The notes beneath the pieces are model-generated. The model was not told the DNA's origin and made no database searches. It saw only the letters and a program-made list of their open reading frames with translations. DNA of 64,000 nucleotides from a virus. Below, piece by piece: positions 1 to 64,000 of the stretch. The DNA is taken from the IMG/VR virus record IMGVR_UViG_3300024333_000005, positions 21,242 to 85,241 of that record; one strand, given 5' to 3'. A program made the translations under genes and the position numbers. Numbering within the stretch: the first letter of the stretch is position 1; each line of letters begins with the position of its first letter.

Positions 1-1146
1 GGGCTGGAGCTGCGCCCGGCGGCAGACGGGACCTACCCCCTGACCGCGAACCTCTGGGGTCGGACCCCGACGCTCAACCCGGAGGCGGTGCGGGCCTGGC
101 GGGGACTCGACCTGGAGTACGCCACGCCGGTCGGCCCGGCCGGGCAGGCGGCGACCTCGGTGCGCCTGCGGCTCTACGACGGGGCGGTCGACCGCTACTG
201 GAACGGGGCGGCCTGGGCGGCGGCCGGGGCGGGCAACTGGAACACCCTGGCCGAGGCCCAGGACCACTTTGCCACCTTCCCCCTGACCAACCGCCGGCTG
301 GCCCTGACCCTGGGGCTGGCGACTACCAACCCGACCCTGACCCCGAGGGTCGCCCGGGCTGCTCTGCTCTACGACGTGGAGCTGGGGAGCGGAGTCGAGG
401 ATGCCGTCCTGCGCACCCTGCTCCGGGCCCTACGGGAACGGCTGCGGCCAGAGGCGGACGTGACCGTCCGCTGGCCCGGGGGCGTGCAGTACAACTTCGG
501 CTCCCTCGACCTGGAGGAACCCCCGGGCAAGGACCGCGCCCCGGTGGCGGCCTACGACCTGACCGCCGATCCCGGGCTCACCACCAACCTGTTCGCCAGC
601 TACGTCGGAGGCATCCTGACCCTGACCGCCGACCCCGGCGCCGGGCACAATGTCCTCCTGCGGGTGGCCTACACCCCCCACGTCGCTCTGGCGACCTCGC
701 CGGACTTCGACGAGGTGGCGGGGCTGCCGGCGATCCTGGGCGAGCGGGTAGCCGAGGTCCTGGTGGGGGAGGGCATTGGCCCGGAGGCCGCGATCCGGCG
801 CTCCGACCACAGCGCCTGGTCCCTGGGCGCCCCCCGCCAGGTCCGCTACGAGGTCGGGTTGCGGGTGGTCGCCTCCCGGCTGCTCGACCTGCTCCGGCTG
901 GGCGAAGCCCTGGAGGCTTCCCTCCGGGCAAGTCCTCTGGTACGCTCTGCGGCGCTCGACGTGCAGTACGCAGTCACCGTCTCCGAACCCCTCTCCCTGG
1001 CGCCCCGCACCGGCGAGGCCCTGGTCCATGAAGGGGGGTTGGCCCTGGCGCTGCGCGGCGTCGAGCTGTGGTACCGGACCCCGGTGGCCGGCGCCGGGGT
1101 CAAGCGCCTGGTGCTCGGCGGAGACCTCGCCGGCGCCATCGAGTAG
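1..1146 (+). CDS. Tail completion/terminator-like structural protein (5' truncated)
   Basis: Frame 1 is open from base 1; lies immediately before the sheath gene; C-terminal 'VRYEVGLRVVASRLLDLLRLGEAL' resembles Pvc16/tail terminator proteins. Confidence 0.55.
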   Translation, partial: GLELRPAADGTYPLTANLWGRTPTLNPEAVRAWRGLDLEYATPVGPAGQAATSVRLRLYDGAVDRYWNGAAWAAAGAGNWNTLAEAQDHFATFPLTNRRLALTLGLATTNPTLTPRVARAALLYDVELGSGVEDAVLRTLLRALRERLRPEADVTVRWPGGVQYNFGSLDLEEPPGKDRAPVAAYDLTADPGLTTNLFASYVGGILTLTADPGAGHNVLLRVAYTPHVALATSPDFDEVAGLPAILGERVAEVLVGEGIGPEAAIRRSDHSAWSLGAPRQVRYEVGLRVVASRLLDLLRLGEALEASLRASPLVRSAALDVQYAVTVSEPLSLAPRTGEALVHEGGLALALRGVELWYRTPVAGAGVKRLVLGGDLAGAIE

Positions 1147-1155
1147 GAGGCCGCG

Positions 1156-3891
1156 ATGGGTGTCACACGGCGGTTCGGTCCGGTTCAGGGCGCAGGCGTG
1201 GCAGTGGTGGAGCGGGAGCCCGAGGAGGGAATCCAGGCGTCCGCCCTGGGCGTGGCGGCCCTGTTCGGCCAGTTCGAGCGGGGGGACGTTTCGACGGTGG
1301 CCTCCCCGAAGCTGAACCGGGTCTCCGGGCTGGCCGGCTTCACCCGCATGCTGGGCGGCCGCATCGCCGCTTCGGTCGCCCCCGACGTGGCGCAGGACTA
1401 CTGGGCCCACGGCGAGGGAGCAGGCGAGCTGGTCTGCGTGCGCCTGACCGACGGGAGCGAGCTGACCGCCGAGCTGACCCTCTTCAACCGGAAGTGGGGC
1501 ACCGACTGGCATGCCCCGGCCTCTGCCAAGGGCAACGAGGCCCAGCTCAAGCGGGCGGTCCTGAAGGTGACCGCCCGCAACGCCGGGGCCTGGGGCGGCA
1601 AGCGGCGGACGCTCTGCGGCGAGTTCGGGGGCGGCGAGCTGACCGAGACCACCCTGGCGACCGGCCAGACCCTCAAGGTGAACGAGCTGGCCGGCGCCAC
1701 CCTGGCCCTGGGTGGCGTCGCCTTCCGCACCTACGAGGTCCTGTCCAATACCGCCGCCGGCGTGGCCACGGTCAAGGCCGGCGCGACCATGGTAACCGAC
1801 CTCGGGCTGTCGGCCGACAAGGAGTGGCGCATCACCCTGGACAACGGCATCGCCGTGGCCGGGGGGCGCAAGGCCCTGGGGGTCAAGGTGGTCGGCGCGG
1901 AGGTCGAGCCCACCCTCAACTTCGGGCTGGAGGTCTACCTCGACGGGGTCCTGACCGACCGCTACCCGACCCTCTCGATGGACCCGGCGAGCCAGTACTA
2001 CGTCGAGAAGGTGCTGGCGGCCGACGACGACGCCCTGATCGCCGTCAACGACCTCTGGAAGCTGACCGGGGAGCCGGTCGAGCCGGACACCCGGCCGGCG
2101 AACTTCCACGGCCGCCTGACCGCGGTGGACGCCACCACGGCCACGGTCGAGTGCGTGCAGGCCATCCAGGTCGACTCGGCCAACGTTCGCCTGGTCGCCG
2201 TGCGCTACCCGGCCGCCCCGGCCCTGGTCCCGCACCGGCTCACCTTCACCTGGGTCCTGGCGGACACGAAGTACACGGTGGCGGCGGCCGCCCTGGCCCG
2301 GCCGGGCGTGATCCTGACCGACCTCCCCGACTTCACCGTGGGGGCCGGCGAACAGCTCGGCAAGGACTACGACCCGGGCTACCCCTTCACCGTGGGGCTG
2401 CGCCTGGACCACGCCGCCTCTCCGGTCAACGGCACGAAGATCATCCTCGACGCGCTGCCCCTGGACGCCGCGGCCATCGCCGGCGGCGAGCTGGTCCCCA
2501 ACGCGGCGAACCCCTACCGCAAGCTGCGCGTCCGGTCCGCCACCCACCGGGTCCTGACCGTCGAGTCCGGGGACCCCTCGGTGCTCGGGACCGGCTCCAC
2601 GGCGGGCGCGGTCACCGGCACCATCGCCGAGCCCTACGCCATCGTGGTCGGGGTCAACGACGCGATGCGCATCGCGGTGGACGGCCGCAAGACCGTCGCC
2701 GTGATCCTGGCGCCCGACGCGGCGAAGACGGCCGCCGCGGTCGCCCTCGACATCAACGCCGCCTTCGACGCCATCTTCCCGGCCGGGACCCTGCACCCGG
2801 CCACGGCGGTCGCCGGCCGGGTGGTCCTGACCTCGCCCGGCGGCTTCTCCGCCGGCGGCCCGGCGTCGACCGTGGAGCTGGTCGACGCGCCCCAGAACGC
2901 CTACGCCACCCTCGGCATGGCGGTGGGGCTGGTCCGGGGCACGGCCGGGTCGGAGGCCGACGTGGGGTGGCTGGACGAGCCGGCGAACGGCTTCGACGGC
3001 GGGACGCCCGCCGACCAGAAGTACCTCGACGCCCTGTCCCTCGCCGACACCCCGCTCCGCCAGCTCGCGGACCAGGGCAAGGGCGTGATCCAGTTCGCCT
3101 GCCCCGGGACCACCGCGACCGCCGTGCAGAAGCAGATGATCGCCCTGGCCGAGGGGATGAACTACTACGCCCACCTGCTGCTCCCGGCCGCCACGACCAC
3201 CGAGCAGGCGGCGGTCGACCTGATCAACACCACCATCGGGCGGAGCGACTTCGCCGCCACCTACTTCCCGAGCTACGGCTACGTCAACGACCCCGACCGG
3301 GACGGGGTGCTCAAGCTGATCCCCCTGGTCGGCATGGTCCTGGGGCGGGACGCCCTCTACGCCCGCCGCTACGGGGGCTACCACCGGCCGGCGGCCGGGA
3401 TCGACGCCACCCTGCCCCGGGTGGTCAAGCTCCCCACCGGGGACACGGTGCTCAACGAGGAGATCCTGAACCCCCAGGGTCTCAATGTGGTCAAGAAGCT
3501 CCGGGGCAACTTCGTGCTCTGGGGCGCCCGGGGCCTGGCGAAGACCTCCGCCTTCCGCTTCCGGGCGCACCGGCTCCAGCTCTCCCACTACGAGTGGGTC
3601 TTCCGCGGGGCCTTCGACTGGGTGATCTTCCTGCTCAACACCGCCGCCCTCTGGGCGCAGCTCGTCTCCGCCTTCAAGGGCTACTTCGCCAGCGAGTTCG
3701 CCAAGGGCGCGGTCTACGGCGTCGACCTGGACGACGCGGTGACGGTCAAGATCGACGCCGAGAACAACCCGCCCGCCAGCATGGCGGCCGGGGACCTGAA
3801 CGCCGAGATCGGGCTGCGGCTGCCCGACGTGGTGGAGCGGTTCGTCGTCACCGTCGGCAAGCGGGGCGTCTACGAGGGCGTCTCCGCCTAG
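1156..3891 (+). CDS. Tail sheath protein (911 aa, with large insertions)
   Basis: GGAGG RBS; N-term 'GVAVVERE..ALFGQFERG', 'ARNAGAWG'; C-term 'AATYFP', 'LNPQGLNVV', 'VLWGAR' sheath motifs. Confidence 0.93.
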   Translation: MGVTRRFGPVQGAGVAVVEREPEEGIQASALGVAALFGQFERGDVSTVASPKLNRVSGLAGFTRMLGGRIAASVAPDVAQDYWAHGEGAGELVCVRLTDGSELTAELTLFNRKWGTDWHAPASAKGNEAQLKRAVLKVTARNAGAWGGKRRTLCGEFGGGELTETTLATGQTLKVNELAGATLALGGVAFRTYEVLSNTAAGVATVKAGATMVTDLGLSADKEWRITLDNGIAVAGGRKALGVKVVGAEVEPTLNFGLEVYLDGVLTDRYPTLSMDPASQYYVEKVLAADDDALIAVNDLWKLTGEPVEPDTRPANFHGRLTAVDATTATVECVQAIQVDSANVRLVAVRYPAAPALVPHRLTFTWVLADTKYTVAAAALARPGVILTDLPDFTVGAGEQLGKDYDPGYPFTVGLRLDHAASPVNGTKIILDALPLDAAAIAGGELVPNAANPYRKLRVRSATHRVLTVESGDPSVLGTGSTAGAVTGTIAEPYAIVVGVNDAMRIAVDGRKTVAVILAPDAAKTAAAVALDINAAFDAIFPAGTLHPATAVAGRVVLTSPGGFSAGGPASTVELVDAPQNAYATLGMAVGLVRGTAGSEADVGWLDEPANGFDGGTPADQKYLDALSLADTPLRQLADQGKGVIQFACPGTTATAVQKQMIALAEGMNYYAHLLLPAATTTEQAAVDLINTTIGRSDFAATYFPSYGYVNDPDRDGVLKLIPLVGMVLGRDALYARRYGGYHRPAAGIDATLPRVVKLPTGDTVLNEEILNPQGLNVVKKLRGNFVLWGARGLAKTSAFRFRAHRLQLSHYEWVFRGAFDWVIFLLNTAALWAQLVSAFKGYFASEFAKGAVYGVDLDDAVTVKIDAENNPPASMAAGDLNAEIGLRLPDVVERFVVTVGKRGVYEGVSA

Positions 3892-3911
3892 CTCGGAGGG
3901 GAGGAAGAAGC

Positions 3912-4355
3912 ATGCCAGCGAAGGGCACCATCAAGCCGGACCACATCCCGGTCAACAAGTTCATGCTGCTCGTCGCCGGGCTCCCGCCCCTGACCATCCT
4001 CAAGGTGGCCGGCATCGAGGAGGAGCTGGAGACCGTCGACCTGCCCGACCGCACCCGGGCCTCCGGCGGGAACACGAAGCCGTCGACCTTCGACGTGACC
4101 ACGCCCCTGCACCATGTCGTCGAGCAGGCAGCCTGGGAGGCGTGGTACAAGGAGGCGCAGGACCCGACCTGGCCGACCGCGAAGAAGGTCGGCACCCTGG
4201 TCCTCCAGAGCATCTCGGGGGCGGTCTTCCGCTCCTTCTCCCTGCTCGGGGTCTTCGTCCACAAGCGGGCGCTCCCCGAGCTGGACATGGCCAACGAGGG
4301 CGAGCTGGCAACCGTGGTCTGGACCCTCTCGGCCGACGACGTGCTGCCGGTCTAG
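3912..4355 (+). CDS. Tail tube protein (T4 gp19-like)
   Basis: ATG at 3912 after a purine-rich RBS; 147 aa; follows sheath; 'WEAWY', 'KKVGTL', 'PELDMANEGELA' tube pattern. Confidence 0.85.
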   Translation: MPAKGTIKPDHIPVNKFMLLVAGLPPLTILKVAGIEEELETVDLPDRTRASGGNTKPSTFDVTTPLHHVVEQAAWEAWYKEAQDPTWPTAKKVGTLVLQSISGAVFRSFSLLGVFVHKRALPELDMANEGELATVVWTLSADDVLPV

Positions 4356-4410
4356 CCGCCGGCGGCCAGCGCTCCACAAGCCCGGCCACCGGGCATCTGG
4401 GAGGCGCCGC

Positions 4411-5334
4411 ATGCCCCACCTCAAGACCCTCGACGACCTGGGACCTTCGCTGCCGGTAGGCATCGAGGGGCCTGCCGGCGACCGGCTGCTCGACTACTCC
4501 TTCCGCCCCTGGCGGACCTCGACCGAGCTGGCGGTCAGCAAGGTGCGGGACCGGGAGCGGACCCTCACCCCGGCGCAGACCGTCTCGGTGGTCCTGGCCC
4601 ACCTCCTGCGGACCTGGGGCGGCCTGGACTTCGACCGGCTCACCGAGGGCGAGCGGCGCCTGGCCTTGGCCCGGGCCTACGCCGCCGACGTATACGTGGC
4701 CTGGGTGCAGCTCCGCCGACAGGTCCTTGGCAACGAGTACGAGCAGCGGGTCACCTGCGGCTTTTGCCGGCACGCCTTCGTCTACGCGGTGGACCTGGGC
4801 TCCCTGGAGGTCCGGGCACTGGACTCGGACGAGGAGGTCTCCCGGCCGGCGCTGCTCCGGGACGGGCTGCTCTACCAGGGGCAGGAGCGGCGAGTTCTGA
4901 CCCTGCGGCCGGTGGCCTGGGCCACCTACGAGGGCATGGCGGCGACCTTCGACGTGGCTCGCCTCAAGCTGGGCGTCCTGGCCGGGGCCATCTGGGGGAT
5001 CGAGGGAGCGGACCGGAACCCGGTCCGCCTGGTCCCCGAGCAGATCGACCTCACCAAGCGGGACCTGGAGGCGCTGGTCCGGGCCATCGACGACGAGGAG
5101 CCCGGCCCCAACCTGGCCCTCGACCTGGCCTGCCCGAGCTGCGGAACGCCCATCCGGCAGGCGCTCTCCTGGGTCTACGACCCTTTCTTCTCGGCCCGGG
5201 CCTCTGGGACTGGCCCGCGGCCGACGCCGTCCGGGAAGAGCTGTTCGTCCTCGCCTACGCGGTTCCCGGAGCCCGACTCGACCTCGATGCCTGCACCCCC
5301 GAGGACCGACGGCACTACCTCCGGCTGCTCGTAG
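4411..5334 (+). CDS. Tail assembly chaperone / baseplate hub assembly protein (T4 gp26/gp51-like, two CxxC motifs)
   Basis: Lies between tube and tape measure; CGFC and CPSC motifs; conserved part ends 'YDPFF' at a slippery site. Confidence 0.75.
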   Translation: MPHLKTLDDLGPSLPVGIEGPAGDRLLDYSFRPWRTSTELAVSKVRDRERTLTPAQTVSVVLAHLLRTWGGLDFDRLTEGERRLALARAYAADVYVAWVQLRRQVLGNEYEQRVTCGFCRHAFVYAVDLGSLEVRALDSDEEVSRPALLRDGLLYQGQERRVLTLRPVAWATYEGMAATFDVARLKLGVLAGAIWGIEGADRNPVRLVPEQIDLTKRDLEALVRAIDDEEPGPNLALDLACPSCGTPIRQALSWVYDPFFSARASGTGPRPTPSGKSCSSSPTRFPEPDSTSMPAPPRTDGTTSGCS

Positions 5335-5387
5335 CCCAGAAGGAGCGAGAGGAGAGCGCCTTGCGGAAGGCCAGCGGCAAGCGGTAG
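5181..5387 (+). other. -1 programmed frameshift site C_CCT_TTC and frameshifted chaperone C-terminal extension
   Basis: X_XXY_YYZ heptamer in frame at 5181-5187; the -1 frame encodes 'REELFVLAY...RRHYLRLLVAQKEREE', lacks an obvious independent start, and ends 10 nt before the tape measure gene. Confidence 0.8.
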
Positions 5388-5396
5388 GGTGGGGCG

Positions 5397-7709
5397 ATGG
5401 ACCGGCTCGGCATCGGCGCCATCCTGGAGTTCTCGGCGGGCACGGCAGTCGCCGAGATGCTCGCCGCCGGGCGCCACGTCGAGGCCCTGAAGACCGGGTT
5501 CCGCTCCCTGGGAGCGGGCACCGCCCAGGTTTTCGGCGGCCTGATGCAGGGGCTCATGATGGTTGCTCCGGCCCTGCTCGCGGTCAAGGCGGCCGCAGCC
5601 GGGGCGGTGGTCAAGTTCGCCCTGTTCGAGGAGGGCCTGGCGAAGATCGGGACCCTGCTCCCGGGCGGGACCCGGCAGGCCACCGAGTACGCCGACGCCA
5701 TGAAGGCCCTGGCGATCACCTACGGACAAGGGCTGGCGGTGATCGGCGAGGGGGTCTTCCAAGCGATCTCCGCTTCGGTCAAGGCGGAGGAGTCCACCGC
5801 CTTCATGCACGTCGCGGCCCAGACCGCGGCCGCCGGCTTCACCGACATCAAGACCTCGGTGGATGCCCTGACGAACGTCATCAACGCCTACGGCGCCGCC
5901 CTGGGCACGAACGCCACCGCGGCGGAGAAGGCGACCCGCATCGCGGACGCGATGTTCACCGCCAACCGGGAGGGCAAGACCACCGTCGACGAGCTGTCCC
6001 GCTACCTGGGCCAGGTCGTCTCCACCACGGCGCAGGCGAAGATCCCCTTCGAGGAGCTGACCGCGGCCATCGCCGCCCTGACCAAGACCGGCCTCAACAC
6101 CGCGATGTCGGTCACGTCCATCAACCAGGCCATCCTCGCCTTCGTCTCCCCGAGCAAACAGGCCAAGGAAGCGGCGGCCCGCTTCGGGGTGGACCTGTCC
6201 GCGGCCACCCTGGCAAGCCGGGGGCTCCAGGGGGCGCTCGCCCTGGTCAAGAGCAAGATCGGCGGAAGCATCGAGGCGATGGCGCAGTTCTTCCCCGAGG
6301 TCCGGGCACTGCGCGGCGCCCTGGTCCTGGCCGGCGAGGGGGCGGCCGACTTCGCCAACATCCTGCGCCTTACCCGGGAGGAGAGCGGCATCACCACCCA
6401 GAAGTTCGCCGACGTGGCGCAGGGGATCACCTTCCAGTTCCAGCGGGTCCTCCGGGCTGGCGAGGTGGCGGCGGTGGACGTGGGCGAGGCGATCTTCCGG
6501 GGGCTGGCGATCAAGCCCCAGGAGGCGGGCGACCGCCTGGTCGCTCTCTTCGGCCGGCTGGGGGAGAAGGTCGAGGGCTTCGTGGCCCTGGTCAAGCGCG
6601 GCTTCGCCGAGCTGGGGCTGCCCGAGAAGCTGAAGGCGGCCCGGGAAGGCTTCGAGCGGCTGGGCGCGGCCATCGACGAAGCGTTCGGGAGCGAGGCCGC
6701 AGGGCGAGCCGCGGCCATCGCCGCCGCCCTGGGGACCCTGGCCGCGGTGGCCGCGCCCGCGGCCCTGGCCCTGCTCCCCCTGGGTATGGGGCTCTCCAGC
6801 CTGGTCACCGTCGGGAGCGGCCTCTCCACCATGATCTCCGGGCTGGTCGGGGTGCTGGGTGGCGCCGCCGGCCTGCTCTCGGGGCCGGTGCTGATCGGGA
6901 TCGCCGCGGTGGCGGGGGCCATCGCCGCCTTCGCCCTGAACGCTGGCGGCCTGCGAGACGCCGTGATGGACCTGGTCGGGGCAGTGCTGGAGGCCGCCAA
7001 GCCGGCTTGGGAGGCTCTGCTCGGGGTCTGGACCGCGCTCCGGCCGCACCTGGAGATCCTGGTCGCCGTGCTCGGGTCTGCCCTGACCCCGGTGGTCCAG
7101 CTTCTGACCCCCATCGTTAGCTTCCTGGTCGACACCGTTGCCCGCTGGGCGCGGGCGCTGGGAGCGCTGCTGACCTTCCTTCAGCCCGTGAGCGCCCTGG
7201 TCGGGACCGTGTTGGTGGTCGCCTTCAAGGGGCTGGGCGTAGTCCTTGACGCCACCATCATCCCGGCCTTCGAGGCGCTCCGCTTCTGCCTGGGGTGGGT
7301 CTTCGACAAGCTCATGGGGATCATCGGGGCGATCAACGAGGTCCTCCGCCTGGGCGGCCTGCTCGGCCAGAGCAAGGGGCTCCTGGCGTTGAGCCAGGTG
7401 ACCATCGGCGGGGCCCGCCCCGGCATGCCGGCACCATCGCCGGCCCTGGCCCCGGCCGCGGCGACCGCGGTGGCCGAAGCCAAGGGGTCCGAGGTCAAGG
7501 CGGCCGCGGTGGCGGCGGGCATGGCCGCGGTCGCCCCGCCTCCGGCCCAGGTCACGGTCGAGAACCGGGTGAGCCTCGACGGAAGGGAAGTGGCCGCGGC
7601 GACTTCCCGGGCGCAGCTTGAGATCACCGAGCGAGCCGGGGCCCGGCTCACGCCCTGGCAACGGCGGCAGATCGTCGCCGGGGGCCTGACCCTGGCGGCG
7701 GCGAGGTAG
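5397..7709 (+). CDS. Tape measure protein (TP901 family)
   Basis: Ala/Gly-rich helical 770 aa; 'IADAMF..NREGKTTVDEL', 'PFEEL.AAIAALT' core; hydrophobic segments; C-term 'LDGREVA'. Confidence 0.92.
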   Translation: MDRLGIGAILEFSAGTAVAEMLAAGRHVEALKTGFRSLGAGTAQVFGGLMQGLMMVAPALLAVKAAAAGAVVKFALFEEGLAKIGTLLPGGTRQATEYADAMKALAITYGQGLAVIGEGVFQAISASVKAEESTAFMHVAAQTAAAGFTDIKTSVDALTNVINAYGAALGTNATAAEKATRIADAMFTANREGKTTVDELSRYLGQVVSTTAQAKIPFEELTAAIAALTKTGLNTAMSVTSINQAILAFVSPSKQAKEAAARFGVDLSAATLASRGLQGALALVKSKIGGSIEAMAQFFPEVRALRGALVLAGEGAADFANILRLTREESGITTQKFADVAQGITFQFQRVLRAGEVAAVDVGEAIFRGLAIKPQEAGDRLVALFGRLGEKVEGFVALVKRGFAELGLPEKLKAAREGFERLGAAIDEAFGSEAAGRAAAIAAALGTLAAVAAPAALALLPLGMGLSSLVTVGSGLSTMISGLVGVLGGAAGLLSGPVLIGIAAVAGAIAAFALNAGGLRDAVMDLVGAVLEAAKPAWEALLGVWTALRPHLEILVAVLGSALTPVVQLLTPIVSFLVDTVARWARALGALLTFLQPVSALVGTVLVVAFKGLGVVLDATIIPAFEALRFCLGWVFDKLMGIIGAINEVLRLGGLLGQSKGLLALSQVTIGGARPGMPAPSPALAPAAATAVAEAKGSEVKAAAVAAGMAAVAPPPAQVTVENRVSLDGREVAAATSRAQLEITERAGARLTPWQRRQIVAGGLTLAAAR

Positions 7710-7712
7710 GCC

Positions 7713-8489
7713 ATGAGCGTCCTCCGGGGCGGCTCGCACAGGATGGCGGTCTGGACCCTGGTCCACTTGGACGGCTTGCGCCGGGGGAGCATCGTCGACG
7801 GGCAGTATGCCTGCGAGGGCTACACCGAGCGGCTGGGCGCGGCCTGGGCCGAGGTTCCTCTGCCGCAGCGGGCGCCGGCCTGGCAGTGGACCCGGGCCGA
7901 GGCCGAGGGGGCAACCTTCATCGCCCGCTTCTGGGCACCGAACGCGACCCTGATCGAGCGGCAGCGCATCCTCGACCGGGTGGCCGCCCTGCGAGAAGCG
8001 GTGCGCTCCGACCCGACCCTCGGCCGGCCGCCCCGGATGCGCTTCACCTGGGGCAGCCTGGGCTACGACTGCGTGGTCGCCGGGGTGGGGGACCTGCGCT
8101 ACGAGGAGCTGTGGTCGGACGGCTCGCCGAAGGCCGTGACCTGCCGGGTAGAGCTGATCCGCTACGCCGACCCGCCGGCCCTGGAGCCGACCGACCTGGC
8201 GGCCCCCGAGCACCTGTCCCGCTACCGGCCCATGCTGGAGGGCGGGACCTACGAGACGATGGCCCTGAAGGAGTGGGACAACCCCTCGCTGGGCGTGCTG
8301 CTCCGCCAGGAGAACGACCTGGCCTTCCCGCCGGCCGGCACCATCGTCCGCTGCCCGGCCGCTGACCACTTCACCGGGAAGGCCCTGCGGCCGGTCGCCT
8401 ACGCCCTGTCCGACGCCGAGCCGGCGGTGGCGGCCCGGAACGCCCTGCTCGACGCCCGGGGCGGGGCGGTCGAGGTCGCCTACCTGTGA
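7713..8489 (+). CDS. CIS-type tube initiator protein (degenerate LysM-like C-terminus)
   Basis: 'RPPRMRFTWG..YDCVV..RYEELWSDGSPKAVTCRVEL' matches the CIS tube-protein pattern; position after tape measure. Confidence 0.75.
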   Translation: MSVLRGGSHRMAVWTLVHLDGLRRGSIVDGQYACEGYTERLGAAWAEVPLPQRAPAWQWTRAEAEGATFIARFWAPNATLIERQRILDRVAALREAVRSDPTLGRPPRMRFTWGSLGYDCVVAGVGDLRYEELWSDGSPKAVTCRVELIRYADPPALEPTDLAAPEHLSRYRPMLEGGTYETMALKEWDNPSLGVLLRQENDLAFPPAGTIVRCPAADHFTGKALRPVAYALSDAEPAVAARNALLDARGGAVEVAYL

Positions 8490-9685
8490 CCGACCTGATG
8501 GCCCCGGCCTTCGCCCTGCGGGTCGAGGGCGGCCGCCTGGGCGAAGACGTGACCCGCCGAGTGCTGGGTGTGCGCTGGGAGCACACCCTGGACCTGGCCG
8601 CGTGCCTGGAGGTCGCGCTCGACGACACCGGGCACACCCTCTCCGATGGCAAGTGGTTCGCCCCCGGCAACGAGCTGGAGCTGTACCTGGGCTACGGCAC
8701 CGAGCTGACCTTCGTCGGCCGGGGCGAGATCATGCGCCACCTGCCGACCTACCCCCGGGACGGGGCCCCGACCCTGCGGGTCCGGGCCTATGACCGGGGC
8801 TTCCGGCTGGGCCTGGCCCAGACCGAGGTGACCGGCGGCCGGAGCGACCGGCCGAAGCGCAAGCCCGGAGCGCAGGCGGGCCGGGTCCACAAGGGAGAGC
8901 TGGGCCGGGTGGTGGGCGAGTTGCTGGACGCCCACGGCATCACCCCGCTGGTCGACCCCGAGCTGGTCGGCGAGCGGGTGACCTACGTGCAGAAGAAGGG
9001 CACCACCGACCTCCAGTTCCTCCGGGCACTGGCCCGGCTCTGGGGAGCCGAGCTGGCGGTCGAGTGGGAGCCGGACTCGACGAGCTGGGTGGGCTACTTC
9101 CTCAAGCCCGGCCGGCGGCCGCAGACCGAGCGCTACACCTTCCGCTGGGGCGACGGCGACCGCACCACCCTGCTCGCGGTGGAGCTGGAGTTCGGCACGC
9201 CGGAAGGGGCGACCGACCTCGAAGCCTACGTCTGGGACCGGGCGGCGGGCGAGTGGCGAGCGCTCCGGGAGGCCAAGTACACCGCCGGCCGCTCGGAGAA
9301 GGCCGAGCCTGGGAGCGTGGCCGAGAGCCCGGCCCTGGGGCGGCATGCCCGAGCCGGGTCCACCGTGGACCCGATCACCTCGGCCACCCGGCTGCTCCTG
9401 GCGGTCCGGGGACAGAGCGTCGAGGTGCTGACCCGACCGTTCCAGAACGCGGCCCAGGCGCAGCGCTTCGCCCTGGACTGGTGGGCGCAGCACCGGGACG
9501 CCTTCGTGTCGGCCCGGGGCCTACTCCCCGGGGTCGAGACCCTGCGAGCTGGTCAGACGCACCGGCTGGAGGGCCTGGGGGTGCGCCACGACGGGGACTA
9601 CTACCTGACCCGAGTCGAGCACCGCTGGGAGCCCGGCTCCGGCTACCTGGTGAGCTTCGATGGCCACAAGGTGCTGACCGAGTGA
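8486..9685 (+). CDS. Baseplate hub protein (late control D / gp27-like)
   Basis: 'GNELELYLGY', 'Q..TTDLQFLRALA', 'LRAGQ...GLG..HDGDYYLTRVEH' motifs. Confidence 0.88.
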   Translation: MTDLMAPAFALRVEGGRLGEDVTRRVLGVRWEHTLDLAACLEVALDDTGHTLSDGKWFAPGNELELYLGYGTELTFVGRGEIMRHLPTYPRDGAPTLRVRAYDRGFRLGLAQTEVTGGRSDRPKRKPGAQAGRVHKGELGRVVGELLDAHGITPLVDPELVGERVTYVQKKGTTDLQFLRALARLWGAELAVEWEPDSTSWVGYFLKPGRRPQTERYTFRWGDGDRTTLLAVELEFGTPEGATDLEAYVWDRAAGEWRALREAKYTAGRSEKAEPGSVAESPALGRHARAGSTVDPITSATRLLLAVRGQSVEVLTRPFQNAAQAQRFALDWWAQHRDAFVSARGLLPGVETLRAGQTHRLEGLGVRHDGDYYLTRVEHRWEPGSGYLVSFDGHKVLTE

Positions 9686-10335
9686 GGCTCGACTACCGGG
9701 ACGTGACCGAGGGCACGGTCACCGACATCGCCGACCCGGAGCGGCGGGGCCGCATCCGGGCGACGGCGCCGGCCCTGCTCGGGGATGGCCTGGAGCTGCC
9801 CGACTGGATCGAGCCGACCTTCCCCTTCGCCGGCCCGGGCTGCGGCCTGTTCCTGGTGCCCCCGGTAGGAGCGGCCGTCGAGCTGGAGCACGTGGTCGGG
9901 GCCGCCGACGACGACGTGCCCGGGACTGCTCCCCTGCTCAACCCGCAGTACCGCTGGCGGGCGGGGCTCTGGCGCAGCACCGCCGATGTGCCCGAGGACT
10001 TCCTGCGGGACTACCCCCGCCGGCTGGGCCTGCGCTCGCCGGGCGGGGCGACGGTGGTGCTCGACGACGCTGGCTCCCGGCTCATCCTCAAGGCCGGCAC
10101 CCTGCGCCTGGGCGCCGACAATGCGGCCGAGCCCCTGGTGCTGGGCGAGGTCTTCCTGGCCTTCATGGGAAGCTTCATCGACTACTTCCTGGGGCACTTC
10201 CATGCCACGTCGGGCGGTCCCTCCGGCCCTCCCGACCCGGCGACGGTCGCCGGCATGCAGGCGCTCAAGGCATCCGACGTGACCGGCCGAGCGCTGGTGT
10301 CGGACGAGAGCTTCGCCCGCAAGGGAGGCCCCTGA
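9682..10335 (+). CDS. Baseplate spike protein (gpV/gp5 OB-fold)
   Basis: GTG overlaps the upstream TGA; 'GTVTDIADPERRGRIRA', 'GLFLVPPVG', C-terminal HxH ('HFH') tip motif. Confidence 0.87.
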   Translation: MRLDYRDVTEGTVTDIADPERRGRIRATAPALLGDGLELPDWIEPTFPFAGPGCGLFLVPPVGAAVELEHVVGAADDDVPGTAPLLNPQYRWRAGLWRSTADVPEDFLRDYPRRLGLRSPGGATVVLDDAGSRLILKAGTLRLGADNAAEPLVLGEVFLAFMGSFIDYFLGHFHATSGGPSGPPDPATVAGMQALKASDVTGRALVSDESFARKGGP

Positions 10336-10709
10336 TGCTCAACCCCGCCAGCCTGGAGGCGGCCCTGGAGGCGGCGCTCCTGGCGTTCTTGACCAACGCC
10401 GAGGCGGTGGCCAAGCTCAAGGTGCTGGAGGCGTTCGAGCACGGCATGACGTTCACCGACCCCGGCTCCGGGGCCCAGGCCCGCGAGGAGGTGGCCGAGC
10501 GCATCGCCGCCAGCTTCACCGCCGACGTGGCGGCCGCAGGCCACGTCGGCACCCTGGCAACCGCCCTGGCCGCCGCCGTGGATGCCTTCGTGCGGCCGGC
10601 CGTGGTGACGGTGCTCCCGCTCGACCTGGGGCTCCAGACCAGCACCCCGCCGGGCTCCCCGACCGCGGGACCCGCGGCGCCGGCAACCATCACCGGGGGC
10701 CTGTCGTGA
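10335..10709 (+). CDS. Hypothetical baseplate-region protein
   Basis: Coupled ORF (TGATG) with GGAGG RBS, between spike and wedge genes. Confidence 0.6.
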   Translation: MLNPASLEAALEAALLAFLTNAEAVAKLKVLEAFEHGMTFTDPGSGAQAREEVAERIAASFTADVAAAGHVGTLATALAAAVDAFVRPAVVTVLPLDLGLQTSTPPGSPTAGPAAPATITGGLS

Positions 10710-11065
10710 CCGGCCTGGCCATTCCCGTCCGGGCGGCCCAGGGCCGGGTGGTGCTGGAGTCCGGCGAGCGGCAGCTTGCGAAGATCATCTCCCTCGCCCT
10801 GCTCGACGGCGACAGCGACCACCCCTACGGCGACGACGCCGGCACCGACAGCCCGGTCTTCGGGCTGCGCACCCCGGCGCTGGAGGCCCTCTACCGCCAC
10901 CGCGTCGAGGGCCACTTTGCCCGGCTGGAGGCGGGCCATCGGGCCCGGCTGCTCTCCCTCGACTTCCCCGGGGCGGCCGCGGGCGAGCTGCGGGTGGCGG
11001 TACGCTACGTGAACCTGGAGACCGACCGGGAAGGCGAGGTCGTCCAGACGATTCGGAGGGCCTGA
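10706..11065 (+). CDS. Baseplate wedge protein (gp25/gpW-like)
   Basis: 119 aa, directly before baseplate J; C-terminal 'ELRVAVRYVNLET' strand. Confidence 0.75.
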   Translation: MTGLAIPVRAAQGRVVLESGERQLAKIISLALLDGDSDHPYGDDAGTDSPVFGLRTPALEALYRHRVEGHFARLEAGHRARLLSLDFPGAAAGELRVAVRYVNLETDREGEVVQTIRRA

Positions 11066-13221
11066 TGCCGACCGTCTCGCCGCCCGGGCTGCGCTACAGC
11101 GGCCTCTACTACCCCGAGCTGCTCCAGGATCTCCTCGTCTGGCGCCGGGCCAACCTCCCCGAGCTGGACGACGAGGACCCGAACGAGCCGCTGATCCAGC
11201 TTCTCCGGGCCTTCGCCCTGACGGGCCACTACAGCAACGTCCTGATCGACCATGTAGCCCAGGAGTGCCTGCTCCCGACTGCCCGTCTGCGGGAGAGCGT
11301 CCGGGGGCTGCTCGCGCTCATCGGCTACCGCCTGCGGCAGCCGTCTCCGTCCAGCCTCGACCTGCTGCTCAAGCTGGCCGCACCCCTGACCGCGGCTACT
11401 TCCTTCCCGGCCCGGATGCGCTTCGGTACGCAGCCGGCCGGCGATGCCGCGGCGGTGGTCTTCGAGAGCGGGGCCGCGGCCCTGACCGTGGCCCGCACCG
11501 ACCGGCTCACGCAGGCGTGGGAGTACGACGCCAGCGGGCCGACCTGGACCGACCGCACCGCCGCCCTCAACGGGCTGGCCGGGCCCTTCGATCCCTGGGG
11601 CGGAGTGCCGGCCGCCGGCGACTGCCTCTACCTGGGGCACAGCGGGGCGCTCTGGGACGAGGTGGTCCTGACCCTTGCCGCCCTGGGCGACCTGTTCACT
11701 GTGCCTGGCTGGTACGTCTGGGAGTACTACGACGGCCAGCTTGACCGGGCCTACCCGACCGGGGTAGCCGACCTGGGCGGAGGGCAGCTCCGCTTCGACC
11801 TGACTGGCCTGCTCGGCGCCGTCACCCGAGCCGGAGCCCAGGTCCAGGTCCGCTGCCGGGTCACCGGCAAGGCCGCGACCGTCGCCTCTGCCTGGGTGGG
11901 CGGCAAGAACACCGCCACCACCACCTACCTCGGCCAGGGCGCCCCCTCCCTGCTCGCCGCCGACTACCTGGTGGGGGCGGCCTGGCGGGAGCCGGCCGCG
12001 GTCGCCGAGACGGTCGACGGGCTGGCCCGCACCCTGCGCTACGACCTGCCCGAGGGTCTGCTCCGGCGCTGGCAGACCGCCGCGGTCAACGGGACCACCG
12101 CCTACTGGCTGCGGCTGCGGGTGGTGGGGGGCTGCGCCGCTCTGGACTCGCCGCAGCCTTCCCGGGCGCGGATCGAGGGCCGGGGTCAGTGGCTCAAGAT
12201 GCTGGGTACGCAGGGGGAGAGCGCCAGCGATGATCCGGCCGGGACCTCTTCCGGCCTGGCCGACCAGACCTTCACCACCGTCGAAGACGACGTGATCGAG
12301 GGCACCCTCGCAGCCTACGCCGACGAGGGCGCCGGCGACGTGGCCTACGCGGTGGTCGACGACTTCCTGGCCTCCGACTCGGAGGACCGGCACGTGGCCG
12401 TCGCGTTCGACGCCGACGGCCGAGCGACCGTCACCTTCGGGGACGGCACCAGCGGGCGCATCCCGCCGGCGGGCAGCGTGATCCGGCTCGACTACCGCCA
12501 CGGAGCGAGCCCCGACGGCAACGTTGGCGCGGGCGAGGTGACGGTCAACCGGACCGGCGCGGCCTACGTCACCCTCGTCTCCAATCCCCGGCCGGGCGAG
12601 GGGTGGCAGGCGGCCGACGGGGCCGATGCCGCCGACCTGGCCCGGGTCAAGGTGGCCGGGCCGGCCTCCCTGCGCAACCTGGGCCGGGCCCTGACGGTTG
12701 AGGACGTGGACGCCCTGGCGGTCGAGTTCGCCGCGGCCGACGGGACCCGGCCCTGTTCCCGGGCCTACGGCATCGAGGAGGCCCTGGGGCCGAAGACGGT
12801 CAAGGTCCTGGCGGTCGGCACCGGGGGCGACGCGGTGCCCGACGAGTTGCTCGCCGAGATGGACCTCTACTTCAACGGCGACCGGGCCTCCGGCGAGCCG
12901 GGGCTGCTGGTGCTCGGCACCGAGGCCACCTGCGCGAACTACACCCCGCACCCCGTCGACGTGACCGCCACCCTGACCGGGGGCAGCGTGGCCAAGGCGG
13001 TCGCCGCCCTCCAGGCGTTCCTCAACGCTCTGGCGGTCGACGCCGACGGGAACTACGTCCACGCCTTCGGGGGCACGGTCTACCGGGAGCGGCTGGTCGC
13101 CGAGCTGTTCGCCGCCGACCCCCTGGTCCGCAACGTGGTCCTGACCCTGCCGGCCGCCGACGTAGTGCTTGGCGCCGAAGAGCTGCCGGCGGTCGGGACC
13201 CTGACGGTCGTGGTGGCCTAG
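11065..13221 (+). CDS. Baseplate J-like wedge protein
   Basis: 'E..LPTARLRESV..L..LIGY', 'VTFGDG..GRIPP', 'RALTVED' motifs. Confidence 0.92.
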   Translation: MPTVSPPGLRYSGLYYPELLQDLLVWRRANLPELDDEDPNEPLIQLLRAFALTGHYSNVLIDHVAQECLLPTARLRESVRGLLALIGYRLRQPSPSSLDLLLKLAAPLTAATSFPARMRFGTQPAGDAAAVVFESGAAALTVARTDRLTQAWEYDASGPTWTDRTAALNGLAGPFDPWGGVPAAGDCLYLGHSGALWDEVVLTLAALGDLFTVPGWYVWEYYDGQLDRAYPTGVADLGGGQLRFDLTGLLGAVTRAGAQVQVRCRVTGKAATVASAWVGGKNTATTTYLGQGAPSLLAADYLVGAAWREPAAVAETVDGLARTLRYDLPEGLLRRWQTAAVNGTTAYWLRLRVVGGCAALDSPQPSRARIEGRGQWLKMLGTQGESASDDPAGTSSGLADQTFTTVEDDVIEGTLAAYADEGAGDVAYAVVDDFLASDSEDRHVAVAFDADGRATVTFGDGTSGRIPPAGSVIRLDYRHGASPDGNVGAGEVTVNRTGAAYVTLVSNPRPGEGWQAADGADAADLARVKVAGPASLRNLGRALTVEDVDALAVEFAAADGTRPCSRAYGIEEALGPKTVKVLAVGTGGDAVPDELLAEMDLYFNGDRASGEPGLLVLGTEATCANYTPHPVDVTATLTGGSVAKAVAALQAFLNALAVDADGNYVHAFGGTVYRERLVAELFAADPLVRNVVLTLPAADVVLGAEELPAVGTLTVVVA

Positions 13222-13222
13222 C

Positions 13223-14494
13223 GTGGACGCCTTCGAGCTGGCGGCCCGGGAGCCCCCCGACGCGACCGCGCCGAGCGAGCGGTTCCTCGGGGTGCCCGAA
13301 CCGACCGACGTGGCGCCCGGCACCCTCTGGCCCTTCCTGCCGGGGGCTCTGCGGGAGCTGGACGACTCGCAGGGCAACGGCTTCCTGCGCCGCTACCTGC
13401 TCCGAGCCGGCGTCCTGTGGTCCCGCTGGCAGCGGAAGACCTGGCGGCTGCCGCTGCTCCAGCGGCCGGCCAACGTCCCGCCCGAGGTTCTTGATCACCT
13501 GCGGGCGCTGGTGGGCTTCGGGCGCGGTTCCGGCCTGCCCGACCGGATCGCCTCCCGGCTGGACGCGGCGACCCTGCGCAAGCTCTGCAAGCTGGCGGTC
13601 CCCTACTGGGCCCGGCGAGGCCGACGAGATGCCCTGGAGGACAGTATCCGCACCCTGACCGGGGTGCGGCCCCTGGTGGTCCCCTGGCACGAGCTGCGCA
13701 ACCTTCTCGACGAGGCGGTGCTGGGCGAAGAAGGCGGCCCGGCCGACCTCTGGATGGTCCACGACCACGTGGCCGAGGTCGGCCCCGGCGACGCCGACGG
13801 CGAGGTCCAAGTCCTTCTCCGGGTGCCCGACCCGGCCGGGACCCTCGACCGCGCCCTGGTGCAGGACCTCGCCGAGCTGGCCCGGCCCCTCTGCGACCGC
13901 TACGAGCTGGCCTTCGTGGACTTCCTCGACTCCTTCTACGACGGCCGGCTGGGGCACTGGGCCACCGGCGCCGGCGACCCGGCGCCCTGGGCGCCAGGCG
14001 AACCCGGCGACCCCGCGCTCTACCCGGGCCTGCTCCTGGGGCCCGGCTGCCTGGAGGCCGCGGTCACGCCCCTGTCCGCCGGCTGGACCGACTACATCTG
14101 GCAGGCCCTCGTCCGGCTGGAGGGGAACGCGGCGGTCGGGGAGCTGCGCTTCTACGTGCAGGCCAACCCGTTCAACCACTACTTCGTCGAGGTTGCCCTG
14201 GGTATCCTGCGCCTCTGGCGCTCCGGCCCGGGGCCGGGGCCGGCGCTGCTCGACTCGGCGGCGGTCGCCACGTACCCGGGCGTTTACGCCGCCCGCATCG
14301 ACGTTGCCCCGCTGGGTGGCGGCGGCAACCTGCTCCGGGTCTGGTGGGACGGCGTGCTCGTCCTGGAGCACGCCGGCGACGCGAACTACTCGCAGGGCGG
14401 GGTGGCGGTAGCCAACGCGGGCACCGACGCCCTGCGCCTGATGCGCACCGAGCTGTACCAGCGGCCGCTTGCGACCGTGACCCTGGCCCCGTAG
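13223..14494 (+). CDS. Baseplate/tail protein (P2 gpI-like N-terminus, beta-sandwich C-terminus)
   Basis: 'LDHLRALVG', 'YWARRG..DALE..IR.LTG'; follows baseplate J. Confidence 0.7.
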   Translation: MDAFELAAREPPDATAPSERFLGVPEPTDVAPGTLWPFLPGALRELDDSQGNGFLRRYLLRAGVLWSRWQRKTWRLPLLQRPANVPPEVLDHLRALVGFGRGSGLPDRIASRLDAATLRKLCKLAVPYWARRGRRDALEDSIRTLTGVRPLVVPWHELRNLLDEAVLGEEGGPADLWMVHDHVAEVGPGDADGEVQVLLRVPDPAGTLDRALVQDLAELARPLCDRYELAFVDFLDSFYDGRLGHWATGAGDPAPWAPGEPGDPALYPGLLLGPGCLEAAVTPLSAGWTDYIWQALVRLEGNAAVGELRFYVQANPFNHYFVEVALGILRLWRSGPGPGPALLDSAAVATYPGVYAARIDVAPLGGGGNLLRVWWDGVLVLEHAGDANYSQGGVAVANAGTDALRLMRTELYQRPLATVTLAP

Positions 14495-14503
14495 GAGGTC
14501 CCC

Positions 14504-17173
14504 GTGCCGACCGGCTCCCGCTACGCCAACTTCGTCGCCAAGCGCCTCCTCGGGGTCCCGCAGCTCAAGGACCACTTCCTCGACTACCTGACCGCCCGGG
14601 TGGCCGAGGCGTTGCAGCGGCTCTACCCGACCAGCGGACTCGACCGGGCGGTCTCCTTCGGGCTGGGCGCCGCCGACGTTTTCTCCCTGGCCCCGCTCGG
14701 GCTCTCCGCCTTCGACAACGCCGGCAACGTGGTCGCCCCGCCGAACGCCCTGGTGCAGGCCGTGCCCTTCGAGAACGCGGCCACGATCAACTACCAGGTC
14801 GGCGTCGAGTACGCCCGGCGCCCCTACGAGGCGGAGACCAACCCCCGGACCGGCGCTGCCCTCTACACCGCCTGGGAGGACAGCCTGGGCCGGGACGGGG
14901 CGCCCTCGTCGGTGGCATGGGACCCGGGGCTCGGCAAGCTGACCTTCGGGCTGAACTCGGTCTGCGAGGCCGGCGTAAGCCACGCCGGCCGGACCGCGGT
15001 GGTGTGGCTGAACACCCCGGCCTCCCCGGTCGCCGCCACGGCCATCGTCTCCGGCCTGGTCACCTGGGCCGGCGGCGAGAACCGGCTGGTGGTCACCGGC
15101 AAGCTGGGGCAGAGCGGGTCGCCGTCGGTCAACCCCGCCCACTACACGGTCCTCCTGCTCGGGCTCACCGTCCGCCGCAACGAGGACCTGACCCTGCTCC
15201 CCAACGTCGCCTACGTCGGCAAGGTCGTCGGCGGCGGCCCCGGCAACCCGCCGGCGGGCCAGGACCTCACCGGGCAGTTCGTCTACTTCCTGGGCGCGGC
15301 CGGGCTCAATGAGGTCCTGGAGTTCGACGGCGCCGGGCACGTCAAGGTCCGGGTGAAGCGGTGGGCGGGCGAGGCCGGCGACGCCCGGCAGATCAGCGTG
15401 ATCGACGAGGCCGGCAATGTCCTCTTCCGGGTCGAGGCCGACGGCGACCTGCGGGCGGGACACGCCGGCCTGGCCGCGAGCCCGAAGCTCCGCCTGGTCG
15501 AACAGCACGGCGAGGGCACCCTTGGGACCGACGCCAACGTCCTGATCCTCCGCAACGCCATCGTCGGGGGTGGCATCCAGCTCACCACCCAGAAACAGGA
15601 GAGCGCCGGCTTCCGGGGCCTGGTCCTGCTCGGCGGCTACGAGGAGACCGTGGTGTCCTCGCCCGATGCCGAGATGCTGCTCGGCGACACCCACACGCCG
15701 CTCCTGGTGCCCCTCTCCGGGGCCCCGGCCAACGAGAGCCAGCTCAAGGGGGCGAGCCCGGGCAACCTGCTCGGCGCCCTCAACTGCGTGCCTACCGGAG
15801 TCGAGAACGCCCAGGGGTCGGTCCTGGTCGAGGGCGCCAGCGGGGCCGGCTCCGGCGCCGGGAAGTTCACCGTCTCCCAGGGCGGGTTCGTGATCGACGG
15901 CTGCTACCGCTGGATGGAGGAGTACCAGTTCACCGGCATCCCGGCCGGGGCCACCCGCTACGTCGGGCTGGACGTGAGCGGGGTCGCCTACGCCATCGGC
16001 GCCAACATCTCCAGCTTCCAGGCCGAGGACGTGCTGCTCTGGCGCTTCCAGACCGACGGCGCCGGAAACCCGATCAACCTGGTGGACCTGCGCCGGCCGC
16101 TCTACCGGGACGGGAAGCGGGTGACCTTGACCGTCGGTCCCTCCGGCACCCCGACCATGTTCCGCACCATCGGCAAGGCGGTCGCCTGCATCGGCGAGCT
16201 GCGCTCCCCCCTGGCGGGGACCGGCGACACCCGGGGCTTCGAGGTGCTGGTGGTGGGGCCGACCGACGAGGGCACAAGCCCGGTGGTCCTGCCCTGCTCC
16301 GGCATCACCATCCGGGGCCTGTCCAAGGAGCGGGCCCGGATCACCTTCACCGCCCTCAACGGCGGCCTCTTCAACCTCAACGGCAAGGACGACCTGGCCT
16401 TCCGGGATCTGACGCTGGTGGCGGACGGAGGCGCCCCCGGCGCGGCGGACCCTCCCAAGGTAGGCTTCTACCACACCGGGGCCGGCACCTACTGCGACCG
16501 GGTCTGCATCGAGAACGTGGACCTGGTGCAGGACGGGGGAGGCGACTACTGGAACGGCGTCCTCTGGAGCGACTCCGGCGGCCTGCGGGACTGCCTCCTC
16601 GACGGGGTGCGGAGCAGCGTCGTCCGGGACTTCGGGGTGGTGGTCGCCGAAGCCTCCCGCTGCACCCTGCGGGGCTGCTACTTCGCGGCCGCCAGCACGC
16701 CGTTGCGGGCGGCGGGCGAGCTGGATGGCGTACTCATCAAGGGCGGGGGGTACTGCCAGATCGAGGGCTGCCGCCTGACCCTCTTCGCCGAGCACGCCGT
16801 CTCCCTGGAGGGTGCTTCCCAGGCGTGCTGTGTCCAGGGCTGCTACAGCAGCGAGACCGGCACGCCGGCCTACGAGGCCACGACCGCGACCCTGCGCCAT
16901 CGCTTCATCGGCAACGTCGCCGGGCAGGTTGGCCCGGCCGCGGGGACGGTCCCCTGCATCACCGTGGATGGGCAGCGCTGCGTGGTCCTGGGCAACGTCC
17001 TCCAGCCGAACGCCGGGGCCGCCATCAAGGTCGGGGTGCGCTTCGAGGTCAACTCGGTAGGTTGCACCGCCCTGGGCAACACCACCGATGCTGCGCCTTC
17101 GGTGCCCGTCTCCGACGGCGGCGCCGGCAACCTCTGGCAGACCGCCACCGACGGGGACCCGCTCAATGCCTAG
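14504..17173 (+). CDS. Tail fibre/spike with C-terminal right-handed beta-helix (possible depolymerase)
   Basis: AGGAGG RBS; 'FRTIGKAV' helix cap, 'GITIRG', repeated 'xxxGCx/GN' beta-helix turns. Confidence 0.75.
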   Translation: MPTGSRYANFVAKRLLGVPQLKDHFLDYLTARVAEALQRLYPTSGLDRAVSFGLGAADVFSLAPLGLSAFDNAGNVVAPPNALVQAVPFENAATINYQVGVEYARRPYEAETNPRTGAALYTAWEDSLGRDGAPSSVAWDPGLGKLTFGLNSVCEAGVSHAGRTAVVWLNTPASPVAATAIVSGLVTWAGGENRLVVTGKLGQSGSPSVNPAHYTVLLLGLTVRRNEDLTLLPNVAYVGKVVGGGPGNPPAGQDLTGQFVYFLGAAGLNEVLEFDGAGHVKVRVKRWAGEAGDARQISVIDEAGNVLFRVEADGDLRAGHAGLAASPKLRLVEQHGEGTLGTDANVLILRNAIVGGGIQLTTQKQESAGFRGLVLLGGYEETVVSSPDAEMLLGDTHTPLLVPLSGAPANESQLKGASPGNLLGALNCVPTGVENAQGSVLVEGASGAGSGAGKFTVSQGGFVIDGCYRWMEEYQFTGIPAGATRYVGLDVSGVAYAIGANISSFQAEDVLLWRFQTDGAGNPINLVDLRRPLYRDGKRVTLTVGPSGTPTMFRTIGKAVACIGELRSPLAGTGDTRGFEVLVVGPTDEGTSPVVLPCSGITIRGLSKERARITFTALNGGLFNLNGKDDLAFRDLTLVADGGAPGAADPPKVGFYHTGAGTYCDRVCIENVDLVQDGGGDYWNGVLWSDSGGLRDCLLDGVRSSVVRDFGVVVAEASRCTLRGCYFAAASTPLRAAGELDGVLIKGGGYCQIEGCRLTLFAEHAVSLEGASQACCVQGCYSSETGTPAYEATTATLRHRFIGNVAGQVGPAAGTVPCITVDGQRCVVLGNVLQPNAGAAIKVGVRFEVNSVGCTALGNTTDAAPSVPVSDGGAGNLWQTATDGDPLNA

Positions 17174-17882
17174 CCCTCCGCCCGACCTCTGGAGTCCGAA
17201 GGCCACCAGCTTCTCCCGGAGTCTGCGGAAGCTCGGCGCCCGGGGAACGATGCCGCAGGCGGTGGTGGTCCACACCACCGGCTCCGGCATCCTGGTCGCC
17301 GCCCTCAAGGAAGGGCGGGACCCGCTGGCCTACGCCGCGGCCTACTACGCTCGGCCCGACAGCTTCACCTCGGGCTACCTGGTGGGCCACGAGGGGGAAG
17401 TGGTGGGGCTGGTGCCCGACAACCTCATCGCCTGCCACGCCGGGGTGGGGCAGGGCCGGGCGGCGCTCTACGCCCGGGGCCAGGCTCACTGGACCCGGCT
17501 CGCCGGCGGGGCCGACGGCGCCTGGAGCGAGGACCCGAAGCACGAGGGACGGTACCGGGACTGGGTGGCCCGCTGGCCGGGCCTGACCTCCCCCCGGGCC
17601 CTGCTCGACGGCTACGACCTGGGGGTCAACGCCCGCACCCTCTCCCTCGACCTGCTCGCCCCGGTGCCCGGCGAAGCGCACCCCGAGGCGCAGCTCCGGG
17701 CGGCCGCCGACCTGGCCTTCGACCTGCTCCTCCGACACCGCCACGAGCCCCCGACGAAGCGGACGGTGCTTCGGCACTCCGACCTCGACCCTTTGGTCCG
17801 CTCGACCGCGGCCGGCGGATGGGACCCGCCCCGGGCCGCCTTCGTCCGGCTCTGTGACCTGCTCGGATTCGCGGCATGGTAG
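17166..17882 (+). CDS. Endolysin, N-acetylmuramoyl-L-alanine amidase (Amidase_2)
   Basis: 'VVVHTTG', 'ACHAG', 'N..TLSLDL', 'Q..AA..L', 'VLRHSDLDP...DP' Zn-amidase motifs. Confidence 0.85.
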   Translation: MPSPPPDLWSPKATSFSRSLRKLGARGTMPQAVVVHTTGSGILVAALKEGRDPLAYAAAYYARPDSFTSGYLVGHEGEVVGLVPDNLIACHAGVGQGRAALYARGQAHWTRLAGGADGAWSEDPKHEGRYRDWVARWPGLTSPRALLDGYDLGVNARTLSLDLLAPVPGEAHPEAQLRAAADLAFDLLLRHRHEPPTKRTVLRHSDLDPLVRSTAAGGWDPPRAAFVRLCDLLGFAAW

Positions 17883-18427
17883 AGCGGCGCCGGAGCCGGG
17901 TGCTGCCGCTGGGCCTGCTCCTGGCCTACGCCGTGGTCGACCAGGGCGGCCCGCGACTGGTCGAAGCGGCCTGCGCCCCGCCGCGCCCGCTGCTGCCCCG
18001 GCGGCCGCCTGCCCGGGCGCCGGCCCTGCCCCGGCCGGAGCCGGCCATCGACGCCCTGGCCGGCATGATCTGCAACGAGTGCCTGGTCTGCTCGCCGGCC
18101 GAGCGGCTGGCGGTTGGACAGGTTGCTCTGACCCGGGCCTCTCGGCCGGGGTGGTGGGGTCGGAACCTGGCCGAAGTCCTGGCCGCGCCGGGGCAGTTCG
18201 CCGCGCCTCACCCGGACTGCGCGACCCTGCCCGACCAGACCCGGGAAACCCTGCGCTGCGAGGCCCGGCTGCTCCTGGAGGGGCGATACCAAGGACCGGC
18301 GAGGGGGGCGGTGTTCTTTCATGCTCGGCGCCTTGCTCCGTCTCCCTGGCCCGACTTGGCCGCGGGCGAGGCCGAGGTGCCCCCGGAGTGGTACCACCGC
18401 TTCTACCGCCTGGAGCCACGACGATGA
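17876..18427 (+). CDS. SleB-like cell wall hydrolase (Hydrolase_2) with N-terminal signal/anchor
   Basis: 'LAGMICNE', 'LAVGQV..TR', 'V..PGQF', 'GAVFFHA', 'HRFY'. Confidence 0.8.
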   Translation: MVERRRSRVLPLGLLLAYAVVDQGGPRLVEAACAPPRPLLPRRPPARAPALPRPEPAIDALAGMICNECLVCSPAERLAVGQVALTRASRPGWWGRNLAEVLAAPGQFAAPHPDCATLPDQTRETLRCEARLLLEGRYQGPARGAVFFHARRLAPSPWPDLAAGEAEVPPEWYHRFYRLEPRR

Positions 18428-18924
18428 GCGCGTCCGAGGACCGCATCCGCACCGAGGTAGAGCCCCGCTTCCGCCGGCGCCCCTGGGCGAGGATCATCGC
18501 CCTGTCGGTCGGGGCTGCGGCTCTGGTCACCCTGCTCGACGCCACCACCGATCTGCTCGGCTACTCCCGGCGGGTCCTGGGCGCCCTGACTGCCGACTCG
18601 GCCGAGGCGGTCGCCGTCCGAGTCGCCGAGTCGGCCGTGGCCCCGGTGCGGCTCCAGGCGGCCGAGGCGAAGACGGTGGCGGTCGAAGCCAAGGGCGCGG
18701 CGAGCACCGCCCTGGACCTGGCCCGGGACACCCGGCTCGCCCAGGGGGTCGGGCTCTGTGCCCAAGCGGGCGGCGTGCCGGACCTGGCCTTCGAGGTCAA
18801 GTGCGAGTGGGACGATGGCGGCGGGAGCGAGCCACTGGACGACGTGCGGGCCTTGGCCAAGCGCGTCGGCGCCAAGCTCCGCCGAGATGCCGACCGGCGC
18901 CGGCGGGGAAGGAGAACCCCATGA
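18424..18924 (+). CDS. Membrane-anchored coiled-coil protein (i-spanin-like candidate)
   Basis: One N-terminal TM segment followed by an Ala-rich helical region; in lysis cluster. Confidence 0.45.
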   Translation: MSASEDRIRTEVEPRFRRRPWARIIALSVGAAALVTLLDATTDLLGYSRRVLGALTADSAEAVAVRVAESAVAPVRLQAAEAKTVAVEAKGAASTALDLARDTRLAQGVGLCAQAGGVPDLAFEVKCEWDDGGGSEPLDDVRALAKRVGAKLRRDADRRRRGRRTP

Positions 18925-19262
18925 GCAAGTCCGCGTTGCCCCCGCCCTCCCCGGACCTCGCGCCGGGGACCGGCCTTCCGCCCCCGAAGCCCGGCTGGAA
19001 GACCACCGAGCTGTGGATCACCCTGGCCGTCCAGGTGGTCGCCGTGCTGCTCGACTCGGGCGTGCTCGGCGAGGGCCGCCTGGCCCTGGCGGCCGGGGCC
19101 CTGCTCCACGTCGCCGGCCTGTTCGGCTACGTGGCGGCCCGGACGGTGGCCAAGAAGGCCCACGAGGCGGCCCGGGCCGCGGTCCGGGTCGAGACCCTGC
19201 GGACCCTGGAAGACATGAGCCCGGAGGAGAAGGCGGCGTGGCTGGAGCGGCTCGCCGCCTGA
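18921..19262 (+). CDS. Holin-like membrane protein
   Basis: AGGAG RBS; 'KPGWKTTELW' followed by two TM segments and a charged C-terminus. Confidence 0.65.
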   Translation: MSKSALPPPSPDLAPGTGLPPPKPGWKTTELWITLAVQVVAVLLDSGVLGEGRLALAAGALLHVAGLFGYVAARTVAKKAHEAARAAVRVETLRTLEDMSPEEKAAWLERLAA

Positions 19263-19804
19263 TCCTGCTCGGCGCCCTGCTCGGGCCTGCCCCAGCGGCG
19301 GCCGAGCCGGCCGACTGCCACCGGGCCAGCACCGACGCCTGCCTCTGCATCTCGGAGGGGGCGGCGGCCCGGCTGGGCTGGCCCGCGGAGCCCGGCTGCG
19401 GGGTCCCCCCGCCAGGTTGCCGTTGCCGGCCCCAGGATGCCCCAGGACGCACGGAAGCCTCGCCCCCCTGCCTGGACCCCTCCGCCCCCTCTCCCTATGC
19501 CCCTGAAGGCGCTGGCGGCCCCCAATCGGCCACCTACGTCGGGGAGTGCGTCTGCGCCGCAGCCGAGGCGGTCGGCCGCCTGGAGGCGCGCCTGGGCCTG
19601 ACCGTGGACCGGCGGCACGAGTGCAATGCCTCCCCGCCGCCGGGCGAGGTCTGCCTGCCCGAGTCGGTTGCCGACCTGGTCCTCGCGGCCGCCGAGGCCG
19701 ACCGGCAAGTGCCCGACTTGAAGGCCGGCTGGACGGGGCTGATCGCCGGCGCCGTTCTGGTTGCCGCCATCCTGCTCAACTGGCTCTTGTGGGCCAAGGG
19801 CTAG
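19238..19804 (+). CDS. Cys-rich exported protein with C-terminal TM anchor
   Basis: GTG after GGAGAAGG; signal peptide 'RRLILLGALLGPAPAAA'; many Cys; C-term 'GLIAGAVLVAAILLNWLLW'. Confidence 0.55.
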   Translation: MAGAARRLILLGALLGPAPAAAEPADCHRASTDACLCISEGAAARLGWPAEPGCGVPPPGCRCRPQDAPGRTEASPPCLDPSAPSPYAPEGAGGPQSATYVGECVCAAAEAVGRLEARLGLTVDRRHECNASPPPGEVCLPESVADLVLAAAEADRQVPDLKAGWTGLIAGAVLVAAILLNWLLWAKG

Positions 19805-19832
19805 CTCGCGGCGCGGGTAGGGCTCGGCGGAG

Positions 19833-21092
19833 GTGCCGAGCGTGGGCCAGTGCAGACAGGGGTTCCAGAAGCGCCTGGAGCTGGCACTCCTGGGCGCACC
19901 CCGAGGCGGGGGCGTAGTCCTGGAGGCCACGGCCGAAGGCGGCCGCGCCTTCACCTGCAACGTCGTCGACTGGATGGTCGACCTGGAGGTCGGCCCCTGG
20001 CCCGAGGGCCAGGCCGTGCTCTACCGGGCGGACTACGCCAAGCTCAAGGCTCTGGGGTGGCAGGGGGGAGCCAAGGTGATCGGCGAGCACTGGGTCGCCA
20101 TCGGCCCCGACGGAGCCGACCTGGCGGTGCTGCCGACGGCGATGGTGAAGCCTCGCCTCGCCGACCCGCCTCTCACCTGGGTCGCCGCCGGCCCGCGGGC
20201 CTCCACGCTGGCTGCGACCCTGCGGCACGCGGCCCGCTACGCCAGCGCTGCCAACCTGGATCGTTCTGCGCTGGCGGCCGTGCGGATTCGGGAGCACGAG
20301 GATCACCTGTGGGCCGAGGCCACCGACGGCCGCCGGCTCTACCGCTCCCCGGAGATCCCCCACCTGGAGGCCGCGCCCGAGCTGCCCTTCTACCTCCACT
20401 GGAGCGCTGCCCGGCTCGTCGCGGCGGCGGTCGCGGCCTTCCGCGACGCCCCGGTCGGGCTGGCCACCGACGGCCACCAGACCAGCCTCCGGGTCGGGCC
20501 GGCCAGGCTGACGTACTGCCCCCCATCGGGCTTCCCCGACCTCGCCTTCGTCTACAGCCTGGCGGCCCCCGACGACCGGCCCCGAGCGAAGGTCAAGGGG
20601 CCCCGCCTGCGGGAGCTGGTCGCGGCCGCTCGGGCCCAGGGGGGCGAGTGGGGGCCGGCGAAGTTCATCGTCCTGCGCTTCGGGCCCGGGGGCCTGACGG
20701 CCACCTGGGAGGGAGGCGAGGGCCTGGTGGCCGGAAGCGTCCGGGGGCAGGGAGAGGCCCAGCTCGATGCGGGCTTCCTGGCCGACGCCCTGGACCTGTC
20801 GGCCGACGATCCCGAGGCGCTGATCGACTCCGCCCTCTTCGAGACCATCGGCCGGCGGCGGCTGTGGATGCTCTGGTTCCTCACCGCGGCCGGCGACCTG
20901 GCGGTTCTCCCGCAGCGGACCGAGGCGGACGTGGCCGAAGGGCGGCGAGCGCAGGGGCCACACCGGCTCGACTGCGGGAGCTGCGGCGCCCGCGGCGCCC
21001 CGTACTACGAGGACTGCGCCGGCTCCGCCCCCGGGGAGGTCTGCCCCACCCGGAACGTCGAGCACAACGCGGCAGCCGCGGCCCCCTATTGA
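19833..21092 (+). CDS. Divergent DNA polymerase III beta-clamp-like protein
   Basis: 'R.AL..VRI......AEATDGRRL', 'GFPDL', 'LDAGFLADAL' clamp motifs; extra N-terminal region and Cys-rich C-terminus. Confidence 0.65.
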   Translation: MPSVGQCRQGFQKRLELALLGAPRGGGVVLEATAEGGRAFTCNVVDWMVDLEVGPWPEGQAVLYRADYAKLKALGWQGGAKVIGEHWVAIGPDGADLAVLPTAMVKPRLADPPLTWVAAGPRASTLAATLRHAARYASAANLDRSALAAVRIREHEDHLWAEATDGRRLYRSPEIPHLEAAPELPFYLHWSAARLVAAAVAAFRDAPVGLATDGHQTSLRVGPARLTYCPPSGFPDLAFVYSLAAPDDRPRAKVKGPRLRELVAAARAQGGEWGPAKFIVLRFGPGGLTATWEGGEGLVAGSVRGQGEAQLDAGFLADALDLSADDPEALIDSALFETIGRRRLWMLWFLTAAGDLAVLPQRTEADVAEGRRAQGPHRLDCGSCGARGAPYYEDCAGSAPGEVCPTRNVEHNAAAAAPY

Positions 21093-22510
21093 GGCTTGTC
21101 CGCACCGGGACCTGGTGCCAGCTCACCGACCTGGGCGACCGGGAAGCGGTCGCCCGGCTGCTCGACCGGCGCTTCTCCTATCCCGTCGAGGGCCACGTCT
21201 TCGCCCCGGCCTACCGGGCCGGGACCTGGGATGGCCGGGCGCGGCTGGTGCGCCGGCTGCGGGGCGGGGGGCTGGCCTATCCGGCCGGCCTGCACCCGGA
21301 GGTCCTGCGGCTGCTCGCCGCACAGGGCCTGGCCCCCGAGGTCGTCGAGGACTTCCCGCCGGCCGAGCCGGTCGGGCCCTGGGCCTGGGCTGGCCCCGAG
21401 CTGCGGCCCTACCAGGTTGAGGCGGTCGACGCGGTCGTGGCCTACGGCGGCGGCCTGGTCCGGCTCCCGGTGCGCACTGGCAAGACCGCCCTCGCCGCCG
21501 AGCTGATCCGGCGCCTGGGCGTCCGGGCGCTGGTCCTGGTGTCGTCCGACCTGCTCCGGCGGCAGACCATCGCGGTCCTGCGGGAAGCGCTGCCGGGAGC
21601 CCGGGTCGGGGCGGTGGGCGAGGGCGCCTGGGAGGCGGACGGGGACCTGTGCGTCGCCACCCTCCAGAGCCTCTGCCCCCGGCTGCGCACCCGGGACTTC
21701 CGGGCCTTCGCCCGGCGCTGGCCCCTGGTGGTGCTCGACGAGGTCCACCACCTCCAGAGCGAGGGCGACGCCTGGCGCAACGTGGCCCTGGCCCTGGACG
21801 CCCGCTACAAAGTGGGGCTCTCCGCCACCGTCGAGGTCGGGCGCAAGCGGCAGAACGAGACGGGGGCAATCTGGCTGCGCGGGCTCTGCGGCCCGGTGGT
21901 CTACTCCCGGACCCTGTCGGAGATGATCGAGGCCGGCTACCTGGTCCGGCCGACCATCCGCTTCGTCCGTCACGGCGCCCCTCCCCTGGCCGCCCGGCGC
22001 TGGTCGCCGGCGGTCTACCGGGACGGGATCACCGACTGCGCCGAGCGCAACGCCCGCATCGTCGCCGAGGCGGTCGCCTACGCCCGGGAGGGGCGGCGGG
22101 TCCTGGTCGACGTGAGCCGGGTGGGGCACGCCCGCCGGCTGCTGTCCCTCTTGCAGCGAGGCTACGAGGGGACCGTGGCGCTGCTCCTGGGCGCCTCCCC
22201 GGCCGAGGAACGGGCCCGGGTCCTGCGGGCCTGGGCCGCCGGCCGCATTGGGATCGTGGTGGGCACGATCCTGGGCGAGGGCGTCGACGTGCCCGCGTTG
22301 GAGGTCGTGGTCAACGCCGAGGGCGGCAAGGCCCGGACGAGCACCATCCAGCGGCTCCGCAACCTGACCGTTGCCCCGGGGAAACGCGGGGCCGTAGTGG
22401 TCGAGCTGGTCGACGACCATCAGGCGCAGCTCCGGGCCTGGACCCTGGAGCGCCTGCGCATCTACCGGAGCGAGCCGGCCTTCTGCCTCCGGGTGGAGGG
22501 CCGGAGTTGA
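21089..22510 (+). CDS. SF2 DEAD/DEAH-box helicase (UvsW-like)
   Basis: 'WDGR', 'LRPYQ', 'TGKT', 'LDEVHH', 'GLSAT', 'GEGVDVP'; TTG start overlapping the upstream stop. Confidence 0.9.
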   Translation: MRLVRTGTWCQLTDLGDREAVARLLDRRFSYPVEGHVFAPAYRAGTWDGRARLVRRLRGGGLAYPAGLHPEVLRLLAAQGLAPEVVEDFPPAEPVGPWAWAGPELRPYQVEAVDAVVAYGGGLVRLPVRTGKTALAAELIRRLGVRALVLVSSDLLRRQTIAVLREALPGARVGAVGEGAWEADGDLCVATLQSLCPRLRTRDFRAFARRWPLVVLDEVHHLQSEGDAWRNVALALDARYKVGLSATVEVGRKRQNETGAIWLRGLCGPVVYSRTLSEMIEAGYLVRPTIRFVRHGAPPLAARRWSPAVYRDGITDCAERNARIVAEAVAYAREGRRVLVDVSRVGHARRLLSLLQRGYEGTVALLLGASPAEERARVLRAWAAGRIGIVVGTILGEGVDVPALEVVVNAEGGKARTSTIQRLRNLTVAPGKRGAVVVELVDDHQAQLRAWTLERLRIYRSEPAFCLRVEGRS

Positions 22511-22513
22511 ACC

Positions 22514-22684
22514 GCCAGCCGAGGGAGGGTAGGCTGGCATCGACAGCGGCGTCTGCCTCCACCCAGGGCAGGCGCCGTCGGTTCGCCGGGTCGGGCGGCT
22601 GGGGTCCCGGGTCGCTGTCGGGGCGCCATGCCCTCCTTCTCCCCCGGGGTCGCCCCTGGGTGGCCGCCCGACCCGGCGAACCGA
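22514..22684 (+). promoter_or_regulatory. Highly structured intergenic leader before the initiator gene
   Basis: Perfect 22-bp inverted repeat 22578-22599/22663-22684 plus alternative crossing pairings. Confidence 0.55.
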
Positions 22685-22691
22685 ACCGGAG

Positions 22692-23654
22692 ATGGCCATG
22701 CCCCGACCGTTCCGCCTGACGCGGCGCCAGCTTGATGCCCTCGCGGTCCTGGCCGCGCTTGATCCCGCAGACCTCCGGCTCCACCCGGTAGGGAGCCTGG
22801 CCGGGGCCCTGGGAGTCAGTTGCCGACAAGCCTCCTGGCTGCTCTCCGGCCTGGTTCGCCGGGGTCTGGTAGCCCGGACGGGACCGGGAAGCAGGGGTGC
22901 GCAAACGTCGGACATTGTAGGAGATGTCCTTACAAAAGTGGCGTGCACGCCACTTTTGTCGGCACCCCTTGATTTACCTAGCGATTTTCAACTCACTAGC
23001 TTAGCTCTCCCGGAGGGAGAGCTTAGTGCGCGATCCGGGCCCTCCTGCCCTCTTCCCTTCCGGGCTCCCGCGGAGGTCCGGGAGGCGGCCTGCTACGCCG
23101 CCTCCCCGGGCGAGCTGGTGGGAGCCCTCAAGAAGCTCGCCGCCCGGTCGAACTGCCACGTCTCTCCCCGGCAGAACCGGAGGCAGGCCGGAGACCTGGA
23201 CTACCTGGGGGAGCTGTACACCTCCCGGCGGCGCCGGTTGGAGCCGGAGTACAATCCTCCCCCCGGCCTGCGGCGAGACCTGGCAAAGCTCCTGGCCGGC
23301 CTGACGCGGGTCCGCCTGGGGCGGAAGCACTGGCCCCTCTACCTGGACTTCTGCTTCAAGGCGTTCCCCCGGTTCGCGCCCCTGGCCTTCCCTCCGGCGA
23401 GGGCCGTGGCCGGCGAAGCGCTGCTCGACTCCTACCTGGCTTCCCTGGGTCGGCGGAAGCTCGACCTCCGCCGGGCGGCGGCCATGCTGGCCGCCGCCGG
23501 TTACGGCGACCTGCCGGCCTGGGTGGTGGCCGACATGGCCCGGAGCGAGGCGGCCTCCCCCGGGGCCCTGGCCGGCATCGAGGACCGCCGCTTCGCCGAG
23601 GCGGCAGCCTGGCTGCGGGAGCGGCTGGACGAGGTGGGGTACGCCGATGAGTAG
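22692..23654 (+). CDS. Winged-HTH protein, probable replication initiator
   Basis: 'LTRRQLDAL', 'LAGALGVS.RQAS..L..L.RRGLV.R' wHTH; directly upstream of DnaB; internal AT-richer palindromic patch. Confidence 0.65.
   Translation: MAMPRPFRLTRRQLDALAVLAALDPADLRLHPVGSLAGALGVSCRQASWLLSGLVRRGLVARTGPGSRGAQTSDIVGDVLTKVACTPLLSAPLDLPSDFQLTSLALPEGELSARSGPSCPLPFRAPAEVREAACYAASPGELVGALKKLAARSNCHVSPRQNRRQAGDLDYLGELYTSRRRRLEPEYNPPPGLRRDLAKLLAGLTRVRLGRKHWPLYLDFCFKAFPRFAPLAFPPARAVAGEALLDSYLASLGRRKLDLRRAAAMLAAAGYGDLPAWVVADMARSEAASPGALAGIEDRRFAEAAAWLRERLDEVGYADE
22910..23030. repeat. Inverted-repeat cluster including a perfect 28-bp palindrome; candidate replication origin
   Basis: ACAAAAGTGGCGTGCACGCCACTTTTGT at 22932-22959; AGCTCTCCC-GGA-GGGAGAGCT at 23003-23023; locally low GC. 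Confidence 0.65.
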
Positions 23655-25002
23655 CGGCAGCTTCGACGTGGAGCTGGAGCGGGACGTGCTCGCCCAGTGC
23701 CTCCGGGACGCGGCCTACCTGCGGCGGGCGGTGCCGGTCCTGCGGCGGCACGACTTCGCCTCCCCGGCCCTGCGCTGGCTGTGGGGGGTCCTGGCCGACG
23801 TATACTCGACCACCCGGGAGCTGCCCTCCCCGCACGTCTGGGGACTGCGGCTCGACCGGGACTTCGCCGAGGACGAGCAGCGGGCCTACCACGAGGAAGT
23901 CCTGCTCGGGCTCTGGCGGCGCCGCTCGACCTCGCCCCGGGCGGCGCTTGAAGAGGTCCGCCGCTTCGTCCAGATGGCGGCGGTGAGGGCTTCGGCGGCC
24001 GAGGCCCTGGGTGCCATCGACGACGGCGAAGTCGACGAGGCGGCCCGGATGATCGCCGAGGGGGCCAAGGCGGCCCGGACGGCCGGTGCCCTGGACGAGC
24101 CCGAGTCCTGGGCGACCTCGGGGGAGGCCCGCCTGGCCGGCTACCGGGCCGCTCCGGTGGGGCTGCGAGTCGCGACCCCGTTCCTGGCGCTCGACCGCGC
24201 TCTGGGTGGCGGCCTGCGGCCCGGTTGCCTGGGGCTGGTGGTGGCGACCACCAACATCGGCAAGTCAGCGCTCGCCGTGGACCTGGGCTTCACCGCCCTG
24301 ACCCGGGCCAAGGCGGCGGTGGCGCACGTCACCACCGAAGAGACCAAGGCCGAGGCCCTGGCCCGCTACGACGCCCGCTACACCGGCATCCCCCGGGACC
24401 GGCTCATGGCCTCCCGCCTGCTCCCCGGCGAGGGCGAGCTGATCGAAGCGAAGTTCCGCAAGGCGGCTCGCTGGGGCCGGCGGCTTCAGGTCCAGGAGAT
24501 CCCTCCCCGGAGCCCGGTGTCGGCGGTGGCGGCCTTCGTCGAGTCGGTCCGGGCCGAGTTCCCGGACGACCTGCTGGTGGTGGTGGTCGACAGCCCCGAC
24601 CACCTGGAGCCCGACCGCAAGGCGGAGAACTACCGCCTGGGCGCCTCGGCGGTCTACTGGGCCCTCAAGGGGCTGGCGCTCGACCCGACCCTGGGGCCGG
24701 CGGCGGTCTGGGCGACCGTCCAGGCGCCGGCGAAGTTCGCCGGGAAGCGGTTGACCTCGGAGGCGGTCTCCGAGTCCTACGACAAGGCCCGGGTCGCGGA
24801 CGCGATGGCCGGGCTCATGGAGAGCGAAGGCGACGAGGGGGAGGAAACCGAGGCGGCCGAGCGCAACCTCCAGCTCGTGCTCGTCAAGAACCGCCTGGGC
24901 GGAATCAAGCGGCTCACCGTCTACTGCGTGGCCAACCTGGGGACCTGCTCGTTCCGGGAAGTCGCCGCCCGTCGACCGGCGCCGGCGGAGGAAGGGGCAT
25001 GA
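23647..25002 (+). CDS. dnaB: DnaB-like replicative helicase
   Basis: 'LDRALGGG', Walker A 'ATTNIGKS', 'TTEE', 'WATVQ', 'VSESYDK', 'KNR.G'. Confidence 0.88.
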   Translation: MSSGSFDVELERDVLAQCLRDAAYLRRAVPVLRRHDFASPALRWLWGVLADVYSTTRELPSPHVWGLRLDRDFAEDEQRAYHEEVLLGLWRRRSTSPRAALEEVRRFVQMAAVRASAAEALGAIDDGEVDEAARMIAEGAKAARTAGALDEPESWATSGEARLAGYRAAPVGLRVATPFLALDRALGGGLRPGCLGLVVATTNIGKSALAVDLGFTALTRAKAAVAHVTTEETKAEALARYDARYTGIPRDRLMASRLLPGEGELIEAKFRKAARWGRRLQVQEIPPRSPVSAVAAFVESVRAEFPDDLLVVVVDSPDHLEPDRKAENYRLGASAVYWALKGLALDPTLGPAAVWATVQAPAKFAGKRLTSEAVSESYDKARVADAMAGLMESEGDEGEETEAAERNLQLVLVKNRLGGIKRLTVYCVANLGTCSFREVAARRPAPAEEGA

Positions 25003-25283
25003 GCGGCTACTGCCCCGGCGACGACCTGCTCGCCCGGTTGCCTGCCCCTCTGGGGCCGGCGGTTGATGCGCTGGTCCCCCTGGCCGCGGCCGAGCTGGCG
25101 ACCCTGGACCGGGTGGCCCTGGGCCGGGTAGTCGAGCGGGAGCGACGGCGGGTCCTGGAGGGCCTGGCCGCGTGCGAGTGGCTGGTCGCCCCTGGCGGCG
25201 GCCGAGAGCCCAAGGCCCCCCTCGTCGCCCCGCTGGCGAAGCTGATTGCCGCTCTGCGGCTGCTCGGGAGATCGGCCGGATGA
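24999..25283 (+). CDS. Hypothetical protein
   Basis: ATGA-coupled ORF between helicase and primase. Confidence 0.6.
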   Translation: MSGYCPGDDLLARLPAPLGPAVDALVPLAAAELATLDRVALGRVVERERRRVLEGLAACEWLVAPGGGREPKAPLVAPLAKLIAALRLLGRSAG

Positions 25284-26278
25284 GGCTGGACCTGCCCGGC
25301 TACCTGGGCGCTCGGACCACCGTGCACCACGAGGCGGCCGGGGAGCACGGCCCCGAGCTGGTCTGCGACTGCCCGCGGTGCGGGCGGGTCGGCAAGCTCT
25401 GGGTGAACGCTGCCAGCGGCCGGTGGGTCTGCTACTTCTGCGGGCAGGGGGGCGGCCTGCTCCGCCTGGTGGGTTGGCTGGACGGGCTCTCCCCGGCCGA
25501 GGCCCGGCGCACCCTGCGGGGCCTGGGCCGTCTGGCGGCGCCGGCCCTGCCGGCCGCCGACGAGCTGGCCCGGCGCCGGTCGACCGAACCGGACGACCGC
25601 CCGGCCCCCGGGGGTCTCCCCTCCGGCTACGTCCCGGTCTACGACCCGGCCTCCGGGCGCTGGACCGTGCCCGAGTACCTGCGGCGCCGGGGCGTGCCTC
25701 TGCGGCTGGCGGCCCGCTATGGGCTGGGGGTGGTGCTGGACCCGGCCTGCGCGGACCCCGAGTGCGCCGGCCGGCCTGGCGGCTGCCGCTACGCCGGGCG
25801 CTTGATCCTCCCGGTCCGGGAGCGGGGCCGGGTCCTGACCTACCAGGCCCGCCTCATGGGCCCGGGCGAGCCGAAGTACCTGGGGCCGCCCCTGGCGAAG
25901 AAGGGCCTGCTGTTCGGGCTCGACGAAGCGGCCGGGGCGGCCGAGGCGGTAGTGGTCGAGGGAACCTTCGACGCCCTGGGGGTGGCCCGCCTGGGCCTGG
26001 CCGCGGTGGCCCTGCTCGGCAAGGTGGCTTCGCCGGCGCAGGCGCTCCGCCTGGCCCGAGCCGGTTTCGTCCGGGCCACGATCCTGCTCGACGCCGACGC
26101 CCCGGCCGCGGCGCAGGAGGCGGCCCTGGTCCTGGGCGAGCTGCTGCCGGTGCGGGTGGCGACCCTGGCCGCGGGCGACCCTGGCGGCGCGCCGCCGGAG
26201 GCAATCCGGGCCGCTCTGGCCGCGGCCCGACCCCCGAGCCTTCGGGGCCGCGGGTCGGCAAAACCCTTGGCCTTGTAG
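25280..26278 (+). CDS. dnaG: DnaG-like DNA primase (Zn finger + TOPRIM)
   Basis: CPRC...CYFC zinc finger, 'YLRRRG', 'GRLILP', 'PKYL', 'VVEG.FD', 'LDAD'. Confidence 0.9.
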   Translation: MRLDLPGYLGARTTVHHEAAGEHGPELVCDCPRCGRVGKLWVNAASGRWVCYFCGQGGGLLRLVGWLDGLSPAEARRTLRGLGRLAAPALPAADELARRRSTEPDDRPAPGGLPSGYVPVYDPASGRWTVPEYLRRRGVPLRLAARYGLGVVLDPACADPECAGRPGGCRYAGRLILPVRERGRVLTYQARLMGPGEPKYLGPPLAKKGLLFGLDEAAGAAEAVVVEGTFDALGVARLGLAAVALLGKVASPAQALRLARAGFVRATILLDADAPAAAQEAALVLGELLPVRVATLAAGDPGGAPPEAIRAALAAARPPSLRGRGSAKPLAL

Positions 26279-26357
26279 GGAAAGTGAGTTGCCCTCTCTT
26301 TTCCTGTTGACTTCCCGCAACCCCGCTGCTATGCTTGCTGATGGATAGGAGGTCGCG
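26273..26357 (+). promoter_or_regulatory. Sigma70-type promoter with upstream box and RBS (copy A)
   Basis: TTGACT(26307-26312)-17 nt-TATGCT(26330-26335) with extended -10 TG; AGGAGG RBS. Confidence 0.8.
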
Positions 26358-27281
26358 ATGGCAGAGCGGTTGCGGTTCGGGCGGTTGGAGCTGGCGGTCC
26401 GGGAGGACCTGACCCCGGCGGACGAGTTCCGGGTGCCGGCCTTCGACGAGCAGTACTACCTCGACCCCGTCCGCCTGGAGGACCTGGCGGCTGCGGTGCA
26501 GGTCCGCATCCCCGCCTTCCTCTGCGGGCCGCCCGGCTCCGGCAAGACCAGCGTGGTCCTCCAGCTCGCGGCCCTGCTCAACCAGCCCGCGGTCCGGGTC
26601 AACCTGGGCGGACAGCCCCACGTGGCGGACCTGCTCGGCGAGAAGGCCCTGACCGTCGAGCCGGCCTCCGGGCAGGCGGTCACCGAGTGGCGGGACGGCC
26701 CGGTCACCGAGGCCGTCCGCCGGGGCTGGTGGTTGATCCTGGACGAGTACACCGCCATGCCGCCGAGCGTGACCCTGCGGCTCCAGGGGCTCCTGGAGGT
26801 CGGGGGCTCGCTGGTGCTGGCGGAGAACGGGGGCGAGGTAGTCGAGCCCCACCCGAGCTTCCGCCTGTTCGCCACCGACAACACCACTGGCCGGGGCGAC
26901 GACACCGGCCTCTATCAGGGGACCCAGGCGCAGAACGACGCCAACCTGGACCGCTTCGTGGTCTTCGCCTGCGACTACCCGCCCCCGGCCGAAGAGGCGG
27001 CGATCCTGGTCCGCAAGACGGGCATCCCCGCCAAGGTGGCGAGGATGATGGTGGAGGTTGCGACCCTGGTGCGGTCCGGCATGCAGAAGTCGGAGACCTT
27101 CTGCACCCTCGGGACCCGGCGGCTCCTGGCCTGGGCCAGCTTCGCCGCGGCCTACGCGAACGGCCACGCCTACACCGCCCCCGCGGCCCGGGCCTACCGG
27201 GTCGCGGTCCGGTCGAAGCTCGGGGCGGAGGACGCGGCCTACGTCGACGGGGTGGCGAAGCGGGTGGGGTTCGACCTGTGA
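26358..27281 (+). CDS. MoxR/CbbQ/CobS-family AAA+ ATPase
   Basis: 'GPPGSGKT', 'WRDGP', 'LILDE', 'HPSFRLFATDNT.G.GD', 'LDRF'. Confidence 0.92.
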   Translation: MAERLRFGRLELAVREDLTPADEFRVPAFDEQYYLDPVRLEDLAAAVQVRIPAFLCGPPGSGKTSVVLQLAALLNQPAVRVNLGGQPHVADLLGEKALTVEPASGQAVTEWRDGPVTEAVRRGWWLILDEYTAMPPSVTLRLQGLLEVGGSLVLAENGGEVVEPHPSFRLFATDNTTGRGDDTGLYQGTQAQNDANLDRFVVFACDYPPPAEEAAILVRKTGIPAKVARMMVEVATLVRSGMQKSETFCTLGTRRLLAWASFAAAYANGHAYTAPAARAYRVAVRSKLGAEDAAYVDGVAKRVGFDL

Positions 27282-29566
27282 CCCGCCCCGCTCCCACCTC
27301 TGCCGGCCTGGGCCTGCACGGCGGCTACTTCGCCCGTATCGCCCGCACCTTCGCTCGGGACTGGGGGGTGCAGGTTCGGGTCGGGTCCTGCGCCCGGGCG
27401 CTCCTGACGCGAGGCGTCGTCGAGCTGCCGGGCGCGGTCGAGTTCCTGGAGGGCGAGGGCCGGGCGGCCCTGGAGGGGCTGCTCGACCACGAGGCGGCCG
27501 GCCACCTGCTCCAGGAGAAGGAGTGGCCCGAGGGCCAGCGCCCGTCGGACGTGCTGATGCGAGTGCTGGAGCGGCCCGACGCGGCCCGCGTGAAGCGGCT
27601 GCTCAACGTCGCCGAGGACGTGCGGGTGGAGCGGGCGGCGGCGGCCCGCTGGCCGGGGATCGCCGCAAACCTGCTCGCCGCTCATCGCTTCATGGCCGGC
27701 CGCCTGCGGCGCACTCACGAGACGGACCCCCTGCCAGCGGTCGAGCAGGCGTTGCTCCTGGTGCTCGCCCGAGCCCGGGGCTACGCTGACCACTACGCGT
27801 GGCTCCCACCCGAGGCGCACGCGCTGGTGGACCGCCTGGGGCCCGAGGTCGAGCGGGTCCGCTCCGCCGTCACGCCGGAGGACGCCTACGAGGCGGCCCT
27901 GGCGCTCCAGGCGGGCCTGGAGCGGCTGGCGGCTCCCCCGCCGCCCCCGCCGCCCTCCCCCGCCGCCGCCCCTGCCGGGAGCGGCGAGGACGAGGACGAG
28001 ACCCCCCAGACCCCCGAGGACCCCGAGAGCGCCGGCGCCAGCGAGGGCGGGGACGACGAGGACGAGGGGGATGGCGGGGACGACGAGGACGAGGACGAGG
28101 ACGGCGGCGGCGAGGGCGAGCTGGGCCCCGAGGGGGAGGACGGGCTGGGAGGGGAAGGCGAGGCTCTGCCTCCGCCCGAGCTGGACGAGGCGGACGACTC
28201 GGAGCCCGGCGAGGACGACGGCGAGGGCGGCGAGGGCGGCGAGGGGGCCGAAGGCGACGGCTGTGGAAGCGAGGACGAGGGCGAGGACGAGGGCGAGGAT
28301 GGGGAGGACGACGGCGGCCGCGGGAGCGACGAGGACGGCGACGAGAGGGCGGAGGGCGACGGCTGCGGAAGCGAGGGCGATGACGAGGGGCCTGGCGACG
28401 CCGAGGGTGCCGAGGGGCAGGAGTCTGGCGAGGACGAGGGCGGGGACGAGCAGGACGGGGCGGCCGGCGAGGGCACCGACGACAGGAGCGGCGAGGGCGC
28501 CGGGGAGGGCGGGGCGGCCGGCGCCGGGTCGGGGCCTCCCGACGAGGACCCGGACCCGGCCGACAAGGGCGAAGTCGCCGGCGAGGCGCTGGCGGTCCTG
28601 ACGGGCTTGGAGGACCTGGACCCGACCGCCTCCTTCCGCGAGGGCGCTCTGAATGAGCTGGTGCGGGAAGCGGAAGCGGCGGCCCGGGAGGCTCCCTGGC
28701 GGGACCTTCCCCATCCGGCTGCCGCGGCCAGGGACCGCTTCGCCAACACCTGCCCGTCTGCCCGGTCCCAAGCGACCTACTCGGCGGCCTGGGCGGCCGC
28801 GCAGAAGGTGATCGGCGGCCTCTCGGCCCGGCTGGCCGCGCTGCTGCGGACGACCCGGGAGCAGCGGCTTGCCGACCGGCGCACCGGCCGGGTGGACCCG
28901 ACCGCCCTGCACCGGGTCCGGGCTGGCCGGACCGACGTTTTCGAGCAGGACCTCCGGCTGCCGGGGCTGGACACGGCGGTCGCCATCCTGCTCGACGAGT
29001 CGGGCTCCATGAGCGGCGGGCGGGCGGGCGCGGCCCGGGAGCTGGTCCTGGCCCTGGGCGAAGCGCTGCACCGGGCTGCCGTTCCCTTCGAGGTGCTCGG
29101 CTGGTGGGAGGAACCTGCCCGGGGGGCGGGGAGCGAGGGTGGCCTCTACACCCGCATCGAGGCTCGGGTGGTCCACGAGTTCAAGACCTATGGCGAGTCC
29201 TGGCCGAGGGTGCGGGGGCGGCTTGGTCACTCGGGCGGCTACGGCAACAACGACGACGCCGGGGCGACCCTCTACGTTGCCCGCCGGCTGGCGGCCCGGC
29301 CGGAGCGGCGCAAGGTGCTCTTCGTCGTCTCCGACGGCGCCCCCTGCCACGCCGGCCGCAGCACGCCGGAGGCCCGGGAGGACCTCAAGGGCGCCCTGGG
29401 CCTGGTCGAGCGGGCCGGAATCGAGACCGCGGGCATCGGCATCGCCTCCCCCCACGGGCAGGACTTGTACGGGCGGTGGGAGACGGTTGCCTCCCTGGCC
29501 GACCTGCCCGGGGCCGCGGTCCGGCTGCTCCAGAAGCTCCTGGTCCCCTGTAGGAGGGCCGCCTGA
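27278..29566 (+). CDS. CobT-like vWA-domain protein with long acidic linker
   Basis: N-term 'LDHEAAGH' and 'N..EDVRVE'; long D/E/G-rich linker; 'GRVD', MIDAS 'DESGSM', 'VVSDG.P', 'GIGI'. Confidence 0.88.
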   Translation: MTRPAPTSAGLGLHGGYFARIARTFARDWGVQVRVGSCARALLTRGVVELPGAVEFLEGEGRAALEGLLDHEAAGHLLQEKEWPEGQRPSDVLMRVLERPDAARVKRLLNVAEDVRVERAAAARWPGIAANLLAAHRFMAGRLRRTHETDPLPAVEQALLLVLARARGYADHYAWLPPEAHALVDRLGPEVERVRSAVTPEDAYEAALALQAGLERLAAPPPPPPPSPAAAPAGSGEDEDETPQTPEDPESAGASEGGDDEDEGDGGDDEDEDEDGGGEGELGPEGEDGLGGEGEALPPPELDEADDSEPGEDDGEGGEGGEGAEGDGCGSEDEGEDEGEDGEDDGGRGSDEDGDERAEGDGCGSEGDDEGPGDAEGAEGQESGEDEGGDEQDGAAGEGTDDRSGEGAGEGGAAGAGSGPPDEDPDPADKGEVAGEALAVLTGLEDLDPTASFREGALNELVREAEAAAREAPWRDLPHPAAAARDRFANTCPSARSQATYSAAWAAAQKVIGGLSARLAALLRTTREQRLADRRTGRVDPTALHRVRAGRTDVFEQDLRLPGLDTAVAILLDESGSMSGGRAGAARELVLALGEALHRAAVPFEVLGWWEEPARGAGSEGGLYTRIEARVVHEFKTYGESWPRVRGRLGHSGGYGNNDDAGATLYVARRLAARPERRKVLFVVSDGAPCHAGRSTPEAREDLKGALGLVERAGIETAGIGIASPHGQDLYGRWETVASLADLPGAAVRLLQKLLVPCRRAA

Positions 29567-29940
29567 TGCCGACCTTGGACGAAGTTCGACGCCGCTTCTC
29601 GGCGGCATCGGCGCCTCCCGAGCCGGCCCCGGTTGACGCCCCGGACGGAGCGTCCGGGGTGGACCAGAGCAAGGTGCGGGCCCGGCGCAACCGGACGGCC
29701 GCGGCCCTGCACCGCAGTCCGGCCCCGGCGCCGTTCGCGCCCGGTGGCGCACCGCGCCTGACGAGCCGGCACTACGAGCTCCTGGACGGCGGGACCGACG
29801 CCTTGCTGCGCTTCGGCAAGCATGCGGGGAGCAAGGTGTCGGCCCTCGCGGCCCGGGGCGACGGACGCCACTACTTGTTGTGGCTCCTGGAGCAGGGGTT
29901 CCCCGAGGACCTGAAGGCGGTGGTGCGACGATGCCTCTGA
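29566..29940 (+). CDS. Small protein with 'FGKH.G' domain (ExoX C-terminal-like)
   Basis: 'LRFGKHAG..V......YLLWL' motif. Confidence 0.6.
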   Translation: MPTLDEVRRRFSAASAPPEPAPVDAPDGASGVDQSKVRARRNRTAAALHRSPAPAPFAPGGAPRLTSRHYELLDGGTDALLRFGKHAGSKVSALAARGDGRHYLLWLLEQGFPEDLKAVVRRCL

Positions 29941-30479
29941 AGCCCGAGGACGTGCTGGACATCGCCCGGCAGGAGGTGGCCTCCCTGCGCCTCTGCCGGG
30001 TGCCTCCCGCGGACCGGGAGGACCTGGTGCAGGCGGGAGCGGAGCGGGCCCTGCGGGCCTGGGGCCGGCTCTCGCCAGACCGCACCGAGCGGGAGCAGCG
30101 GGCCTACCTGGGGGTGTGCGCCCGGTCGGGGATCTACGACGCCCTGTCGGCCCGGGGCCGGGCCCTCGCCGAGGTCCCCTGCGGGGCGGTCGAGGTCGAC
30201 GACCTGGCGAACCCGGAGGACCTGCTGATCGCCCGGGAGGTCGGGCTGGCCCTGGCGGAGGTGCTGACCGAAGCCCTGGCCCGCATGGGGCCTCACACCC
30301 GGGCGGTAGCGCTCGCTCACCTGGGCGCCGAGCCCCTCCCGCAGTCCCTCCGGGCCGAGCTGCGGCCCGGGACCTTCTGGTGGCACGCCCACCGTGCCCG
30401 GGCCGTGGTCCGGGCCGTCGAACAGGAGAGAGGATGGGACGCCGCTTCCGGCACGGCGAGTGCCTTGTTGAGCGGCTAG
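29931..30479 (+). CDS. Sigma70 region 2-like protein (divergent phage sigma factor)
   Basis: 'DREDLVQ.G', 'AYL..CAR..IYD.L', 'NPED.L' patterns. Confidence 0.65.
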   Translation: MPLKPEDVLDIARQEVASLRLCRVPPADREDLVQAGAERALRAWGRLSPDRTEREQRAYLGVCARSGIYDALSARGRALAEVPCGAVEVDDLANPEDLLIAREVGLALAEVLTEALARMGPHTRAVALAHLGAEPLPQSLRAELRPGTFWWHAHRARAVVRAVEQERGWDAASGTASALLSG

Positions 30480-31168
30480 GCTCGCTCCCCGGGTGCCTCG
30501 GCCACTACGCGGCCGGGGACCCCGAGTGCGACCGACCGCCGCCCTGCACCTGGGCGGTCTACTGCCGGGCCTACCGGGACTCGTGCGCCCGGCGGGGGGT
30601 GGACCCGGCGAAGGAGCGGGCCGAGCTGCCCCCGAAGCTGCTCGCCGAGCTGGTCGACACCGCCCTCTGCCGCCCGCCCAGGGGGAAGGGCGGGCACCGG
30701 CACCAGCGGCAGCTTGCGGCCTGGGAGATGTTCGCCGAGGCGTTCCGCCAGGCGAGCGGGGTTCGGGTGGCGCAGGTAGGGGCGGCCGAGCCGGGAGAGG
30801 TCGTCTACCACGAGTGGCGGTCGCCGAGTGCCTTGTTCCGGGCCCGGGCCGCCAAGGTCGTCCTCGCCGACGGGACCCTCGCTCCCGGGGCCCTCTGGCG
30901 CTACTGGCCGACCCGGCGTCGGGTCGTGCAACCGACCATCGAGTACGCCTGCCCCCTGCGGGACCTGCTCGCCGCGTTTCCCGAGGCGGCTCGCCTCGGG
31001 GAACGGTGGCAACGGCAGGGGCCCGAGGGCCGGGGAGGGCTGGGCGCGGCGGTGCTCGGACTGCGGCCGGAGCGCATCGGAGACGCCGGCCGACTGGCGG
31101 CTCGGCTCCTGGAGAGGGGCCTACTCGCCGGCGCCCGAGTGGTTTCTGGCGGGTGGGTCCGGCTGTGA
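30434..31168 (+). CDS. Hypothetical protein with N-terminal Cys4 motif
   Basis: AGGAG RBS; 'CLGHY..GDPEC...C....C'. Confidence 0.65.
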   Translation: MGRRFRHGECLVERLGSLPGCLGHYAAGDPECDRPPPCTWAVYCRAYRDSCARRGVDPAKERAELPPKLLAELVDTALCRPPRGKGGHRHQRQLAAWEMFAEAFRQASGVRVAQVGAAEPGEVVYHEWRSPSALFRARAAKVVLADGTLAPGALWRYWPTRRRVVQPTIEYACPLRDLLAAFPEAARLGERWQRQGPEGRGGLGAAVLGLRPERIGDAGRLAARLLERGLLAGARVVSGGWVRL

Positions 31169-34100
31169 GCTTCGCCCACCTGCACACCCACAGCCATGCT
31201 TCCGCCTTCGATGGCTTGGGCCGCCACGTCGAGTTCGCCCGGCGGGCGGCGGCCCTGGGGCAGCCGGCCATCGCCTTCACCGAGCACGGGTCGGTACGAG
31301 GGCTCTACGAGGCGCACCTGGCCTGCGCCGAGGTGGGCCTGCGCCTGGTCCCCGGCGTCGAGGCGTACCTGGTCGAGGACGCCGAGCGCCGGGGGCTCGC
31401 CGAAGCGGAGAGGGCGGCGCTGAAGGACCGACCCGAGGCCCTGAAGCGGGCCGAGCAGGAGCGGCGGGAGCGAAGCCACCTGACCCTCTGGGCGCTCGAC
31501 GACGAGGGCCTGCGCAACCTCTACCGGCTCACCACCTGGTCATGGGCCCAGGGCTTCTACTACAAGCCGCGGGTGGACCTGGCCCGGCTCCGGCTCTACG
31601 GCGCCGGGCTGGCGGCCTCTACCGGCTGCGCGGGCGACGGCCACGTGGTCGTCCCCCTGGCCCGAGGCGACTACCGGGAGGCGCTCGACCGGCTGGAGGA
31701 CCTGCTCGCCCTGTTCCCCGGGCGCCTCTACGTCGAGGTGATGCCGCACGTCCCGGCCGGCCGGGAGGCGGTGCTGCCGGCCCTGCTCCGGCTGGCCGAG
31801 CGGTTCGACCTGCCCCTGCTCGCCACCCAGGACGCCCACTATCCCGAGGCGGCCGACGCCTACGCCCACGAGGTCCTGCTGTGCATCCAGACCCGGGGCA
31901 AGATGGCCGACCCCGACCGCTTCCGGTTCGACGGGCGGGAGTACTGGCTCCGCTCCCGGGAAGAGATGGCGGCGGCCTTCCGGGCCCGGGGGCTGCCGGG
32001 ACCTGCCGTCGAGCGGGCGCTCGACGAGACCCTGGCCTTGGCCGACCGCTGCGCGGCCCGGGTGCAGACGGCGGAGGCCGGGCGCTACCTGATCGCGCCC
32101 GAGCTGCCGGCGGGGATTCCGACCTACGATGCCTGGCTGCTCCGGCTCTGCCACGAGGGGATGCGGGTCCGGGGCCTGACCGGCGCCGGGGCGGCCTACC
32201 TCGACCGGCTGGCGCACGAGCTGGAGGTCCTGTGGGAGCACCGCTTCGCCCCCTACTTCCTGGCGGTCTGGGACGTGGTGCGGTGGGCCCGGGAGCAGGA
32301 CATACGGGTTGGCCCTGGCCGGGGGTCCGCGGCCGGCTCCCTGGTCGCCTACCTGCTCGGGATCACCCAGCTTGACCCGCTGCGGCACGACCTGATGTTC
32401 GAGCGGTTCATCGCTCCCGGGAGGCGGGACCTGCCCGACATCGACCTCGACTTCCAAGCCGACCGCCGGGAGGAAGTGCTGGAGTACCTGCGCCGGCGCT
32501 ACGGCGAGGACCGGGTCGCGGCGATCAGCACGCAGATCACCTTCGGCGGGCGGCGGGCCCTGCGGGACCTGGGCCGGGTCTTCGCCGTGCCGGACCGGGA
32601 GCTGACCCCTGCCGCCTCTCTGCTCCCCCTGGTGCCCGACCCCGGCGACGAGCGCACCTTGGCGGAGGTCCTGGGCGAGTCGGCAGTGGGCGCGGCCTTC
32701 GTGGCCGCGCACCCGGAGGTGGCCGAGGTGGCCGGCCGCCTGGAGGGGCAGATCCGGGACGTGGGCCTGCACGCCGCCGGGGTGGTCCTGTCCTCGGTCC
32801 CGGTCGCCGAAGTGGTGCCCCTGGAGTCCCGGCCCCGCCGAGGCGGAGCCCGAGTGCCGGCGGTGGCCTACGACATGCGGGCGGCCGAGGCCGCGGGCCT
32901 GGTCAAGATCGACGTGCTCGGGCTGCGGACCCTGGTGGTCCTCGCCGAGGCGGCCCGGGCGGCGGGCGTAGACCCGGACCGGATCGACTGCGACGACCCT
33001 GCGGCCCTGGGAATCTTCGCCGGGGGCCGGCTGGCGGGCATCTTCCAGTTCGACACCCCGACCGCCCGGCGTCTCTGCCGGGCCGCGGCGAGCCGGATCA
33101 GCTTCGAGGTCCTGGTGGCCCTGAACGCCCTCAACCGGCCCGGCCCCCTGGCCGCGGGCCTGGCCGACGCGTACGTCCGCCGGCTGGTCGAGGGCGATGC
33201 CCCACCGGCCCTGCATCCTGTCTACGACCGGATCATGGCGGCGACCCTGGGCGTGCCGGTCTACCAGGAGCAGGTAGTGGCCCTGGCCCGGGACCTGGCC
33301 GGCTACTCCCCGGAGGACGCCGACGGGCTGCGCAAGATGATCGCGAAGAAGCTCCCGGGTCTGGCGGCCGAGGCCCCGCGGTTCGTGGCCGGGGCGACGG
33401 CCGCGGGTCTGGCCGAGGACGAGGCGGCCGACCTGTTCCGGCGACTGGTGGGGTTCGGGCGCTACGCCTTCAACCGCTCCCATGCCGCTGCCTACGCCTA
33501 CCTCGCGGTCCAGCTTGCCTTCCTCAAGGCCCACCACCCGGTCGCCTTCTACGCTGCGGCCCTGGCGGCCGAGCCCGACGACCGGGTGCAGATGCGACTT
33601 GCCGGCGAGGCCCGGGCGGCCGGGACCCGGGTGTCGCCTCCCGACGTGAACCGCTCCCGGGAGCGGGGCTTCGGCGGTGGCGAGGGCGAGATCGTCGGTG
33701 CCCTCTCGGCCCTCAAGGGGATCGGCCCGGCGGCTGCCGCAGCCGTGGTGGCCGCGGCCCCCTTCCGGGACCTGCTCGACTTCTACCGGCGCACGGCCGG
33801 AGCCGGCTGCCGGGCGGTGACGGCCCGGACCTTCGGGGTGCTCGCCCAGGCGACGGCCCTGCGTTCCCTCTGCCCGACTGGCGGCCCTTTCCTGGCGGCG
33901 AACGCGGCGGCGGTGTGGGCGCGGCTGCGAGCTGGCGAGCAACCCGAGCTGCGGCCCGAGGCGGCGCCGGCCTGGCGGGAGGGCGAGCAGGCGGCGACGG
34001 TGTCCGCGGTCTGGCCGCTGTTCGTCGACCTCGCCGGTCAAGGCGCCTTGGAGGGCGCGGCTGCTCGCCTGCGCTGCCTCTGGGGGCCGACGCACGACCC

Positions 34101-34746
34101 GGCCGACCCGGCGCTCGTCGAGGCGGGCACCTACCTGGTCGCGGGCTACCTGGCGGCCTGTAAGCGCTTCGATGCCGACGGCTCGGCCCGGCTGGCGCTG
34201 GCGGCGACTACCGGCGAAGAGCTGTCCCTGCGGGCCGACGCCGACGTGGCCGAGCGGGCTGGCGGTGCCCTGGACAAGGTCGGCGGGGTGGTCCTGGCCC
34301 TGGTCCACCGGACCGAGCGAGGTGCCCTGTCGGCCGAGGCACTGTGGGCGGAGGCGGCCTGCAAGAGCGACCTGCTCTTCCGGTTCTTCCGCGAGCCCTG
34401 GCGGACCCGCCCGCTCGACCCGGCTGCCGCTCTGCGGCGAGCTGGCGAGGGCCAAGCCTTCGGGGTCGAGGGGGTACTGGTCCGGGTGCGCCAGCACACC
34501 GACCGCTCCGGGGCCGCAATGCGCACCCTGGGCATCGCCGGTGCCCGGGGCTACCTGCGGGTTCTGGCCTTCGCTTCCCGGATGGGTGCGGACGTTCGCG
34601 CCCTGCGGGCGGGCGACCTGGTGAGCCTGCGGCTGCGCCGGCTTGACGGCGGGGCGGCCGCGTTGACCGATGCTCCGGCCCGCAAAGGGCCCGGGGCCTT
34701 CAAGGGTAGGGCAGTAGGAGGCCACGATGGCGCGTACGAGCGATAG
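31165..34746 (+). CDS. dnaE: DNA polymerase III alpha subunit (C family)
   Basis: PHP 'HLHTHS..S..DG', 'DAHY'; 'GPGRGSAAGSL', 'FERF', 'PDIDLDF', 'HAAG', 'KIDVLGL', 'YAFNRSH'. Confidence 0.97.
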   Translation: MSFAHLHTHSHASAFDGLGRHVEFARRAAALGQPAIAFTEHGSVRGLYEAHLACAEVGLRLVPGVEAYLVEDAERRGLAEAERAALKDRPEALKRAEQERRERSHLTLWALDDEGLRNLYRLTTWSWAQGFYYKPRVDLARLRLYGAGLAASTGCAGDGHVVVPLARGDYREALDRLEDLLALFPGRLYVEVMPHVPAGREAVLPALLRLAERFDLPLLATQDAHYPEAADAYAHEVLLCIQTRGKMADPDRFRFDGREYWLRSREEMAAAFRARGLPGPAVERALDETLALADRCAARVQTAEAGRYLIAPELPAGIPTYDAWLLRLCHEGMRVRGLTGAGAAYLDRLAHELEVLWEHRFAPYFLAVWDVVRWAREQDIRVGPGRGSAAGSLVAYLLGITQLDPLRHDLMFERFIAPGRRDLPDIDLDFQADRREEVLEYLRRRYGEDRVAAISTQITFGGRRALRDLGRVFAVPDRELTPAASLLPLVPDPGDERTLAEVLGESAVGAAFVAAHPEVAEVAGRLEGQIRDVGLHAAGVVLSSVPVAEVVPLESRPRRGGARVPAVAYDMRAAEAAGLVKIDVLGLRTLVVLAEAARAAGVDPDRIDCDDPAALGIFAGGRLAGIFQFDTPTARRLCRAAASRISFEVLVALNALNRPGPLAAGLADAYVRRLVEGDAPPALHPVYDRIMAATLGVPVYQEQVVALARDLAGYSPEDADGLRKMIAKKLPGLAAEAPRFVAGATAAGLAEDEAADLFRRLVGFGRYAFNRSHAAAYAYLAVQLAFLKAHHPVAFYAAALAAEPDDRVQMRLAGEARAAGTRVSPPDVNRSRERGFGGGEGEIVGALSALKGIGPAAAAAVVAAAPFRDLLDFYRRTAGAGCRAVTARTFGVLAQATALRSLCPTGGPFLAANAAAVWARLRAGEQPELRPEAAPAWREGEQAATVSAVWPLFVDLAGQGALEGAAARLRCLWGPTHDPADPALVEAGTYLVAGYLAACKRFDADGSARLALAATTGEELSLRADADVAERAGGALDKVGGVVLALVHRTERGALSAEALWAEAACKSDLLFRFFREPWRTRPLDPAAALRRAGEGQAFGVEGVLVRVRQHTDRSGAAMRTLGIAGARGYLRVLAFASRMGADVRALRAGDLVSLRLRRLDGGAAALTDAPARKGPGAFKGRAVGGHDGAYER

Positions 34747-35005
34747 GGAGCGGCGGGCGACGGCGAGCGACATCGCCCGCCGGGCCGGGGTCGACCTGGC
34801 GGTGGTCCAGGAGGTCTTCTTGGCCATCCTGGCCGAGCTGCACCTGGGCCGGGAGGTGCGGATCGCCGGGTTCGGGTTCTTCCGGCGGCACTGGTCCCCG
34901 CCCCGGAAGCTCCGCACCCCGGTCGTGCCGGGGGGCATCGCCGAAGTCCCCGGGAGCTGGTGTGTCCGCTTCCGGCGGGCGCCGACGAGCCGGGAGAAGC
35001 TGTGA
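34727..35005 (+). CDS. HU/IHF-like DNA-binding protein
   Basis: 'IARRAG', 'G.EVRIAGFG.F', 'PRK.R.P', 'VRFR'. Confidence 0.8.
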   Translation: MARTSDRERRATASDIARRAGVDLAVVQEVFLAILAELHLGREVRIAGFGFFRRHWSPPRKLRTPVVPGGIAEVPGSWCVRFRRAPTSREKL

Positions 35006-35499
35006 GGGCCGACCCGAGCCCGGGCCTGGTGCTGACCGGGGACCTGGCCACGGATTCGGCCGAGGCCCTCCGCGGCCTGGCCAGCTCGGTCCGCGGCCTG
35101 GGCGAGGCGACGCTGGAGATCGAGCAGGCGGATGCCCAATACCGGGCCTGGCGGGCAACCGCGACCGTCGAGCAGCTTGCCGACGGGGCAAGCGCCGAGT
35201 GGAAGGTCAAGGCCCAGGTGGAGGCGCTTCCTGCCTTCCTGGTCCACAAGCGCCGGCTGGCCGAAGCCGAGGCGGCCTTGGCCCGGGCCCGGGCCCTGCA
35301 TGATGCCCTCCGGGCCCAGGTCAACCTCATCCGGGACCGGGTCACCTTGGCAACGGCTGGTCTGGCCGCGGCCGAGGGCGACGCCCTGGACCCGCCGACC
35401 CGCTACCACGCTGCGCCCCCGGCCCCTCCGGCCGAGGCGCGGGAATCCCGAGCGGCCCGGGTGCGGGCCGCAATGCTGCGAGGAAAGGAGGCTCCCTGA
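35002..35499 (+). CDS. Helical protein, possible UvsY-like recombination mediator
   Basis: Coiled-coil composition; position immediately before SSB and RecA. Confidence 0.4.
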   Translation: MRADPSPGLVLTGDLATDSAEALRGLASSVRGLGEATLEIEQADAQYRAWRATATVEQLADGASAEWKVKAQVEALPAFLVHKRRLAEAEAALARARALHDALRAQVNLIRDRVTLATAGLAAAEGDALDPPTRYHAAPPAPPAEARESRAARVRAAMLRGKEAP

Positions 35500-36713
35500 T
35501 GGCGATGGACATGGACCGCTTCCAGGCCCGCCGGGACGCCGGCAAGCGCCGGGGCGAGGGCTTCTTCCGCTTCCCCGAGGGGCACACCCTGGTCTACCTG
35601 GCGCCCCCGACCGAGGCAATGGACGGGGTGCCATTCGTCGAGCTGGCCGTCCACTACGGAGTCGGGCCGGCGAACAAGATGGCGGTCTGCCTCGACGCCT
35701 CCAACGAGGTCCTGCGCCACCCGGCGGTGGTCAAGGCGCTCGCCGCCCGCAAGGTCAGCGTCGAGGGCGGCTGCCCGGTCTGCGCGGTGGTGGACGGGAT
35801 CGACCCGCTCCCCGGCGGCGGCGACTCCAAGCGCGTCGACCGGATGGCGATCAAGACGCAGTACGCCTTCGTCGTCGTTCCGTGGGCGACCCTGGAGCGG
35901 CGGGAGCGCCGCGACCTCCCGGAGGGGGAGCGGGTGCCCCGCCTCCTGCTCGCCGGCTACTCGATCTGGGACGGCATCTGCGCCGTGATCGAGACCGAGG
36001 GCGACATCACCGACCCGGCCAAGGCGACCCTGCTCCGGGTGTCCCGCACCGGCGCCGGCCTGGCGACCGAGTACCGGGTGGCGGCCGACTCCGACACCGT
36101 CCGGGAGCCGCTGCGCCTCCCCAAGGCGCAGCGGGCCCTCCTGCGCAAGGCGCAGGACGCCGGCGGGGACTGCGACCTCCACCGGCTGGTCGCCAACCTG
36201 GTGAAGGACCGGGAGGCGGTCGTGGCCCTGCTGCGGGGCGACGCGGTGGAGCGGCGGGAGGCGGCCCCGCCCGACAAGCCCTACTGCTTCGGGCTGGACT
36301 ACGACGCCGACGACGGCGAGTGCAAGGCGTGCGGCTCGGTGACCGAGTGCGCGGCCGCGACCGGCGCCTCGGCGCCCGCCGCCGCCCCGAAGCCGACCGC
36401 CAGCGCCCCGAAGCCGGCCGCCAAGCCCGCCGCCCCCGCCGCCCCCGCCGCCCCGGCCAAGCCGGCCGCCGCCCCGAAGCCCCCGGTCGCGGCCAAGCCG
36501 AAGCCGGCGGCCCCGCCGCCGCCCCCGCCGCCCGAGCCCGACGAGGACGAGCCGGAGGACGAGCCGGAGGATGAGCCGGAGCCGGAGGACGAGGCCCCGC
36601 CGGAGGCGGCCGCCTCGGCCCCCGCGCCCGCCGACGGCGCCGGCGACTCGGCCAGCGAGCTGGACGAGTTCGAGCGGGAGCTGTTGGCCCGCCGCAAGGC
36701 CCGCGCCAAGTGA
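35499..36713 (+). CDS. gp32-like single-stranded DNA-binding protein
   Basis: 'FFRF.EG', 'PF.E..VHY', 'C...CPVC', 'DITDP..', 'G.G.ATEY'; Pro/Ala linker and acidic tail. Confidence 0.8.
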   Translation: MAMDMDRFQARRDAGKRRGEGFFRFPEGHTLVYLAPPTEAMDGVPFVELAVHYGVGPANKMAVCLDASNEVLRHPAVVKALAARKVSVEGGCPVCAVVDGIDPLPGGGDSKRVDRMAIKTQYAFVVVPWATLERRERRDLPEGERVPRLLLAGYSIWDGICAVIETEGDITDPAKATLLRVSRTGAGLATEYRVAADSDTVREPLRLPKAQRALLRKAQDAGGDCDLHRLVANLVKDREAVVALLRGDAVERREAAPPDKPYCFGLDYDADDGECKACGSVTECAAATGASAPAAAPKPTASAPKPAAKPAAPAAPAAPAKPAAAPKPPVAAKPKPAAPPPPPPPEPDEDEPEDEPEDEPEPEDEAPPEAAASAPAPADGAGDSASELDEFERELLARRKARAK

Positions 36714-37801
36714 GCGTTCCCTCGCACGCTCGGGCCCGGCGCCTGGGTGCCGCCCTGGCCCGGGGGGTAGCCGGCTGCGATGCCCATATCGCGGCGGCTG
36801 CTCCCCGGGCCCGGGGCGTCCTCCCCTCCGGCTGCGACGCGCTCGACGCGGCGCTGGGAGTCGGGGGCTACCCGGAGGGCCGCCTGACGGTCCTGCATGG
36901 CCCGGAAGCCTGCGGCAAGTCCACCCTCGCCCTGCACGCGGCGGCCGAGTGCCAGCGGGCCGGCGGGGTGGTCCTCTACCTCGACTTCGAGCACAAGCTC
37001 GACGAGCCCTACGCGGCCGCCCTGGGCGTTGACCTGGGGGCCCTGGTGGTCGCGACGCCGCCCCATATCGAGCGGGCCTTCGCTCTCCTGGAGCAGGCGT
37101 GCGCCAAGCTGGCGGAGGGCGACGGCGAGCCAACGCCGGTGCTCCTGGTCTGGGACTCGCTCCACGCGGCCGTGGGCCGCCGGACCTTCGAGGCGGACTG
37201 GGAGAAGGAGCACTTCTCCCCGGAGGCCCGGGCCTACTCCCTGGGCCTGGCCCGCTTCGTCCCCACCCTTTCCCGGACTCGGGCAGTTCTGCTCGCCATC
37301 TCCCAGGTCCGCATGAAGCTCGACGGCTACATGCCGGCCGAGAAGGTCGGGGTCGGCCGGGCGCCCCTGTTCTACGCTTCGGTGATCGTGAAGCTGCGGG
37401 CCAAGCGGGCCCGGGGCACGGTGCGCCGGGAGGGCGAGCTGGTCGAGGCGGTGGTGGTCAAGAACCAGGTCGCGCCGCCCTACCGGGTGGTGAACTTCCC
37501 GATGGTCTACGGCCGGGGCGTCGACGGCCCCGGCGCGGTCCTGGAGGCGGCTCGTCTGACCGGGCTGGCCGTGCCGGCCAAGGCGGCCGGCTGGTGGGAC
37601 CTGGCCTTCGACGGTGAGTCGGTCAGGGTCCAGGGCGCCGGCGGCGTGGGCCGGATGGCCGAGCGGGAGCCCGAGTCCTACGCCCGGCTGCGGGCGGCGA
37701 TCCGGGCCGCCAGCTTGGGGCCGACGCTGCCGGCTCCCGCCGAGCCCTCCCCCGCCGGGGGAGAGGGCGACGCCGACGACGCGGGCGGCGCCGATGGCTG
37801 A
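36710..37801 (+). CDS. recA: RecA-like recombinase
   Basis: 'LD.ALGVGGYP.GR', 'GPEACGKST', 'D.EH.LD..YA..LGVD', 'DS', 'SQVR', 'FYASV', 'VKNQVAPP'. Confidence 0.95.
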   Translation: MSVPSHARARRLGAALARGVAGCDAHIAAAAPRARGVLPSGCDALDAALGVGGYPEGRLTVLHGPEACGKSTLALHAAAECQRAGGVVLYLDFEHKLDEPYAAALGVDLGALVVATPPHIERAFALLEQACAKLAEGDGEPTPVLLVWDSLHAAVGRRTFEADWEKEHFSPEARAYSLGLARFVPTLSRTRAVLLAISQVRMKLDGYMPAEKVGVGRAPLFYASVIVKLRAKRARGTVRREGELVEAVVVKNQVAPPYRVVNFPMVYGRGVDGPGAVLEAARLTGLAVPAKAAGWWDLAFDGESVRVQGAGGVGRMAEREPESYARLRAAIRAASLGPTLPAPAEPSPAGGEGDADDAGGADG

Positions 37802-38606
37802 CCCTGCCCGCCGGCCCCAGGCTGCCCCAGGACGCACGGAAGGAGGCCCCCCCTCCCCCGGGGGCGGCCTCTGCCCTCCCGTGCCCCCTGGTGGCGTCCA
37901 GGGGCCGTTTCGGGCCGTCGGGTGGGACCAGAGCCCGACCCATGCCGGGGTGGTGTGCCTGACCCACGAGGGCCGCCTGGCGGCCCTGTATGCCGCCTGC
38001 TCGGAGGTCCGCCACGCCAAGGCCGCTGGCCTGGCCGGCGCCGAGGCGCTGCCCCTGGCGGTCCGCGGCTGCCGGTACGCCCCCCTGCGGGAGGCCCGGC
38101 GGCTAGCCTGGTGGCGGGACTGGATCGACGGCCGGCTGGCGGACCTGGCTGACCCTCCCGCGGGCGGCCCGGTCTTCGTCGCTGTGGAGGACTACGCCTA
38201 CCGCCAGGGGCTCTACGCCCACCAGATCGGCGAGGTCGCGGGACTGCTCCGCCGTCTGCTCTGGGAGCGGGCGGTGCCGTTCCGGGCCATCGACCCGATG
38301 GCGCTCAAGCTAGCCAGCGGGGCGGCGGCCGGGGCGGTGGCCGAGAAGGTCGAGGTGGTGGCCGGGGTGGCGGCGACCTGGGGCGTGGACTTCGCCCGGT
38401 ATGGGGAGCAGGCGGCGGCCGACCTGGCCGACGCCTACGTGCTCGCCCGCCTGGCCCTGGCCGAGCAGCTTGTCGCTCGGGGCCTGGTTGGGCTCGATGC
38501 GCTCTCCGCCGGGGAGCGGCGGGTCTTCCTGCGCACCACTCGGGCCCGGCCCCTGAACCTCCTGTCGACGCCCCTGCTCTGCCCCTCCGCGGAGGACCCG
38601 CGGTGA
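37794..38606 (+). CDS. RuvC-like Holliday junction resolvase
   Basis: 'GWDQS.T.AG', 'VEDYAY', 'GEVAG', 'P..LK', 'DLADA'; start uncertain because of a Pro-rich N-terminal repeat. Confidence 0.82.
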   Translation: MADPARRPQAAPGRTEGGPPSPGGGLCPPVPPGGVQGPFRAVGWDQSPTHAGVVCLTHEGRLAALYAACSEVRHAKAAGLAGAEALPLAVRGCRYAPLREARRLAWWRDWIDGRLADLADPPAGGPVFVAVEDYAYRQGLYAHQIGEVAGLLRRLLWERAVPFRAIDPMALKLASGAAAGAVAEKVEVVAGVAATWGVDFARYGEQAAADLADAYVLARLALAEQLVARGLVGLDALSAGERRVFLRTTRARPLNLLSTPLLCPSAEDPR

Positions 38607-39283
38607 GCCTCGCCGCCCTGCGGGCCGACTGGTCCGCCTGCACCCGCTGCCGGCTGGCCGAGGGCCGGCGCTCGGTGGTCTACGGCGAGCCCTACCAGGC
38701 GGCGCCGGGAGAGGGCGACCCGCTGGTCCTGGTGATCGGCGAGGCCCCCGGCGAGCGGGAGGACCAGTCCGGGCGCCCCTTCGTCGGCCCGGCCGGCGAG
38801 GTCTTGCGGGGGTTGCTCCGGGAAGCCGGCTGCCGGTTCGCCTTCATCACCAACCTGCTCGCCTGCCGGCCGCCGGGCAACCGGGACCCCCGGGCCGACG
38901 AGATTGAAGCCTGCCGCCCCCGGCTGCTCGCCCTGATCGAGGCCCTGGCTCCGGCCGGTGTGCTCCTGGTCGGCCGAGTAGCCGAGGGCCAGCGGGAGGC
39001 CCTGGCCCTGGGTGCTCGGCCGGTGGCCGCGGTGGTCCACCCGGCCTGGCTTCTGCGCAAGGGCTACCCCGGGAAGGCCACCGAGGCGACCTGGCGCCTC
39101 CAGGTTGGGCGTCTGCGGCGCCTCCTGGCGCAGGCGGGGGCCCCGGAGGTCCCGCCCCCCTCCGACGCCGCCGCCTGTCGGCATCGCTACGTCGAGGCGG
39201 GAGCCTGGGTAGGCGAGCGAGGTCGACGGCCGCTGCGGCTCTGTGCCGAGTGCGGCCTGTTGGAGGCGGCATGCGCGAGATGA
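38603..39283 (+). CDS. Uracil-DNA glycosylase family 4 (Fe-S)
   Basis: 'CTRC.L', 'GEAPG..ED..GRPFVG.AG', 'TN..CRPP.NR.P', 'HPA'. Confidence 0.95.
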   Translation: MSLAALRADWSACTRCRLAEGRRSVVYGEPYQAAPGEGDPLVLVIGEAPGEREDQSGRPFVGPAGEVLRGLLREAGCRFAFITNLLACRPPGNRDPRADEIEACRPRLLALIEALAPAGVLLVGRVAEGQREALALGARPVAAVVHPAWLLRKGYPGKATEATWRLQVGRLRRLLAQAGAPEVPPPSDAAACRHRYVEAGAWVGERGRRPLRLCAECGLLEAACAR

Positions 39284-40416
39284 CCGTGGCGGCCCTGGGC
39301 GACCTGCACCTGTGCGAGGACCGGCTCGCCGAGCAAGCGCCAGTCCTGGCCTGGATCGCCAAGGGCATCGAGGCGGCCCGGCCGGACCTGATCTTCGTGG
39401 CCGGCGACCTGTCGGGACGCACCGTCCCGCACCGGGCGACTCCCGCCGAGCGCAACGCCCTGGTGAGCTTCCTGGTCGGGCTGCCGGCGGTTCCGCGGAT
39501 AGTGGTCCGGGGCAACCACGACACCCCTGGCGACTGGGAGTTCCTGAACCGGCTCCCCGATTGCTACTACGCCGAGTCGCCGGTCTACCTCCCCTTCGCC
39601 TCGACCGTCGCCCTGCCCTGGGTGGACCGGGTTCGGGGCGAGGACCACGCCGACCTGGTGCAGCATCGCTACACCGCGGCGCTCGACGAGGCGCTGGCGG
39701 TCTCGGCTTGGAAGGCCCGCCCCCTGGTCCTGGGCCACGCGGCCCTGGTCGGGGCGAAGGTCTCCGCGTCCTGGTCGGGGCCGACCGCCGACCCAATGAT
39801 CCCCGTGGGCCTGCTCCCGACCTGCATCGCCGCCTTCGGGCACTACCACCTGCCGCAGCGGCTTCCGGCCTCGCGGTCCGGCTCCCAGGCGTTTTACGTC
39901 GGGAGCCCCTTCGTCTGGCACTACGGCGAGCCCTGCACCGGCCGGGGATGGCTGCTCCTGCACCGGCGGGCCGACGGGGAGTGGACCGGCGCGATGATGG
40001 GCGCCCCAGTGGACCTGTGGGTGCCCCGGGTGCTGCTCCGGGTGCGGGGCGGCAAGGTGGTGGCGTCGGCGGGGACGCCGGCCGGGCTTGACCTGATCGG
40101 CGACGACCCTGGCCGCCTGCCCCCGGGGCTGGGCCACGTGCGACTGGTGGTGGAAGCCGAGGACGAGGCGGCCGCCGAGCGGGCGGCCGCCCTCTGGCGC
40201 CCGGCCCTGGCCGAGGTGGCCCGCACGGTCCAGGTCGTCGCCAAGGTGCCCCGGGCGGCGACGGTACGGGCAGGGGCGGAGGCGGTGGCCGCGGCGCCCT
40301 CCCTGGGCGAGAAGATGAGCCGCTTCTGGGACGGACTGGACCCCCCGCCGTCCCGCAAGAACCGCGAGCGGGCGACCGACCTGCTCGCCGAGCTGGCGAA
40401 GGAGGCAGAGGCATGA
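39271..40416 (+). CDS. sbcD: SbcD/Mre11-like metallophosphoesterase nuclease
   Basis: 'GDLH', 'AGDL', 'GNHD', 'GH', 'GHYH.PQ', 'YVGS'. Confidence 0.9.
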   Translation: MREMTVAALGDLHLCEDRLAEQAPVLAWIAKGIEAARPDLIFVAGDLSGRTVPHRATPAERNALVSFLVGLPAVPRIVVRGNHDTPGDWEFLNRLPDCYYAESPVYLPFASTVALPWVDRVRGEDHADLVQHRYTAALDEALAVSAWKARPLVLGHAALVGAKVSASWSGPTADPMIPVGLLPTCIAAFGHYHLPQRLPASRSGSQAFYVGSPFVWHYGEPCTGRGWLLLHRRADGEWTGAMMGAPVDLWVPRVLLRVRGGKVVASAGTPAGLDLIGDDPGRLPPGLGHVRLVVEAEDEAAAERAAALWRPALAEVARTVQVVAKVPRAATVRAGAEAVAAAPSLGEKMSRFWDGLDPPPSRKNRERATDLLAELAKEAEA

Positions 40417-40802
40417 GCACGACCGCAAGCGGAACCATCACCAAGGCCGGGAAGAGGGGCCGGGCCGACTACTCGGAGAAGCCCTCCGAGTCGGTGCCGG
40501 TGGCGACGCCCGCCGCCGCGGCGCCGGGGCCGACCACGGCCGCCCTGGCCCGGGTCCGGTACGCCCAGGGCGTGACCCTGAACCTGGGGAACTACGAGTC
40601 GCAGCGCATCGACGTGGAGCTGGCGGTCCCCTGCCGCCCCGGCATCGACGCCATCGAGGCGGCCTACGCCTTCGCCCAGGAGTGGGTCGACGGCAAGCTG
40701 GCCGAGGAAGTCGAGGCGGCCCGGGGCGGCGGGAAGGAGAAGGCGACCGAGAAGGACGGGGCCGACAAGGGCGGCAAGGACGACGAGGACATCCCCTTCT
40801 GA
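40413..40802 (+). CDS. Phage protein ('TLNLGNYES.RIDV' family) ending in the SSB-like tail DDEDIPF
   Basis: Coupled ORF between sbcD and sbcC; C-terminal DDEDIPF. Confidence 0.8.
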   Translation: MSTTASGTITKAGKRGRADYSEKPSESVPVATPAAAAPGPTTAALARVRYAQGVTLNLGNYESQRIDVELAVPCRPGIDAIEAAYAFAQEWVDGKLAEEVEAARGGGKEKATEKDGADKGGKDDEDIPF

Positions 40803-42838
40803 TGCGCCTCGAACGCTTGCGGCTGGCGGGCCTGACCCGGTACCGGAAGCCGGTGGAGCTGGACCTGGGCTCCCTCGGCCCGGGCCTGGTCGCTTTTGCC
40901 GGCCCGAACGGGGCCGGCAAGACCACCCTCCTGGAGTGCTGTGGTCCGGGGTGGCTGTACCGGGAGCTTCCCACCCGGGACCCGCCCCTGCTCCAGCACT
41001 GGGCGGGCCCCGGCGGGGCCCGCCTGGAGGTCGAGGCTCTGGTCGGAGGGGCGATCTGGAAGGCCGAGGTCCTGGTCGACCGGCCCGGAGCCTCGCCGAC
41101 TGCGGCCCTGGAGGTCGCGGGCCGGACCGTGGCCAGCAAGGCCAAGGAGTACGACGCCTACGTGCGGGAGCGGCTGGGGCCGCTCCCGGCCTTCCTGGCC
41201 TCGTCCTTCGCTGCCCAGGGCGGCCGCGGGCGCTTCGCCGCGCTCTCGGTGGCCGACCGCAAGAGCCTCTTCCGCTACTACCTGGACCTGGGCCGGCTCG
41301 ACGGTCTGCTCGCCCGGGTGCGGGGGCGAGCGGCCGAGTGCGACCGGGCGGGGAAGGAGGCGGCGGATCTGCGGGAGGCCCTGGTCGACACCTGGCGCCG
41401 GGAGCGGCCGGCCGCTCACGATGCCCTCCGAGCGGCCGAGGCCGCGGCGGAGGCGGCCCGCCCGGCCCTGGCCGCGGCCTCTGCCCGCCACGACCGAGTA
41501 CGAGAGCTGGTCGCCCTGCGGGAGCTGGCCGGGGCCTACGAGCGAGCCCTGAACGAGGCGGCCGCGGCCGCGGACCGGCTGGCCGAGCTGGAGGAAGCCC
41601 CGCTCGCTCCGTACCCGGAGGAACCGTGCCCGGACGTGGGCGCGGCCCGCCGAGCGCTAGACGAGGCCCGGGCTGCGGCCGAGCGGCTGGCCGCGGCGAA
41701 CGCGGCCGCGAACGAGGCGCGCATCCGGGCCCGCCACACCGCCGACATGGTCGCCGCAGCCAGGGAGGTAGCGAAGCTCCTGGGGGAAGTTCCCTGCGAG
41801 GGCGAGGGGGTCGGGGCCGACTGCCGGCTGCTCGGCAACGCCCGGACCTCGGCCGCCGCTCTGCCGGGCTTCCGGGAGGAGGCCGCGGCGGCGGGGGAAG
41901 CCCTGCGCCGCGCCCGGGCGGCCCAGGGGGCCGCGGCCGAAGCCTGCCCGGACGACCGGGTCGCCGCCGCGCAAGCGGCCCTGCGGGCGGTCGAGGCGGC
42001 TGCCGCCGAGTGGAGTAAGGCAGTGAGCCGGGCCGACCTGTCCAAGGCGGCCCTGGGGCACGCCCGGACCCGGGCCGCAGAGGCCGCGGCCCGAGCCCGG
42101 GAGCTGCGGGCCCGGCTGCCGGCGAAGCTGCCGGAAGACCTCCCGACCGGGGAGGACGCCCGCCATGCCGCCGAGGCCGAGAAGGCGGCCCGGGCGGCCG
42201 TGGAACGGACGACCCGGGAGGTGGCCGAGGCGGCCGGCCACTGGCGGGCTCTGGAGGACCGCTTGGCCGACCTGAAGCGCAAGCTGCGGGCGGCCCGCTC
42301 TACCTCGCGGGACTGGCCGGCCCTGAAGCTCCTGGAGCAAGCGCTCGGCCCCGGCGGGGTGCAGGCGCTCGAAGTGGCCGCGGCTGGCCCTTGCCTCTCC
42401 GCCACCGCCACCGACCTGCTCTCGGTCTGCACCGGCGACCGCTTCGCCGTGGAGGTCCGCACCACCCGGGAGCTGCGCTCGCGTGAGGGGCTGGCCGAGG
42501 ACTTCGAGGTGGTCGCCTACGACACGGTGCGGGGCGGCTGCCGCCCGACCGCCGCCCTCTCCGGCGGCGAGCAAGTCCTGGTCGACGAGGCGGTCCGGCT
42601 GGCCCTGGGCCTGCTCGCCGCCGAGCGAACCCGAGTGCCCTGCGAGACCCTGTTCCGGGACGAGACGGTGGGCGCCCTGGACGCCGATTACGCGGCGGCC
42701 TACGTGGCGATGCTCCGGCGAGCCCGAGAGCGGGGCGGCTACCATCAAGTCCTGTTCGTGACCCACGACGAGCGGGTGGCCGGCCTGGCCGACGCCCTGG
42801 TCCGGGTGGACGAGGACGGGAGCGTGCGAGTCGCATGA
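40802..42838 (+). CDS. sbcC: SbcC/Rad50-like ATPase
   Basis: 'GPNGAGKT', Q-loop, coiled coil, 'LSGGE', 'LFRDE..GALD', 'FVTH'. Confidence 0.92.
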   Translation: MRLERLRLAGLTRYRKPVELDLGSLGPGLVAFAGPNGAGKTTLLECCGPGWLYRELPTRDPPLLQHWAGPGGARLEVEALVGGAIWKAEVLVDRPGASPTAALEVAGRTVASKAKEYDAYVRERLGPLPAFLASSFAAQGGRGRFAALSVADRKSLFRYYLDLGRLDGLLARVRGRAAECDRAGKEAADLREALVDTWRRERPAAHDALRAAEAAAEAARPALAAASARHDRVRELVALRELAGAYERALNEAAAAADRLAELEEAPLAPYPEEPCPDVGAARRALDEARAAAERLAAANAAANEARIRARHTADMVAAAREVAKLLGEVPCEGEGVGADCRLLGNARTSAAALPGFREEAAAAGEALRRARAAQGAAAEACPDDRVAAAQAALRAVEAAAAEWSKAVSRADLSKAALGHARTRAAEAAARARELRARLPAKLPEDLPTGEDARHAAEAEKAARAAVERTTREVAEAAGHWRALEDRLADLKRKLRAARSTSRDWPALKLLEQALGPGGVQALEVAAAGPCLSATATDLLSVCTGDRFAVEVRTTRELRSREGLAEDFEVVAYDTVRGGCRPTAALSGGEQVLVDEAVRLALGLLAAERTRVPCETLFRDETVGALDADYAAAYVAMLRRARERGGYHQVLFVTHDERVAGLADALVRVDEDGSVRVA

Positions 42839-43737
42839 GCCGGGCCGAGCCCGAGCGGCCCTTCGGCTCGGCCGAAGACCTGCGCCGCTTCCAGCGGCAG
42901 CACTTCCTTCTGCCCTCCGGCCGTATGGACCGGGCCACCGTCCGGGCGCTGGAGGAGCTGGCCGAGGGGGGCCGGATGGCCTCCGCCGACCGGCCGATAT
43001 ATTGGGCCCGCGCCCACCTGGGCACGCCTCGGCCCGCGCCTACCCAGGCGGAGATCGCCCGTCTCGCCCCCTTCCGGGGGCGCCTGCTCTGCCTGCCGCG
43101 CCCGCCCGCCGGCGACCGGCTGGCCGCGGCCCTGGAGGCCCTGGCGCCGGAGGCGGTCGCCCTGCCCGACCCCGCGGCGCTGCCACCGGGCCCAACCCCC
43201 CTGCTCCTGGGCTCCCTGCCGCTGGAGCGGCCCTGGGAGGAAGCCCGGCGGCTGGCTGACCGGCTGGCGAACGCTCGGGGGCTGGTCCTGCGAACGCCTC
43301 CCGAGGCGTGGTCCCGGCTGGTCGCCGAGCCCGATCTGCTCCGGGACTTCGCCGCGGCCCTGGCGGCCCGGATCTCGCTGCCCTGGGCGCCGCTGGCTCT
43401 GGCCTCCCGCCGCCGATTCTCCGTGGCGGCTCGCCAAGCGTGGCCGGCCTGGGCGGGCTGCGAGGCGGTCCTGCCTCTCGTCCCCGGGCTCTACCCCATC
43501 GCCCCGGAGGCGTCGACCGGCCGGGCCGTTGCCGAGTGGACTACCGCGACGAAGCTCCGGTGCTGGCGGATAGCGCCGGTCTGGGATGAGCCCCGGCCGG
43601 CCCTGATCCGCCGCTACCGGCGCTGGATGCACTCCCGGGGCTACCCGGGCTGGGGCTGGTACGGAGAGCCAACCCCCGAAGTGGTGGCGGCCTTCGCCGC
43701 CCCCCTGGACGACGCGCCCATCCTCGACTTCGACTAG
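42835..43737 (+). CDS. Protein with N-terminal peptidoglycan-binding-like motif
   Basis: 'LRRFQRQH.L..SG..D.AT.RAL' matches the PG_binding_1 pattern. Confidence 0.55.
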   Translation: MSRAEPERPFGSAEDLRRFQRQHFLLPSGRMDRATVRALEELAEGGRMASADRPIYWARAHLGTPRPAPTQAEIARLAPFRGRLLCLPRPPAGDRLAAALEALAPEAVALPDPAALPPGPTPLLLGSLPLERPWEEARRLADRLANARGLVLRTPPEAWSRLVAEPDLLRDFAAALAARISLPWAPLALASRRRFSVAARQAWPAWAGCEAVLPLVPGLYPIAPEASTGRAVAEWTTATKLRCWRIAPVWDEPRPALIRRYRRWMHSRGYPGWGWYGEPTPEVVAAFAAPLDDAPILDFD

Positions 43738-43746
43738 GAGATCCCC

Positions 43747-43974
43747 ATGTCCGAGCAACGCGACCCCTTCCGCCGCCTGGCCGAGCTGCGCCGCTGCAAG
43801 GTCCACCTGGAGACGCTCGACGGCGTCGTTCGGCGGGGCGTGCTGACCCGCATCCTGGTCCGGCCGATCAGCATCGCCGGCGCCGACTGCGAGTGGCCGG
43901 TGGGCCTGGTCCTGGGGCAGGAGGAGTCGGACGCGGTGCCGCTCGACCGGGTGGCCCGGATTCAGCGGGTCTAG
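43747..43974 (+). CDS. Small beta-rich protein (Sm/LSm-like?)
   Basis: AGGAG RBS; 'KVHLETLDG...RG.L...VPL..V.RI'. Confidence 0.5.
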   Translation: MSEQRDPFRRLAELRRCKVHLETLDGVVRRGVLTRILVRPISIAGADCEWPVGLVLGQEESDAVPLDRVARIQRV

Positions 43975-43975
43975 C

Positions 43976-44413
43976 GTGCCGAGCCGGCCCCTGGGCGACC
44001 TCCCGGGGCAGACGTTCACGATCACGATCCCCGGCGCGCCTACAGCTTCGGCTACCTGCCCGGCCTGCCGGCACGCCTTCGAGACGCCAAGCCGGCCGGC
44101 CCGGGTGAACGTCACCATCAACCGCGGCCTGAACGGGACCCTGCAAGAGACCTTCGTCGAAGGTGCTTCGCCGGCCGCCTGCGGTACCGTCAACGCCCTC
44201 TGCCGGGTGCTCTCCTGCGCCCTCCAAGCGGGGGTCCCGGTCGAGGATCTGGCCCGGATGATGCGCGGCCAGGCTGACGGCGGGTCCCCGGTGCCCTGGC
44301 CGGGCGGGGGCCTGGTGGTGTCCTTGCCCGATGCCCTGGCGCGGCTCCTGGAGGCTACCGCCAAGGCAGACCCGGACAAGCCGGTAGGACTGGGAGATGC
44401 CTCGCAGCCCTAA
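43976..44413 (+). CDS. Stand-alone TSCPD-domain protein (NrdJ C-terminal-like)
   Basis: 'VTIN......E.F', 'AL.R.LS.ALQ.GVP.E.L...MRG', 'SLPDALAR.L'. Confidence 0.75.
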   Translation: MPSRPLGDLPGQTFTITIPGAPTASATCPACRHAFETPSRPARVNVTINRGLNGTLQETFVEGASPAACGTVNALCRVLSCALQAGVPVEDLARMMRGQADGGSPVPWPGGGLVVSLPDALARLLEATAKADPDKPVGLGDASQP

Positions 44414-44723
44414 CGACCGTTCTGCCGATCTGCGCCGCCGGCGCATCGCGGCCGGGCTCTGCCCCCGGTGTGGCGCCGAGCCGGTGCCTGGCCGGCGCCA
44501 GTGCGCCCGCTGCCTGGCCGACGCCTCCCGGCGCTCGGCCGTTTCGGCCCGCCGGATCAGGGCCGACCGGCGGGCTCGCGGGGTCTGCTACGACTGCGGC
44601 CGGGCGGCGGCCGAGTGCCAGGCGGGGAACCTGCGCTGCGAAGCCTGCCGCGCCCGCCTGCGCCCCATCAACCGCGCCCGACAGGCCCACCGGCGGGAGC
44701 AGGCTCGGGAGGCCGGCCAGTGA
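44397..44723 (+). CDS. Arg-rich protein with tandem Cys4 zinc fingers
   Basis: 'RR.AAGLCPRCG...CARC' and 'RRARGVCYDCG...CEAC'. Confidence 0.7.
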   Translation: MPRSPNDRSADLRRRRIAAGLCPRCGAEPVPGRRQCARCLADASRRSAVSARRIRADRRARGVCYDCGRAAAECQAGNLRCEACRARLRPINRARQAHRREQAREAGQ

Positions 44724-44929
44724 CCCTCGGCGGCATCAACCCGCCCTCGTCCCTGTACGTGGTGGCCTGCCCGGACGGGGTGACGAGCCCCTATGCCTAC
44801 CTGGAGGCCGGGCCGGCCCTGGCCGAGGCGGACCGCCGGAACGGGCCGGGCGTCTGCCCCGGCTGCCGGGGGCCGCATCGGGTGGTCCGCTACCGGCCCG
44901 AGGTCCTGGTCCCGAAGGCCGGCGCCTGA
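44720..44929 (+). CDS. Small hypothetical protein
   Basis: GTGA-coupled ORF with CPGC..H. Confidence 0.5.
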   Translation: MTLGGINPPSSLYVVACPDGVTSPYAYLEAGPALAEADRRNGPGVCPGCRGPHRVVRYRPEVLVPKAGA

Positions 44930-44930
44930 C

Positions 44931-45731
44931 GTGCCCGCCGCCGGCCCCAGGCTGCCCCAGGACCGAGGGAAGGCCGCGGCCGGCCCTCCCGCCCCTCCTC
45001 TGGGGCCCCCGAGCCCTGGCGGGTCGTCCCGGCCTGGCAACGGCAGTCCTCGCCCTCATCCCTCGCCCTGGAGCCCGCGCCTGATCCCCGAGCTGCGCCT
45101 GCTCCTGCCGCGGGGCCTGGTGGTGGACCCCTTCGGTGGCGTGGGCCGCCTGGGCTTGCTTGGCGCCGCCTGGCGGGTCCTGGCTGGCGACCTGGAGCCG
45201 GAGTGGGCAGCGCAGGCGCCGCGCCACGGGGCTCGCGGCTTCGTCTGGGACGCCCGAGCCCTCCCCTTCGCCGACGCCTCTCTCCCCTGCATCGCCACCT
45301 CCCCCGCCTTCGGCAACCGGCTCGCCGACGCCTATCTGCCGCCCGACTACGGCCGGGGCGACGAGCGCCGCTCCCACGCGTCCCGGCGGACCTACTCCCT
45401 GGCCCTGGGCCGGCCGCTCACCCTTGGCTCCGGCGCCGGCCTCCCCTGGGGCGAGCCCTACCGGCAGCTCCACTGGGAAGCCCTGCACGAGTTCTGCCGG
45501 GTCCTGCGCCCGGGCGGCCTGCTGGTGGTCAACGTGAAGGACCACGTCCGGGCAGGGCGCCGCCGGAAGGTCTGCGCCTGGTGGGCGAAGGCCATTGCCG
45601 CGGCCGGCTTCGAGGTCGTGGAACGGCGCCGCCTCCCCGCCCGGGGCGACCAGAACCTCGCTCGGGCCCGGGCCCAGGGCCGGGAGGTGGTCGAGGACGA
45701 GGAGCTGATCGTGGCTCGGAGGAAGGGATGA
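44931..45731 (+). CDS. DNA amino-methyltransferase-like protein
   Basis: Motif I 'VDPFGGVG', 'GDLE', 'DA..LPF', motif IV variant 'TSPAF', 'RVLRPGG', 'NVKD'; start uncertain. Confidence 0.8.
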   Translation: MPAAGPRLPQDRGKAAAGPPAPPLGPPSPGGSSRPGNGSPRPHPSPWSPRLIPELRLLLPRGLVVDPFGGVGRLGLLGAAWRVLAGDLEPEWAAQAPRHGARGFVWDARALPFADASLPCIATSPAFGNRLADAYLPPDYGRGDERRSHASRRTYSLALGRPLTLGSGAGLPWGEPYRQLHWEALHEFCRVLRPGGLLVVNVKDHVRAGRRRKVCAWWAKAIAAAGFEVVERRRLPARGDQNLARARAQGREVVEDEELIVARRKG

Positions 45732-45943
45732 ACCTGTACTGGGTGGCCCAGGCGGACGCGATCCGCAAGCGCCACTGGGACCTCACCACGGCCACCCTGC
45801 ATGGCCCCCCGCCGGGCGACTGGTGGACCCGCTGGGTGGAGGACGTGGGCGTCCTGCTCGTGCTCCTGGACGCGGAGCAAGCCCGCAGTGCCAGCGTGCG
45901 CCTCCGGCTGGAAGAGCTGGCGGCCGCCCTGCGGGGCCCGTGA
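45728..45943 (+). CDS. Hypothetical protein
   Basis: ATGA-coupled, GGAGG RBS. Confidence 0.6.
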   Translation: MNLYWVAQADAIRKRHWDLTTATLHGPPPGDWWTRWVEDVGVLLVLLDAEQARSASVRLRLEELAAALRGP

Positions 45944-46491
45944 GCCGCGCCTGCCGGGGCCGGCTTCGCTGCGACGGCTGCTGGCGGGCCTGCTCCTACG
46001 CCCGCTTCCGGGGCCGCGTCCCGGTCCCCGGAGGCCCCCGAGATGGCCGACGCCCCCTCCCGCCCTGGCCGCTCTTTGCGGACGAGGGCCGGGCCCAGCA
46101 GCTTCGGCTCACCGAAGCCATAGCCGAGGGCCGAGGGAAGGGCGCCACGCGCCGCACCATCCTGGGGGCCCTGCGCCGGGCCAAGCTCGATGCCTGGGAA
46201 CGGGCCCTGGCGGCCTGCCCCCGGCGCGGCGAGGCCCTCCCGCGCACCACCGAGGAAGCCCTGGAGCTGGCCTTCGCCCTCCCCGCGGTCGAGTTCCGCC
46301 AGCGCTTCCTTGGCTGGACCCCGGCCCGGGCCCGGGCCCGGCGCCAGGCGCTCTCCCTGGCCGAGTTCGCAACCTGGTGGCGGAAGGCTGGGGCCCAACC
46401 CGAGCTTCCCTTCCGGCCCCCCGACCCCGACCTCGACCCCGACGAGAGCCCCTGGAAGTACCTGCTCGACCGGGAGGAGGGCCTGGCATGA
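45940..46491 (+). CDS. Hypothetical protein with N-terminal Cys cluster
   Basis: GTGA-coupled ORF. Confidence 0.6.
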   Translation: MSRACRGRLRCDGCWRACSYARFRGRVPVPGGPRDGRRPLPPWPLFADEGRAQQLRLTEAIAEGRGKGATRRTILGALRRAKLDAWERALAACPRRGEALPRTTEEALELAFALPAVEFRQRFLGWTPARARARRQALSLAEFATWWRKAGAQPELPFRPPDPDLDPDESPWKYLLDREEGLA

Positions 46492-47111
46492 ATGCCCGCT
46501 CGCCCATCCCGGGCCTGGAGGCCCTGCTCGTCCCGGCCGTCACCACCCTGGTCCTGGGCCCCCTCCCCACCAACCCTCGCCCGGTCCCGCTGATCAGGGT
46601 CTCCCCGGACGCCTTCCCGCACCCCGGCCTGCGGGCCCTCCCGCATCGCCTCCCCTTCCGCGCCGCTGCCTTCCGCCAGGCCATCCTCTTCCCGCCCCGA
46701 AGCCCCCGGCCCGGGAGGAACGACTACGACGAGGCCCTGCCGCCCTCCGAGCTGGCCCGGGCCCCGGCCTCCGACCCTCATCCCCTCGACCTGGCGGCCT
46801 ACCCCCCGGGACCGACGTACTGGCGCCTGGCGGCGTACCTCGCCGACGAAGTACGCCGGGTGCTGGCCGCGGGCAAAGGAAGCTCGCACGGCCGCCTGGT
46901 GCTGGTGGTCAAGGACTTCATCGACCAGGGTGTCCCGGTGCCGATGGTGGCCACCTGGTACGACCTCTTCCTGGCCCGGCGCTTCGCCGTCGAGGGCCAC
47001 TGGCGGGAGATGACCCCCGCTTCCTGGGAGCGGCGCCGAGCAGCCCTTCCCTGGGCCCACCACCCGACCGTCGATCACTGGAACCTCCTGATGCTCCGCA
47101 AACTGGCCTGA
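46488..47111 (+). CDS. Degenerate methyltransferase-like protein
   Basis: 'LPF...F..AILFPP', 'EVRRVL', 'LVLVVKDF..QG' parallel the MTase at 44931 but motif I is missing. Confidence 0.5.
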   Translation: MNARSPIPGLEALLVPAVTTLVLGPLPTNPRPVPLIRVSPDAFPHPGLRALPHRLPFRAAAFRQAILFPPRSPRPGRNDYDEALPPSELARAPASDPHPLDLAAYPPGPTYWRLAAYLADEVRRVLAAGKGSSHGRLVLVVKDFIDQGVPVPMVATWYDLFLARRFAVEGHWREMTPASWERRRAALPWAHHPTVDHWNLLMLRKLA

Positions 47112-47474
47112 CAGGCCGACCTGCGGCCCGCGCCCTGCCATCCAAACCGCTGGCCCGAACCCCGGGAAGGGGCGCAGACCCGCACCATTGGCCGAGATGC
47201 GAGGATGGGCCGCGGAACCCTTTTTCTCGCCATCCCCTCTCTTTGGCCGGCAAGCCTCGGATCTTCCTCGGTTTTCAGGCGGCTCGGCGGCCCCGGTTCG
47301 GGGGTGAGCAAACAGGGGCGAACCCCCTACCTTGTCCTCCATTACCCACACCAAGGTTCGCGCCCCCGCCGCGCCTTCCCCCTCCCCTGCACCCCTCCCT
47401 CTACCGAGGGCACCCCTCTCCCCCTATAGTCCCCCTCTCCCCGGTCCCGGGGAGCCGGCCGAACGCCCGTTCGG

Positions 47475-47691
47475 TTTTGAGCGAAGCGTATCAGGCGGAG
47501 GACCCGCCCGGAGGCCCGGCGGGCCGCTTTTTGAGCGAAGCGTATCAGCGAGACCGGCCGGACGCCCCGAAAGGGTCCCCCTGCAAGGTCAAAAAAGACG
47601 AAGAACAAGGGAAGATCAGCGGCTTGCAGAACAGGGTTCGCGGCTGGCCAGGGCCGGCGAGCGCCCCGCGCCTGATACGCTTCGCTCAAAA
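47475..47691. repeat. Three identical 20-bp boxes TTTTGAGCGAAGCGTATCAG (two direct, one inverted)
   Basis: 47475-47494 and 47529-47548 on +; reverse complement at 47672-47691. Confidence 0.92.
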
Positions 47692-48217
47692 TGCCCCTGG
47701 CGGCCCTTCCTGCCCCCTTTCCGCCTGCTCCCTGCCCGCTGCCCCGGATGCGGCTCGCCCCCGCTCTACAGGCCCGCCTGCGCCCCCTCCCCGCCCTCCC
47801 CCGGCCCCAGGCCCTAGCAGCCCTCCCCTGCACGGGCGAGCAGCCTATCTCCCGAATGCTCGTGCTCCCGGCGCGGGGGTCGGTCCCGGAGGACCTTCCC
47901 CGCGGCCACCCGTGCGGCCGGGAACCGGATTGACCGATTCGCGGGCCTGCGGCCAAAACTGGCACTGGACAACCGAGCAGACCTGGCCGGCGGGCTCCTG
48001 CCATATGCGCGCCCGCGCTGGAGGTCGGGCAATGTCCTCCCTGGTCGCACCTCTGCGCACCCCTGCCTGCCCCCCTGCCACCTCCCCCGGCGGCCGGCGG
48101 CGAGGGGGACGCGGACAGGGAAGGAGACGAGGGCGACGGGAGGGCGATGTCCTCCATGTCGTACCCCCCCCGGACTGGCTTGCGGATCGGGGGCGGATCG
48201 GGTGATCGCGGAGGCTG

Positions 48218-48368
48218 CCAGACCCTCTCTGCGTTCGCGAGGCCGGCGGAGGGGTCTGGTCTCCAGGGCCACGCCTCTCTGCGTTCGCGAGGGAGGGGGA
48301 GGGGGAGGGGTCTGGTCCGCCAGGGGTGCCCGCTCTGCGTTCGCAAAGAAGGGGGAGGGGTCTGGTCG
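48218..48368 (+). repeat. Three degenerate ~50-60-bp tandem units with G-tracts
   Basis: CTCTGCGTTCGC and GGAGGGGTCTGGTC each occur three times in alternation. Confidence 0.85.
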
Positions 48369-48432
48369 GGGTGGCCGGGGGCGGCGCCGACGGCGCGCCA
48401 AGCCTCCCCCGGCGCCCGGGGTAGGGAGGGGC

Positions 48433-48756
48433 ATGCACCGGATCACCGACCGGGAAGCCCTGGCCCTGACTCGGAAGCGGCTCGCCCTTTGGAAGGCCAA
48501 GCGGGCCAAGGAGCAAGCTCTGCTCAACTACGAGCGAACCGAGGAAGCCCTGGCCGCCCAGCTCCGGGCCATCATTGCCCGGATGGAGGCCCACTGGGAG
48601 ACGCAGCCCGAGCGCTGGCAGGAGGGGGTGGAGGGGCGGCTCTTCCGGGCATGGTGGCGGCACTGGGAGAGGCAACTGGTAGCTCGTCCTCTCGACCCGG
48701 TCCTCGTGGCCGAGCTGGCCTGGGGCTGGGGCGCCGAGCTTCCCCGGGAGAAGTGA
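48433..48756 (+). CDS. Hypothetical protein
   Basis: GGGAGG RBS; coupled to the next gene. Confidence 0.65.
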   Translation: MHRITDREALALTRKRLALWKAKRAKEQALLNYERTEEALAAQLRAIIARMEAHWETQPERWQEGVEGRLFRAWWRHWERQLVARPLDPVLVAELAWGWGAELPREK

Positions 48757-49547
48757 TGCCTCGTCAGCTCAAGCCATACTCGGTCGGGGAGGTCGTGGAC
48801 TCGGAGAGCGGGGTCAGGGTCCCGCTGTTCCTCGACCGGAACGCCTCGCCCAAGGTGTTCTTCGGGGAGGTCTTCGGGGAGCGGCTGGCGGCGGCCACCG
48901 AGGTCGAGGTCAAGCGCCTGGTCCTGGCCCGGCTCCGGGAGGGCGTGACCTACGAGTGGGAGCGGATTGTCGTGGTCCACACCCAGGGGAGCTTCGGGGA
49001 CCGCGGGTTGATCGTGGAGTTCGGCGAGCGCGAGATTGCCCGCCGTCCGGCCGGGGGCGACCCTTGCCGCCCCTGGGTGGAGCGGAGGGTCCGTCCGGTG
49101 CGCGACCGCGTCGAGGCGACCATCAGCTCCTACTCGGGGCCGACCGAGAGCCGGCCCGAGGACGGGGTCTTCGTCTTGCCCTGGAGCGAGGCGACGATGC
49201 TCGGGCTGCGGGACATCAAGGCCCGGCTGGACCTGCTCCGGGCGCGGCTGCGGGAGGTCCTGGGAGCGCCCGAGGCGCCCGTGCTGCTCGCCCGGCTGGT
49301 GAAGGCGCTACCTGCGCCGGCCGAGGCGCCGGCCGAGGCCCCTGCCCCGCCCGGCGAGCCGGCCGAGCCGGAGGCAAGCGGGACGGTGGAGCTGGAGGCC
49401 CACTTCCAGCTTGGCCCGGACGCGGCGCCGTGGTGCCAGGCGTGCGGGTCCTACCACGTCGCCCCGGCGGACGCCGCCCACCACCAGGCGCTCCGGTGTC
49501 GGGCCCCGTGGCCGCCGGCCGGGGCTCCGGCGGAGGGGTCGAGGTGA
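48756..49547 (+). CDS. Hypothetical protein
   Basis: TGATG coupling; protein-like composition. Confidence 0.7.
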   Translation: MPRQLKPYSVGEVVDSESGVRVPLFLDRNASPKVFFGEVFGERLAAATEVEVKRLVLARLREGVTYEWERIVVVHTQGSFGDRGLIVEFGEREIARRPAGGDPCRPWVERRVRPVRDRVEATISSYSGPTESRPEDGVFVLPWSEATMLGLRDIKARLDLLRARLREVLGAPEAPVLLARLVKALPAPAEAPAEAPAPPGEPAEPEASGTVELEAHFQLGPDAAPWCQACGSYHVAPADAAHHQALRCRAPWPPAGAPAEGSR

Positions 49548-49984
49548 CCGACGCTGACCGCGCTCTCGCTCGCCGCGCTGCCGCCTGCGAGCACTGGAAG
49601 TGGCGGGCCGGCATGCGGGTCGTGATCTCCTATGCCGAAGCTACAGCCAGCGCCCGCATCGTGAGCGCCCGCCTGGACGGGATCGCGTGCGCGGACGAGC
49701 GCGGACTCCGCTACGGGTGGCACCACCTGGGGGCTGGCCCTGCACAAGAGCGGTGCCTGCCCGACCTCGCGGACGCGGCCACGATGGGTTGCCTCCTTGC
49801 CCTCGTGCGGGAGGCGTGGCCGGGGTGGCGCGTCACCGTCGAGTGGGGCGGGGAGCCCTCGGACCCGGAGTACGGGTGGGTCGCCGTCTGCTACGACGAC
49901 CGCACCGGCGAGGTGCGGACGCTCGGCCCCGACGGAGGCACCGAAACCGACGCCCTCGTTGCGGCGCTGGAAGCGGCGCCGTGA
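49544..49984 (+). CDS. Hypothetical phage protein
   Basis: GTGA-coupled; 'LARRA.AC.HW.W..GM...LPDL.D.AT.GCLLALVREAW'. Confidence 0.7.
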   Translation: MTDADRALARRAAACEHWKWRAGMRVVISYAEATASARIVSARLDGIACADERGLRYGWHHLGAGPAQERCLPDLADAATMGCLLALVREAWPGWRVTVEWGGEPSDPEYGWVAVCYDDRTGEVRTLGPDGGTETDALVAALEAAP

Positions 49985-50072
49985 CCTGGGCCGCACCGCT
50001 CCTGTCCGCCGCCTGCGGGGGCGGGCGACCGCTCCCCGGGCCGGACGCAGGGCGGGCGGCCGCGGAGGCCCC

Positions 50073-50954
50073 GTGACCGACGCAGAGCGAGTGGCCGAGC
50101 TGCTGGCGCGGTGCGCCCGCACCGAGCATCTGCTGCGCCGCGAGCGCGAGCGGATCGCCGTGCTCTACGACGTGCTGGAGGAACGCTACCTCCAGGACTT
50201 CCGGTGGGAAGACCAGAGCCATCTCCCGGACGGCACCGGGGACGAGGCTGCCCGGGCGCAAGCTTGCGTGGCCAAGGCGGCGTGCCAACGGGCTGCGGAT
50301 GCCGGCCGGGTGACCTGGCGCCACGTCCTCGCCGAGGAAGTCGCCGAAGCCTTGGCCGAAGCCGAGCCGGCGAAGCTGCGCCGTGAGCTGGTCCAGGTCG
50401 CGGCCGTTGCGGCAGCATGGGTCGAGGCCCTTGACCGCAGATCCAGGGGAGTCGCCGCGGTGGTCGCCCGCGGGGACGCGGGAGGCGCGGCCGACGCCGC
50501 GGACGAAGGAGGCGCCCCCATGACCGCTTCTGCCTCTCCGGCCGAGGGCCGCAAGCGCCCGCCGGCGACGCTGACCCACGACGAGGGAGCCGTAGCCCGC
50601 TGCTCGTTCTGCGGACGATACACGCTCGATCCCGCGGCCCTCGGTCCCGCGGCGAGGCAACCGGACTGCGAATGCGGCCGGCGGGACGGCTGGTGCGGGT
50701 CCTTCGTGCCTCCCGGCGATGACGCGCAGTGGTCGCGCAAGGCGCCGCCACGCGTCGTCGCGGTACCAGACACCCTGGAGGCGCTGGCGGCCCGGATTGC
50801 CCGGGCCGAGCCGGGGGCGGCCGACGACCTCGCCGCCGCGCTGACCGGCCTGCGGACAGACGTGGGTGTGCTGGACCTGCGGGTGCGGGCGCGGCTGGAG
50901 CGGATCGAGGCGTACGTCGCCGCGCTGGCCAAGGCGAGGGACGTGAAGCCGTGA
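50073..50954 (+). CDS. MazG-like NTP pyrophosphohydrolase fused to a Cys-rich domain
   Basis: 'QD.RW..Q.H.PDGTG...TW..VL.EEVAEA..E......RELVQVAAVA.AW.E.LD'; internal RBS and ATG at 50520. Confidence 0.7.
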   Translation: MTDAERVAELLARCARTEHLLRRERERIAVLYDVLEERYLQDFRWEDQSHLPDGTGDEAARAQACVAKAACQRAADAGRVTWRHVLAEEVAEALAEAEPAKLRRELVQVAAVAAAWVEALDRRSRGVAAVVARGDAGGAADAADEGGAPMTASASPAEGRKRPPATLTHDEGAVARCSFCGRYTLDPAALGPAARQPDCECGRRDGWCGSFVPPGDDAQWSRKAPPRVVAVPDTLEALAARIARAEPGAADDLAAALTGLRTDVGVLDLRVRARLERIEAYVAALAKARDVKP

Positions 50955-51385
50955 GTGGGGATGCGCCCCGCTGTCCCCGTTGCGACTGCGAGGACTGCCC
51001 GGCGGCCGCAGTCACCTGGCGGGAGGTCGCGGCGCTCGCCGACGGGTGGGCGCCGGCGGGAGATGCCGAGGACGACCCCCGCGTCCTCGACGACTCGGAG
51101 CGCCACGGGTGCCACGGCGAGCCCGTGGACTGGCGGGCGCGAGCGCTGGAGGCGGAAAGCGAGCGCGGCGCCCTCCTGGCCCGCTGCCTCGCCGCGGTCG
51201 AGGCGATGCCGGACTTCGCGGGGCCATGTTCGTTGTGCCACGGCACCCGCTCGGACGAGTACGGGGCGGAGTGCTCGGAGTGCGATGGCCGCGGCCATCG
51301 GGGGCTGGAGGGCCTGCTGCGCTCCGACGTGCTCGCCGCCCTGCTGCGGGCGGGGGGAGTAGACGGACGACGGAGGCACCCGTGA
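50951..51385 (+). CDS. Cys-rich hypothetical protein (CxxCxGxG-like)
   Basis: GTGA-coupled; CSLCHG...CSECDGRG. Confidence 0.6.
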   Translation: MSGDAPRCPRCDCEDCPAAAVTWREVAALADGWAPAGDAEDDPRVLDDSERHGCHGEPVDWRARALEAESERGALLARCLAAVEAMPDFAGPCSLCHGTRSDEYGAECSECDGRGHRGLEGLLRSDVLAALLRAGGVDGRRRHP

Positions 51386-51828
51386 TCGACGAGCTGCGGG
51401 CGGGCCTGGACCGGCTCAACCAAGCGATGTATGGCGAGGCGAAGGGCCAGAGCTGGCCGGACGCGGAAGCGGCCAAGCTCCTTCGCTACGCGGCCGACCG
51501 AATCGACATGCTGACTGCGGACGGGGATCGGGCCTGGCAGGAAGCCAAGCGGCTGCGCGACGCCCTGTGCCGGCTCACGCAAGAGGTGTCTTCCCTGAAC
51601 GTCGGGGGGCGGGGGCGGGAGTCCTGCTCGACCCTGCTCCGGGAGGCGGGACAGGCCGCGGCGGTGGCGGCGAAGGCCCTGGAGCCGGGCGATGCGCTTC
51701 TGCCAGCATCGCCGGAACTGCCCCGAACCTGCGCCGCGCACTTCCGGGCGACGGTCCAGTGGTGGGACGAACGGCAGACCGAGTGCCCTTTCTGTGCCGC
51801 GCTGAAGGCGCAGTGCCCGGGGGGCTAG
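51382..51828 (+). CDS. Hypothetical protein
   Basis: GGAGG RBS; GTGA-coupled. Confidence 0.6.
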   Translation: MIDELRAGLDRLNQAMYGEAKGQSWPDAEAAKLLRYAADRIDMLTADGDRAWQEAKRLRDALCRLTQEVSSLNVGGRGRESCSTLLREAGQAAAVAAKALEPGDALLPASPELPRTCAAHFRATVQWWDERQTECPFCAALKAQCPGG

Positions 51829-52184
51829 GGCAGGTTCAACCCGATCACGTCCCGCTCCCGGCGCTCGTCGTGGCGGGAGCGCAGGAGGGCCCGCGCCGCC
51901 TGGAGGTGGGAGAGGGCCTGGGCGTTCGCCTCGCAGGGGAAGGGGCCGGCCTGGAAGGCTTCGAGCCGGTCGGCGAGGATGGCGAACAGGTGCTCGTCGA
52001 GCGCTCCCTGGCGGGAGCCCGGCTCCCGGCGCGGGCCATGCTGAAACTCGACCAGAGCCAGGACCAGGTTGTCGGGGTCCTGGACCTCGTAGTAGTGGCT
52101 GGCCCCGCCGGCGTTCGGGTCCCGGTCGTCGGCGAGGACCCGGCCCCACTCGTACTCCGCGACCTGGTGAAGCTCGCTAGGCAT
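51825..52184 (-). CDS. tad1: Tad1-family anti-defence sponge (Thoeris gcADPR / cyclic nucleotide binding)
   Basis: 119 aa; 'GGASHYY...FQHGPR.E..S..G..D..L..I..DRL..FQAGPF...NA.AL.H......R...R.ER.V.G.N' follows the Tad1 pattern over its full length; GGGAGG RBS. Confidence 0.85.
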   Translation of the reverse strand: MPSELHQVAEYEWGRVLADDRDPNAGGASHYYEVQDPDNLVLALVEFQHGPRREPGSRQGALDEHLFAILADRLEAFQAGPFPCEANAQALSHLQAARALLRSRHDERRERDVIGLNLP

Positions 52185-52325
52185 GGCGCCTCCCTGGGGC
52201 GGCAGGGTAGCAGACCCGGGAGGCGGGGCCAAGGGGACGCTCTGGGCTGGCGTAGGGGGGGGGAGTAAGGGCCGGCGCCTGGCGCCAGTTCCAGAAGCCG
52301 GTCGAACTCGCCGCGGAGGAGGACG

Positions 52326-52532
52326 ATGCCCAACCTGAACCTCGCCTGCCTCGTGGTCTGCAACGCGTGCAAGGCCCCCCTCCCGGCTCGGGCCGAGGTC
52401 CACCAGGGAGGGGGCTACACGTTCCTGGTCGAGCCCTGCAAGGGCTGCCTGACTGTGGCCGAGGACCTCGGCTACGAGCGCGGCTACGAGGGCCGGGACC
52501 GGCCCCGGGAGCCGGGTCGTGAGCGAAGCTGA
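52326..52532 (+). CDS. Small Cys4 zinc-binding protein
   Basis: GGAGGAGG RBS; CNAC...CKGC. Confidence 0.65.
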   Translation: MPNLNLACLVVCNACKAPLPARAEVHQGGGYTFLVEPCKGCLTVAEDLGYERGYEGRDRPREPGRERS

Positions 52533-52788
52533 CGAGGTGGCCGCGGCCCTGGCCCTGCTCTGGGGCCGGGCCTGGCCGGGGCCGGGCGTGGCGCCCGAAG
52601 CCCTAGCCCGGCACCTGGGGTGGTGGCGGCGGCCGGGCCCGCCGGCCGACCCGCGGGACCTGGTGCTCGACGCCGGCCGGGCCTACGTAGCGCTGGTGGG
52701 GCTGGAGCGGCGGGATCTCGCTCGGTGCTGTCGGGTGCCCGGGGCGACCTTCTACTGGCGGCCGACGGGGAGAAGGAGCGAGGGATGA
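52519..52788 (+). CDS. Hypothetical protein
   Basis: Coupled ORF ending in ATGA overlap with the next gene. Confidence 0.5.
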   Translation: MSEADEVAAALALLWGRAWPGPGVAPEALARHLGWWRRPGPPADPRDLVLDAGRAYVALVGLERRDLARCCRVPGATFYWRPTGRRSEG

Positions 52789-54020
52789 AGCCAAGGATGC
52801 GAGTGGCCGAGCGGACAATCCGCTCGGCATGGCTCGACGGGGTGGAGGCGGTGGCCTGCCAGGTGACCGCGACCCGGACGGCCGGCCCGCTCCGGTTCGT
52901 CGACCGGGACGACCGGGAACAGGCGGTCCGGGTGGGGGGCGCCCTGGCCGCGGCCGGCCTTCCGGTCGACGCCGAGGTCCGGTTCCATCCGGCGCCGCCC
53001 TTCCCGGCTTCCGAGCTGGATCTGCCCGCGGCCCTGGCGGTCGCCGGGCTGGCCGGCGGCGAGGCGGACCACTTCGACCTGGCCGAGCTGTTGGCGGTCG
53101 GGGAGCTGACCCTCGACGGGCGCCTGCGGTTGGTGCGGGGGGTGGCGCGGATGGTCGCCTCCCCCACCCTGCGCCGGGTGATCGTGCCGGCAGCGAACCG
53201 GACCGAGGCGGTCCTGGCCTCCCGGCCTGGCAACGAGGTGGTGGCCGCGGGCGACCTGGCCGAGGCCCGGCGAGGCGAAGGGTTGCCGGGAGTGCCGGTG
53301 GACCTTCTGCCGGAGCCGAGGCCCCTGCCGCCCCTGCCGCTCTCCCGGGAAGCTCTGGGGCTTCTGTCCTCCGCCCTGGCCTCTCGGCGCCCTCTGCTCC
53401 TGGAGGGGCCGCCGGGGTGCGGGAAGACCGCCCTCGCCCGCCGGCTGCCGGCAGCCCTGCCGCCGCCCTCCCTGTGCGAACGCGAGGAGGTGGTCGCGGC
53501 CCGCTCGGCCGCGGGCCTGCTCGACGTGAACGATCTCGCCTACCTGGGGTACCGCCCCTTCCGGGCTCCGCACCACACCTGCTCGACGGCCGCCTTCGGC
53601 GGCGCCGGGCCGGCCGGGGCGCGGGCCCGGCCAGGAGAGGCCGCTCTGGCCCACCGCGGCGTCCTCCTGCTCGACGACCTCGGCGAGTGGTCCCGGGCGA
53701 CCCTGGAGGTGGTCGCGGCCGCCTTCCGACTCGGAAGCGTGCAGCACCCGCGGGGCGCCCGGATGCCGGCCGTCTTCTGGCCGGTGCTCGCCTCCCCCCT
53801 CTGCCCCTGCGGCCTGCCTCCCCGGTGCGTCTGCCGGCCGGAGACGCTGCGGGCCTGGGAGGCGCGCCGGGCCGGAGTTCTGGCGCTGTTCCCTGGCTGC
53901 GTTCGGCTGCGGGTCGACGAGCTGGCCGGCGGGGCCGAGGCGGCCGGCACGACCGCCGACCTGGCAGACCTGGTGAAGCAAGCCCTCGGAGGAAGCGATG
54001 TCCGCCCCCATGCCGGGTGA
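52785..54020 (+). CDS. comM: ComM/YifB-family Mg-chelatase-like AAA protein, truncated and degenerate
   Basis: 'LDLP.ALA', 'GEL.LDG.LR.V.G', 'IVP.AN..EA', 'GPPGCGKT.LARRL', 'PFRAPHHT', 'PGE..LAH.GVL.LDD', 'CPCG'. Confidence 0.85.
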   Translation: MKPRMRVAERTIRSAWLDGVEAVACQVTATRTAGPLRFVDRDDREQAVRVGGALAAAGLPVDAEVRFHPAPPFPASELDLPAALAVAGLAGGEADHFDLAELLAVGELTLDGRLRLVRGVARMVASPTLRRVIVPAANRTEAVLASRPGNEVVAAGDLAEARRGEGLPGVPVDLLPEPRPLPPLPLSREALGLLSSALASRRPLLLEGPPGCGKTALARRLPAALPPPSLCEREEVVAARSAAGLLDVNDLAYLGYRPFRAPHHTCSTAAFGGAGPAGARARPGEAALAHRGVLLLDDLGEWSRATLEVVAAAFRLGSVQHPRGARMPAVFWPVLASPLCPCGLPPRCVCRPETLRAWEARRAGVLALFPGCVRLRVDELAGGAEAAGTTADLADLVKQALGGSDVRPHAG

Positions 54021-54960
54021 CCTGTCGGCCCAGCTCTCCCGCTACCTGCGGGAGCGGCACGACGCGCTCTCCCCGGAGGCAAGGCTGGTCTGGTCCACCA
54101 GTAGCGACCTGGTCGCCATCCTGCGACTGACCTGGGAGAAGCTGTGGTGGGAGGAGCGGGCCCGGGAGTTCCTGGCCCGGCTCGACGGGGTGGAGGCAGC
54201 CGCGGCCGAGGCGGCCCGGGAGCGCACCGCCCTGGATCGCGGGGCGGCCCGGGTCCTGGAGCGGGTCGAGTGGGGTGGCCCCTGGGGGCGGGGCTACTGC
54301 CCCGACTGCCTGGAGAGCCGGGGGGTGGGGCACACCCCGCGCTGCGGGATTGCCTGGGCGCTCGGGCGTCCCGGGGCGGAGCCCTGGCCCGGCGGCGAGT
54401 CCTCGCCGGCCGAACCCCGGAGCCTGCCCCCGGTGTCCGCGAACGAGATCCGGGTCCTGGCGGCCCAGGCTTTCGAGGCGCTGCGCCGGGTCGCCGGCGA
54501 GTTGTGGGAGAGCCCGCGGCTCCGGGCCTCCGGCCACGACTGCCGGGAGGACTCCCGGGGCGCTCCCTGCCCCTGCTCCCGCGATGGCCGGAGTGCCCCC
54601 GAAGAAGAGTGCGATTGCGGGGCCGCCGAAGACCTCCTGATGGCCAGGAGAGCCTACGCCATCGTCGAGTCGGCCCTGGTCGATGTCCCGGTGCTGCGCT
54701 TGCCCGACCCGCGGCTGACCGAGCCGGCGGTGGTGCGGGGCAAGCGCGGGGTGCCGGTTCCCGGGCTGCCGCCCTGCCCGCCCGGGGGGTGGGTCGAAAT
54801 CGTCCTCCCTACCCCCGGCCCGGCCGCCTGGAACCAGCCGCGGCAATGGGCGGTTCGCGATTCCGAGGGGCGGCTGCTCGGAGAAGCGACTTGCCTGCTC
54901 GACCCGGCGCCCGGGGTGCTGCTCCCGACTGCGGAATGGGACGAGCGGTGCAAGTCGTAG
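53998..54960 (+). CDS. Hypothetical Cys-rich protein
   Basis: GGAGG RBS; CPDC..H..C and further Cys clusters. Confidence 0.6.
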   Translation: MSAPMPGDLSAQLSRYLRERHDALSPEARLVWSTSSDLVAILRLTWEKLWWEERAREFLARLDGVEAAAAEAARERTALDRGAARVLERVEWGGPWGRGYCPDCLESRGVGHTPRCGIAWALGRPGAEPWPGGESSPAEPRSLPPVSANEIRVLAAQAFEALRRVAGELWESPRLRASGHDCREDSRGAPCPCSRDGRSAPEEECDCGAAEDLLMARRAYAIVESALVDVPVLRLPDPRLTEPAVVRGKRGVPVPGLPPCPPGGWVEIVLPTPGPAAWNQPRQWAVRDSEGRLLGEATCLLDPAPGVLLPTAEWDERCKS

Positions 54961-55142
54961 ACGGCCGCCCTCGCCTCTTCCCGGCCGACCCCTGGCCGGC
55001 GGACCCGCAGCGGGAGGGAGAGCACCCCTGCTCCCGGTGCCCGGAGCCCTCACCCACTCCCGACGACTGCCGGCGCTGCGAGGCCAAGTGGGAGCGGGCC
55101 TACGACGACCTGGCCGAGGCGGCTGCCCCGGAGGCGCGGTGA
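54948..55142 (+). CDS. Small Cys4 protein
   Basis: CSRC...CRRC; start uncertain. Confidence 0.45.
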   Translation: MQVVDGRPRLFPADPWPADPQREGEHPCSRCPEPSPTPDDCRRCEAKWERAYDDLAEAAAPEAR

Positions 55143-55390
55143 GCCGGTTGCTCTGGTGGGAGCGGACCCGAGAGGGCTTCTCCCTGCGCCTCCCCTGGCG
55201 GCGGCTCCTGTACGCCGGCCGGGACCGCCACGGCGCCAGGTTCGTTGCCCTGGCCCGCTACGAGGTCCTTGGCGGCTTCATCGTCCTCTTTGGCTCCCGG
55301 GAGCTGCGAGTGACCTGGGGCGGGTGGCGGTGCTGGCAGTGGCCGAATCGGGACGGTGCGGCTCTCGGACGCCTCTGGCTGGAGTGGTGA
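55139..55390 (+). CDS. Small Trp-rich hypothetical protein
   Basis: GGAGG RBS; GTGA coupling. Confidence 0.55.
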   Translation: MSRLLWWERTREGFSLRLPWRRLLYAGRDRHGARFVALARYEVLGGFIVLFGSRELRVTWGGWRCWQWPNRDGAALGRLWLEW

Positions 55391-55391
55391 C

Positions 55392-55700
55392 ATGGCGAAC
55401 CCGAAGGGCTGGGTGAGCAACACCTTCAACCCCGACGAGGTGGCCGCGCTCTGTGCCCTCTTCGCCGCCCTCGACCGGCGAGACCTGGGAGAAGCCCGGG
55501 ACCTGGCGGCGGGCCCGGTCGGCCGCCACCTGCTCGCCCGCTTCCTGCGGATGCGGGAGCGGACCCGGGCCGGGTGTGCCAAGGCCGGCCGTCCCGGCCC
55601 CTGGACGCCACCAGGGGCTCGGCAAGCCCCCGGGGCGGCCCGGAGGCCGGCCCCCCTTCCCTGTCGAGCCCCTGGTGCCCCCTGGGAGGCCCCCCCATGA
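55392..55700 (+). CDS. Hypothetical protein
   Basis: GGAG RBS; C-terminus runs through a dispersed repeat. Confidence 0.55.
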   Translation: MANPKGWVSNTFNPDEVAALCALFAALDRRDLGEARDLAAGPVGRHLLARFLRMRERTRAGCAKAGRPGPWTPPGARQAPGAARRPAPLPCRAPGAPWEAPP

Positions 55701-56038
55701 ACCGGACGGACGAGTACCTGGTCAAGAGCATCCGCCGGATCGCCCGGATGGCCGGCCGGCTGGACGACCCCTCGGTTGTGGCCTTCGCCGCGCTGTGGGA
55801 GGGGGAGGCCCGCCTGATCCTCGTCCTGGTCGCCGGCTCCAGGCCGCGGGCCTGGGCCGCCCTCACCTGGCGGTGGGTGGCCGAGGCGGTGCGGCGCCTG
55901 GCGAGCAGGCTCTACTGGCGCTGGTCGGACCTGCGGGGCCGGACCTGGGTGGACGCCGATGGCCTGCGGCACTCGGCCGCCTGCCCGGGCGCCTGCGACG
56001 CGGAACCCTGTCTCCTGCCTGGGGAGGAAGCGCAGTGA
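55697..56038 (+). CDS. Hypothetical protein
   Basis: GGAGG RBS; ATGA coupling. Confidence 0.6.
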   Translation: MNRTDEYLVKSIRRIARMAGRLDDPSVVAFAALWEGEARLILVLVAGSRPRAWAALTWRWVAEAVRRLASRLYWRWSDLRGRTWVDADGLRHSAACPGACDAEPCLLPGEEAQ

Positions 56039-56322
56039 CCGGGTGGACGGCGGTGGCCCTGGCGGCCCTCCTGGTCGGCGCCACCCTCGGCTACCTGGCA
56101 GGATGGGTGGCGGGCCACCAAGCGGCCCGACGAGCTGCCCGCCGGGCGGGAGCCGCGGCGCTGCTCCCTGCCCCCGACGCCCACCTGGGGCACCTGTTCC
56201 TCGACCTGGATGCCGCCTCCTACCGGCTGCGGCGGCACCTGCGGGCCTGCCGCCGCTGCCGGGAGGCCCTGCCGGCGGTGCTGGCGGCTCGCCAGCGGGC
56301 GGGGCGCAGCGGGCTCAACTAG
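56035..56322 (+). CDS. Small membrane protein
   Basis: N-terminal TM 'WTAVALAALLVGATLGYLAGWVAG'; H...CxxC. Confidence 0.6.
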   Translation: MTGWTAVALAALLVGATLGYLAGWVAGHQAARRAARRAGAAALLPAPDAHLGHLFLDLDAASYRLRRHLRACRRCREALPAVLAARQRAGRSGLN

Positions 56323-56409
56323 CGCAAGTGCCTGGGGTTTCCGGCCGCGGCACTACTTCGCCTCTCCTGCGCAGCGAGGGGCGCGGCTGCCGCTGGCGCT
56401 GTCGTCCGC

Positions 56410-56438
56410 TTGACGCCGGGGGGAGGGGGCAATAGGAT
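56410..56438 (+). promoter_or_regulatory. Sigma70-type promoter facing a non-coding region
   Basis: TTGACG(56410-56415)-17 nt-TAGGAT(56433-56438). Confidence 0.65.
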
Positions 56439-56444
56439 CGGCCC

Positions 56445-56650
56445 TGCGTGGAGCGGTGACCCTTGCGGGGTTGCCCCTTCCGGTGGCTCTCCCCCTCCCG
56501 CCGTGGCTGCGGAGGGAGGGGGGCTGCCGTCGCGAGCGAGACCTTGCCCGGGCGAAGCCTATGCGGGAATGGCGCTCGGGTGGGGTCTGGGAGATCCTAC
56601 TAGGTCCCCGACGCGGCGAAGGCCAGGCAGAGCGCCTGGCCTTCGCCTGC
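56445..56650 (+). ncRNA. Putative structured small RNA
   Basis: Stems at 56455-56475 and 56482-56528 with several G-U pairs valid only on +; ends in a 14-bp perfect hairpin. Confidence 0.55.
56615..56647. terminator. Strong hairpin between convergent transcripts
   Basis: GGCGAAGGCCAGGC-AGAGC-GCCTGGCCTTCGCC; no U-tract. Confidence 0.55.
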
Positions 56651-56669
56651 CGGCCCGGTGGGCCTGCGG

Positions 56670-57512
56670 CTACGCCGCCGCCGCCGCCTCCGCCGCCGCC
56701 TCCAAGCTCCCCTGCCCGGCGAGCAGGTACCACCCGGCCGGCACCGACCCGGTCGCCCCGACCTCGACCACCGTCCGCTTCCCGCCCGGGGTGCGGATCG
56801 TGCCCTCGCTGATCACCGGCTGGACCGCGTCGCTGGCGGTGATCTCCCGGGCCGCGGTGATCGTCCGCTTCTCGCTCACCTTCCGCCGGAGGGCCTTCGG
56901 GCCGGTCCCCTTGCCGAGGCGCAGGGTGATGGTGTGCCAGTCGGGCCACGGCTGGGCGGTGCGGGCGTGCGGGCTCTCGCACCAGACCTGCCCGACCTGG
57001 GCGGACGCCTCGCCCCCGGCCCGCTCCCGGGCCAGCTTGCAGAGGGCCCGGCGGCAGTCGCTCCCCTTGGGCTGCTCGACGCCCTCCGCCCGGGCCGCCA
57101 GCCGCGACGCCTCGGTCTTGAGCCGGTTGATCGACTCCAGCTTCGCCTTGAGGGCCGCCGCCGGGTCCGCCGGCTTGCGGACCAGGGTGGCCTTCGGGGC
57201 CGGCGCCGACTCGGGCTCGGTCGCCCCGGCCGCCAGGGCCGCCCGGGCCTCCGCCAGCGGCTCGCTCGGCTTGGCCTCCGGCTCGGTGGCCGGGGCCGGG
57301 GGCTCGGCCGCGGGCGCCGGGGCGGCGGGCGCCGCGAGCGCCTTGCGGGCCGCCTTCACCGCCTTGGCCTTCTCGGCCGGGGCCGGCGCCGCCGGCTCGG
57401 CCGCGGGCGCCGCCTCCGGCGCCGCCTCGGGCTCCTTGGCCGCGAACGTCTTGCGGGCCTTCTCGGCCCCCTTCCCGCCCTGCTCCGGCTTCCGGTTGAT
57501 CTTCAGTGCCAT
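56670..57512 (-). CDS. Lys/Ala/Pro-rich protein with globular C-terminal domain (possible early/host-takeover protein)
   Basis: AAGGAG RBS; in the minus-strand operon under promoter copy B. Confidence 0.75.
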   Translation of the reverse strand: MALKINRKPEQGGKGAEKARKTFAAKEPEAAPEAAPAAEPAAPAPAEKAKAVKAARKALAAPAAPAPAAEPPAPATEPEAKPSEPLAEARAALAAGATEPESAPAPKATLVRKPADPAAALKAKLESINRLKTEASRLAARAEGVEQPKGSDCRRALCKLARERAGGEASAQVGQVWCESPHARTAQPWPDWHTITLRLGKGTGPKALRRKVSEKRTITAAREITASDAVQPVISEGTIRTPGGKRTVVEVGATGSVPAGWYLLAGQGSLEAAAEAAAAA

Positions 57513-57534
57513 CGTCGTTCTCCTTCCTCGGGCT

Positions 57535-58092
57535 CTAGGCCCGGCTGCTCCAGCGCTCGATCATCTCGGGGGTCCGCATATCCAGGGTGCAGACCTCCCC
57601 GCTCTCGGCCGCCTCCCGCATGCCCCGGGCGGTGTCCTCGTCCAGGCCGATCAGGCCCCGGCTGTGCGCCCCCTCGAAGGTCCAGGGGACCGGCAGCTCG
57701 ACGTAGGGCGACTCGCCCGGCTTCCGGCGGGTCGCCAGGTAGGCCCCGCCGAGCCGGCGCTTGCCGCACCCCCGGGGCAGCTCCAGGGCGGCGTCGACGA
57801 TCACCTGGAGCTTCAGGCCCTCGATCACCGGGGCCTCCAGGGTGGCGGCGCCGCTCTCGCCGGCGATGAACTCGACGTACAGGGGGTCGAAGTACCCGGC
57901 GATGATGCCCGGGTGGTAGGCCCCGCCGGCCGCCGCCGCGCCGAAGACGCACCAGACCCGGCTCTTGCCGGGCTCCAGGCCCTTCGGCAGGGGCAGCCGG
58001 ACCCGCCGGCTCACGCCCTGCTCCCGGGCCTCCGCGGCGAAGCTCTCGGGGGTGTAGTGCGAGCCCCCGACGTGGATCAGGTAGTCGCTCAT
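57535..58092 (-). CDS. Hypothetical protein
   Basis: AGGAGG RBS; 'YTPESF..EA...GVSRR', 'RGCG.R..GG.Y'. Confidence 0.75.
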   Translation of the reverse strand: MSDYLIHVGGSHYTPESFAAEAREQGVSRRVRLPLPKGLEPGKSRVWCVFGAAAAGGAYHPGIIAGYFDPLYVEFIAGESGAATLEAPVIEGLKLQVIVDAALELPRGCGKRRLGGAYLATRRKPGESPYVELPVPWTFEGAHSRGLIGLDEDTARGMREAAESGEVCTLDMRTPEMIERWSSRA

Positions 58093-58295
58093 CGGGTCCT
58101 CCTTGCCGCGCCCGCCTGCCCGTGGTCCACCTCGTCCGTCACGTCCTCCGGGCCGTCGGGCGTCTCCCGGTAGGCCCGGGCCTGGAGGCCCTGGGCCCGG
58201 GCTTGCCGCAAGCTGCGGGCCGCGGCCGTCTTGGTCCTGAGCCCCTCTTCCCAGGCCGTGTGCCCGGGTGCCCGAACGGTGTAGGTGATCCTCAT
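58089..58295 (-). CDS. Small hypothetical protein
   Basis: AAGGAGG RBS before ATG at 58295; frame is also open upstream to about 58403. Confidence 0.6.
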   Translation of the reverse strand: MRITYTVRAPGHTAWEEGLRTKTAAARSLRQARAQGLQARAYRETPDGPEDVTDEVDHGQAGAARRTR

Positions 58296-58402
58296 CTCGC
58301 CCTCCTTGCCGCGCCCACCTGCCGGCCTATCCGGCAGGGCCACCGACTCGACGGTGGTGCCCGGGCCCTCGCCCGGGCCGCACGACCGGCACCCGCTCGC
58401 CA

Positions 58403-58633
58403 CTACAGCCCCGCCTCCGCCGCGAGCAGGGCCAGGTCCTCCAGGGGCAGGACCCACCGGGCCTCGTCCCGGACGGCCGCCGGGGCGCAGGCGAACGACA
58501 GCTCGTCCAGCTCCACTTCGCACGCCTCGCAGACGACCCGGCAGCGCCGCGCCTCCCCCGGGCGGTAGGCGACCCGCCCCAGGATCTCGCCACATCGCTC
58601 ACACCGGACCAGCTCGCTCGTCTTGTTTGCCAT
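58403..58633 (-). CDS. Small Cys4 zinc-binding protein, first gene of the minus-strand operon
   Basis: TAAGGAGG RBS; CERC...CEAC. Confidence 0.7.
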   Translation of the reverse strand: MANKTSELVRCERCGEILGRVAYRPGEARRCRVVCEACEVELDELSFACAPAAVRDEARWVLPLEDLALLAAEAGL

Positions 58634-58730
58634 CGCTCTTCCTCCTTACATCAACAAGCATAGGCGTGGCGAAGCGGGAAATCAACGAAAAAAGAGAAGC
58701 CGAGGGGCGCCTCGTTCACTTTTCCTGCAA
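58634..58730 (-). promoter_or_regulatory. Sigma70-type promoter with upstream box (copy B)
   Basis: On minus: TTGATT(58685-58680)-17 nt-TATGCT(58662-58657); closely similar to copy A at 26273-26357. Confidence 0.8.
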
Positions 58731-58757
58731 CGCCTTGACTGTGCTAGGGTTCTGGGA

Positions 58758-59399
58758 ATGCCCCTGATTGCCCGCGGTCCTACCCCCTCCAAGCCGGCCC
58801 CCCGACCTGCCTCCGCCGAGCTGCTAGCCCGGGCCCGGGCGGCTCTGGCTGGCGGCCTGGACCCGGACGAGACCGCGGCCCTTCTGGGCGTCGCCCCCGA
58901 GCGGGCGGACGAGCTGGTGGCCGAGGCCCGGGCCGGAGAGGAAGTGCGCCTGGTCGGCCGCCGCCCGGAGGCGGTCTACGTCGACTACGTCCTGCGCTCC
59001 GGCCACCACCTGCGGGAGCTGGACGAGCTGAAGGAGTGGCTGCGCAGCACCAAGCAAGGGGCGGCCGCGGTCGGGGCGGTGAAGGCCAAGCAGGACATCC
59101 TCGACCGGATCATCAAGCTCGGCCAGGACCTCGGGTTCGTCCGCCGGGAGCCCACCCAGCACTCGGTGGTGGTGGCCCGCCTGGACGACGCCGGCCTGCG
59201 GGAGCTGCTCGCCCGCGAGCTGACTGGCCTTACCCGGCTCATGGACCGGGCCGGGGACACCCCGCTCCTGGAGCTGTCCCCGGCGGCGATGGCCGCCGCC
59301 TCCCGGGGGCTTGACCCGGTGCCGCCCCGACTGGCAGAATCCCCCTCGTCGCCGGTGGTGCGCCGCAAGGTGCGCTCCCTGCCGGCAGGAGGTGCCTGA
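58758..59399 (+). CDS. terS: Probable terminase small subunit
   Basis: N-terminal HTH 'ETAALLGV', helical core; first gene of the packaging operon. Confidence 0.55.
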   Translation: MPLIARGPTPSKPAPRPASAELLARARAALAGGLDPDETAALLGVAPERADELVAEARAGEEVRLVGRRPEAVYVDYVLRSGHHLRELDELKEWLRSTKQGAAAVGAVKAKQDILDRIIKLGQDLGFVRREPTQHSVVVARLDDAGLRELLARELTGLTRLMDRAGDTPLLELSPAAMAAASRGLDPVPPRLAESPSSPVVRRKVRSLPAGGA

Positions 59400-59707
59400 T
59401 GGCCCAGAGCTTCGTCACCGGCGTCGTGATCGGGACCGGGGCGGCGATGAACGTGCAGGGCGACAAGGTGGGCTTCCGCCCGAGCGTCGTCCGCGTCCAC
59501 AACCGGACCCGCAACAGCTTCGCGATCTGGACCGACCGGATGCCGGCCGCGTCCATGCAGAAGGTGGTCGACTCCGGCGCCGGCACGACCGATGTCTCGT
59601 TCGTCACCGCGAACGGGGTCACCCAGCTCTGCGGCGGCTTCACCCTGGGCGCCGACGCCAACCTCAACGGCGCGGGCGACGAGATCCACTTCGAGTGCTG
59701 GGGGTAG
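59399..59707 (+). CDS. Small beta-rich virion protein (head decoration/fibre-like)
   Basis: AGGAGG RBS; 'TG...GTGAA.NV...VGFRP..V.V.N'. Confidence 0.5.
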   Translation: MAQSFVTGVVIGTGAAMNVQGDKVGFRPSVVRVHNRTRNSFAIWTDRMPAASMQKVVDSGAGTTDVSFVTANGVTQLCGGFTLGADANLNGAGDEIHFECWG

Positions 59708-59791
59708 TCCCTGGCCCTCGTCCTCGCCCGCCACCCCGCCCCTAGCCCTCGACTGCCGCCGGCCCTGGGCGCCCCTGCCCGCGGCCGGCGG

Positions 59792-61216
59792 TTGTCCCCC
59801 CGCCCCCGCCCGTCCCCGGCCGCTCGGGCCGACCTGCTCCGCCGCCTGGAGGAGGCGAAGGCCCTGCGCCGAGAGTGGCTGCGCCGGCAGATTCTGGAGC
59901 GGGACCGAATCGACCTGCTCGCCAGCGAAGTCCTCGGCTACGAGGTCCGCCCGCACCACCTGGACCTGCTCCAGCATCAGCACCGCTTCCCGGACCGCAA
60001 CCTCGCCCTGGCCTGGCGGGGAGCCGGCAAGACCACCGTCCGCACCGTCTGCCGGGCGATCTTCCTCCTGCTCAAGAACCCGAACGCCCGCATCCTCCTG
60101 GCTTCCAAGTCGAGCCTGAACGCCGCGGCCATGCTGGCCGAGATCAAGGGCCGCCTGACCTCGCCGGCCTTCGAGGAGGTCTTCGGGGTCTGGCAGGGGC
60201 CGAAGTGGGACGACATCGCCATCCAGGTCCGGCCCCGGACCTCCGGCGCCAAGGAACCGAGCGTCGGAGTGGTGGGCGCCGAGTCCAGCATCGTCTCCCT
60301 GCACTGGGACGCCCTGCTGGTGGACGACCTGGTGGACGAGGAGAACGCCCGCACCCCGACCCTGCGCAACCGGCTCCAGACGCTCTTCTACAAGGCCCTG
60401 CTCCCGACCCTGGTACCGGGCGGTGAGCTGTCCCTCTGCGGGACCCGCTACCACCACCTCGACCTCTACGGCCACCTGGCCGAGAACGAGATGGCGGGCC
60501 CCCGGACCCTGGTGGTCCCCGGCCTGCGGGGGAGCGACGAGCAGGGCTGGGAGGCGGTCTGGCCGGAGCGCTTCTCGGTGGAGCACCTGCTCGCCCTGCG
60601 CAGAAGCATGGGGAGCATCCTCTGGGACTCGCAGTACCTCTGCTCGACTCGCAAGATGGCCGGCGGCGGCTTCGTCGACTTCGAGTGGTGCCAGCGGGTC
60701 GCGGCCACCGAGGTGCCCGCCGACGCGCCCCGCTTCCTGGGCGCCGACCTGGCGATCAGCATGGCGCCCGGGGCCGACCGCTTCGCCGTTGTCGTCGAAG
60801 CATGGGACTCGACCTCCGACCGGCGCTGGGTGGTCGACGGCTACGCCGGCCGCCGGCCGCCGCACGAGCAGCGGCGGATCATCGCCGACCACTACCGGCG
60901 GCACCGCTGCGTGCGGGGGTGCATCGAGAGCAACGCCTACCAGGCGGCGCTCATCTCCGACCTGCGCCGGGAACAGCCCGACCTGGTCCTGGTCCCCTCC
61001 CACACCGGCGCCGCCAAGGAGGCGCGGATGCTCGCCCTGGCCGCGGCCCACGAGGACCTGCGGGTCTTCTACGCCGAGGGGCTGGACTGGCTCGTCGAGG
61101 AAATGGTGCTCTTCCCGACCGGCGCTCACGACGACGGGTTCGACGCCCTGGACCTGGCCCACCGGGCGACCCGCTACCGGCAGCGGAAGGCCCGCCGGGA
61201 AGTCGGCTTGCTCTAG
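59792..61216 (+). CDS. terL: Terminase large subunit
   Basis: 'RGAGKTT', 'LLVDDLVDE', 'GTRYH..DLYG', 'WPERF', 'GADLA', 'HDD..DAL'. Confidence 0.95.
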   Translation: MSPRPRPSPAARADLLRRLEEAKALRREWLRRQILERDRIDLLASEVLGYEVRPHHLDLLQHQHRFPDRNLALAWRGAGKTTVRTVCRAIFLLLKNPNARILLASKSSLNAAAMLAEIKGRLTSPAFEEVFGVWQGPKWDDIAIQVRPRTSGAKEPSVGVVGAESSIVSLHWDALLVDDLVDEENARTPTLRNRLQTLFYKALLPTLVPGGELSLCGTRYHHLDLYGHLAENEMAGPRTLVVPGLRGSDEQGWEAVWPERFSVEHLLALRRSMGSILWDSQYLCSTRKMAGGGFVDFEWCQRVAATEVPADAPRFLGADLAISMAPGADRFAVVVEAWDSTSDRRWVVDGYAGRRPPHEQRRIIADHYRRHRCVRGCIESNAYQAALISDLRREQPDLVLVPSHTGAAKEARMLALAAAHEDLRVFYAEGLDWLVEEMVLFPTGAHDDGFDALDLAHRATRYRQRKARREVGLL

Positions 61217-61243
61217 GGCCAGGGCGGGCGGTAGAGTCGGCCC

Positions 61244-62971
61244 GTGGACCTGCGTGACGAGGTCGGTGGAACCGAGCGCCGCCGGCGGCAACAGGTGCGG
61301 GCCCTGGTCTTCGGCGAGGGGGGCCGGCTGCACAAGGCCGGCGACGGCGCGGCCCCGCCCGAGGCAAGCAAGAGCCTGTCCGAGCCCGACCTCTGGGGCT
61401 CGGGCATTGCCGACCAGATCGTCGATCCGCCCCTTGACCCCCTGGGCCTGGCCTCCCTGGTCGAGCAGAGCGCCGCCCTCGGCCCCCTGGTCGAGGCAAT
61501 GGAGGCGAACATCGAGGGCTTCGGGTGGCGCCTGGTGCCTCTGCTTGGCTACGATGCCACGCCGGCCCGCAAGGAGGAGGCGGCCGCCGAGCGCCGCCGC
61601 CTGGACAACTTCTTCCGCTACGCCACCACCGAGGAGAGCTTCACCAGCCTGCGCCGGCGCACGCGCCGCGACCTGGAGGTGACCGGGAACGCGTACTGGG
61701 AGGTGGTCCGCAGCCTGCGGGGCGAGATCGTCGGGCTCAAGCTGCTCCCCTCCTACCAGGTCCGGCTCTGCTACGAGGACCGGGACTACACCGCCGCCGA
61801 GGCCCCGGTCCTGGAAGTGCAGCCGGACGGCACCTACATCCTGGAGAAGCGGCGGGTCTACCGCCGCTTCCGGCGTTTCGTGCAGGGCGCCCTGGTGGCG
61901 ATGGGACAGCGGGCCACGGCGCAGTATCGCTACTTCAAGAGCTTCCGGGACCCCCGGGTGGTGGACAACCAGACCGGCGAAGTGGTGCCGGCCGAGAGGG
62001 TGGAGCGGTGGGACCGGGAGGGCGGGTCCATGCCCGAGGCCCGGCGGGCCAACGAGGTGATCCACTGGCGGATCGGCTCGCCCCGGACCCCCTATGGCCT
62101 GCCCCGGTGGCTCGGCAACCTGCTCGGCGCCCTGGGCGCCCGCTCGGCCGAGGAGATCAACTACGGCACCTTCCGCAACCAGTGCGTGCCGTCCATGCTT
62201 CTCCTGGTCTCCAACGGCCAGCTCACCGAGGCCACGATCAAGCGCATCGAGACCTTCGTCGAGAGCCACCTGAAGGGCGGCGACAACTACAGCCGCTTCC
62301 TGCTCCTGGAGGGCGAAGGGGCCTACGAGGGCGAGGACAGCGGGCACGTCAAGATCGACGCCAAGCCGCTCACCCAGGCGCAGCACACCGACGCCCTTTT
62401 CACGAACTACATTGGCATGTGCCACGGCAACCTGCGCCAGGCGTTTCGGCTGCCGGGCCTCTTCGTCGGCAAGGACGACGGCTACAACCGGGCGACTGCC
62501 GAGGTGGCCCGACGCCTGGCGGATGAGCAGGTTTTCGCCCCGGAGCGGGCCGAGGTGGACTGGGCCATCAACGCCCTGGTCCTCGCCGACCTGGGCGCCC
62601 GCTACTACCGCTTCGAGACCCGGACCCCGAACGTCACCGACAACGCCGAGCTGGTGTCCATGCTGACCGCCGCCGAGCGGACCGGGGCCATCACTCCGCG
62701 CCTGGCCCGGGCCATCGTCGAGGATGTCTTCCCGGGAGCCTCCGAGGCCCCGCCCTTGGACCCCCGGGTCAACCCCGACCTGCCCTTCTCGCTGACAATG
62801 GCGGAGGCGGTCAAGAACCAGGCGCAGACCACCGAGGTCAACCAACAGGTCGCGCCCGTCCAGGCGAGCGGAGTGGTGAAGGCGATCCGGGACGACCTCA
62901 TCGCCGACCTGCTCGCCACCGGCGACCGGGCCGCCACCGAGCTGCGCCGCCTGCTCCGCCGCGACGAGTAG
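61244..62971 (+). CDS. Portal protein (PBSX-like)
   Basis: 'DLEVTGNAYWEV', 'NEVIH', 'YGLPRW', 'F.N...P', 'YNRATA', 'F.PE'. Confidence 0.92.
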   Translation: MDLRDEVGGTERRRRQQVRALVFGEGGRLHKAGDGAAPPEASKSLSEPDLWGSGIADQIVDPPLDPLGLASLVEQSAALGPLVEAMEANIEGFGWRLVPLLGYDATPARKEEAAAERRRLDNFFRYATTEESFTSLRRRTRRDLEVTGNAYWEVVRSLRGEIVGLKLLPSYQVRLCYEDRDYTAAEAPVLEVQPDGTYILEKRRVYRRFRRFVQGALVAMGQRATAQYRYFKSFRDPRVVDNQTGEVVPAERVERWDREGGSMPEARRANEVIHWRIGSPRTPYGLPRWLGNLLGALGARSAEEINYGTFRNQCVPSMLLLVSNGQLTEATIKRIETFVESHLKGGDNYSRFLLLEGEGAYEGEDSGHVKIDAKPLTQAQHTDALFTNYIGMCHGNLRQAFRLPGLFVGKDDGYNRATAEVARRLADEQVFAPERAEVDWAINALVLADLGARYYRFETRTPNVTDNAELVSMLTAAERTGAITPRLARAIVEDVFPGASEAPPLDPRVNPDLPFSLTMAEAVKNQAQTTEVNQQVAPVQASGVVKAIRDDLIADLLATGDRAATELRRLLRRDE

Positions 62972-62972
62972 C

Positions 62973-64000
62973 ATGCACGAGGCCGGGGCCACCTGCTGCG
63001 CCGGGGTCCTGGCCGCATCCCGGTTGGCAGTCCTGAAGGCCCTGGGGGTCCCCGAGCTGGCCGAGCTGGCCCGGGAGGAAGTCGCCTACGCCCGGGGCCT
63101 GCGCCTGGCCTACCAGCGCAGCCTCCGCGCCGCCTGGGAGGCGGCCCTTCCCGGCCCCCGGTCGCCGGGCGGCGAGGCCGGCGTCAAGCGCTTCGTCGAG
63201 GCGGTCGGCGAGCACTACGCCCCGGCCTTCGAGCGGGAGGTCAAGGCTCTGGCCCCGGGCAAGGTGGAGCGGTTCTACCGGCTCGGCAAGGTCTCCGCCT
63301 GGCGCAAGGCCCTGGGCTACACCTCGGCGGTCCTGCGCATGCCGCCGGCCGCGCCCCTGGAGAAGGCCGCGGGCGGTTCCCGGGCCGAGCTGAAGGCGAG
63401 CTTTGATCTGGTCGACGACGACGCGGTCAGTGCCCTGCTCGGCCACCAGCTCTTTTGGGCCGGCGGGCACTACGAGGCGGTGGTCAACGAGGGCATCGCT
63501 TTCGTGGCCCGGGACATCATGGTCGAGCAGGGGCTCTCGGGCGCCGAGGCCGGGAAGGAGCTGGCCGCGGCCATCGGGGACACGGTCGGCACCCCGCACG
63601 GCTGGCAGCCGGACCAGTACTTCCGCGTGGTGGCGAGCAACGCCGCCACCGTCGGCCGGGTGATGGGCGCGGTAAAGGCGTTCGAGGACCTGGGCGTCAC
63701 CCGGCTGGTGGTGGTCAACCCCCGGGACGAGGTGACCTGCGAGCGCTGTCGCCTGCTCGATGGACAGGTCTTCGACCTGTCCGTCGCCTCGGCCCAGAAG
63801 GCGAAGCTCCTGGCGGTGAAGCACCCGAGCGCAATCAAGGGGGCGGTCGCCCCCTGGTTCGACGAGTCGGAGTTCCGGCACCGCTACGAGCAGGCCGAGG
63901 CCAAGGCCGAAGCGGACGCCAAGGCGGCCGGCAAGGCCAAGCCCGACCTCGGACCCTACCTGGCGGCGCAGCGGATCTGCCTGCCTCCATACCACGGGTC
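62973..64000 (+). CDS. Head morphogenesis protein (SPP1 gp7/Mu F-like), 3' truncated
   Basis: ATG 2 nt after the portal stop; 'D..TC..C..LDG..F' and 'LPPYH' read in the same frame at the window end. Confidence 0.8.
   Translation, partial: MHEAGATCCAGVLAASRLAVLKALGVPELAELAREEVAYARGLRLAYQRSLRAAWEAALPGPRSPGGEAGVKRFVEAVGEHYAPAFEREVKALAPGKVERFYRLGKVSAWRKALGYTSAVLRMPPAAPLEKAAGGSRAELKASFDLVDDDAVSALLGHQLFWAGGHYEAVVNEGIAFVARDIMVEQGLSGAEAGKELAAAIGDTVGTPHGWQPDQYFRVVASNAATVGRVMGAVKAFEDLGVTRLVVVNPRDEVTCERCRLLDGQVFDLSVASAQKAKLLAVKHPSAIKGAVAPWFDESEFRHRYEQAEAKAEADAKAAGKAKPDLGPYLAAQRICLPPYHG

Follow-up and report, generated by a model that had tools for sequence, protein, structure and literature searches.

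The window analysed here is a stretch of 64,000 nucleotides, bases 21242-85241 of a linear virus record of 85,241 bp with a GC content of 0.742, whose completeness is estimated by CheckV at about 82%; the positions given below are those of the window. The gene map was drawn with a custom log-odds codon gene caller and is rough, not a curated annotation. Up to position 56600, this map contains 61 calls, a single one of which is on the minus strand: it encodes a 119-residue protein that resembles Tad1, and it is preceded by 53 and followed by 7 plus-strand genes (Table 1). The earlier note on this DNA had described a lone minus-strand gene in a plus-strand run, with its own ribosome-binding site and a stop codon that overlaps that of the convergent gene, and both the gene map and the sequence agree with this description. 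Over the whole record, the rough map counts 84 plus-strand against 4 minus-strand genes. The three other minus-strand genes form a block at 56670-58633 (280, 185 and 76 aa), just before the terminase and portal genes; the block has a good codon signal, and its products have no Pfam match.

Table 1. Features of the tad1-like locus, in window positions.
Feature	Positions	Strand	Basis
Convergent 148-aa ORF, backbone gene	51382..51828	+	gene map, codon-position GC
CTAG palindrome, overlapping convergent stops	51825..51828		sequence
tad1-like gene, 119 aa	51825..52184	-	homology, profile, AlphaFold2, Foldseek, codon-position GC
141-nt gap between divergent starts of tad1 (-) and next + ORF	52185..52325		gene map, sequence
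Shine-Dalgarno-like AGGGAGG	52189..52195	-	read from sequence; 4 nt before tad1 ATG
Divergent 68-aa ORF, two CxxC pairs, own GGAGGAGG RBS	52326..52532	+	gene map, sequence

The tad1-like reading frame is intact over 119 codons from an ATG at 52184-52182, and its GC by codon position in the minus frame (0.81/0.42/0.94) is that of real genes in this record of about 75% GC. Its codon log-odds signal is 0.52 per codon, compared to 0.08-0.41 for the neighbours, and its GC (0.725) and GC3 (0.94) are like theirs. In four of the four lake-water runs that were compared, the contig pieces lying on the gene have no differing letters. A longer reading of 192 aa, from a GTG at 52403, is unlikely: the coding signal switches frame just above about 52200, and the closest homologues share the N-terminus that starts at the ATG, which is why we prefer the shorter form. 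Two 11-nt arms of an inverted repeat (52187-52197 and 52215-52225, 91% complementary, with a 17-nt loop) lie just upstream of the start, and one of them spans the ribosome-binding site. This repeat could pair with the ribosome-binding site, or it may be the product of chance in 75% GC DNA; the repeats listed near the gene are only short direct and inverted ones, as expected at that GC content.

The stop codon of the tad1-like gene (51827-51825) overlaps that of the convergent plus-strand ORF (51826-51828), which leaves no space for a terminator in between. On the upstream side, the 141-nt gap is the only possible location for a promoter of the gene, and a putative promoter is presumably there. 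A consensus scan of 51300-52700 for sigma-70-like promoters and for terminators returned no promoter-like and no terminator-like site. A minus-strand element seen by eye (TTGGCC, a 17-nt spacer, and TACCCT, whose end is about 20 nt from the ATG) was rejected, its match to a promoter being too weak. The gap also contains a run of nine G at 52255-52263. In the lake-water run X10, the single high-depth contig carries one extra G behind 52254 (depth 714.8 of 714.8), which could be a length variant of the homopolymer or an artefact of assembly or sequencing.

The genes upstream of the tad1-like gene encode replication-type products (a UvsW-like helicase, a DnaB-like helicase, a DnaE-type polymerase and an SMC/SbcC-like ATPase) and the terminase and portal genes are found at 59792-62971, which places the tad1-like gene at the far end of a replication or early block. 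The replication block includes, at 26358-29566 on the plus strand, genes for a CobS-like AAA_5/CbbQ_C ATPase and then for a 762-aa CobT_C/VWA protein. Further downstream, and separated from the tad1-like gene by two small genes, 52803-54020 on the plus strand encodes a 405-aa ComM/Mg-chelatase-like protein (Pfam Mg_chelatase, 9.8e-32; ChlI, 2e-7). No tRNA was found in the record. The DnaE-type polymerase and the terminase are at most about 35% identical to the proteins of cultured phages and, judging from these sequences, the phage is one without a close cultured relative. Near-identical DNA is present in lake-water metagenome runs, one of which has contigs that cover the region of the gene with a word depth near 750; in run X10, 49000-55000 of the window is tiled by identical contigs whose word depth is about 715-1,250, from which it appears that the phage was very abundant in that sample.

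The product of the minus-strand gene is almost certainly a member of the Tad1 family, according to sequence, profile and predicted fold. A phmmer search against all PDB chains (E<=10) gives seven distinct sequences, five of which are versions of CbTad1 (best E 2.2e-15), the other matches being the Tad1 of 8kbb (2.6e-8) and gp184 of 8y6v (4.9e-5). A profile built from 103 homologues matches CbTad1 over its full length at 2.4e-38, 8kbb at 2.5e-25 and gp184 at 2.7e-18, and the protein itself matches PHROG 2428, whose function is not annotated, at E 3.3e-23. The AlphaFold2 model of the 119 residues (pLDDT 95.1, pTM 0.82) consists of strands at 6-11, 14-18, 31-35 and 41-47, followed by a hairpin of two helices, 63-79 and 85-110. 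Foldseek returns 20 PDB matches at E<=0.001, the best 12 of which are all Tad1 chains (TMq 0.72-0.85), and the next match after these 20 has an E of 0.057. The earlier note had named the protein Tad1-like, and this name is borne out by the comparison of profiles (CbTad1) and of structures (only Tad1 among the Foldseek matches listed). The Pfam model Acb2_Tad1_hairpin (PF24729.2) gives no match to the protein at E<=1 and, at E<=0.1, none anywhere in the record; within the homologue profile, 22 of the 103 members are matched by it, and a precomputed Pfam table assigns PF24729.3 to the protein. Acb2-named chains are found neither in the phmmer or profile matches against the PDB nor among the Foldseek matches listed.

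The motifs listed in the earlier note as typical of Tad1 are readable in the protein: GGASHYY at 26-32, FQHGPRRE at 47-54 and DRLEAFQAGPF at 72-82. The C-terminal arginines described as kept are R104 and R108, accompanied by V113 and G115, and the two departures from the signature are also as described, REN being replaced by EAN at 85-87 and LMW by RAL at 98-100. The numbering of chain 8kbg_D in the alignments agrees with that of Li et al. (10.1101/2023.11.15.567273).

According to that study, CbTad1 binds gcADPR and cyclic dinucleotides in a dimer-interface pocket that involves F82, N92, R109 and R113, and the binding of gcADPR and of 2'3'-cGAMP is severely reduced in the F82A/N92A and R109A/R113A double mutants (10.1101/2023.11.15.567273). 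In the alignment, these four residues correspond to F77, N87, R104 and R108 of the tad1-like protein, all retained, and R57 of the lid or loop of CbTad1 corresponds to R52, which is retained as well. On the basis of this alignment, there is a good likelihood that the protein binds a gcADPR-type signal.

Most Tad1 proteins, though not all, have a second site, on the three-fold axis of the hexamer, where cA3 and cAAG are bound via R90 and T97 of CbTad1; in the R90A or T97A variants, the binding of cA3 is markedly reduced and the inhibition of NucC is abolished, and R90 and T97, together with the M-W pair, also build the hexamer (10.1101/2023.11.15.567273). At the corresponding positions of the tad1-like protein, R90 is replaced by E85, which reverses the charge, T97 by S92, and M104/W105 by A99/L100. 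The changes from REN to EAN and from LMW to RAL therefore fall in the trinucleotide and hexamer patch. The earlier note had suggested that the altered residues possibly shift the range of ligands, and this suggestion can be sharpened: from the sequence, the trinucleotide patch appears to be hit, and the pocket for gcADPR and cyclic dinucleotides appears to be intact. We lean towards the view that the protein lacks cA3 binding, a somewhat better than even proposition.

Co-folding of two copies of the protein gave a mark of 0.79, compared to 0.00 for the best of three controls; this mark is reached by 20 of 30 solved one-chain pairs and by 1 of 23 solved single chains. The two-copy runs agree in at least 87% of the contacts, with a partner pLDDT of at least 80. 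Since Tad1 dimers have already been solved, this outcome may reflect likeness to them and is not a proof. Neither E85 nor S92 is confidently placed in the modelled dimer interface, which fits with a patch that faces outwards.

The alterations can be put in perspective by looking at the relatives of the protein. At E<=0.001, 2,351 cluster representatives match it, 347 of them at E<=1e-10, and its best homologue is 58% identical. The contigs of the nearest homologues have a GC content of 0.65-0.73. A tblastn search finds 68 cultured-phage records (32-44% identity among the matches listed), from phages of Bacillus, Pseudomonas, Vibrio, Aeromonas, Rhizobium/Agrobacterium, Clostridium and Burkholderia, and a search of genome contigs gives only three loci with a distant Tad1, at 43-49% identity (Nitratireductor, Sphingomonas and an Acidobacteriia MAG). 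Many homologues are proteins of 160-366 aa whose Tad1 domain is C-terminal (such as P0115, 360 aa with the match at 262-356, and P0174, 366 aa), and one of 174 aa (P0028) has two matching stretches; judging from their sequences, fused and tandem forms are common among these relatives. Hadary et al. collected 1,587 non-redundant Tad1 homologues from IMG/VR v3 (PMC12393519), a set which may already include the present protein.

In an alignment of the 174 nearest proteins (177 domain rows) to the tad1-like protein, the pocket columns are strongly populated by the expected residues (F in 169 of the 177 rows, N in 165, R in 174 and R in 170), and 157 of 172 homologue rows keep the complete set of four. 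Among the profile homologues, conservation is poor at the N-terminus and in the loops that form the cGAMP side of the pocket. As for the patch, the triad R/K-T-W in columns 85, 92 and 100 occurs together in 35 of the 174 nearest homologues and is absent from the other 139. Its members go together: the two-by-two table of R85 against T92 reads 32/2/14/126, and the rows that have the triad also have I or L in column 89, E in columns 95-96 and M in column 99. The 139 rows that lack it, that of the tad1-like protein included, have small or acidic residues in the patch columns, and the commonest residue in column 85 is E (43 rows). This shows that the alteration is common to a large subgroup, rather than special to this gene.

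Similar observations were made with metagenomes, where a clade-specific pattern led to 80 loci, several of them near-duplicates. Among the 78 complete rows, all 78 keep F/N/R/R, 24 have RTW, 5 have KTW, and 49 are patch-less. Both samples are skewed towards relatives of the query, as one consists of its nearest hits and the other was obtained with patterns from its clade, so that the share of patch-less rows should not be taken as an estimate for the whole family. For the same reason, it does not contradict the figure given by Li et al., for whom substitutions in the trinucleotide site affect only 6% of a PSI-BLAST homologue set (10.1101/2023.11.15.567273); Extended Data Fig. 9 of that paper may already show patch-less clades. 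In a FastTree phylogeny of 99 columns, in which 93 of the 171 inner branches are unresolved, the tad1-like protein belongs to a supported clade of six rows, none of which has the triad. The triad requires 14 changes on this tree, against a mean of 32.4 after shuffling, and the supported branches force only three, a sequence pattern which shows clustering and not a history.

We consider it likely, from sequence and models, that the gene encodes a homodimeric Tad1 sponge for gcADPR that has no trinucleotide and hexamer patch. The phage protein would pair into a homodimer with pockets at its interface, and these pockets would sequester the TIR-made signal of Thoeris (1''-3' or 1''-2' gcADPR), so that the host effector would not be switched on. 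Some CBASS cyclic dinucleotides are perhaps bound in the two interface pockets too. Without the patch of helix alpha-2, through which three dimers are held together and cyclic trinucleotides bound in the solved CbTad1 and CmTad1 hexamers, cA3 and cAAG would most likely not be sequestered, and the protein may stay a dimer. The lone minus-strand gene of the replication or early region would presumably have a promoter of its own, located in the 141-nt gap. The analysis shows to which family the protein belongs, which fold it has and which residues it keeps; the binding of the ligands, the loss of trinucleotide binding, the oligomeric state and the expression of the protein are what we infer here.

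Another hypothesis is that the protein is a canonical Tad1, a hexamer that binds gcADPR or cyclic dinucleotides and also cyclic trinucleotides, the site for the latter being rebuilt from other residues. All four homologues whose tests are described by Li et al. bound cA3/cAAG as well as cADPR isomers (10.1101/2023.11.15.567273), Ser92 is a conservative substitution for Thr97, and helix alpha-2 has Arg98 and Arg102: Ser92 could hydrogen-bond a phosphate as Thr does, and the two arginines could give positive charge elsewhere on the helix. We nevertheless find this hypothesis unlikely, since the phosphate-binding Arg90 has become a Glu, when R90A alone is enough for CbTad1 to lose cA3 binding (10.1101/2023.11.15.567273), and since the entire coupled patch (I/L89, T92, E95-E96, M99, W100) is missing.

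It may also be that the interface pocket is retuned, in which case the main target would be a CBASS cyclic dinucleotide or a different signal derived from ADPR (His-ADPR, N7-cADPR), and not the gcADPR of type I Thoeris. What speaks for this idea is that Tad1 proteins with four identical pocket residues differ strongly in their cyclic-dinucleotide spectra (10.1101/2023.11.15.567273), that the Tad2 and Acb2 families have members with shifted specificity (PMC12393519), and that the N-terminus and the loops on the cGAMP side vary. It is rather improbable all the same: gcADPR binding is common to all the Tad1 proteins for which these two sources describe tests (10.1101/2023.11.15.567273, PMC12393519), and the present protein keeps F/N/R/R and the loop arginine (R57 in CbTad1, R52 here). 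Last, that the gene is a decayed or neutral passenger without present function is very hard to believe, despite the scan of 51300-52700 that found no promoter-like site, considering the intact frame, the codon signal of 0.52 against 0.08-0.41, the strong ribosome-binding site, the family-invariant residues, all of which are kept, and the four of four lake-water runs with no differing letters on the gene.

The earlier note had also described the gene as moron-like, an idea that is supported only in part. In its favour are the opposite strand, the ribosome-binding site of its own, the 141-nt upstream gap and the fact that this is the lone gene shared with other Tad1 loci; against it, no promoter- or terminator-like site was found, the composition is like that of the neighbours and no contig skipping the gene was seen. 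Of the 69 genes of the window, only the tad1-like gene has homologues at E<=1e-4 in the 83 other loci that carry Tad1, which shows that it moves separately from the genes around it. Nothing points to a recent import from a different background, since its composition is neighbour-like and its nearest homologues are on high-GC contigs. No related locus was found in viral contigs, whether the query was the tad1-like protein or the ComM-like neighbour, nor in a metagenome scan with the tad1-like protein alone, and no related phage or contig without the gene was found in viral contigs, metagenome or lake-water contigs. Contig joints near the region were considered as a possible tad1-less variant and rejected: their sides are 20-34 letters long at 80% likeness, joints of a kind that often stems from other organisms or from repeats, and none of them excises 51825-52184.

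The small neighbours had been put forward as candidates for new anti-defence proteins, a proposal that finds no support here. The 148-aa, 68-aa and 89-aa ORFs have no match in Pfam or PHROG and do not co-occur with Tad1 in the 83 other loci; the only leads are sub-threshold first matches in the Atlas with no family attached, for the 148-aa ORF (0.89) and for the 68-aa ORF (0.90). The three ORFs belong to the plus-strand backbone. As for other sponges, Pfam models of Tad2-like proteins and of Acb1 have no match at E<=0.1 in the record, which is about 82% complete.

Tad1 is a well-studied counter-defence family and the gene itself is therefore no surprise. It extends the family to an uncultivated lake phage of 74% GC without close cultured relative, and its altered signature leads to a clear prediction, namely that the gcADPR pocket is retained and that the trinucleotide and hexamer patch is lost. 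As the residues of the R-T-W patch occur together, like a coupled module, and only a minority of the nearest homologues have them, the ligand range of Tad1 may be readable from sequence across metagenomes. The picture of a hexamer with eight sites and two types of signal comes from a few Firmicute proteins. If patch-less proteins were the majority of environmental Tad1s, as they are in our biased samples (139/174 and 49/78), this hexamer would be the exception. We put forward only tentatively, as something rather less probable than its contrary, that the patch-less Tad1 proteins are obligate dimers that gave up trinucleotide binding or never had it, and that act as single-signal sponges. If this is true, the specialisation might be selected, for instance in hosts that have no cA3-type CBASS or as a way to evade systems that sense over-broad sponges.

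[quoted passage not shown] The present protein belongs to the same family, and in Bacillus phages tblastn finds homologues that are 34-39% identical to it. The pocket mutants of SBSphiJ7 Tad1, F100A/N110A and R127A/R131A, concern the same conserved F/N/R/R (10.1101/2023.11.15.567273). With Acb2, the tad1-like protein shares the helical hairpin, which Pfam groups as Acb2_Tad1_hairpin, but its N-terminal beta-sheet is that of the Tad1 architecture; both Acb2 and the canonical Tad1 are hexameric sponges.

CmTad1 (PDB 8KBB-8KBD) has the same fold (TMq 0.77-0.85) and, as mentioned above, is retrieved by both the single sequence (2.6e-8) and the profile (2.5e-25). It binds cA3 and cAAG via R88 and T95, and its hexamer involves R88, K96, T95, Q98, E99, M102, W103 and K106 (10.1101/2023.11.15.567273). 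When the numbering is shifted by the +2 offset of that paper (R88/R90, T95/T97), most of these positions would differ in the tad1-like protein.

The closest point of comparison is CbTad1, from a Clostridium botulinum prophage (PDB 7UAV/7UAW/8SMD, 8KBE-8KBH). The two proteins are of similar length (about 124 aa for CbTad1, 119 here) and have the same fold (TMq 0.72-0.84), with 32-34% identity in structural alignments; the pocket F82/N92/R109/R113 and the loop residue R57 are identical, and a homodimer is predicted here. They differ in their origin, that of CbTad1 being a prophage of a Firmicute whereas the tad1-like gene is from a phage of 74% GC, and in the loop that connects the strands, which is shorter here, with gaps at query positions 37-41. 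They also differ in the residues that bind trinucleotides and form the hexamer in CbTad1: here, R90 is replaced by E, E91 by A, T97 by S and L103/M104/W105 by R/A/L.

Follow-up and report, generated by a model that had tools for sequence, protein, structure and literature searches.

An apparently maintained phage gene encodes a ComM homologue without the trans-acting arginines of the ring motor

Introduction

ComM is a hexameric branch-migration helicase of natural transformation, where it drives the extension of recombination, and its gene is a repeated target of inactivation by inserting mobile elements. Within the same superclade of AAA+ proteins, Mg-chelatase pairs of the BchI/BchD type combine a degenerate AAA+ subunit with an active one, and in BchD it is the ATP-binding side that is degenerate. 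For the ComM of Legionella pneumophila, a structural study (PMC11612176) assigns K224, T225, and E302 to action in cis and R316 (sensor 3) and R463 to action in trans, gives R381 a role in sensing, proposes R328 as a DNA contact, and places a long linker at residues 170-190. According to a second study (PMC12012524), the Mg-chelatase C domain of ComM is the docking site for DprA. A review (PMC12378983) states that mobile elements often disable comM through insertion.

Here, we describe a ComM-like gene of an uncultured lake phage, which is represented by an 85-kb virus record with a CheckV completeness of 82%. The window, meaning the whole stretch of DNA that was analyzed, covers 64,000 nucleotides. 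Full-text literature searches found no published account of such phage ComM-like proteins, and the wider group of arginine-less ComM copies, carried by large phages, in which this one falls is apparently undescribed so far. On balance, we think it somewhat probable that the phage maintains a genuine gene for a ComM-derived AAA+ protein of the phage-associated arginine-less group, with a non-motor role that likely consists of nucleotide-dependent binding.

Results and Discussion

Gene model and domain content

The 411-aa ORF runs without an internal stop, is preceded by an AAGGAG ribosome-binding site, and shares the letters of its ATG with the TGA of the upstream ORF in an ATGA overlap (Table 1), all of which agrees with the preliminary description of an intact, translationally coupled gene. 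At its 3' end, it overlaps the downstream ORF, which begins after a GGAGG, by 23 nt. The surrounding DNA is 76% GC, and the GC3 of the gene (0.88) resembles the values of its neighbors. A 407-aa version of the product (P0002), which corresponds to a start at the ATG at 52797, also occurs in the protein collection searched.

Table 1. Features of the ComM-like gene and its immediate surroundings (window positions)
Feature	Position	Strand	Basis or remark
Upstream 89-aa ORF	52519..52788	+	ATGA coupling to ComM-like gene; GC3 0.89; no family match
Shine-Dalgarno AAGGAG	52773..52778	+	6 nt 5' of ATG
ComM/YifB-like gene, 411 aa, protein P0001	52785..54020	+	ORF, Pfam, structure-database matches
Lon-protease-like N-terminal domain, aa 8-165	52806..53279	+	PF13541 aa 65-138; AF2 model; Foldseek
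Proline-rich linker, aa 166-190	53280..53354	+	Translation; pLDDT dip in AF2 model
AAA+ core, Mg-chelatase/MCM type, aa 191-377	53355..53915	+	PF01078 aa 194-364; 8rxd alignment
Walker A GPPGCGKT, intact	53406..53429	+	Translation, homologue alignment
PFRAPHHT motif, intact	53556..53579	+	Translation, homologue alignment
Walker B VLLLDD, Asp298 for catalytic Glu	53661..53678	+	Homologue and 8rxd alignments
Site of trans-acting sensor-3 Arg (L. pneumophila R316), Ala311 here	53715..53717	+	8rxd alignment, column counts
Arg323, equivalent of pre-sensor-1 hairpin Arg (L. pneumophila R328), kept	53751..53753	+	8rxd alignment
Sensor-1 site, Pro338 for Asn	53796..53798	+	Homologue and 8rxd alignments
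Cys4 cluster CPCGLPPRCVC, embedded zinc finger, 4/4 Cys kept	53802..53834	+	C340, C342, C348, C350 invariant in A1
AGVLALFPGCVRLRV, stands for SGPLLDRIDLxVxV; strand kept (373-376), finger position without Arg	53871..53915	+	Alignment, AF2
34-aa tail, one helix (aa 390-400), in place of ~120-aa Mg-chelatase C domain	53916..54017	+	Pfam, AF2
Downstream 320-aa ORF, preceded by GGAGG at 5 nt, without family match	53998..54960	+	ORF, Pfam, PHROGs, PADLOC

The product, P0001, is a ComM/YifB homologue. Its match to PF01078 (Mg_chelatase) has an E value of 1e-31, and that to PF13541 (ChlI/Lon-like) an E value of 2e-7 (31.4 bits against a cutoff of 27); PF13335 (Mg_chelatase_C) is absent from the 18 Pfam families with an E value of 1 or less. 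The closest solved relative is Legionella ComM (8rxd), which was found by sequence with an E value of 1.2e-27 and, with the AF2 model of P0001 (pLDDT 88.8), by Foldseek with an E value of 1.9e-25 and a TM score of 0.68. Foldseek also matched the hexamer of the ComM Lon domain (8rxs) and the protease domains of Lon and RadA. The curated cutoffs for the full-length family were missed (118.8 versus 362.4 bits for TIGR00368 and 77.1 versus 530 for PRK09862), and searches of PHROGs and PADLOC with P0001 returned nothing beyond P-loop-level matches. The highest identity to any other protein found was 46%, the only entry above 50% being P0001 itself with the alternative start. A predicted complex of two P0001 copies scored 0.00, which counts neither for nor against assembly.

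Motifs kept and lost

Motif states were taken from the translation together with 268 aligned homologues. P0001 has the same domain order and fold as ComM/YifB (TIGR00368; L. pneumophila 8rxd), with a Lon-like N-domain and an AAA+ core that carries the Cys4 cluster, and it has Walker A, the pore-hairpin Arg, and PFRAPHHT in common with them. Retention of the N-domain, Walker A, PFRAPHHT, and the CPCG had been noted before and is now backed by Pfam and by the alignment. The differences from ComM/YifB, apart from the gene being phage encoded, lie in the catalytic residues and the C-terminal end. The Walker B column holds Glu in 253 of the 268 homologues and Asp in 9, and P0001 has Asp; the sensor-1 column holds Asn in 238 and Pro in 2, and P0001 has Pro. 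The DR[IF]D motif is absent, so is an Arg at the LLDRID position (R381 in Legionella), and the distance from the CPCG to the C terminus is 68 aa, versus ~155 aa in canonical ComM. These readings bear out the earlier ones of an LDD Walker B, a lost sensor-1 Asn, and a missing LLDRID Arg and C-terminal domain. Two further losses can be added to that list, as the sensor-3 Arg is replaced by Ala and the missing domain is the one bearing Legionella R463 and the DprA dock.

As judged from sequence, P0001 is a phage-borne ComM homologue and not a canonical ring motor, and the motif and domain losses uphold the preliminary description on this point. With the sensor-3 Arg, the LLDRID Arg, the Arg463 domain, the Walker B Glu, and the sensor-1 Asn all lost, it should not be able to act as a processive branch-migration motor, and because these parts of a ring motor are gone, it probably binds rather than moves DNA. 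The residues that are kept make up the cis half of a ComM subunit and its scaffold (P-loop, Walker B Asp, Cys4 zinc cluster, pore-hairpin Arg, and Lon-like ring domain), and those that are gone amount to every trans contribution to the ATP site of a neighbor (sensor-3 Arg, LLDRID Arg, and the Arg463-bearing C-terminal domain). The changes of Walker B Glu to Asp and sensor-1 Asn to Pro are two cis catalytic losses besides. We infer that P0001 binds ATP without turnover, that it binds DNA, and that it acts through nucleotide-dependent binding. Within a ring, it could be an "acceptor-only" subunit, able to offer its bound ATP to the arginines of a partner and unable to activate its own neighbor. 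The outcome might be inert or open assemblies on DNA, or the end of the assembly of a ComM-type ring.

Two described systems invite comparison with such a subunit. Like BchD in the BchI/BchD pairs, P0001 would be an incomplete AAA+ subunit of the same superclade in a mixed assembly, and BchI (1g8p) was a weak Foldseek match. However, it is the trans-acting side that is lost in P0001, and a partner gene is absent from the phage. RadA/Sms, a RecA-fold branch-migration helicase, has the Lon-like ring scaffold in common with P0001 (Foldseek 5lkq and 5lkm) but a different ATPase fold and the reversed domain order.

The preliminary description took the protein to be ATPase-dead, and from the motifs this would seem to be so. 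The contrary reading is that ATPase or helicase activity persists, with Asp298 as the catalytic base and with other basic residues or a partner replacing the arginines. The retained Walker A, Walker B Asp-Asp pair, pore-hairpin Arg, and zinc cluster are consistent with it, as is the retention of the Glu and the Asn in most relatives, which suggests that hydrolysis still matters in the family. But P0001 is without any of the three trans-acting arginines and without the sensor-1 Asn, no compensating conserved residue was found in the columns of its group, and its PF01078 score is the lowest of 21 phage copies (112 bits, versus 115 to 237 for the others); we regard continued activity as quite unlikely. 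The change of Glu to Asp at Walker B is a conservative one, and some hydrolysis may remain.

A group of arginine-less ComM-like proteins

In a midpoint-rooted FastTree tree of 310 sequences, chosen as those closest to P0001, P0001 sits in a clade of 62 (support 0.944) nested in a group of 89 (support 0.987). Nineteen of the 89 are IMG/VR phage loci, from which the genomic surroundings of the group are known; the other 70, P0001 included, came from protein searches, and the ten nearest protein-search relatives of P0001 that were examined all lie on contigs of 14.6 kb or less. Against an HMM made from the rest of the group, P0001 reached 313 bits, compared with 238 bits for a canonical HMM. Long-branch effects could inflate the coherence of the group in a midpoint-rooted tree of a P0001-nearest sample.

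The trans-acting residues set the group apart most clearly. The sensor-3 Arg is present in 18/89 members versus 213/221 of the other sequences, and the LLDRID Arg in 9/89 versus 198/221. The cis residues are less affected: the Walker A Lys is kept by 81/89 (219/221 elsewhere), the Walker B Glu by 80/89 (214/221), and the sensor-1 Asn by 59/89 (213/221). The preliminary description had proposed a search for phage homologues with the same losses, and such homologues exist as far as the trans arginines are concerned, but most of them retain the Glu and the Asn. Because they do, the family may still hydrolyze ATP, and P0001 perhaps too. P0001 is one of only nine group members that have lost the Walker B Glu as well. 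Seven of these nine have also lost the sensor-1 Asn, versus 23 of the 80 that keep the Glu (Fisher p 0.006, with kinship ignored).

Other members of the group, such as those at IMG/VR loci L004, L006, L019, L023, and L048, resemble P0001 in the loss of both trans arginines, in a lid that is short or missing, and in a location in a phage accessory or early region. P0001 differs from them in its lost Walker B Glu and in having no RadC neighbor, and its Pfam score makes it the most divergent among the 21 phage copies. The truncation and the missing arginine finger are no device peculiar to this phage; they are traits of a deep and diverse group of phage ComM-like proteins. The group looks monophyletic and old rather than recently taken from hosts.

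Outside the tree, ESM Atlas clusters of look-alikes of ~400 aa carry the label "Bacteria," and BFVD holds only one full-length look-alike. Among cellular ComM ORFs, taken from the best 80 of at least 600 genome-contig matches listed, all 69 that could be parsed were canonical; the remaining 11 loci were unparsed and excluded, and a best-match sample of this kind gives no ground for saying that cells lack the arginine-less group.

Maintenance of the gene

In principle, P0001 might be a bacterial comM that the phage captured and that is now decaying without function, the case that the preliminary description named as refuting its proposal. The long branch of P0001 (1.30) and its degenerate catalytic residues fit this, and there are no close relatives that would permit dN/dS. 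However, of the 66 columns with a conservation of 85% or more among 34 short relatives, P0001 keeps 62, which ranks it 18th of 35 and is typical for the family; the gene is therefore better regarded as maintained than as decaying. A frame of 411 codons has also stayed intact in DNA of such high GC content, with a Shine-Dalgarno sequence and translational coupling; the structure model is confident, codon bias is in line with that of the neighbors, and the same architecture is seen again in complete phage genomes. We consider decay extremely improbable.

Sequencing runs from lake water agree with the assembled gene. A 2,306-base contig of one run (X10) spans it with no differing letters and a single gap that lies outside the gene, and short pieces from three others (X11 to X13) are identical to it, so that no variants inside the gene were found in these four runs. 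No RNA runs were found among the sequencing runs listed as carrying the gene.

The phage and its relatives

The gene is internal to a virus record that has a portal (PF04860) and a large terminase (phrog_38, E value of 8e-66) and does not lie at a prophage-host junction. The phage also encodes Pol III alpha, RecA, SbcD, SbcC, and a DnaB-like helicase. The ComM-like gene is found ~15 kb from the RecA/SbcCD block, amid orphan ORFs upstream of the terminase; neither of the two ORFs coupled to it matched Pfam or PHROGs, and PADLOC gave nothing for three neighbor ORFs. No match to a RadC-like gene (PF04002) and no second ComM-like copy were found in this phage.

The carriers of the group copies are true phages. 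Among 20 related phage records, direct terminal repeats were seen in 5, completeness reaches 90% or more in 9, and each has a single strong ComM-like copy. Phage L019, whose copy belongs to the group, shares terminase and portal synteny with the phage described here. RadC-like JAB genes occur in 8 of the 20 whole records and, within the flanks examined, at 7 of the 20 loci, directly upstream of the ComM-like gene in 3. A pattern search of viral contigs that started from P0001 alone gave 17 matches but no relatives. A tblastn search of INPHARED with P0001 matched 14 records, none of which reached 80% query coverage; 12 were unannotated fecal "Bacteriophage sp." contigs and 2 were Acinetobacter phage records that open with a fragment of comM.

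Given these gene contents, P0001 might be an accessory factor of phage recombination or replication, that is, a nontranslocating ring or a mediator on branched DNA or DNA ends that works with the phage RecA, SSB, and SbcCD or, elsewhere, with RadC. The recombination and replication genes of the phage and the RadC-like neighbors of its relatives speak for such a role, which, if true, would mean that phages put the ComM fold to a new, non-motor use in handling their DNA, perhaps alongside RadC. We nevertheless think it rather unlikely, as the gene is distant from the RecA/SbcCD block, RecA is present in only 5 of the 20 related records, and a recombination helper that has no motor has no obvious task.

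The explanation put forward in the preliminary description was a dominant-negative one, a subunit that poisons host ComM rings. In detail, the subunit would enter these rings through its Lon-like domain and ATP face, supply no arginines, and stall the ring, which would block ComM-dependent recombination or curing. If true, proteins of this kind would form a new class of inhibitors or decoys that act on a host recombination motor. Several observations suit it. The losses are one-sided, with trans residues gone and cis residues kept in most of the group; neither this phage nor the 20 related records offer a second ComM-like copy as a partner; the missing DprA-docking domain is in keeping with a decoy; and beside the insertions into comM covered by the review cited above, 12 IMG/VR loci begin inside a comM fragment. 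Other observations do not. The group is deep, stands apart from canonical ComM sequences, and does not track hosts, and no other protein found exceeds 46% identity to P0001 itself. Most group members have lost the Glu of the E22-R117 salt bridge in the ComM Lon ring, and P0001 has Thr in its place. The anti-curing motive in particular has lost ground, with no integrase found in this 82%-complete phage, an integrase in only 7 of the 20 related records, and a group that looks old. We view the dominant-negative explanation as a possible but doubtful one.

Phage ComM derivatives are widespread and have shed the trans half of the ATPase site and the DprA dock while retaining the nucleotide- and DNA-binding half. 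A broader conjecture, which we hold to be unlikely as a whole, is that "acceptor-only" mimics of ComM, often encoded beside a RadC-like gene, occur in large phages across many lineages. They would cap host ComM-type rings, jam them, or sit on the DNA substrates of these rings, a general mimicry route to the control of host recombination or transformation during infection. P0001 would then stand at the extreme, with hydrolysis abandoned altogether.

Set against nucleotide-dependent binding as the best explanation, the neighbors of P0001 belong to no known family and the RadC partner of other phages is absent. Farther from the gene, the ORF at 49797-50954 matches phrog_2831 (unknown function), and the one at 44793-45731 has a marginal match to Methyltransf_11 (E value of 3e-4, with no stretch passing alone).

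An arginine-less ComM homologue in a phage

The 411-aa ComM/YifB-like phage protein (P0001) is encoded by an uninterrupted ORF with AAGGAG 6 nt 5' of its ATG. An ATGA overlap couples the gene to an upstream 89-aa ORF, the following ORF begins 23 nt ahead of its stop, and its GC3 of 0.88 is similar to that of the accessory genes around it. In Pfam, P0001 matched the AAA+ core of Mg_chelatase (E 1e-31) and, toward its N terminus, the ChlI/Lon-like domain (E 2e-7), with no match to Mg_chelatase_C; it scored 118.8 bits against the NCBIfam YifB model, whose cut-off is 362.4. Among solved structures its closest relative is 8rxd, Legionella ComM, whose residues 75-374 (of 509) align with residues 72-362 of P0001 at E 1.2e-27, and ComM chains were the top PDB matches (E 1.9e-25, TM 0.68) of an AF2 model made with 35 input sequences (pLDDT 88.8, pTM 0.87).

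Passages of PMC11612176 assign Legionella ComM residues K224, T225, and E302 to action in cis and R316 ("sensor 3") and R463 ("arginine finger") to action in trans, with R381 involved in sensing and R328 located on the pore hairpin; by residue count along the 8rxd chain, the Walker B acidic pair falls at 302-303. When P0001 was mapped on this protein, Ala occupied the sensor-3 position, the LLDRID segment had no Arg, and no domain able to carry R463 was present; P0001 still has the Arg of the pore hairpin (R323) and the four cysteines of the zinc cluster. The missing C-domain is the one on which DprA docks to recruit ComM, according to a passage of PMC12012524. The preliminary description had reported an intact ORF, motif losses, and a missing C-terminal domain; alignment and domain search bore out every point, and two trans-acting elements beyond the losses it listed are absent as well. 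In an alignment against 268 homologues, Walker A and PFRAPHHT are intact, the second Walker B acid is replaced by Asp (E in 253, D in 9), and sensor 1 is replaced by Pro (N in 238 of 268). P0001 looks dead for hydrolysis, an extreme member of the arginine-less form described below, and a still-active enzyme is unlikely.

Arginine-less relatives recur among phages

The sole protein more than 50% identical to P0001 is P0002, the same protein from another start (each was found on 5 contigs); every other protein found was at most 46% identical. Short proteins of about 370-460 aa are common among the best 150 representatives. CxCG is present in 259 sequences; in 46 of them fewer than 110 aa follow this motif, and DR[IF]D is missing from 43 of these 46; the tails of short relatives read like "...LFDxVIEVP," the canonical strand with its Arg replaced. 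Scanning IMG/VR with the homologue alignment gave 118 relatives, and 80 loci were kept. Many are internal genes on 60-300-kb, mostly high-GC contigs with the same architecture as P0001. A further set consists of comM fragments at the ends of contigs, where prophages inserted in comM would be expected to leave them. Twelve viral contigs start inside the comM frame (L020, L033, L037, L038, L041, L055, L057, L059, L065, L068, L076, and L080), the expected signature of prophages integrated in host comM.

In a FastTree phylogeny of 310 sequences (265 searched proteins and 45 viral ORFs), P0001 belonged to a 62-member group (support 0.944) nested in a group of 89 (support 0.987), and leave-one-out HMMs scored it at 313 bits against the group versus 238 bits against the rest. 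Of the losses that the preliminary description had proposed to seek in other phages, the truncation and the absence of the arginine finger recur in the group of 89, which holds 19 viral loci. Within it, no newly conserved residue that might stand in for the lost arginines was seen, and most members have lost the Glu that corresponds to Legionella E22, a residue paired with R117 in a salt bridge of the Lon ring.

Motif retention in the group of 89 and in the other sequences of the tree
Feature	Group	Others
Sensor-3 Arg	18/89	213/221
LLDRID Arg	9/89	198/221
Walker A Lys	81/89	219/221
Walker B Glu	80/89	214/221
Sensor-1 Asn	59/89	213/221
Tail <80 aa	44/89	7/221

The 69 cellular ORFs parsed from the best 80 genome-contig matches listed were all canonical (Arg motif in 67, the other 2 being cut by contig ends), a count that covers only the matches listed and from which absence of the group from cells does not follow. 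Clusters of proteins near 400 aa in the ESM Atlas carry the label "Bacteria." Full-text literature searches revealed no account of arginine-less ComM-like proteins in phages; passages of Iyer et al. 2017 mention RadC and RadA/Sms, but the whole word ComM does not occur. A single full-length look-alike is present in BFVD ("Putative ATP-dependent protease," uncultured Caudovirales phage), and no INPHARED record covers 80% of the P0001 query. These proteins are best regarded as a phage-associated, arginine-less, often lid-less form of the ComM/YifB family. In some arginine-less proteins a long C-terminal extension of unrelated sequence is fused to the ComM-like part, as in the 1091-aa ORF of L002, the L027 protein with its 191-aa non-lid tail, and the 1157-aa P0219.

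By Pfam score (112 bits versus 115-237), none of the 21 phage copies is more divergent than P0001. Across the 34 other short members, 66 columns show at least 85% conservation; P0001 retains the conserved residue in 62 of them (rank 18 of 35) and differs by M216A, L271F, E298D, and F302W. Judged by these columns, P0001 is not decaying, and neutral decay, the refuting alternative in the preliminary description, is unlikely. Loss of the sensor-1 Asn was more frequent among group members that lack the Walker B Glu (7/9) than among those that have it (23/80; Fisher p 0.006, uncorrected for phylogeny). These Glu-less members occupy at least three separate places in the tree, which suggests that hydrolysis has been given up more than once within the group.

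Carrier phages and linked genes

The window covers the final 64 kb of a single virus record of 85,241 bp, which has 74% GC and almost all genes on one strand. Its identified phage genes include portal, Pol III alpha, DnaB-like helicase, SbcD, and SbcC genes; no integrase, RadC, or DprA was found in the record (82% complete). In the phage at locus L019, the ComM-like gene, a small ORF, terminase, and portal are arranged in the same order as here (terminase 36% identical, portal 44%). From 44400 to 56400 in the window, codon bias is weaker (GC3 about 0.8-0.9) than in structural and replication genes (0.94-0.99), and almost all ORFs are without any family.

Whole records were searched for 20 phage loci, comprising 17 of the 19 group loci (two near-duplicates omitted) and three short arginine-less copies outside the 89 (L004, outside in the tree; L021 and L023, not in the tree). 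Direct terminal repeats occurred in 5 of the 20 records, and 9 were at least 90% complete. Each had exactly one strong ComM-like copy; RecA was present in 5/20, integrase in 7/20, and RadC in 8/20. RadC-like JAB genes lay inside the fetched flanks of 7/20 loci, and RadC, seen 4 times, recurred more than any other family among 133 neighbor ORFs, which also included DUF5983 (2), DUF4942, DUF3560, and ordinary phage genes. Directly upstream of the ComM-like gene were a DUF3560 protein in L001 and a DUF4942 protein in L023.

Coordinates of features in the window and at IMG/VR loci (L-numbers)
Feature	Position	Remarks
ComM-like gene (P0001)	52785-54020 (+)	P0002, 407 aa, starts at 52797
Large terminase	59792-61216	phrog_38, E 8e-66
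RecA homologue	36818-37525 (ORF 36710-37801)	PF00154, E 3.6e-47; adjoins SbcD, SbcC, Pol III alpha genes
MoxR/CbbQ-type AAA+ ATPase	26358-27281	AAA_5 E 1.8e-18; CbbQ_C E 7.5e-7; second helix-2-insert AAA+ protein of this phage
ORF, function unknown	49797-50954	phrog_2831 match
RadC-like JAB	L003:1451-2164	directly upstream of ComM-like gene
RadC-like JAB	L006:8856-9503	directly upstream
RadC-like JAB	L039:185-835	directly upstream
RadC-like JAB	L004:12511-12954	directly upstream or at most about 1.5 kb downstream
RadC-like JAB	L063:11725-12378	directly upstream or at most about 1.5 kb downstream
Arginine-less ComM-like ORF	L002:3278-6553	
Arginine-less ComM-like ORF	L027:9950-11596	

Possible modes of action

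P0001 keeps the P-loop, the hairpin that faces DNA, the zinc cluster, and the Lon-like domain that forms rings. Because it offers none of the residues due to a neighbor's ATP, it should be unable to drive sequential ATP hydrolysis around a helicase ring, and P0001 most likely acts via nucleotide binding instead of motor activity; this reading draws on established AAA+ mechanism and on the Legionella residue roles given in passages of PMC11612176. The one-sided loss pattern suggests an "acceptor-only" subunit, and the phage has no second ComM-like copy. Any assemblies that such a subunit built on DNA might be inert or open; alternatively, it might terminate ComM-type assemblies formed with a host protein.

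The preliminary description had proposed a dominant-negative of host ComM rings that blocks curing. Its truncated, arginine-less phage ComM homologue stands, and the anatomy is compatible with poisoning; however, the anti-curing motive is weakened by the absence of integrase here and in 13/20 relatives, the group is old and host-independent, the Lon interface is changed, and P0001 does not exceed 46% identity to any other protein found. We regard this explanation as rather improbable. About as likely is that P0001 serves the phage's own RecA-based recombination, or works with RadC elsewhere. Whether through nucleotide binding, as we favor, or otherwise, the mechanism of arginine-less ComM-like proteins is a directly testable question.

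Variation in the read data

In sequencing run X10, a 2306-base contig (52085-54389) has one extra G behind 52254 relative to the window, at full depth (714.8) and upstream of the small ORFs preceding the ComM-like gene; this could be a frame shift there or an assembly difference. The ComM-like gene itself showed no variant in the read data, unlike the downstream 320-aa ORF. Over part of that ORF (54360-54787), a second contig at depth 34 has 56 differences in 428 bases beside an identical form at depth 616, and a diverged allele of the ORF therefore co-exists.

What the first reader, a model, noticed from the sequence alone, without database searches (positions are those of the whole stretch)
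56410..56660. Candidate novel phage small RNA with its own sigma70 promoter
Seen: TTGACG-17-TAGGAT points into about 220 nt with no credible ORF. Stem 1 (GGUGACCC/GGGUUGCC, 56455-56475) and stem 2 (17 bp with four G-U pairs, 56482-56528) both open with GGUG paired to UGCC, giving tandem U-G/G-U wobbles that work only on the + strand. A 14-bp perfect hairpin closes the unit just before the convergent gene's stop. It does not look like tRNA or another family I recognise. Inference: an independently transcribed structured RNA, such as a protein decoy, antitoxin-like/anti-defence RNA or regulator of the opposing operon.
Basis: partly seen in the sequence, partly recalled or inferred. Interest (0 to 1): 0.7.

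Follow-up and report, generated by a model that had tools for sequence, protein, structure and literature searches.

The report
Orphan candidate small RNA in phage
A gap between two converging gene groups in an uncultivated, very GC-rich lake phage holds a good promoter, about 200 bases with no gene that would fold well as RNA, and a strong end hairpin, so it is a reasonable but unproven small-RNA gene with no known relatives.

Summary
The 347-nt gap 56323-56669 has no coding signal. TTGACG-17-TAGGAT at 56410-56438 is one of only two TTGAC-N16-18-TANNNT sites in the 85-kb record (expected 0.08 per 64 kb). The + strand from 56440 to 56660 folds at -139.7 kcal/mol, z -4.35, 0 of 200 shuffles.

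Without the end hairpin the core folds better than shuffles only on the + strand (z -3.08 against -0.88). The 14-bp hairpin sits 22 nt past the stop of the minus-strand gene, so it is first that operon's terminator, probably working in both directions.

The interpretation stays untested. There is no Rfam or tRNA match, no homologue in any collection I could reach, no sequence variants and no RNA reads. Four of 100 control windows in this phage also reach z <= -3.

Best reading (0.45): a sigma70-driven, roughly 205-nt structured RNA ending at the shared terminator. This is an ordinary kind of element, a candidate phage small RNA with no relatives. Interest is low to moderate.

The parts
56410..56438 (+). 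Sigma70-type promoter TTGACG-17-TAGGAT. The predicted start is near G56446.
   Evidence: It is the only promoter-like site in 55800-57200. It is one of 2 TTGAC-N16-18-TANNNT sites in the 64-kb window, against 0.08 expected, and in the whole 85-kb record. The start position is inferred from the usual 6-8 nt spacing after the -10 box.
56446..56650 (+). Predicted non-coding RNA of about 205 nt. Both ends are inferred, not observed.
   Evidence: There is no coding phase. The fold of 56440-56660 has z -4.35. The core 56446-56612 has z -3.08 on + and -0.88 on -. There is no Rfam or tRNA match.
56455..56475 (+). Stem 1: 9 bp, 3 of them G-U pairs, with a UGC loop.
   Evidence: -12.9 kcal/mol, z -2.10 (7 of 200 shuffles). 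On the - strand z is -0.10.
56481..56529 (+). Stem 2: 20 bp in three segments (7+9+4), 3 of them G-U pairs. The core is a C-tract (CUCCCCCUCCC) paired with a G-tract.
   Evidence: -38.5 kcal/mol, z -3.59 (2 of 200). It also folds on the - strand, z -3.19. Low-complexity tracts may inflate z.
56539..56588 (+). Stem 3: 16 bp, 4 of them G-U pairs, with an 18-nt apical region.
   Evidence: -30.9 kcal/mol, z -4.35 (0 of 200). On the - strand it gives -18.0, z -1.80.
56589..56609 (+). Stem 4, a weak 7-bp hairpin.
   Evidence: -8.7 kcal/mol, z -1.07 (32 of 200). It is not significant on its own.
56615..56647 (.). Perfect 14-bp hairpin with a 5-nt loop and no U-tract on either side. It is the likely terminator of the - operon and probably stops transcription in both directions.
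   Evidence: z -6.30 on both strands. It is the second-longest perfect hairpin among the 17 loci with stems of 10 bp or more in the 85-kb record. It lies 22 nt past the - gene's stop. The longest hairpin (15 bp) lies at the same 22-nt spacing after another gene's stop. The U-tract terminator scan found 0 sites here.
56030..56322 (+). Last gene of the long + strand (replication/recombination) gene run, with stop codon TAG at 56320-56322. The start is approximate.
   Evidence: Codon-phase G+C and the ORF list. No significant hairpin lies between its stop and the promoter: 56323-56409 has z +0.70 and 56323-56358 has z -1.32.
56670..57512 (-). Convergent 280-aa gene with an Ala/Pro/Lys-rich N-terminal half. 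It has no relatives outside this phage.
   Evidence: Third-position G+C is 1.0. There is no Pfam or PHROG hit. The 5.8-billion-protein search found only its own cluster.
57535..58092 (-). 185-aa gene of the same - operon. The predicted fold is PUA-like (ASCH/EVE/YTH group).
   Evidence: The library of 1.84 billion cluster representatives gave at least 150 hits at E <= 0.001, the best non-self one 49% identical. The AlphaFold2 model has pLDDT 91.3. VIA-align gave ZmASCH Z 9.1, McrB-N Z 8.0, THYN1 Z 7.5 and YTH domains Z 6-7.
58657..58685 (-). Promoter of the - operon, TTGATT-17-TATGCT. It shares an extended motif with the promoter at 26307-26335 (+).
   Evidence: TTGAYTTCCCGC-N11-TATGCT occurs twice, against 0.05 expected. 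It lies 24 nt upstream of the ATG at 58633, which has an AAGGAGG ribosome-binding site.

Best explanation
The gap holds an independent, non-coding transcription unit. Host sigma70 RNA polymerase starts at the TTGACG-17-TAGGAT promoter, near 56446. It makes a roughly 205-nt RNA that folds into three solid hairpins and one weak one. The RNA ends at the 14-bp hairpin 56615-56647, which is also the terminator of the converging minus-strand operon.

No convincing terminator lies between the upstream + operon's stop (56322) and the promoter. The same structured stretch is therefore probably also the 3' untranslated tail of that operon, as in small RNAs that have their own promoter but share an mRNA's terminator.

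The most likely action is local. The RNA and the 3' end of the opposing operon's mRNA are complementary across the shared hairpin, and across the whole RNA if the opposing transcript reads through. Transcription from this promoter also runs head-on against the opposing operon. The RNA would therefore damp or sharpen expression of the minus-strand cassette. A trans-acting or protein-binding role is not excluded.

Shown: the promoter match and its rarity, the lack of coding signal, strand-specific excess folding, and the position of the hairpin. Inferred: that the promoter fires, both RNA ends, and the whole mode of action.
For: - **Promoter rarity and placement.** There are 2 sites in 85 kb against 0.08 expected per 64 kb. 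Both are intergenic and on the + strand.
- **The phage uses this promoter type.** A third sigma70-like site at 58685-58657 sits correctly in front of the minus operon, and the site at 26307 sits 29 nt in front of the gene 26364-27281.
- **No coding phase** in the gap.
- **Folding.** z is -4.35 (0 of 200) for 56440-56660 on the + strand. The core without the palindrome gives z -3.08 on + against -0.88 on -.
- **Strand-specific pairs.** By my count from the dot-bracket folds, 10 of the 45 pairs in stems 1-3 are G-U. These pairs can form only in the + transcript.
- **Sharp boundaries.** Excess structure starts right after the promoter and stops at the hairpin. The 87 nt upstream (56323-56409) fold no better than shuffles, z +0.70.
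- **The hairpin is exceptional** in this genome and is placed like the other long hairpin, 22 nt after a stop codon.
Against: - There is no evidence of transcription of any kind.
- No homologue or variant was found, so covariation has not been tested.
- Four of 100 control windows in this phage, some of them coding, also reach z <= -3.
- Stem 2 is a C-tract paired with a G-tract. Such pairing is easy to get by chance and is broken up by shuffling, so its z may be inflated.
- The hairpin has no U-tract on either side. Termination in the + direction is therefore assumed, not shown.
- The closest relative by terminase (L003, 48% identity) has the same + genes / minus cassette / packaging layout, but its convergent gap is only 30 nt. 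The element is not a conserved feature of that layout.
- The host is unknown, so the promoter consensus I applied is an assumption.
Confidence: 0.45

Rival explanations
1. The region is a cluster of 3'-end structures with no separate RNA gene. It would be the shared untranslated tail of the two converging operons. The 14-bp hairpin would terminate and stabilise both mRNAs, and the upstream stems would act as extra pause, stability or insulation elements for the + operon's read-through transcript. The promoter-like hexamers would be fortuitous, or would give only low-level interfering transcription.
For: No significant terminator lies between the + operon's stop and the gap's structures, so the + operon's mRNA should contain them anyway. 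The hairpin is spaced 22 nt from the - gene's stop, exactly as the 15-bp hairpin is after the gene at 14123-15325 of the record. That other gap also folds at z -2.79.
Against: The promoter match is very unlikely by chance in a 347-nt gap. The expected number is 0.08 per 64 kb, which scales to about 4e-4 for this gap by my arithmetic. The site is on the strand and at the position that an RNA gene needs. The excess structure begins only after the promoter, and the 87 nt before it have z +0.70.
Confidence: 0.25
2. Apart from the terminator hairpin, nothing functional is here. Stems 1-4 would be the folding that 75% G+C spacer DNA with G- and C-tracts gives by chance, and the promoter match would be an accident.
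For: Four of 100 control windows reach z <= -3. Stem 4 is not significant and stem 1 only weakly so. No conservation could be shown. The nearest relative lacks the gap.
Against: The rare promoter, the absence of an ORF, strand-specific folding (z -3.08 against -0.88) and the sharp boundaries coincide. Stem 3 alone has z -4.35, with 0 of 200 shuffles as good. A 347-nt gap is long for this densely packed genome.
Confidence: 0.2
3. The region is a DNA-level site such as a packaging site, replication origin, attachment site or protein-binding array. The inverted repeats would be read as double-stranded or extruded DNA.
For: It lies between the replication and packaging modules, about 2.2 kb upstream of the packaging genes. 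It is rich in inverted repeats.
Against: Stems 1 and 3 depend on G-U pairs and fold no better than, or little better than, shuffles on the other strand. That points to single-stranded RNA of one polarity. The 85-kb record has no tyrosine-integrase or resolvase domain, although it is only 82% complete. There are no direct-repeat arrays.
Confidence: 0.06
4. The promoter serves a small protein gene. The candidates are the 46-aa TTG ORF 56463..56603 and the GTG ORF from 56456.
For: Both ORFs exist. GGAG lies just upstream of the GTG at 56456.
Against: G+C in their third-position phases is 0.74-0.82, against 0.9 or more in every confident gene. The GGAG-to-GTG spacing is only 2 nt. The 118-aa ORF would run 140 nt into the converging gene.
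Confidence: 0.03

Closest known systems
Small RNAs with their own promoter that share the terminator of the upstream mRNA (type I 3'UTR-derived sRNAs such as DapZ or MicL; recalled, not checked in a paper here)
   Same: A promoter sits at or after the end of a coding region. There is no ORF. The RNA ends at the terminator that also serves the upstream operon. The structured body lies just 5' of the terminator hairpin.
   Different: Those RNAs are Hfq-dependent base-pairing regulators of enterobacteria with U-tailed terminators and known seed regions. Here no seed, no U-tail, no host and no expression data are known.
Lambda oop RNA and similar phage cis-antisense RNAs (recalled)
   Same: A short phage RNA with its own promoter, aimed against a converging gene, could lower that gene's expression through RNA duplex formation.
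   Different: As recalled, oop overlaps the 3' end of the cII coding region. Here the predicted RNA stops 22 nt short of the converging stop codon unless it reads through the hairpin. It is also about 205 nt long and far more structured than oop as I recall it.
Bidirectional intrinsic terminators between convergent genes (recalled: Ju et al. 2019, not read here)
   Same: A single perfect palindromic hairpin in a convergent gap folds equally on both strands (z -6.30 each).
   Different: The described examples have U/A tracts on both sides. This one has none.
Phage-encoded RNA mimics of CRISPR RNAs: viral sgRNAs (bioRxiv 10.64898/2026.06.01.729453; abstract and outline seen) and RNA anti-CRISPRs (recalled)
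   Same: These are compact, promoter-driven, hairpin-rich phage RNAs without an ORF that end in terminator hairpins.
   Different: Membership needs a match to the host's CRISPR repeat or tracrRNA, and for viral sgRNAs a guide. The only CRISPR-related Rfam hit is 15.2 bits against a threshold of 35, E 4.3. The host is unknown, so no repeat can be compared.

Membership tests
Any Rfam 15 family (4227 models) | Score at or above the family's gathering threshold | tested here: not met
   There were 0 matches in the whole window at gathering thresholds and 0 in the first 21.5 kb of the record. With permissive filters on 56250-56750, the best hits were miRNA-hairpin models at 14-20 bits against thresholds of 66-87, with E 0.9-5.6.
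tRNA / tmRNA | Cloverleaf or tmRNA detected by ARAGORN | tested here: not met
   0 genes in the window.
Independent bacterial/phage sRNA gene | Own promoter on the RNA's strand | tested here: met
   TTGACG-17-TAGGAT at 56410-56438. There are 2 such sites in 85 kb against 0.08 expected per 64 kb. This is a sequence match only. Activity was not tested.
Independent bacterial/phage sRNA gene | No protein-coding potential | tested here: met
   No codon phase exceeds 0.82 G+C in the gap, against 0.9-1.0 in genes.
Independent bacterial/phage sRNA gene | Intrinsic terminator (hairpin plus U-tract) at the 3' end | tested here: inconclusive
   A strong 14-bp hairpin is present, but there is no U-tract and the consensus scan found 0 terminator-like sites. 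The phage's other long hairpin, after a gene's stop, also lacks a U-run in the sequence printed.
Independent bacterial/phage sRNA gene | A discrete transcript is observed | not testable with these tools
   I had no RNA reads for this phage. See Tried and rejected.
Structured functional RNA | Structure conserved with compensatory changes in relatives | not testable with these tools
   No homologue was found. The covariance model R1 matched only itself (188.9 bits) among the window, the rest of the record and 112 fetched loci. The best other match was 19.5 bits, with stem 3 deleted, lying within the 141-aa ORF 912..1337. The laid contigs were identical.
Structured functional RNA | Folding energy better than dinucleotide shuffles, on one strand | tested here: met
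   z -4.35 for the whole unit. The core has z -3.08 on + and -0.88 on -. Note that 4 of 100 control windows reach z <= -3.
Cis-antisense RNA of the oop type | Overlap with the converging gene's coding region | tested here: not met
   If the RNA ends at the hairpin (56647-56650), it stops 22 nt before the stop codon at 56670-56672. Overlap would need read-through.
Type III toxin-antitoxin RNA (ToxI-like) | Tandem direct repeats upstream of a toxin gene on the same strand | tested here: not met
   No tandem repeat family occurs in 56300-56700. The next gene on the + strand starts at about 58851.
Riboswitch / leader | Lies in the 5' untranslated region of a downstream gene on the same strand | tested here: not met
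   What follows on the + strand is the antisense of the minus-strand operon 56670-58633.
RNA anti-CRISPR / viral sgRNA | Sequence and structure match to a host CRISPR repeat or tracrRNA | tested here: inconclusive
   The CRISPR-DR24 hit is 15.2 bits against a threshold of 35, E 4.3. The host and its repeats are unknown.
PUA-like fold (ASCH/EVE/YTH) for the neighbouring 185-aa protein | Structural similarity across the domain | tested here: met
   The model has pLDDT 91.3. The top 22 VIA-align rows are ASCH, EVE/THYN1, McrB-N or YTH domains or related structural-genomics proteins, with Z 9.1 to 5.2 and 101-133 aligned residues. Foldseek was weak (E 0.03). There is no Pfam hit. Only the fold is shown. 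Ligand and function are unknown.

The most novel reading that the evidence does not exclude
The RNA belongs to a new class of structured phage RNA that works through a protein rather than by base pairing. It could be a decoy or sponge for a host defence or RNA-binding factor. It could also be the partner of the PUA-like (ASCH/EVE/YTH-fold) protein encoded in the converging cassette. In the second case the promoter-RNA-terminator unit and the relative-less cassette would form one RNA-protein module.
Probability: 0.1. Interest if true: 0.65.

Novelty: new member of a known kind. Interest (0 to 1): 0.3.

Why it matters
Phage-encoded small RNAs are a growing but still thinly sampled class, and almost all known ones come from cultured phages of a few hosts. 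If this candidate is real, it comes from an uncultivated phage of about 75% G+C and belongs to no described RNA family. Its layout, in which a promoter, a structured RNA and a shared U-less terminator face a cassette with no relatives, would give a clean case for studying how converging phage transcription units are kept apart or coupled.

As it stands, it is one well-formed prediction without expression or conservation data. Its practical value is as an entry on a list for metatranscriptome checks.

Tried and rejected
Homologue collection failed by every route.
- blastn of 55500-58200 against 50,697 phage records gave no match.
- The gap occurs once in its own record.
- IMG/VR scans with four flanking proteins gave no relatives. 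A degenerate DNA pattern for the 185-aa gene gave 0 stretches.
- The 185-aa and 280-aa proteins match only their own clusters among 5.8 billion proteins.
- The full HMMER search found a family for the 185-aa protein. Its 28 IMG/VR loci are 51% identical or less over short segments and 35% over most of the protein. They share no neighbours and have no RNA match.
- 73 IMG/VR loci and 11 GTDB loci related by terminase (48% or less) lack the cassette and the RNA.
- Two metagenome scans and one genome scan aimed at the 49%-identical relative P0003 found nothing.
- A near-identical variant phage exists: P0154 has 2 of 280 residues changed and sits on an ENA contig of 85,384 nt.

Expression and variants. 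No RNA holder was listed among the 14 runs returned. Four runs kept as contigs were laid. Where they covered the stretch they showed no differing letters. X10 record 1 covers 55600-56628 with 0 differences. X11 to X13 had little or no cover of the gap itself. No variant information came from this.

Host. The best cultured-phage terminase matches are 33% identical or less and have mixed hosts. The MAG relatives come from many phyla. I make no host call.

Target search. blastn-short of the RNA against the 85-kb record gave only 10-20-nt matches at E >= 0.003, mostly to the hairpin arms. No target is proposed.

A resemblance between the stem-3 loop and the TTCCCGC promoter spacer was checked and dropped. 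ATTCCCGC occurs 2 times against 1.66 expected, and TTTCCCGC once against 1.98.

The ESM Atlas gave nothing usable for the 280-aa protein.

Earlier notes of this scan showed no look-alike stretches elsewhere.

Literature. One search was made and only its listing was seen. For one preprint I saw the abstract and outline only. Supplementary files were not opened. All other named comparators are recalled.

Full report
Context. The window is the last 64 kb of an 85,241-bp IMG/VR virus record that CheckV rates 82% complete, with no terminal repeats found. Its G+C is 72-78% throughout. Apart from nine runs that may be its own source, one further run and study (X10, labelled lake water metagenome) holds 0.97 of the sampled words of 55600-57600.

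Genes run on the + strand from the start of the window to 56322. They include a tail protein, helicases, a DnaB-like protein, an SbcC-like protein and a ComM/Mg-chelatase-like ATPase. A four-gene cassette lies on the - strand at 56670-58633. From about 58851 the packaging module runs on the + strand, with the large terminase at 59777-61216 and phrog_38 at E 8e-66. The finding sits in the 347-nt convergent gap 56323-56669.

The observation. The hexamers TTGACG-17-TAGGAT are the only promoter-like site in 55800-57200. TTGAC-N16-18-TANNNT occurs only twice in the window and in the whole record, at 26307 and 56410. The expected number is 0.08 per 64 kb, and 0 of 100 shuffles gave two. Both sites are intergenic and on the + strand.

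A relaxed search added one more site, TTGATT-17-TATGCT, on the - strand at 58685-58657. It lies 24 nt upstream of the first ATG of the minus cassette. It shares the extended motif TTGAYTTCCCGC-N11-TATGCT with the 26307 site (2 matches against 0.05 expected). The phage therefore plainly carries sigma70-type promoters in front of real genes, which makes the third site credible.

The gap has no coding signal. Confident genes have 0.9-1.0 G+C in one codon phase, and the gap never exceeds 0.82.

Folding. The + strand 56440-56660 folds at -139.7 kcal/mol against -118.6 +/- 4.9 for 200 dinucleotide shuffles, z -4.35, with none as good. The - strand gives z -2.72.

Taken apart:

| Element | Coordinates | + strand z | - strand z |
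|---|---|---|---|
| Stem 1 | 56455-56475 | -2.10 | -0.10 |
| Stem 2 | 56481-56529 | -3.59 | -3.19 |
| Stem 4 | 56589-56609 | -1.07 | not folded |
| Palindromic hairpin | 56615-56647 | -6.30 | -6.30 |

Stem 3 has 16 bp with four G-U pairs. Without the palindrome, the core 56446-56612 has z -3.08 (2 of 200) on the + strand and -0.88 (34 of 200) on the - strand. By my count from the folds, ten of the 45 pairs in stems 1-3 are G-U.

The 87 nt between the upstream stop codon and the promoter fold no better than shuffles, z +0.70. The excess structure is therefore bounded by the promoter on one side and the hairpin on the other.

As a control I tiled 100 windows of 221 nt over the whole window. Mean z was -0.47 and sd 1.06. 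Four windows reached -3 or lower, one being this region and one the leader at 22500. None reached -4. The region is in the top few per cent of this genome, but it is not unique. Stem 2's z may also be flattered, because it pairs a C-tract with a G-tract.

The hairpin. Among all perfect hairpins of 10 bp or more with loops of 3-9 nt in the 85-kb record (17 loci), this 14-bp one is second only to a 15-bp hairpin at 15348-15386 of the record. That hairpin begins 22 nt after the stop of a 400-aa gene with third-position G+C of 0.99. The 14-bp hairpin ends 22 nt before the stop codon of the minus-strand 280-aa gene, which is the same spacing seen from that gene's side.

I therefore read it first as the terminator or 3' stabiliser of the minus cassette. 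That cassette then has its own promoter, a ribosome-binding site, four genes and a terminator. The + strand RNA would use the same palindrome from the other side. Neither hairpin is followed by a U-run in the sequence seen, and the consensus terminator scan of 55800-57200 found none. Termination is therefore inferred.

What it is not. There is no Rfam family at gathering thresholds anywhere in the record. Only hairpin-noise hits at E 0.9-5.6 appeared with permissive filters. There is no tRNA or tmRNA and no tandem repeats. No same-strand downstream gene exists that would make it a leader. The record has no tyrosine-integrase or resolvase domain that would suggest an attachment site. The small ORFs in the gap lack the coding signature.

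Conservation could not be tested. The gap, the two genes downstream of it and two tested upstream genes have no relatives in IMG/VR. The phage collection gave no match. The two minus-strand proteins match only themselves in the 5.8-billion-protein collection.

The 185-aa protein does belong to a wider uncharacterised family: at least 150 cluster representatives at E <= 0.001, the best 49% identical. The 28 IMG/VR loci that carry it share no neighbours with this phage and hold no RNA match. The 49% relative could not be located in the metagenome or genome collections.

A covariance model of 56446-56612 built from the single sequence found only itself (188.9 bits). I searched the window, the rest of the record and 112 loci, about 1.4 Mb in all. 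The next best match was 19.5 bits, deleted stem 3 and lay within the 141-aa ORF 912..1337.

The closest relative by terminase (L003, 48% identity) has the same + genes / minus cassette / packaging order, but its convergent gap is only 30 nt. The element is therefore not a fixed feature of that layout.

Mechanism. The best-supported reading is an independent sigma70-driven RNA of about 205 nt (56446 to about 56650) that shares a bidirectional terminator with the converging cassette. It probably also forms the tail of read-through transcripts from the upstream operon.

Given the geometry, I think local action on the opposing cassette is the most likely function. This could work through complementarity of the overlapping 3' ends, or of the whole RNA if the minus transcript reads through. 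It could also work through head-on transcriptional interference. I give the existence of the RNA about 0.45-0.5 and this mode of action less than half of that.

The main rivals are as follows:
- a passive cluster of 3'-end structures with a fortuitous promoter (0.25)
- chance folding apart from the terminator (0.2)
- a DNA-level site (0.06)
- a small protein (0.03)

Side result. The 185-aa protein of the converging cassette is predicted with high confidence (pLDDT 91.3). It has a PUA-like barrel closest to ASCH, EVE/THYN1, McrB-N and YTH domains: Z 9.1 to about 6 over 101-133 residues, and the top 22 rows are consistent. Foldseek was only weakly supportive. From the titles of the matched entries, several of these domains bind modified bases in RNA or DNA. 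This allows, but does not support, the bolder idea that the RNA and the cassette form one RNA-protein module.

Verdict. The kind of element, a phage small RNA or 3'-end RNA with its own promoter, is already known, and this instance has no relatives. Interest is low to moderate.

Noticed in passing
window 26307-26335 (+) and 58657-58685 (-): Two promoters share an extended motif, TTGAYTTCCCGC-N11-TATGCT (2 matches against 0.05 expected). Each is correctly placed, one before the AAA/CbbQ-like gene 26364-27281 and one before the minus cassette. A CTTTTCCTG word also precedes a TTGACT at both 26298 and 58720. This may be a phage-specific promoter class or a regulator site.
   Followed up: partly
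window 57535-58092 (-): A 185-aa protein with no Pfam or PHROG hit belongs to a family of at least 150 cluster representatives. In many of them the domain is the C-terminal part of a 250-600-aa protein. The predicted fold is PUA-like (ASCH/EVE/YTH), with invariant G9, Y13, E21, G26, G66, R107, G110 and Y118 in a 40-sequence alignment.
   Followed up: partly
L115 (G000:C1) 15348-15386: The longest perfect hairpin of the record (15 bp, 9-nt loop, no U-tract) lies 22 nt after the stop of a 400-aa gene with third-position G+C of 0.99. It opens a 326-nt gap that folds at z -2.79. It is probably the terminator of a highly expressed structural gene.
   Followed up: partly
window 56670-58685 (-): The minus-strand cassette looks like a self-contained inserted unit: its own promoter, a ribosome-binding site, four genes (a 76-aa CxxC...CxxC protein, a protein of about 68 aa, the 185-aa PUA-like protein and a 280-aa Ala/Pro/Lys-rich protein) and a terminator hairpin. 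Of the two gene products searched in the 5.8-billion-protein collection (185 aa and 280 aa), each matched only its own cluster. A variant of the 280-aa protein with 2 changes near the C-terminus exists on another contig (P0154).
   Followed up: partly
window 46343-46361 (+): A 19-nt stretch matches the top and loop of the terminator hairpin in the opposite orientation with 1 mismatch. Only 0.04 matches of this quality are expected by chance, the hairpin's own included. It lies inside a coding region and its meaning is unknown.
   Followed up: partly
window 56628-56707: In run X10 the assembled contigs break between 56628 and 56707, at the hairpin and the GCC-repeat that encodes the poly-Ala C-terminus of the 280-aa protein. 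The tool reported skipped repeats at 56659-56706. This looks like an assembly effect, not biology.
   Followed up: no
window 22500-22720 (+): A control window over the leader of the replication-initiator region folded at z -3.12.
   Followed up: no
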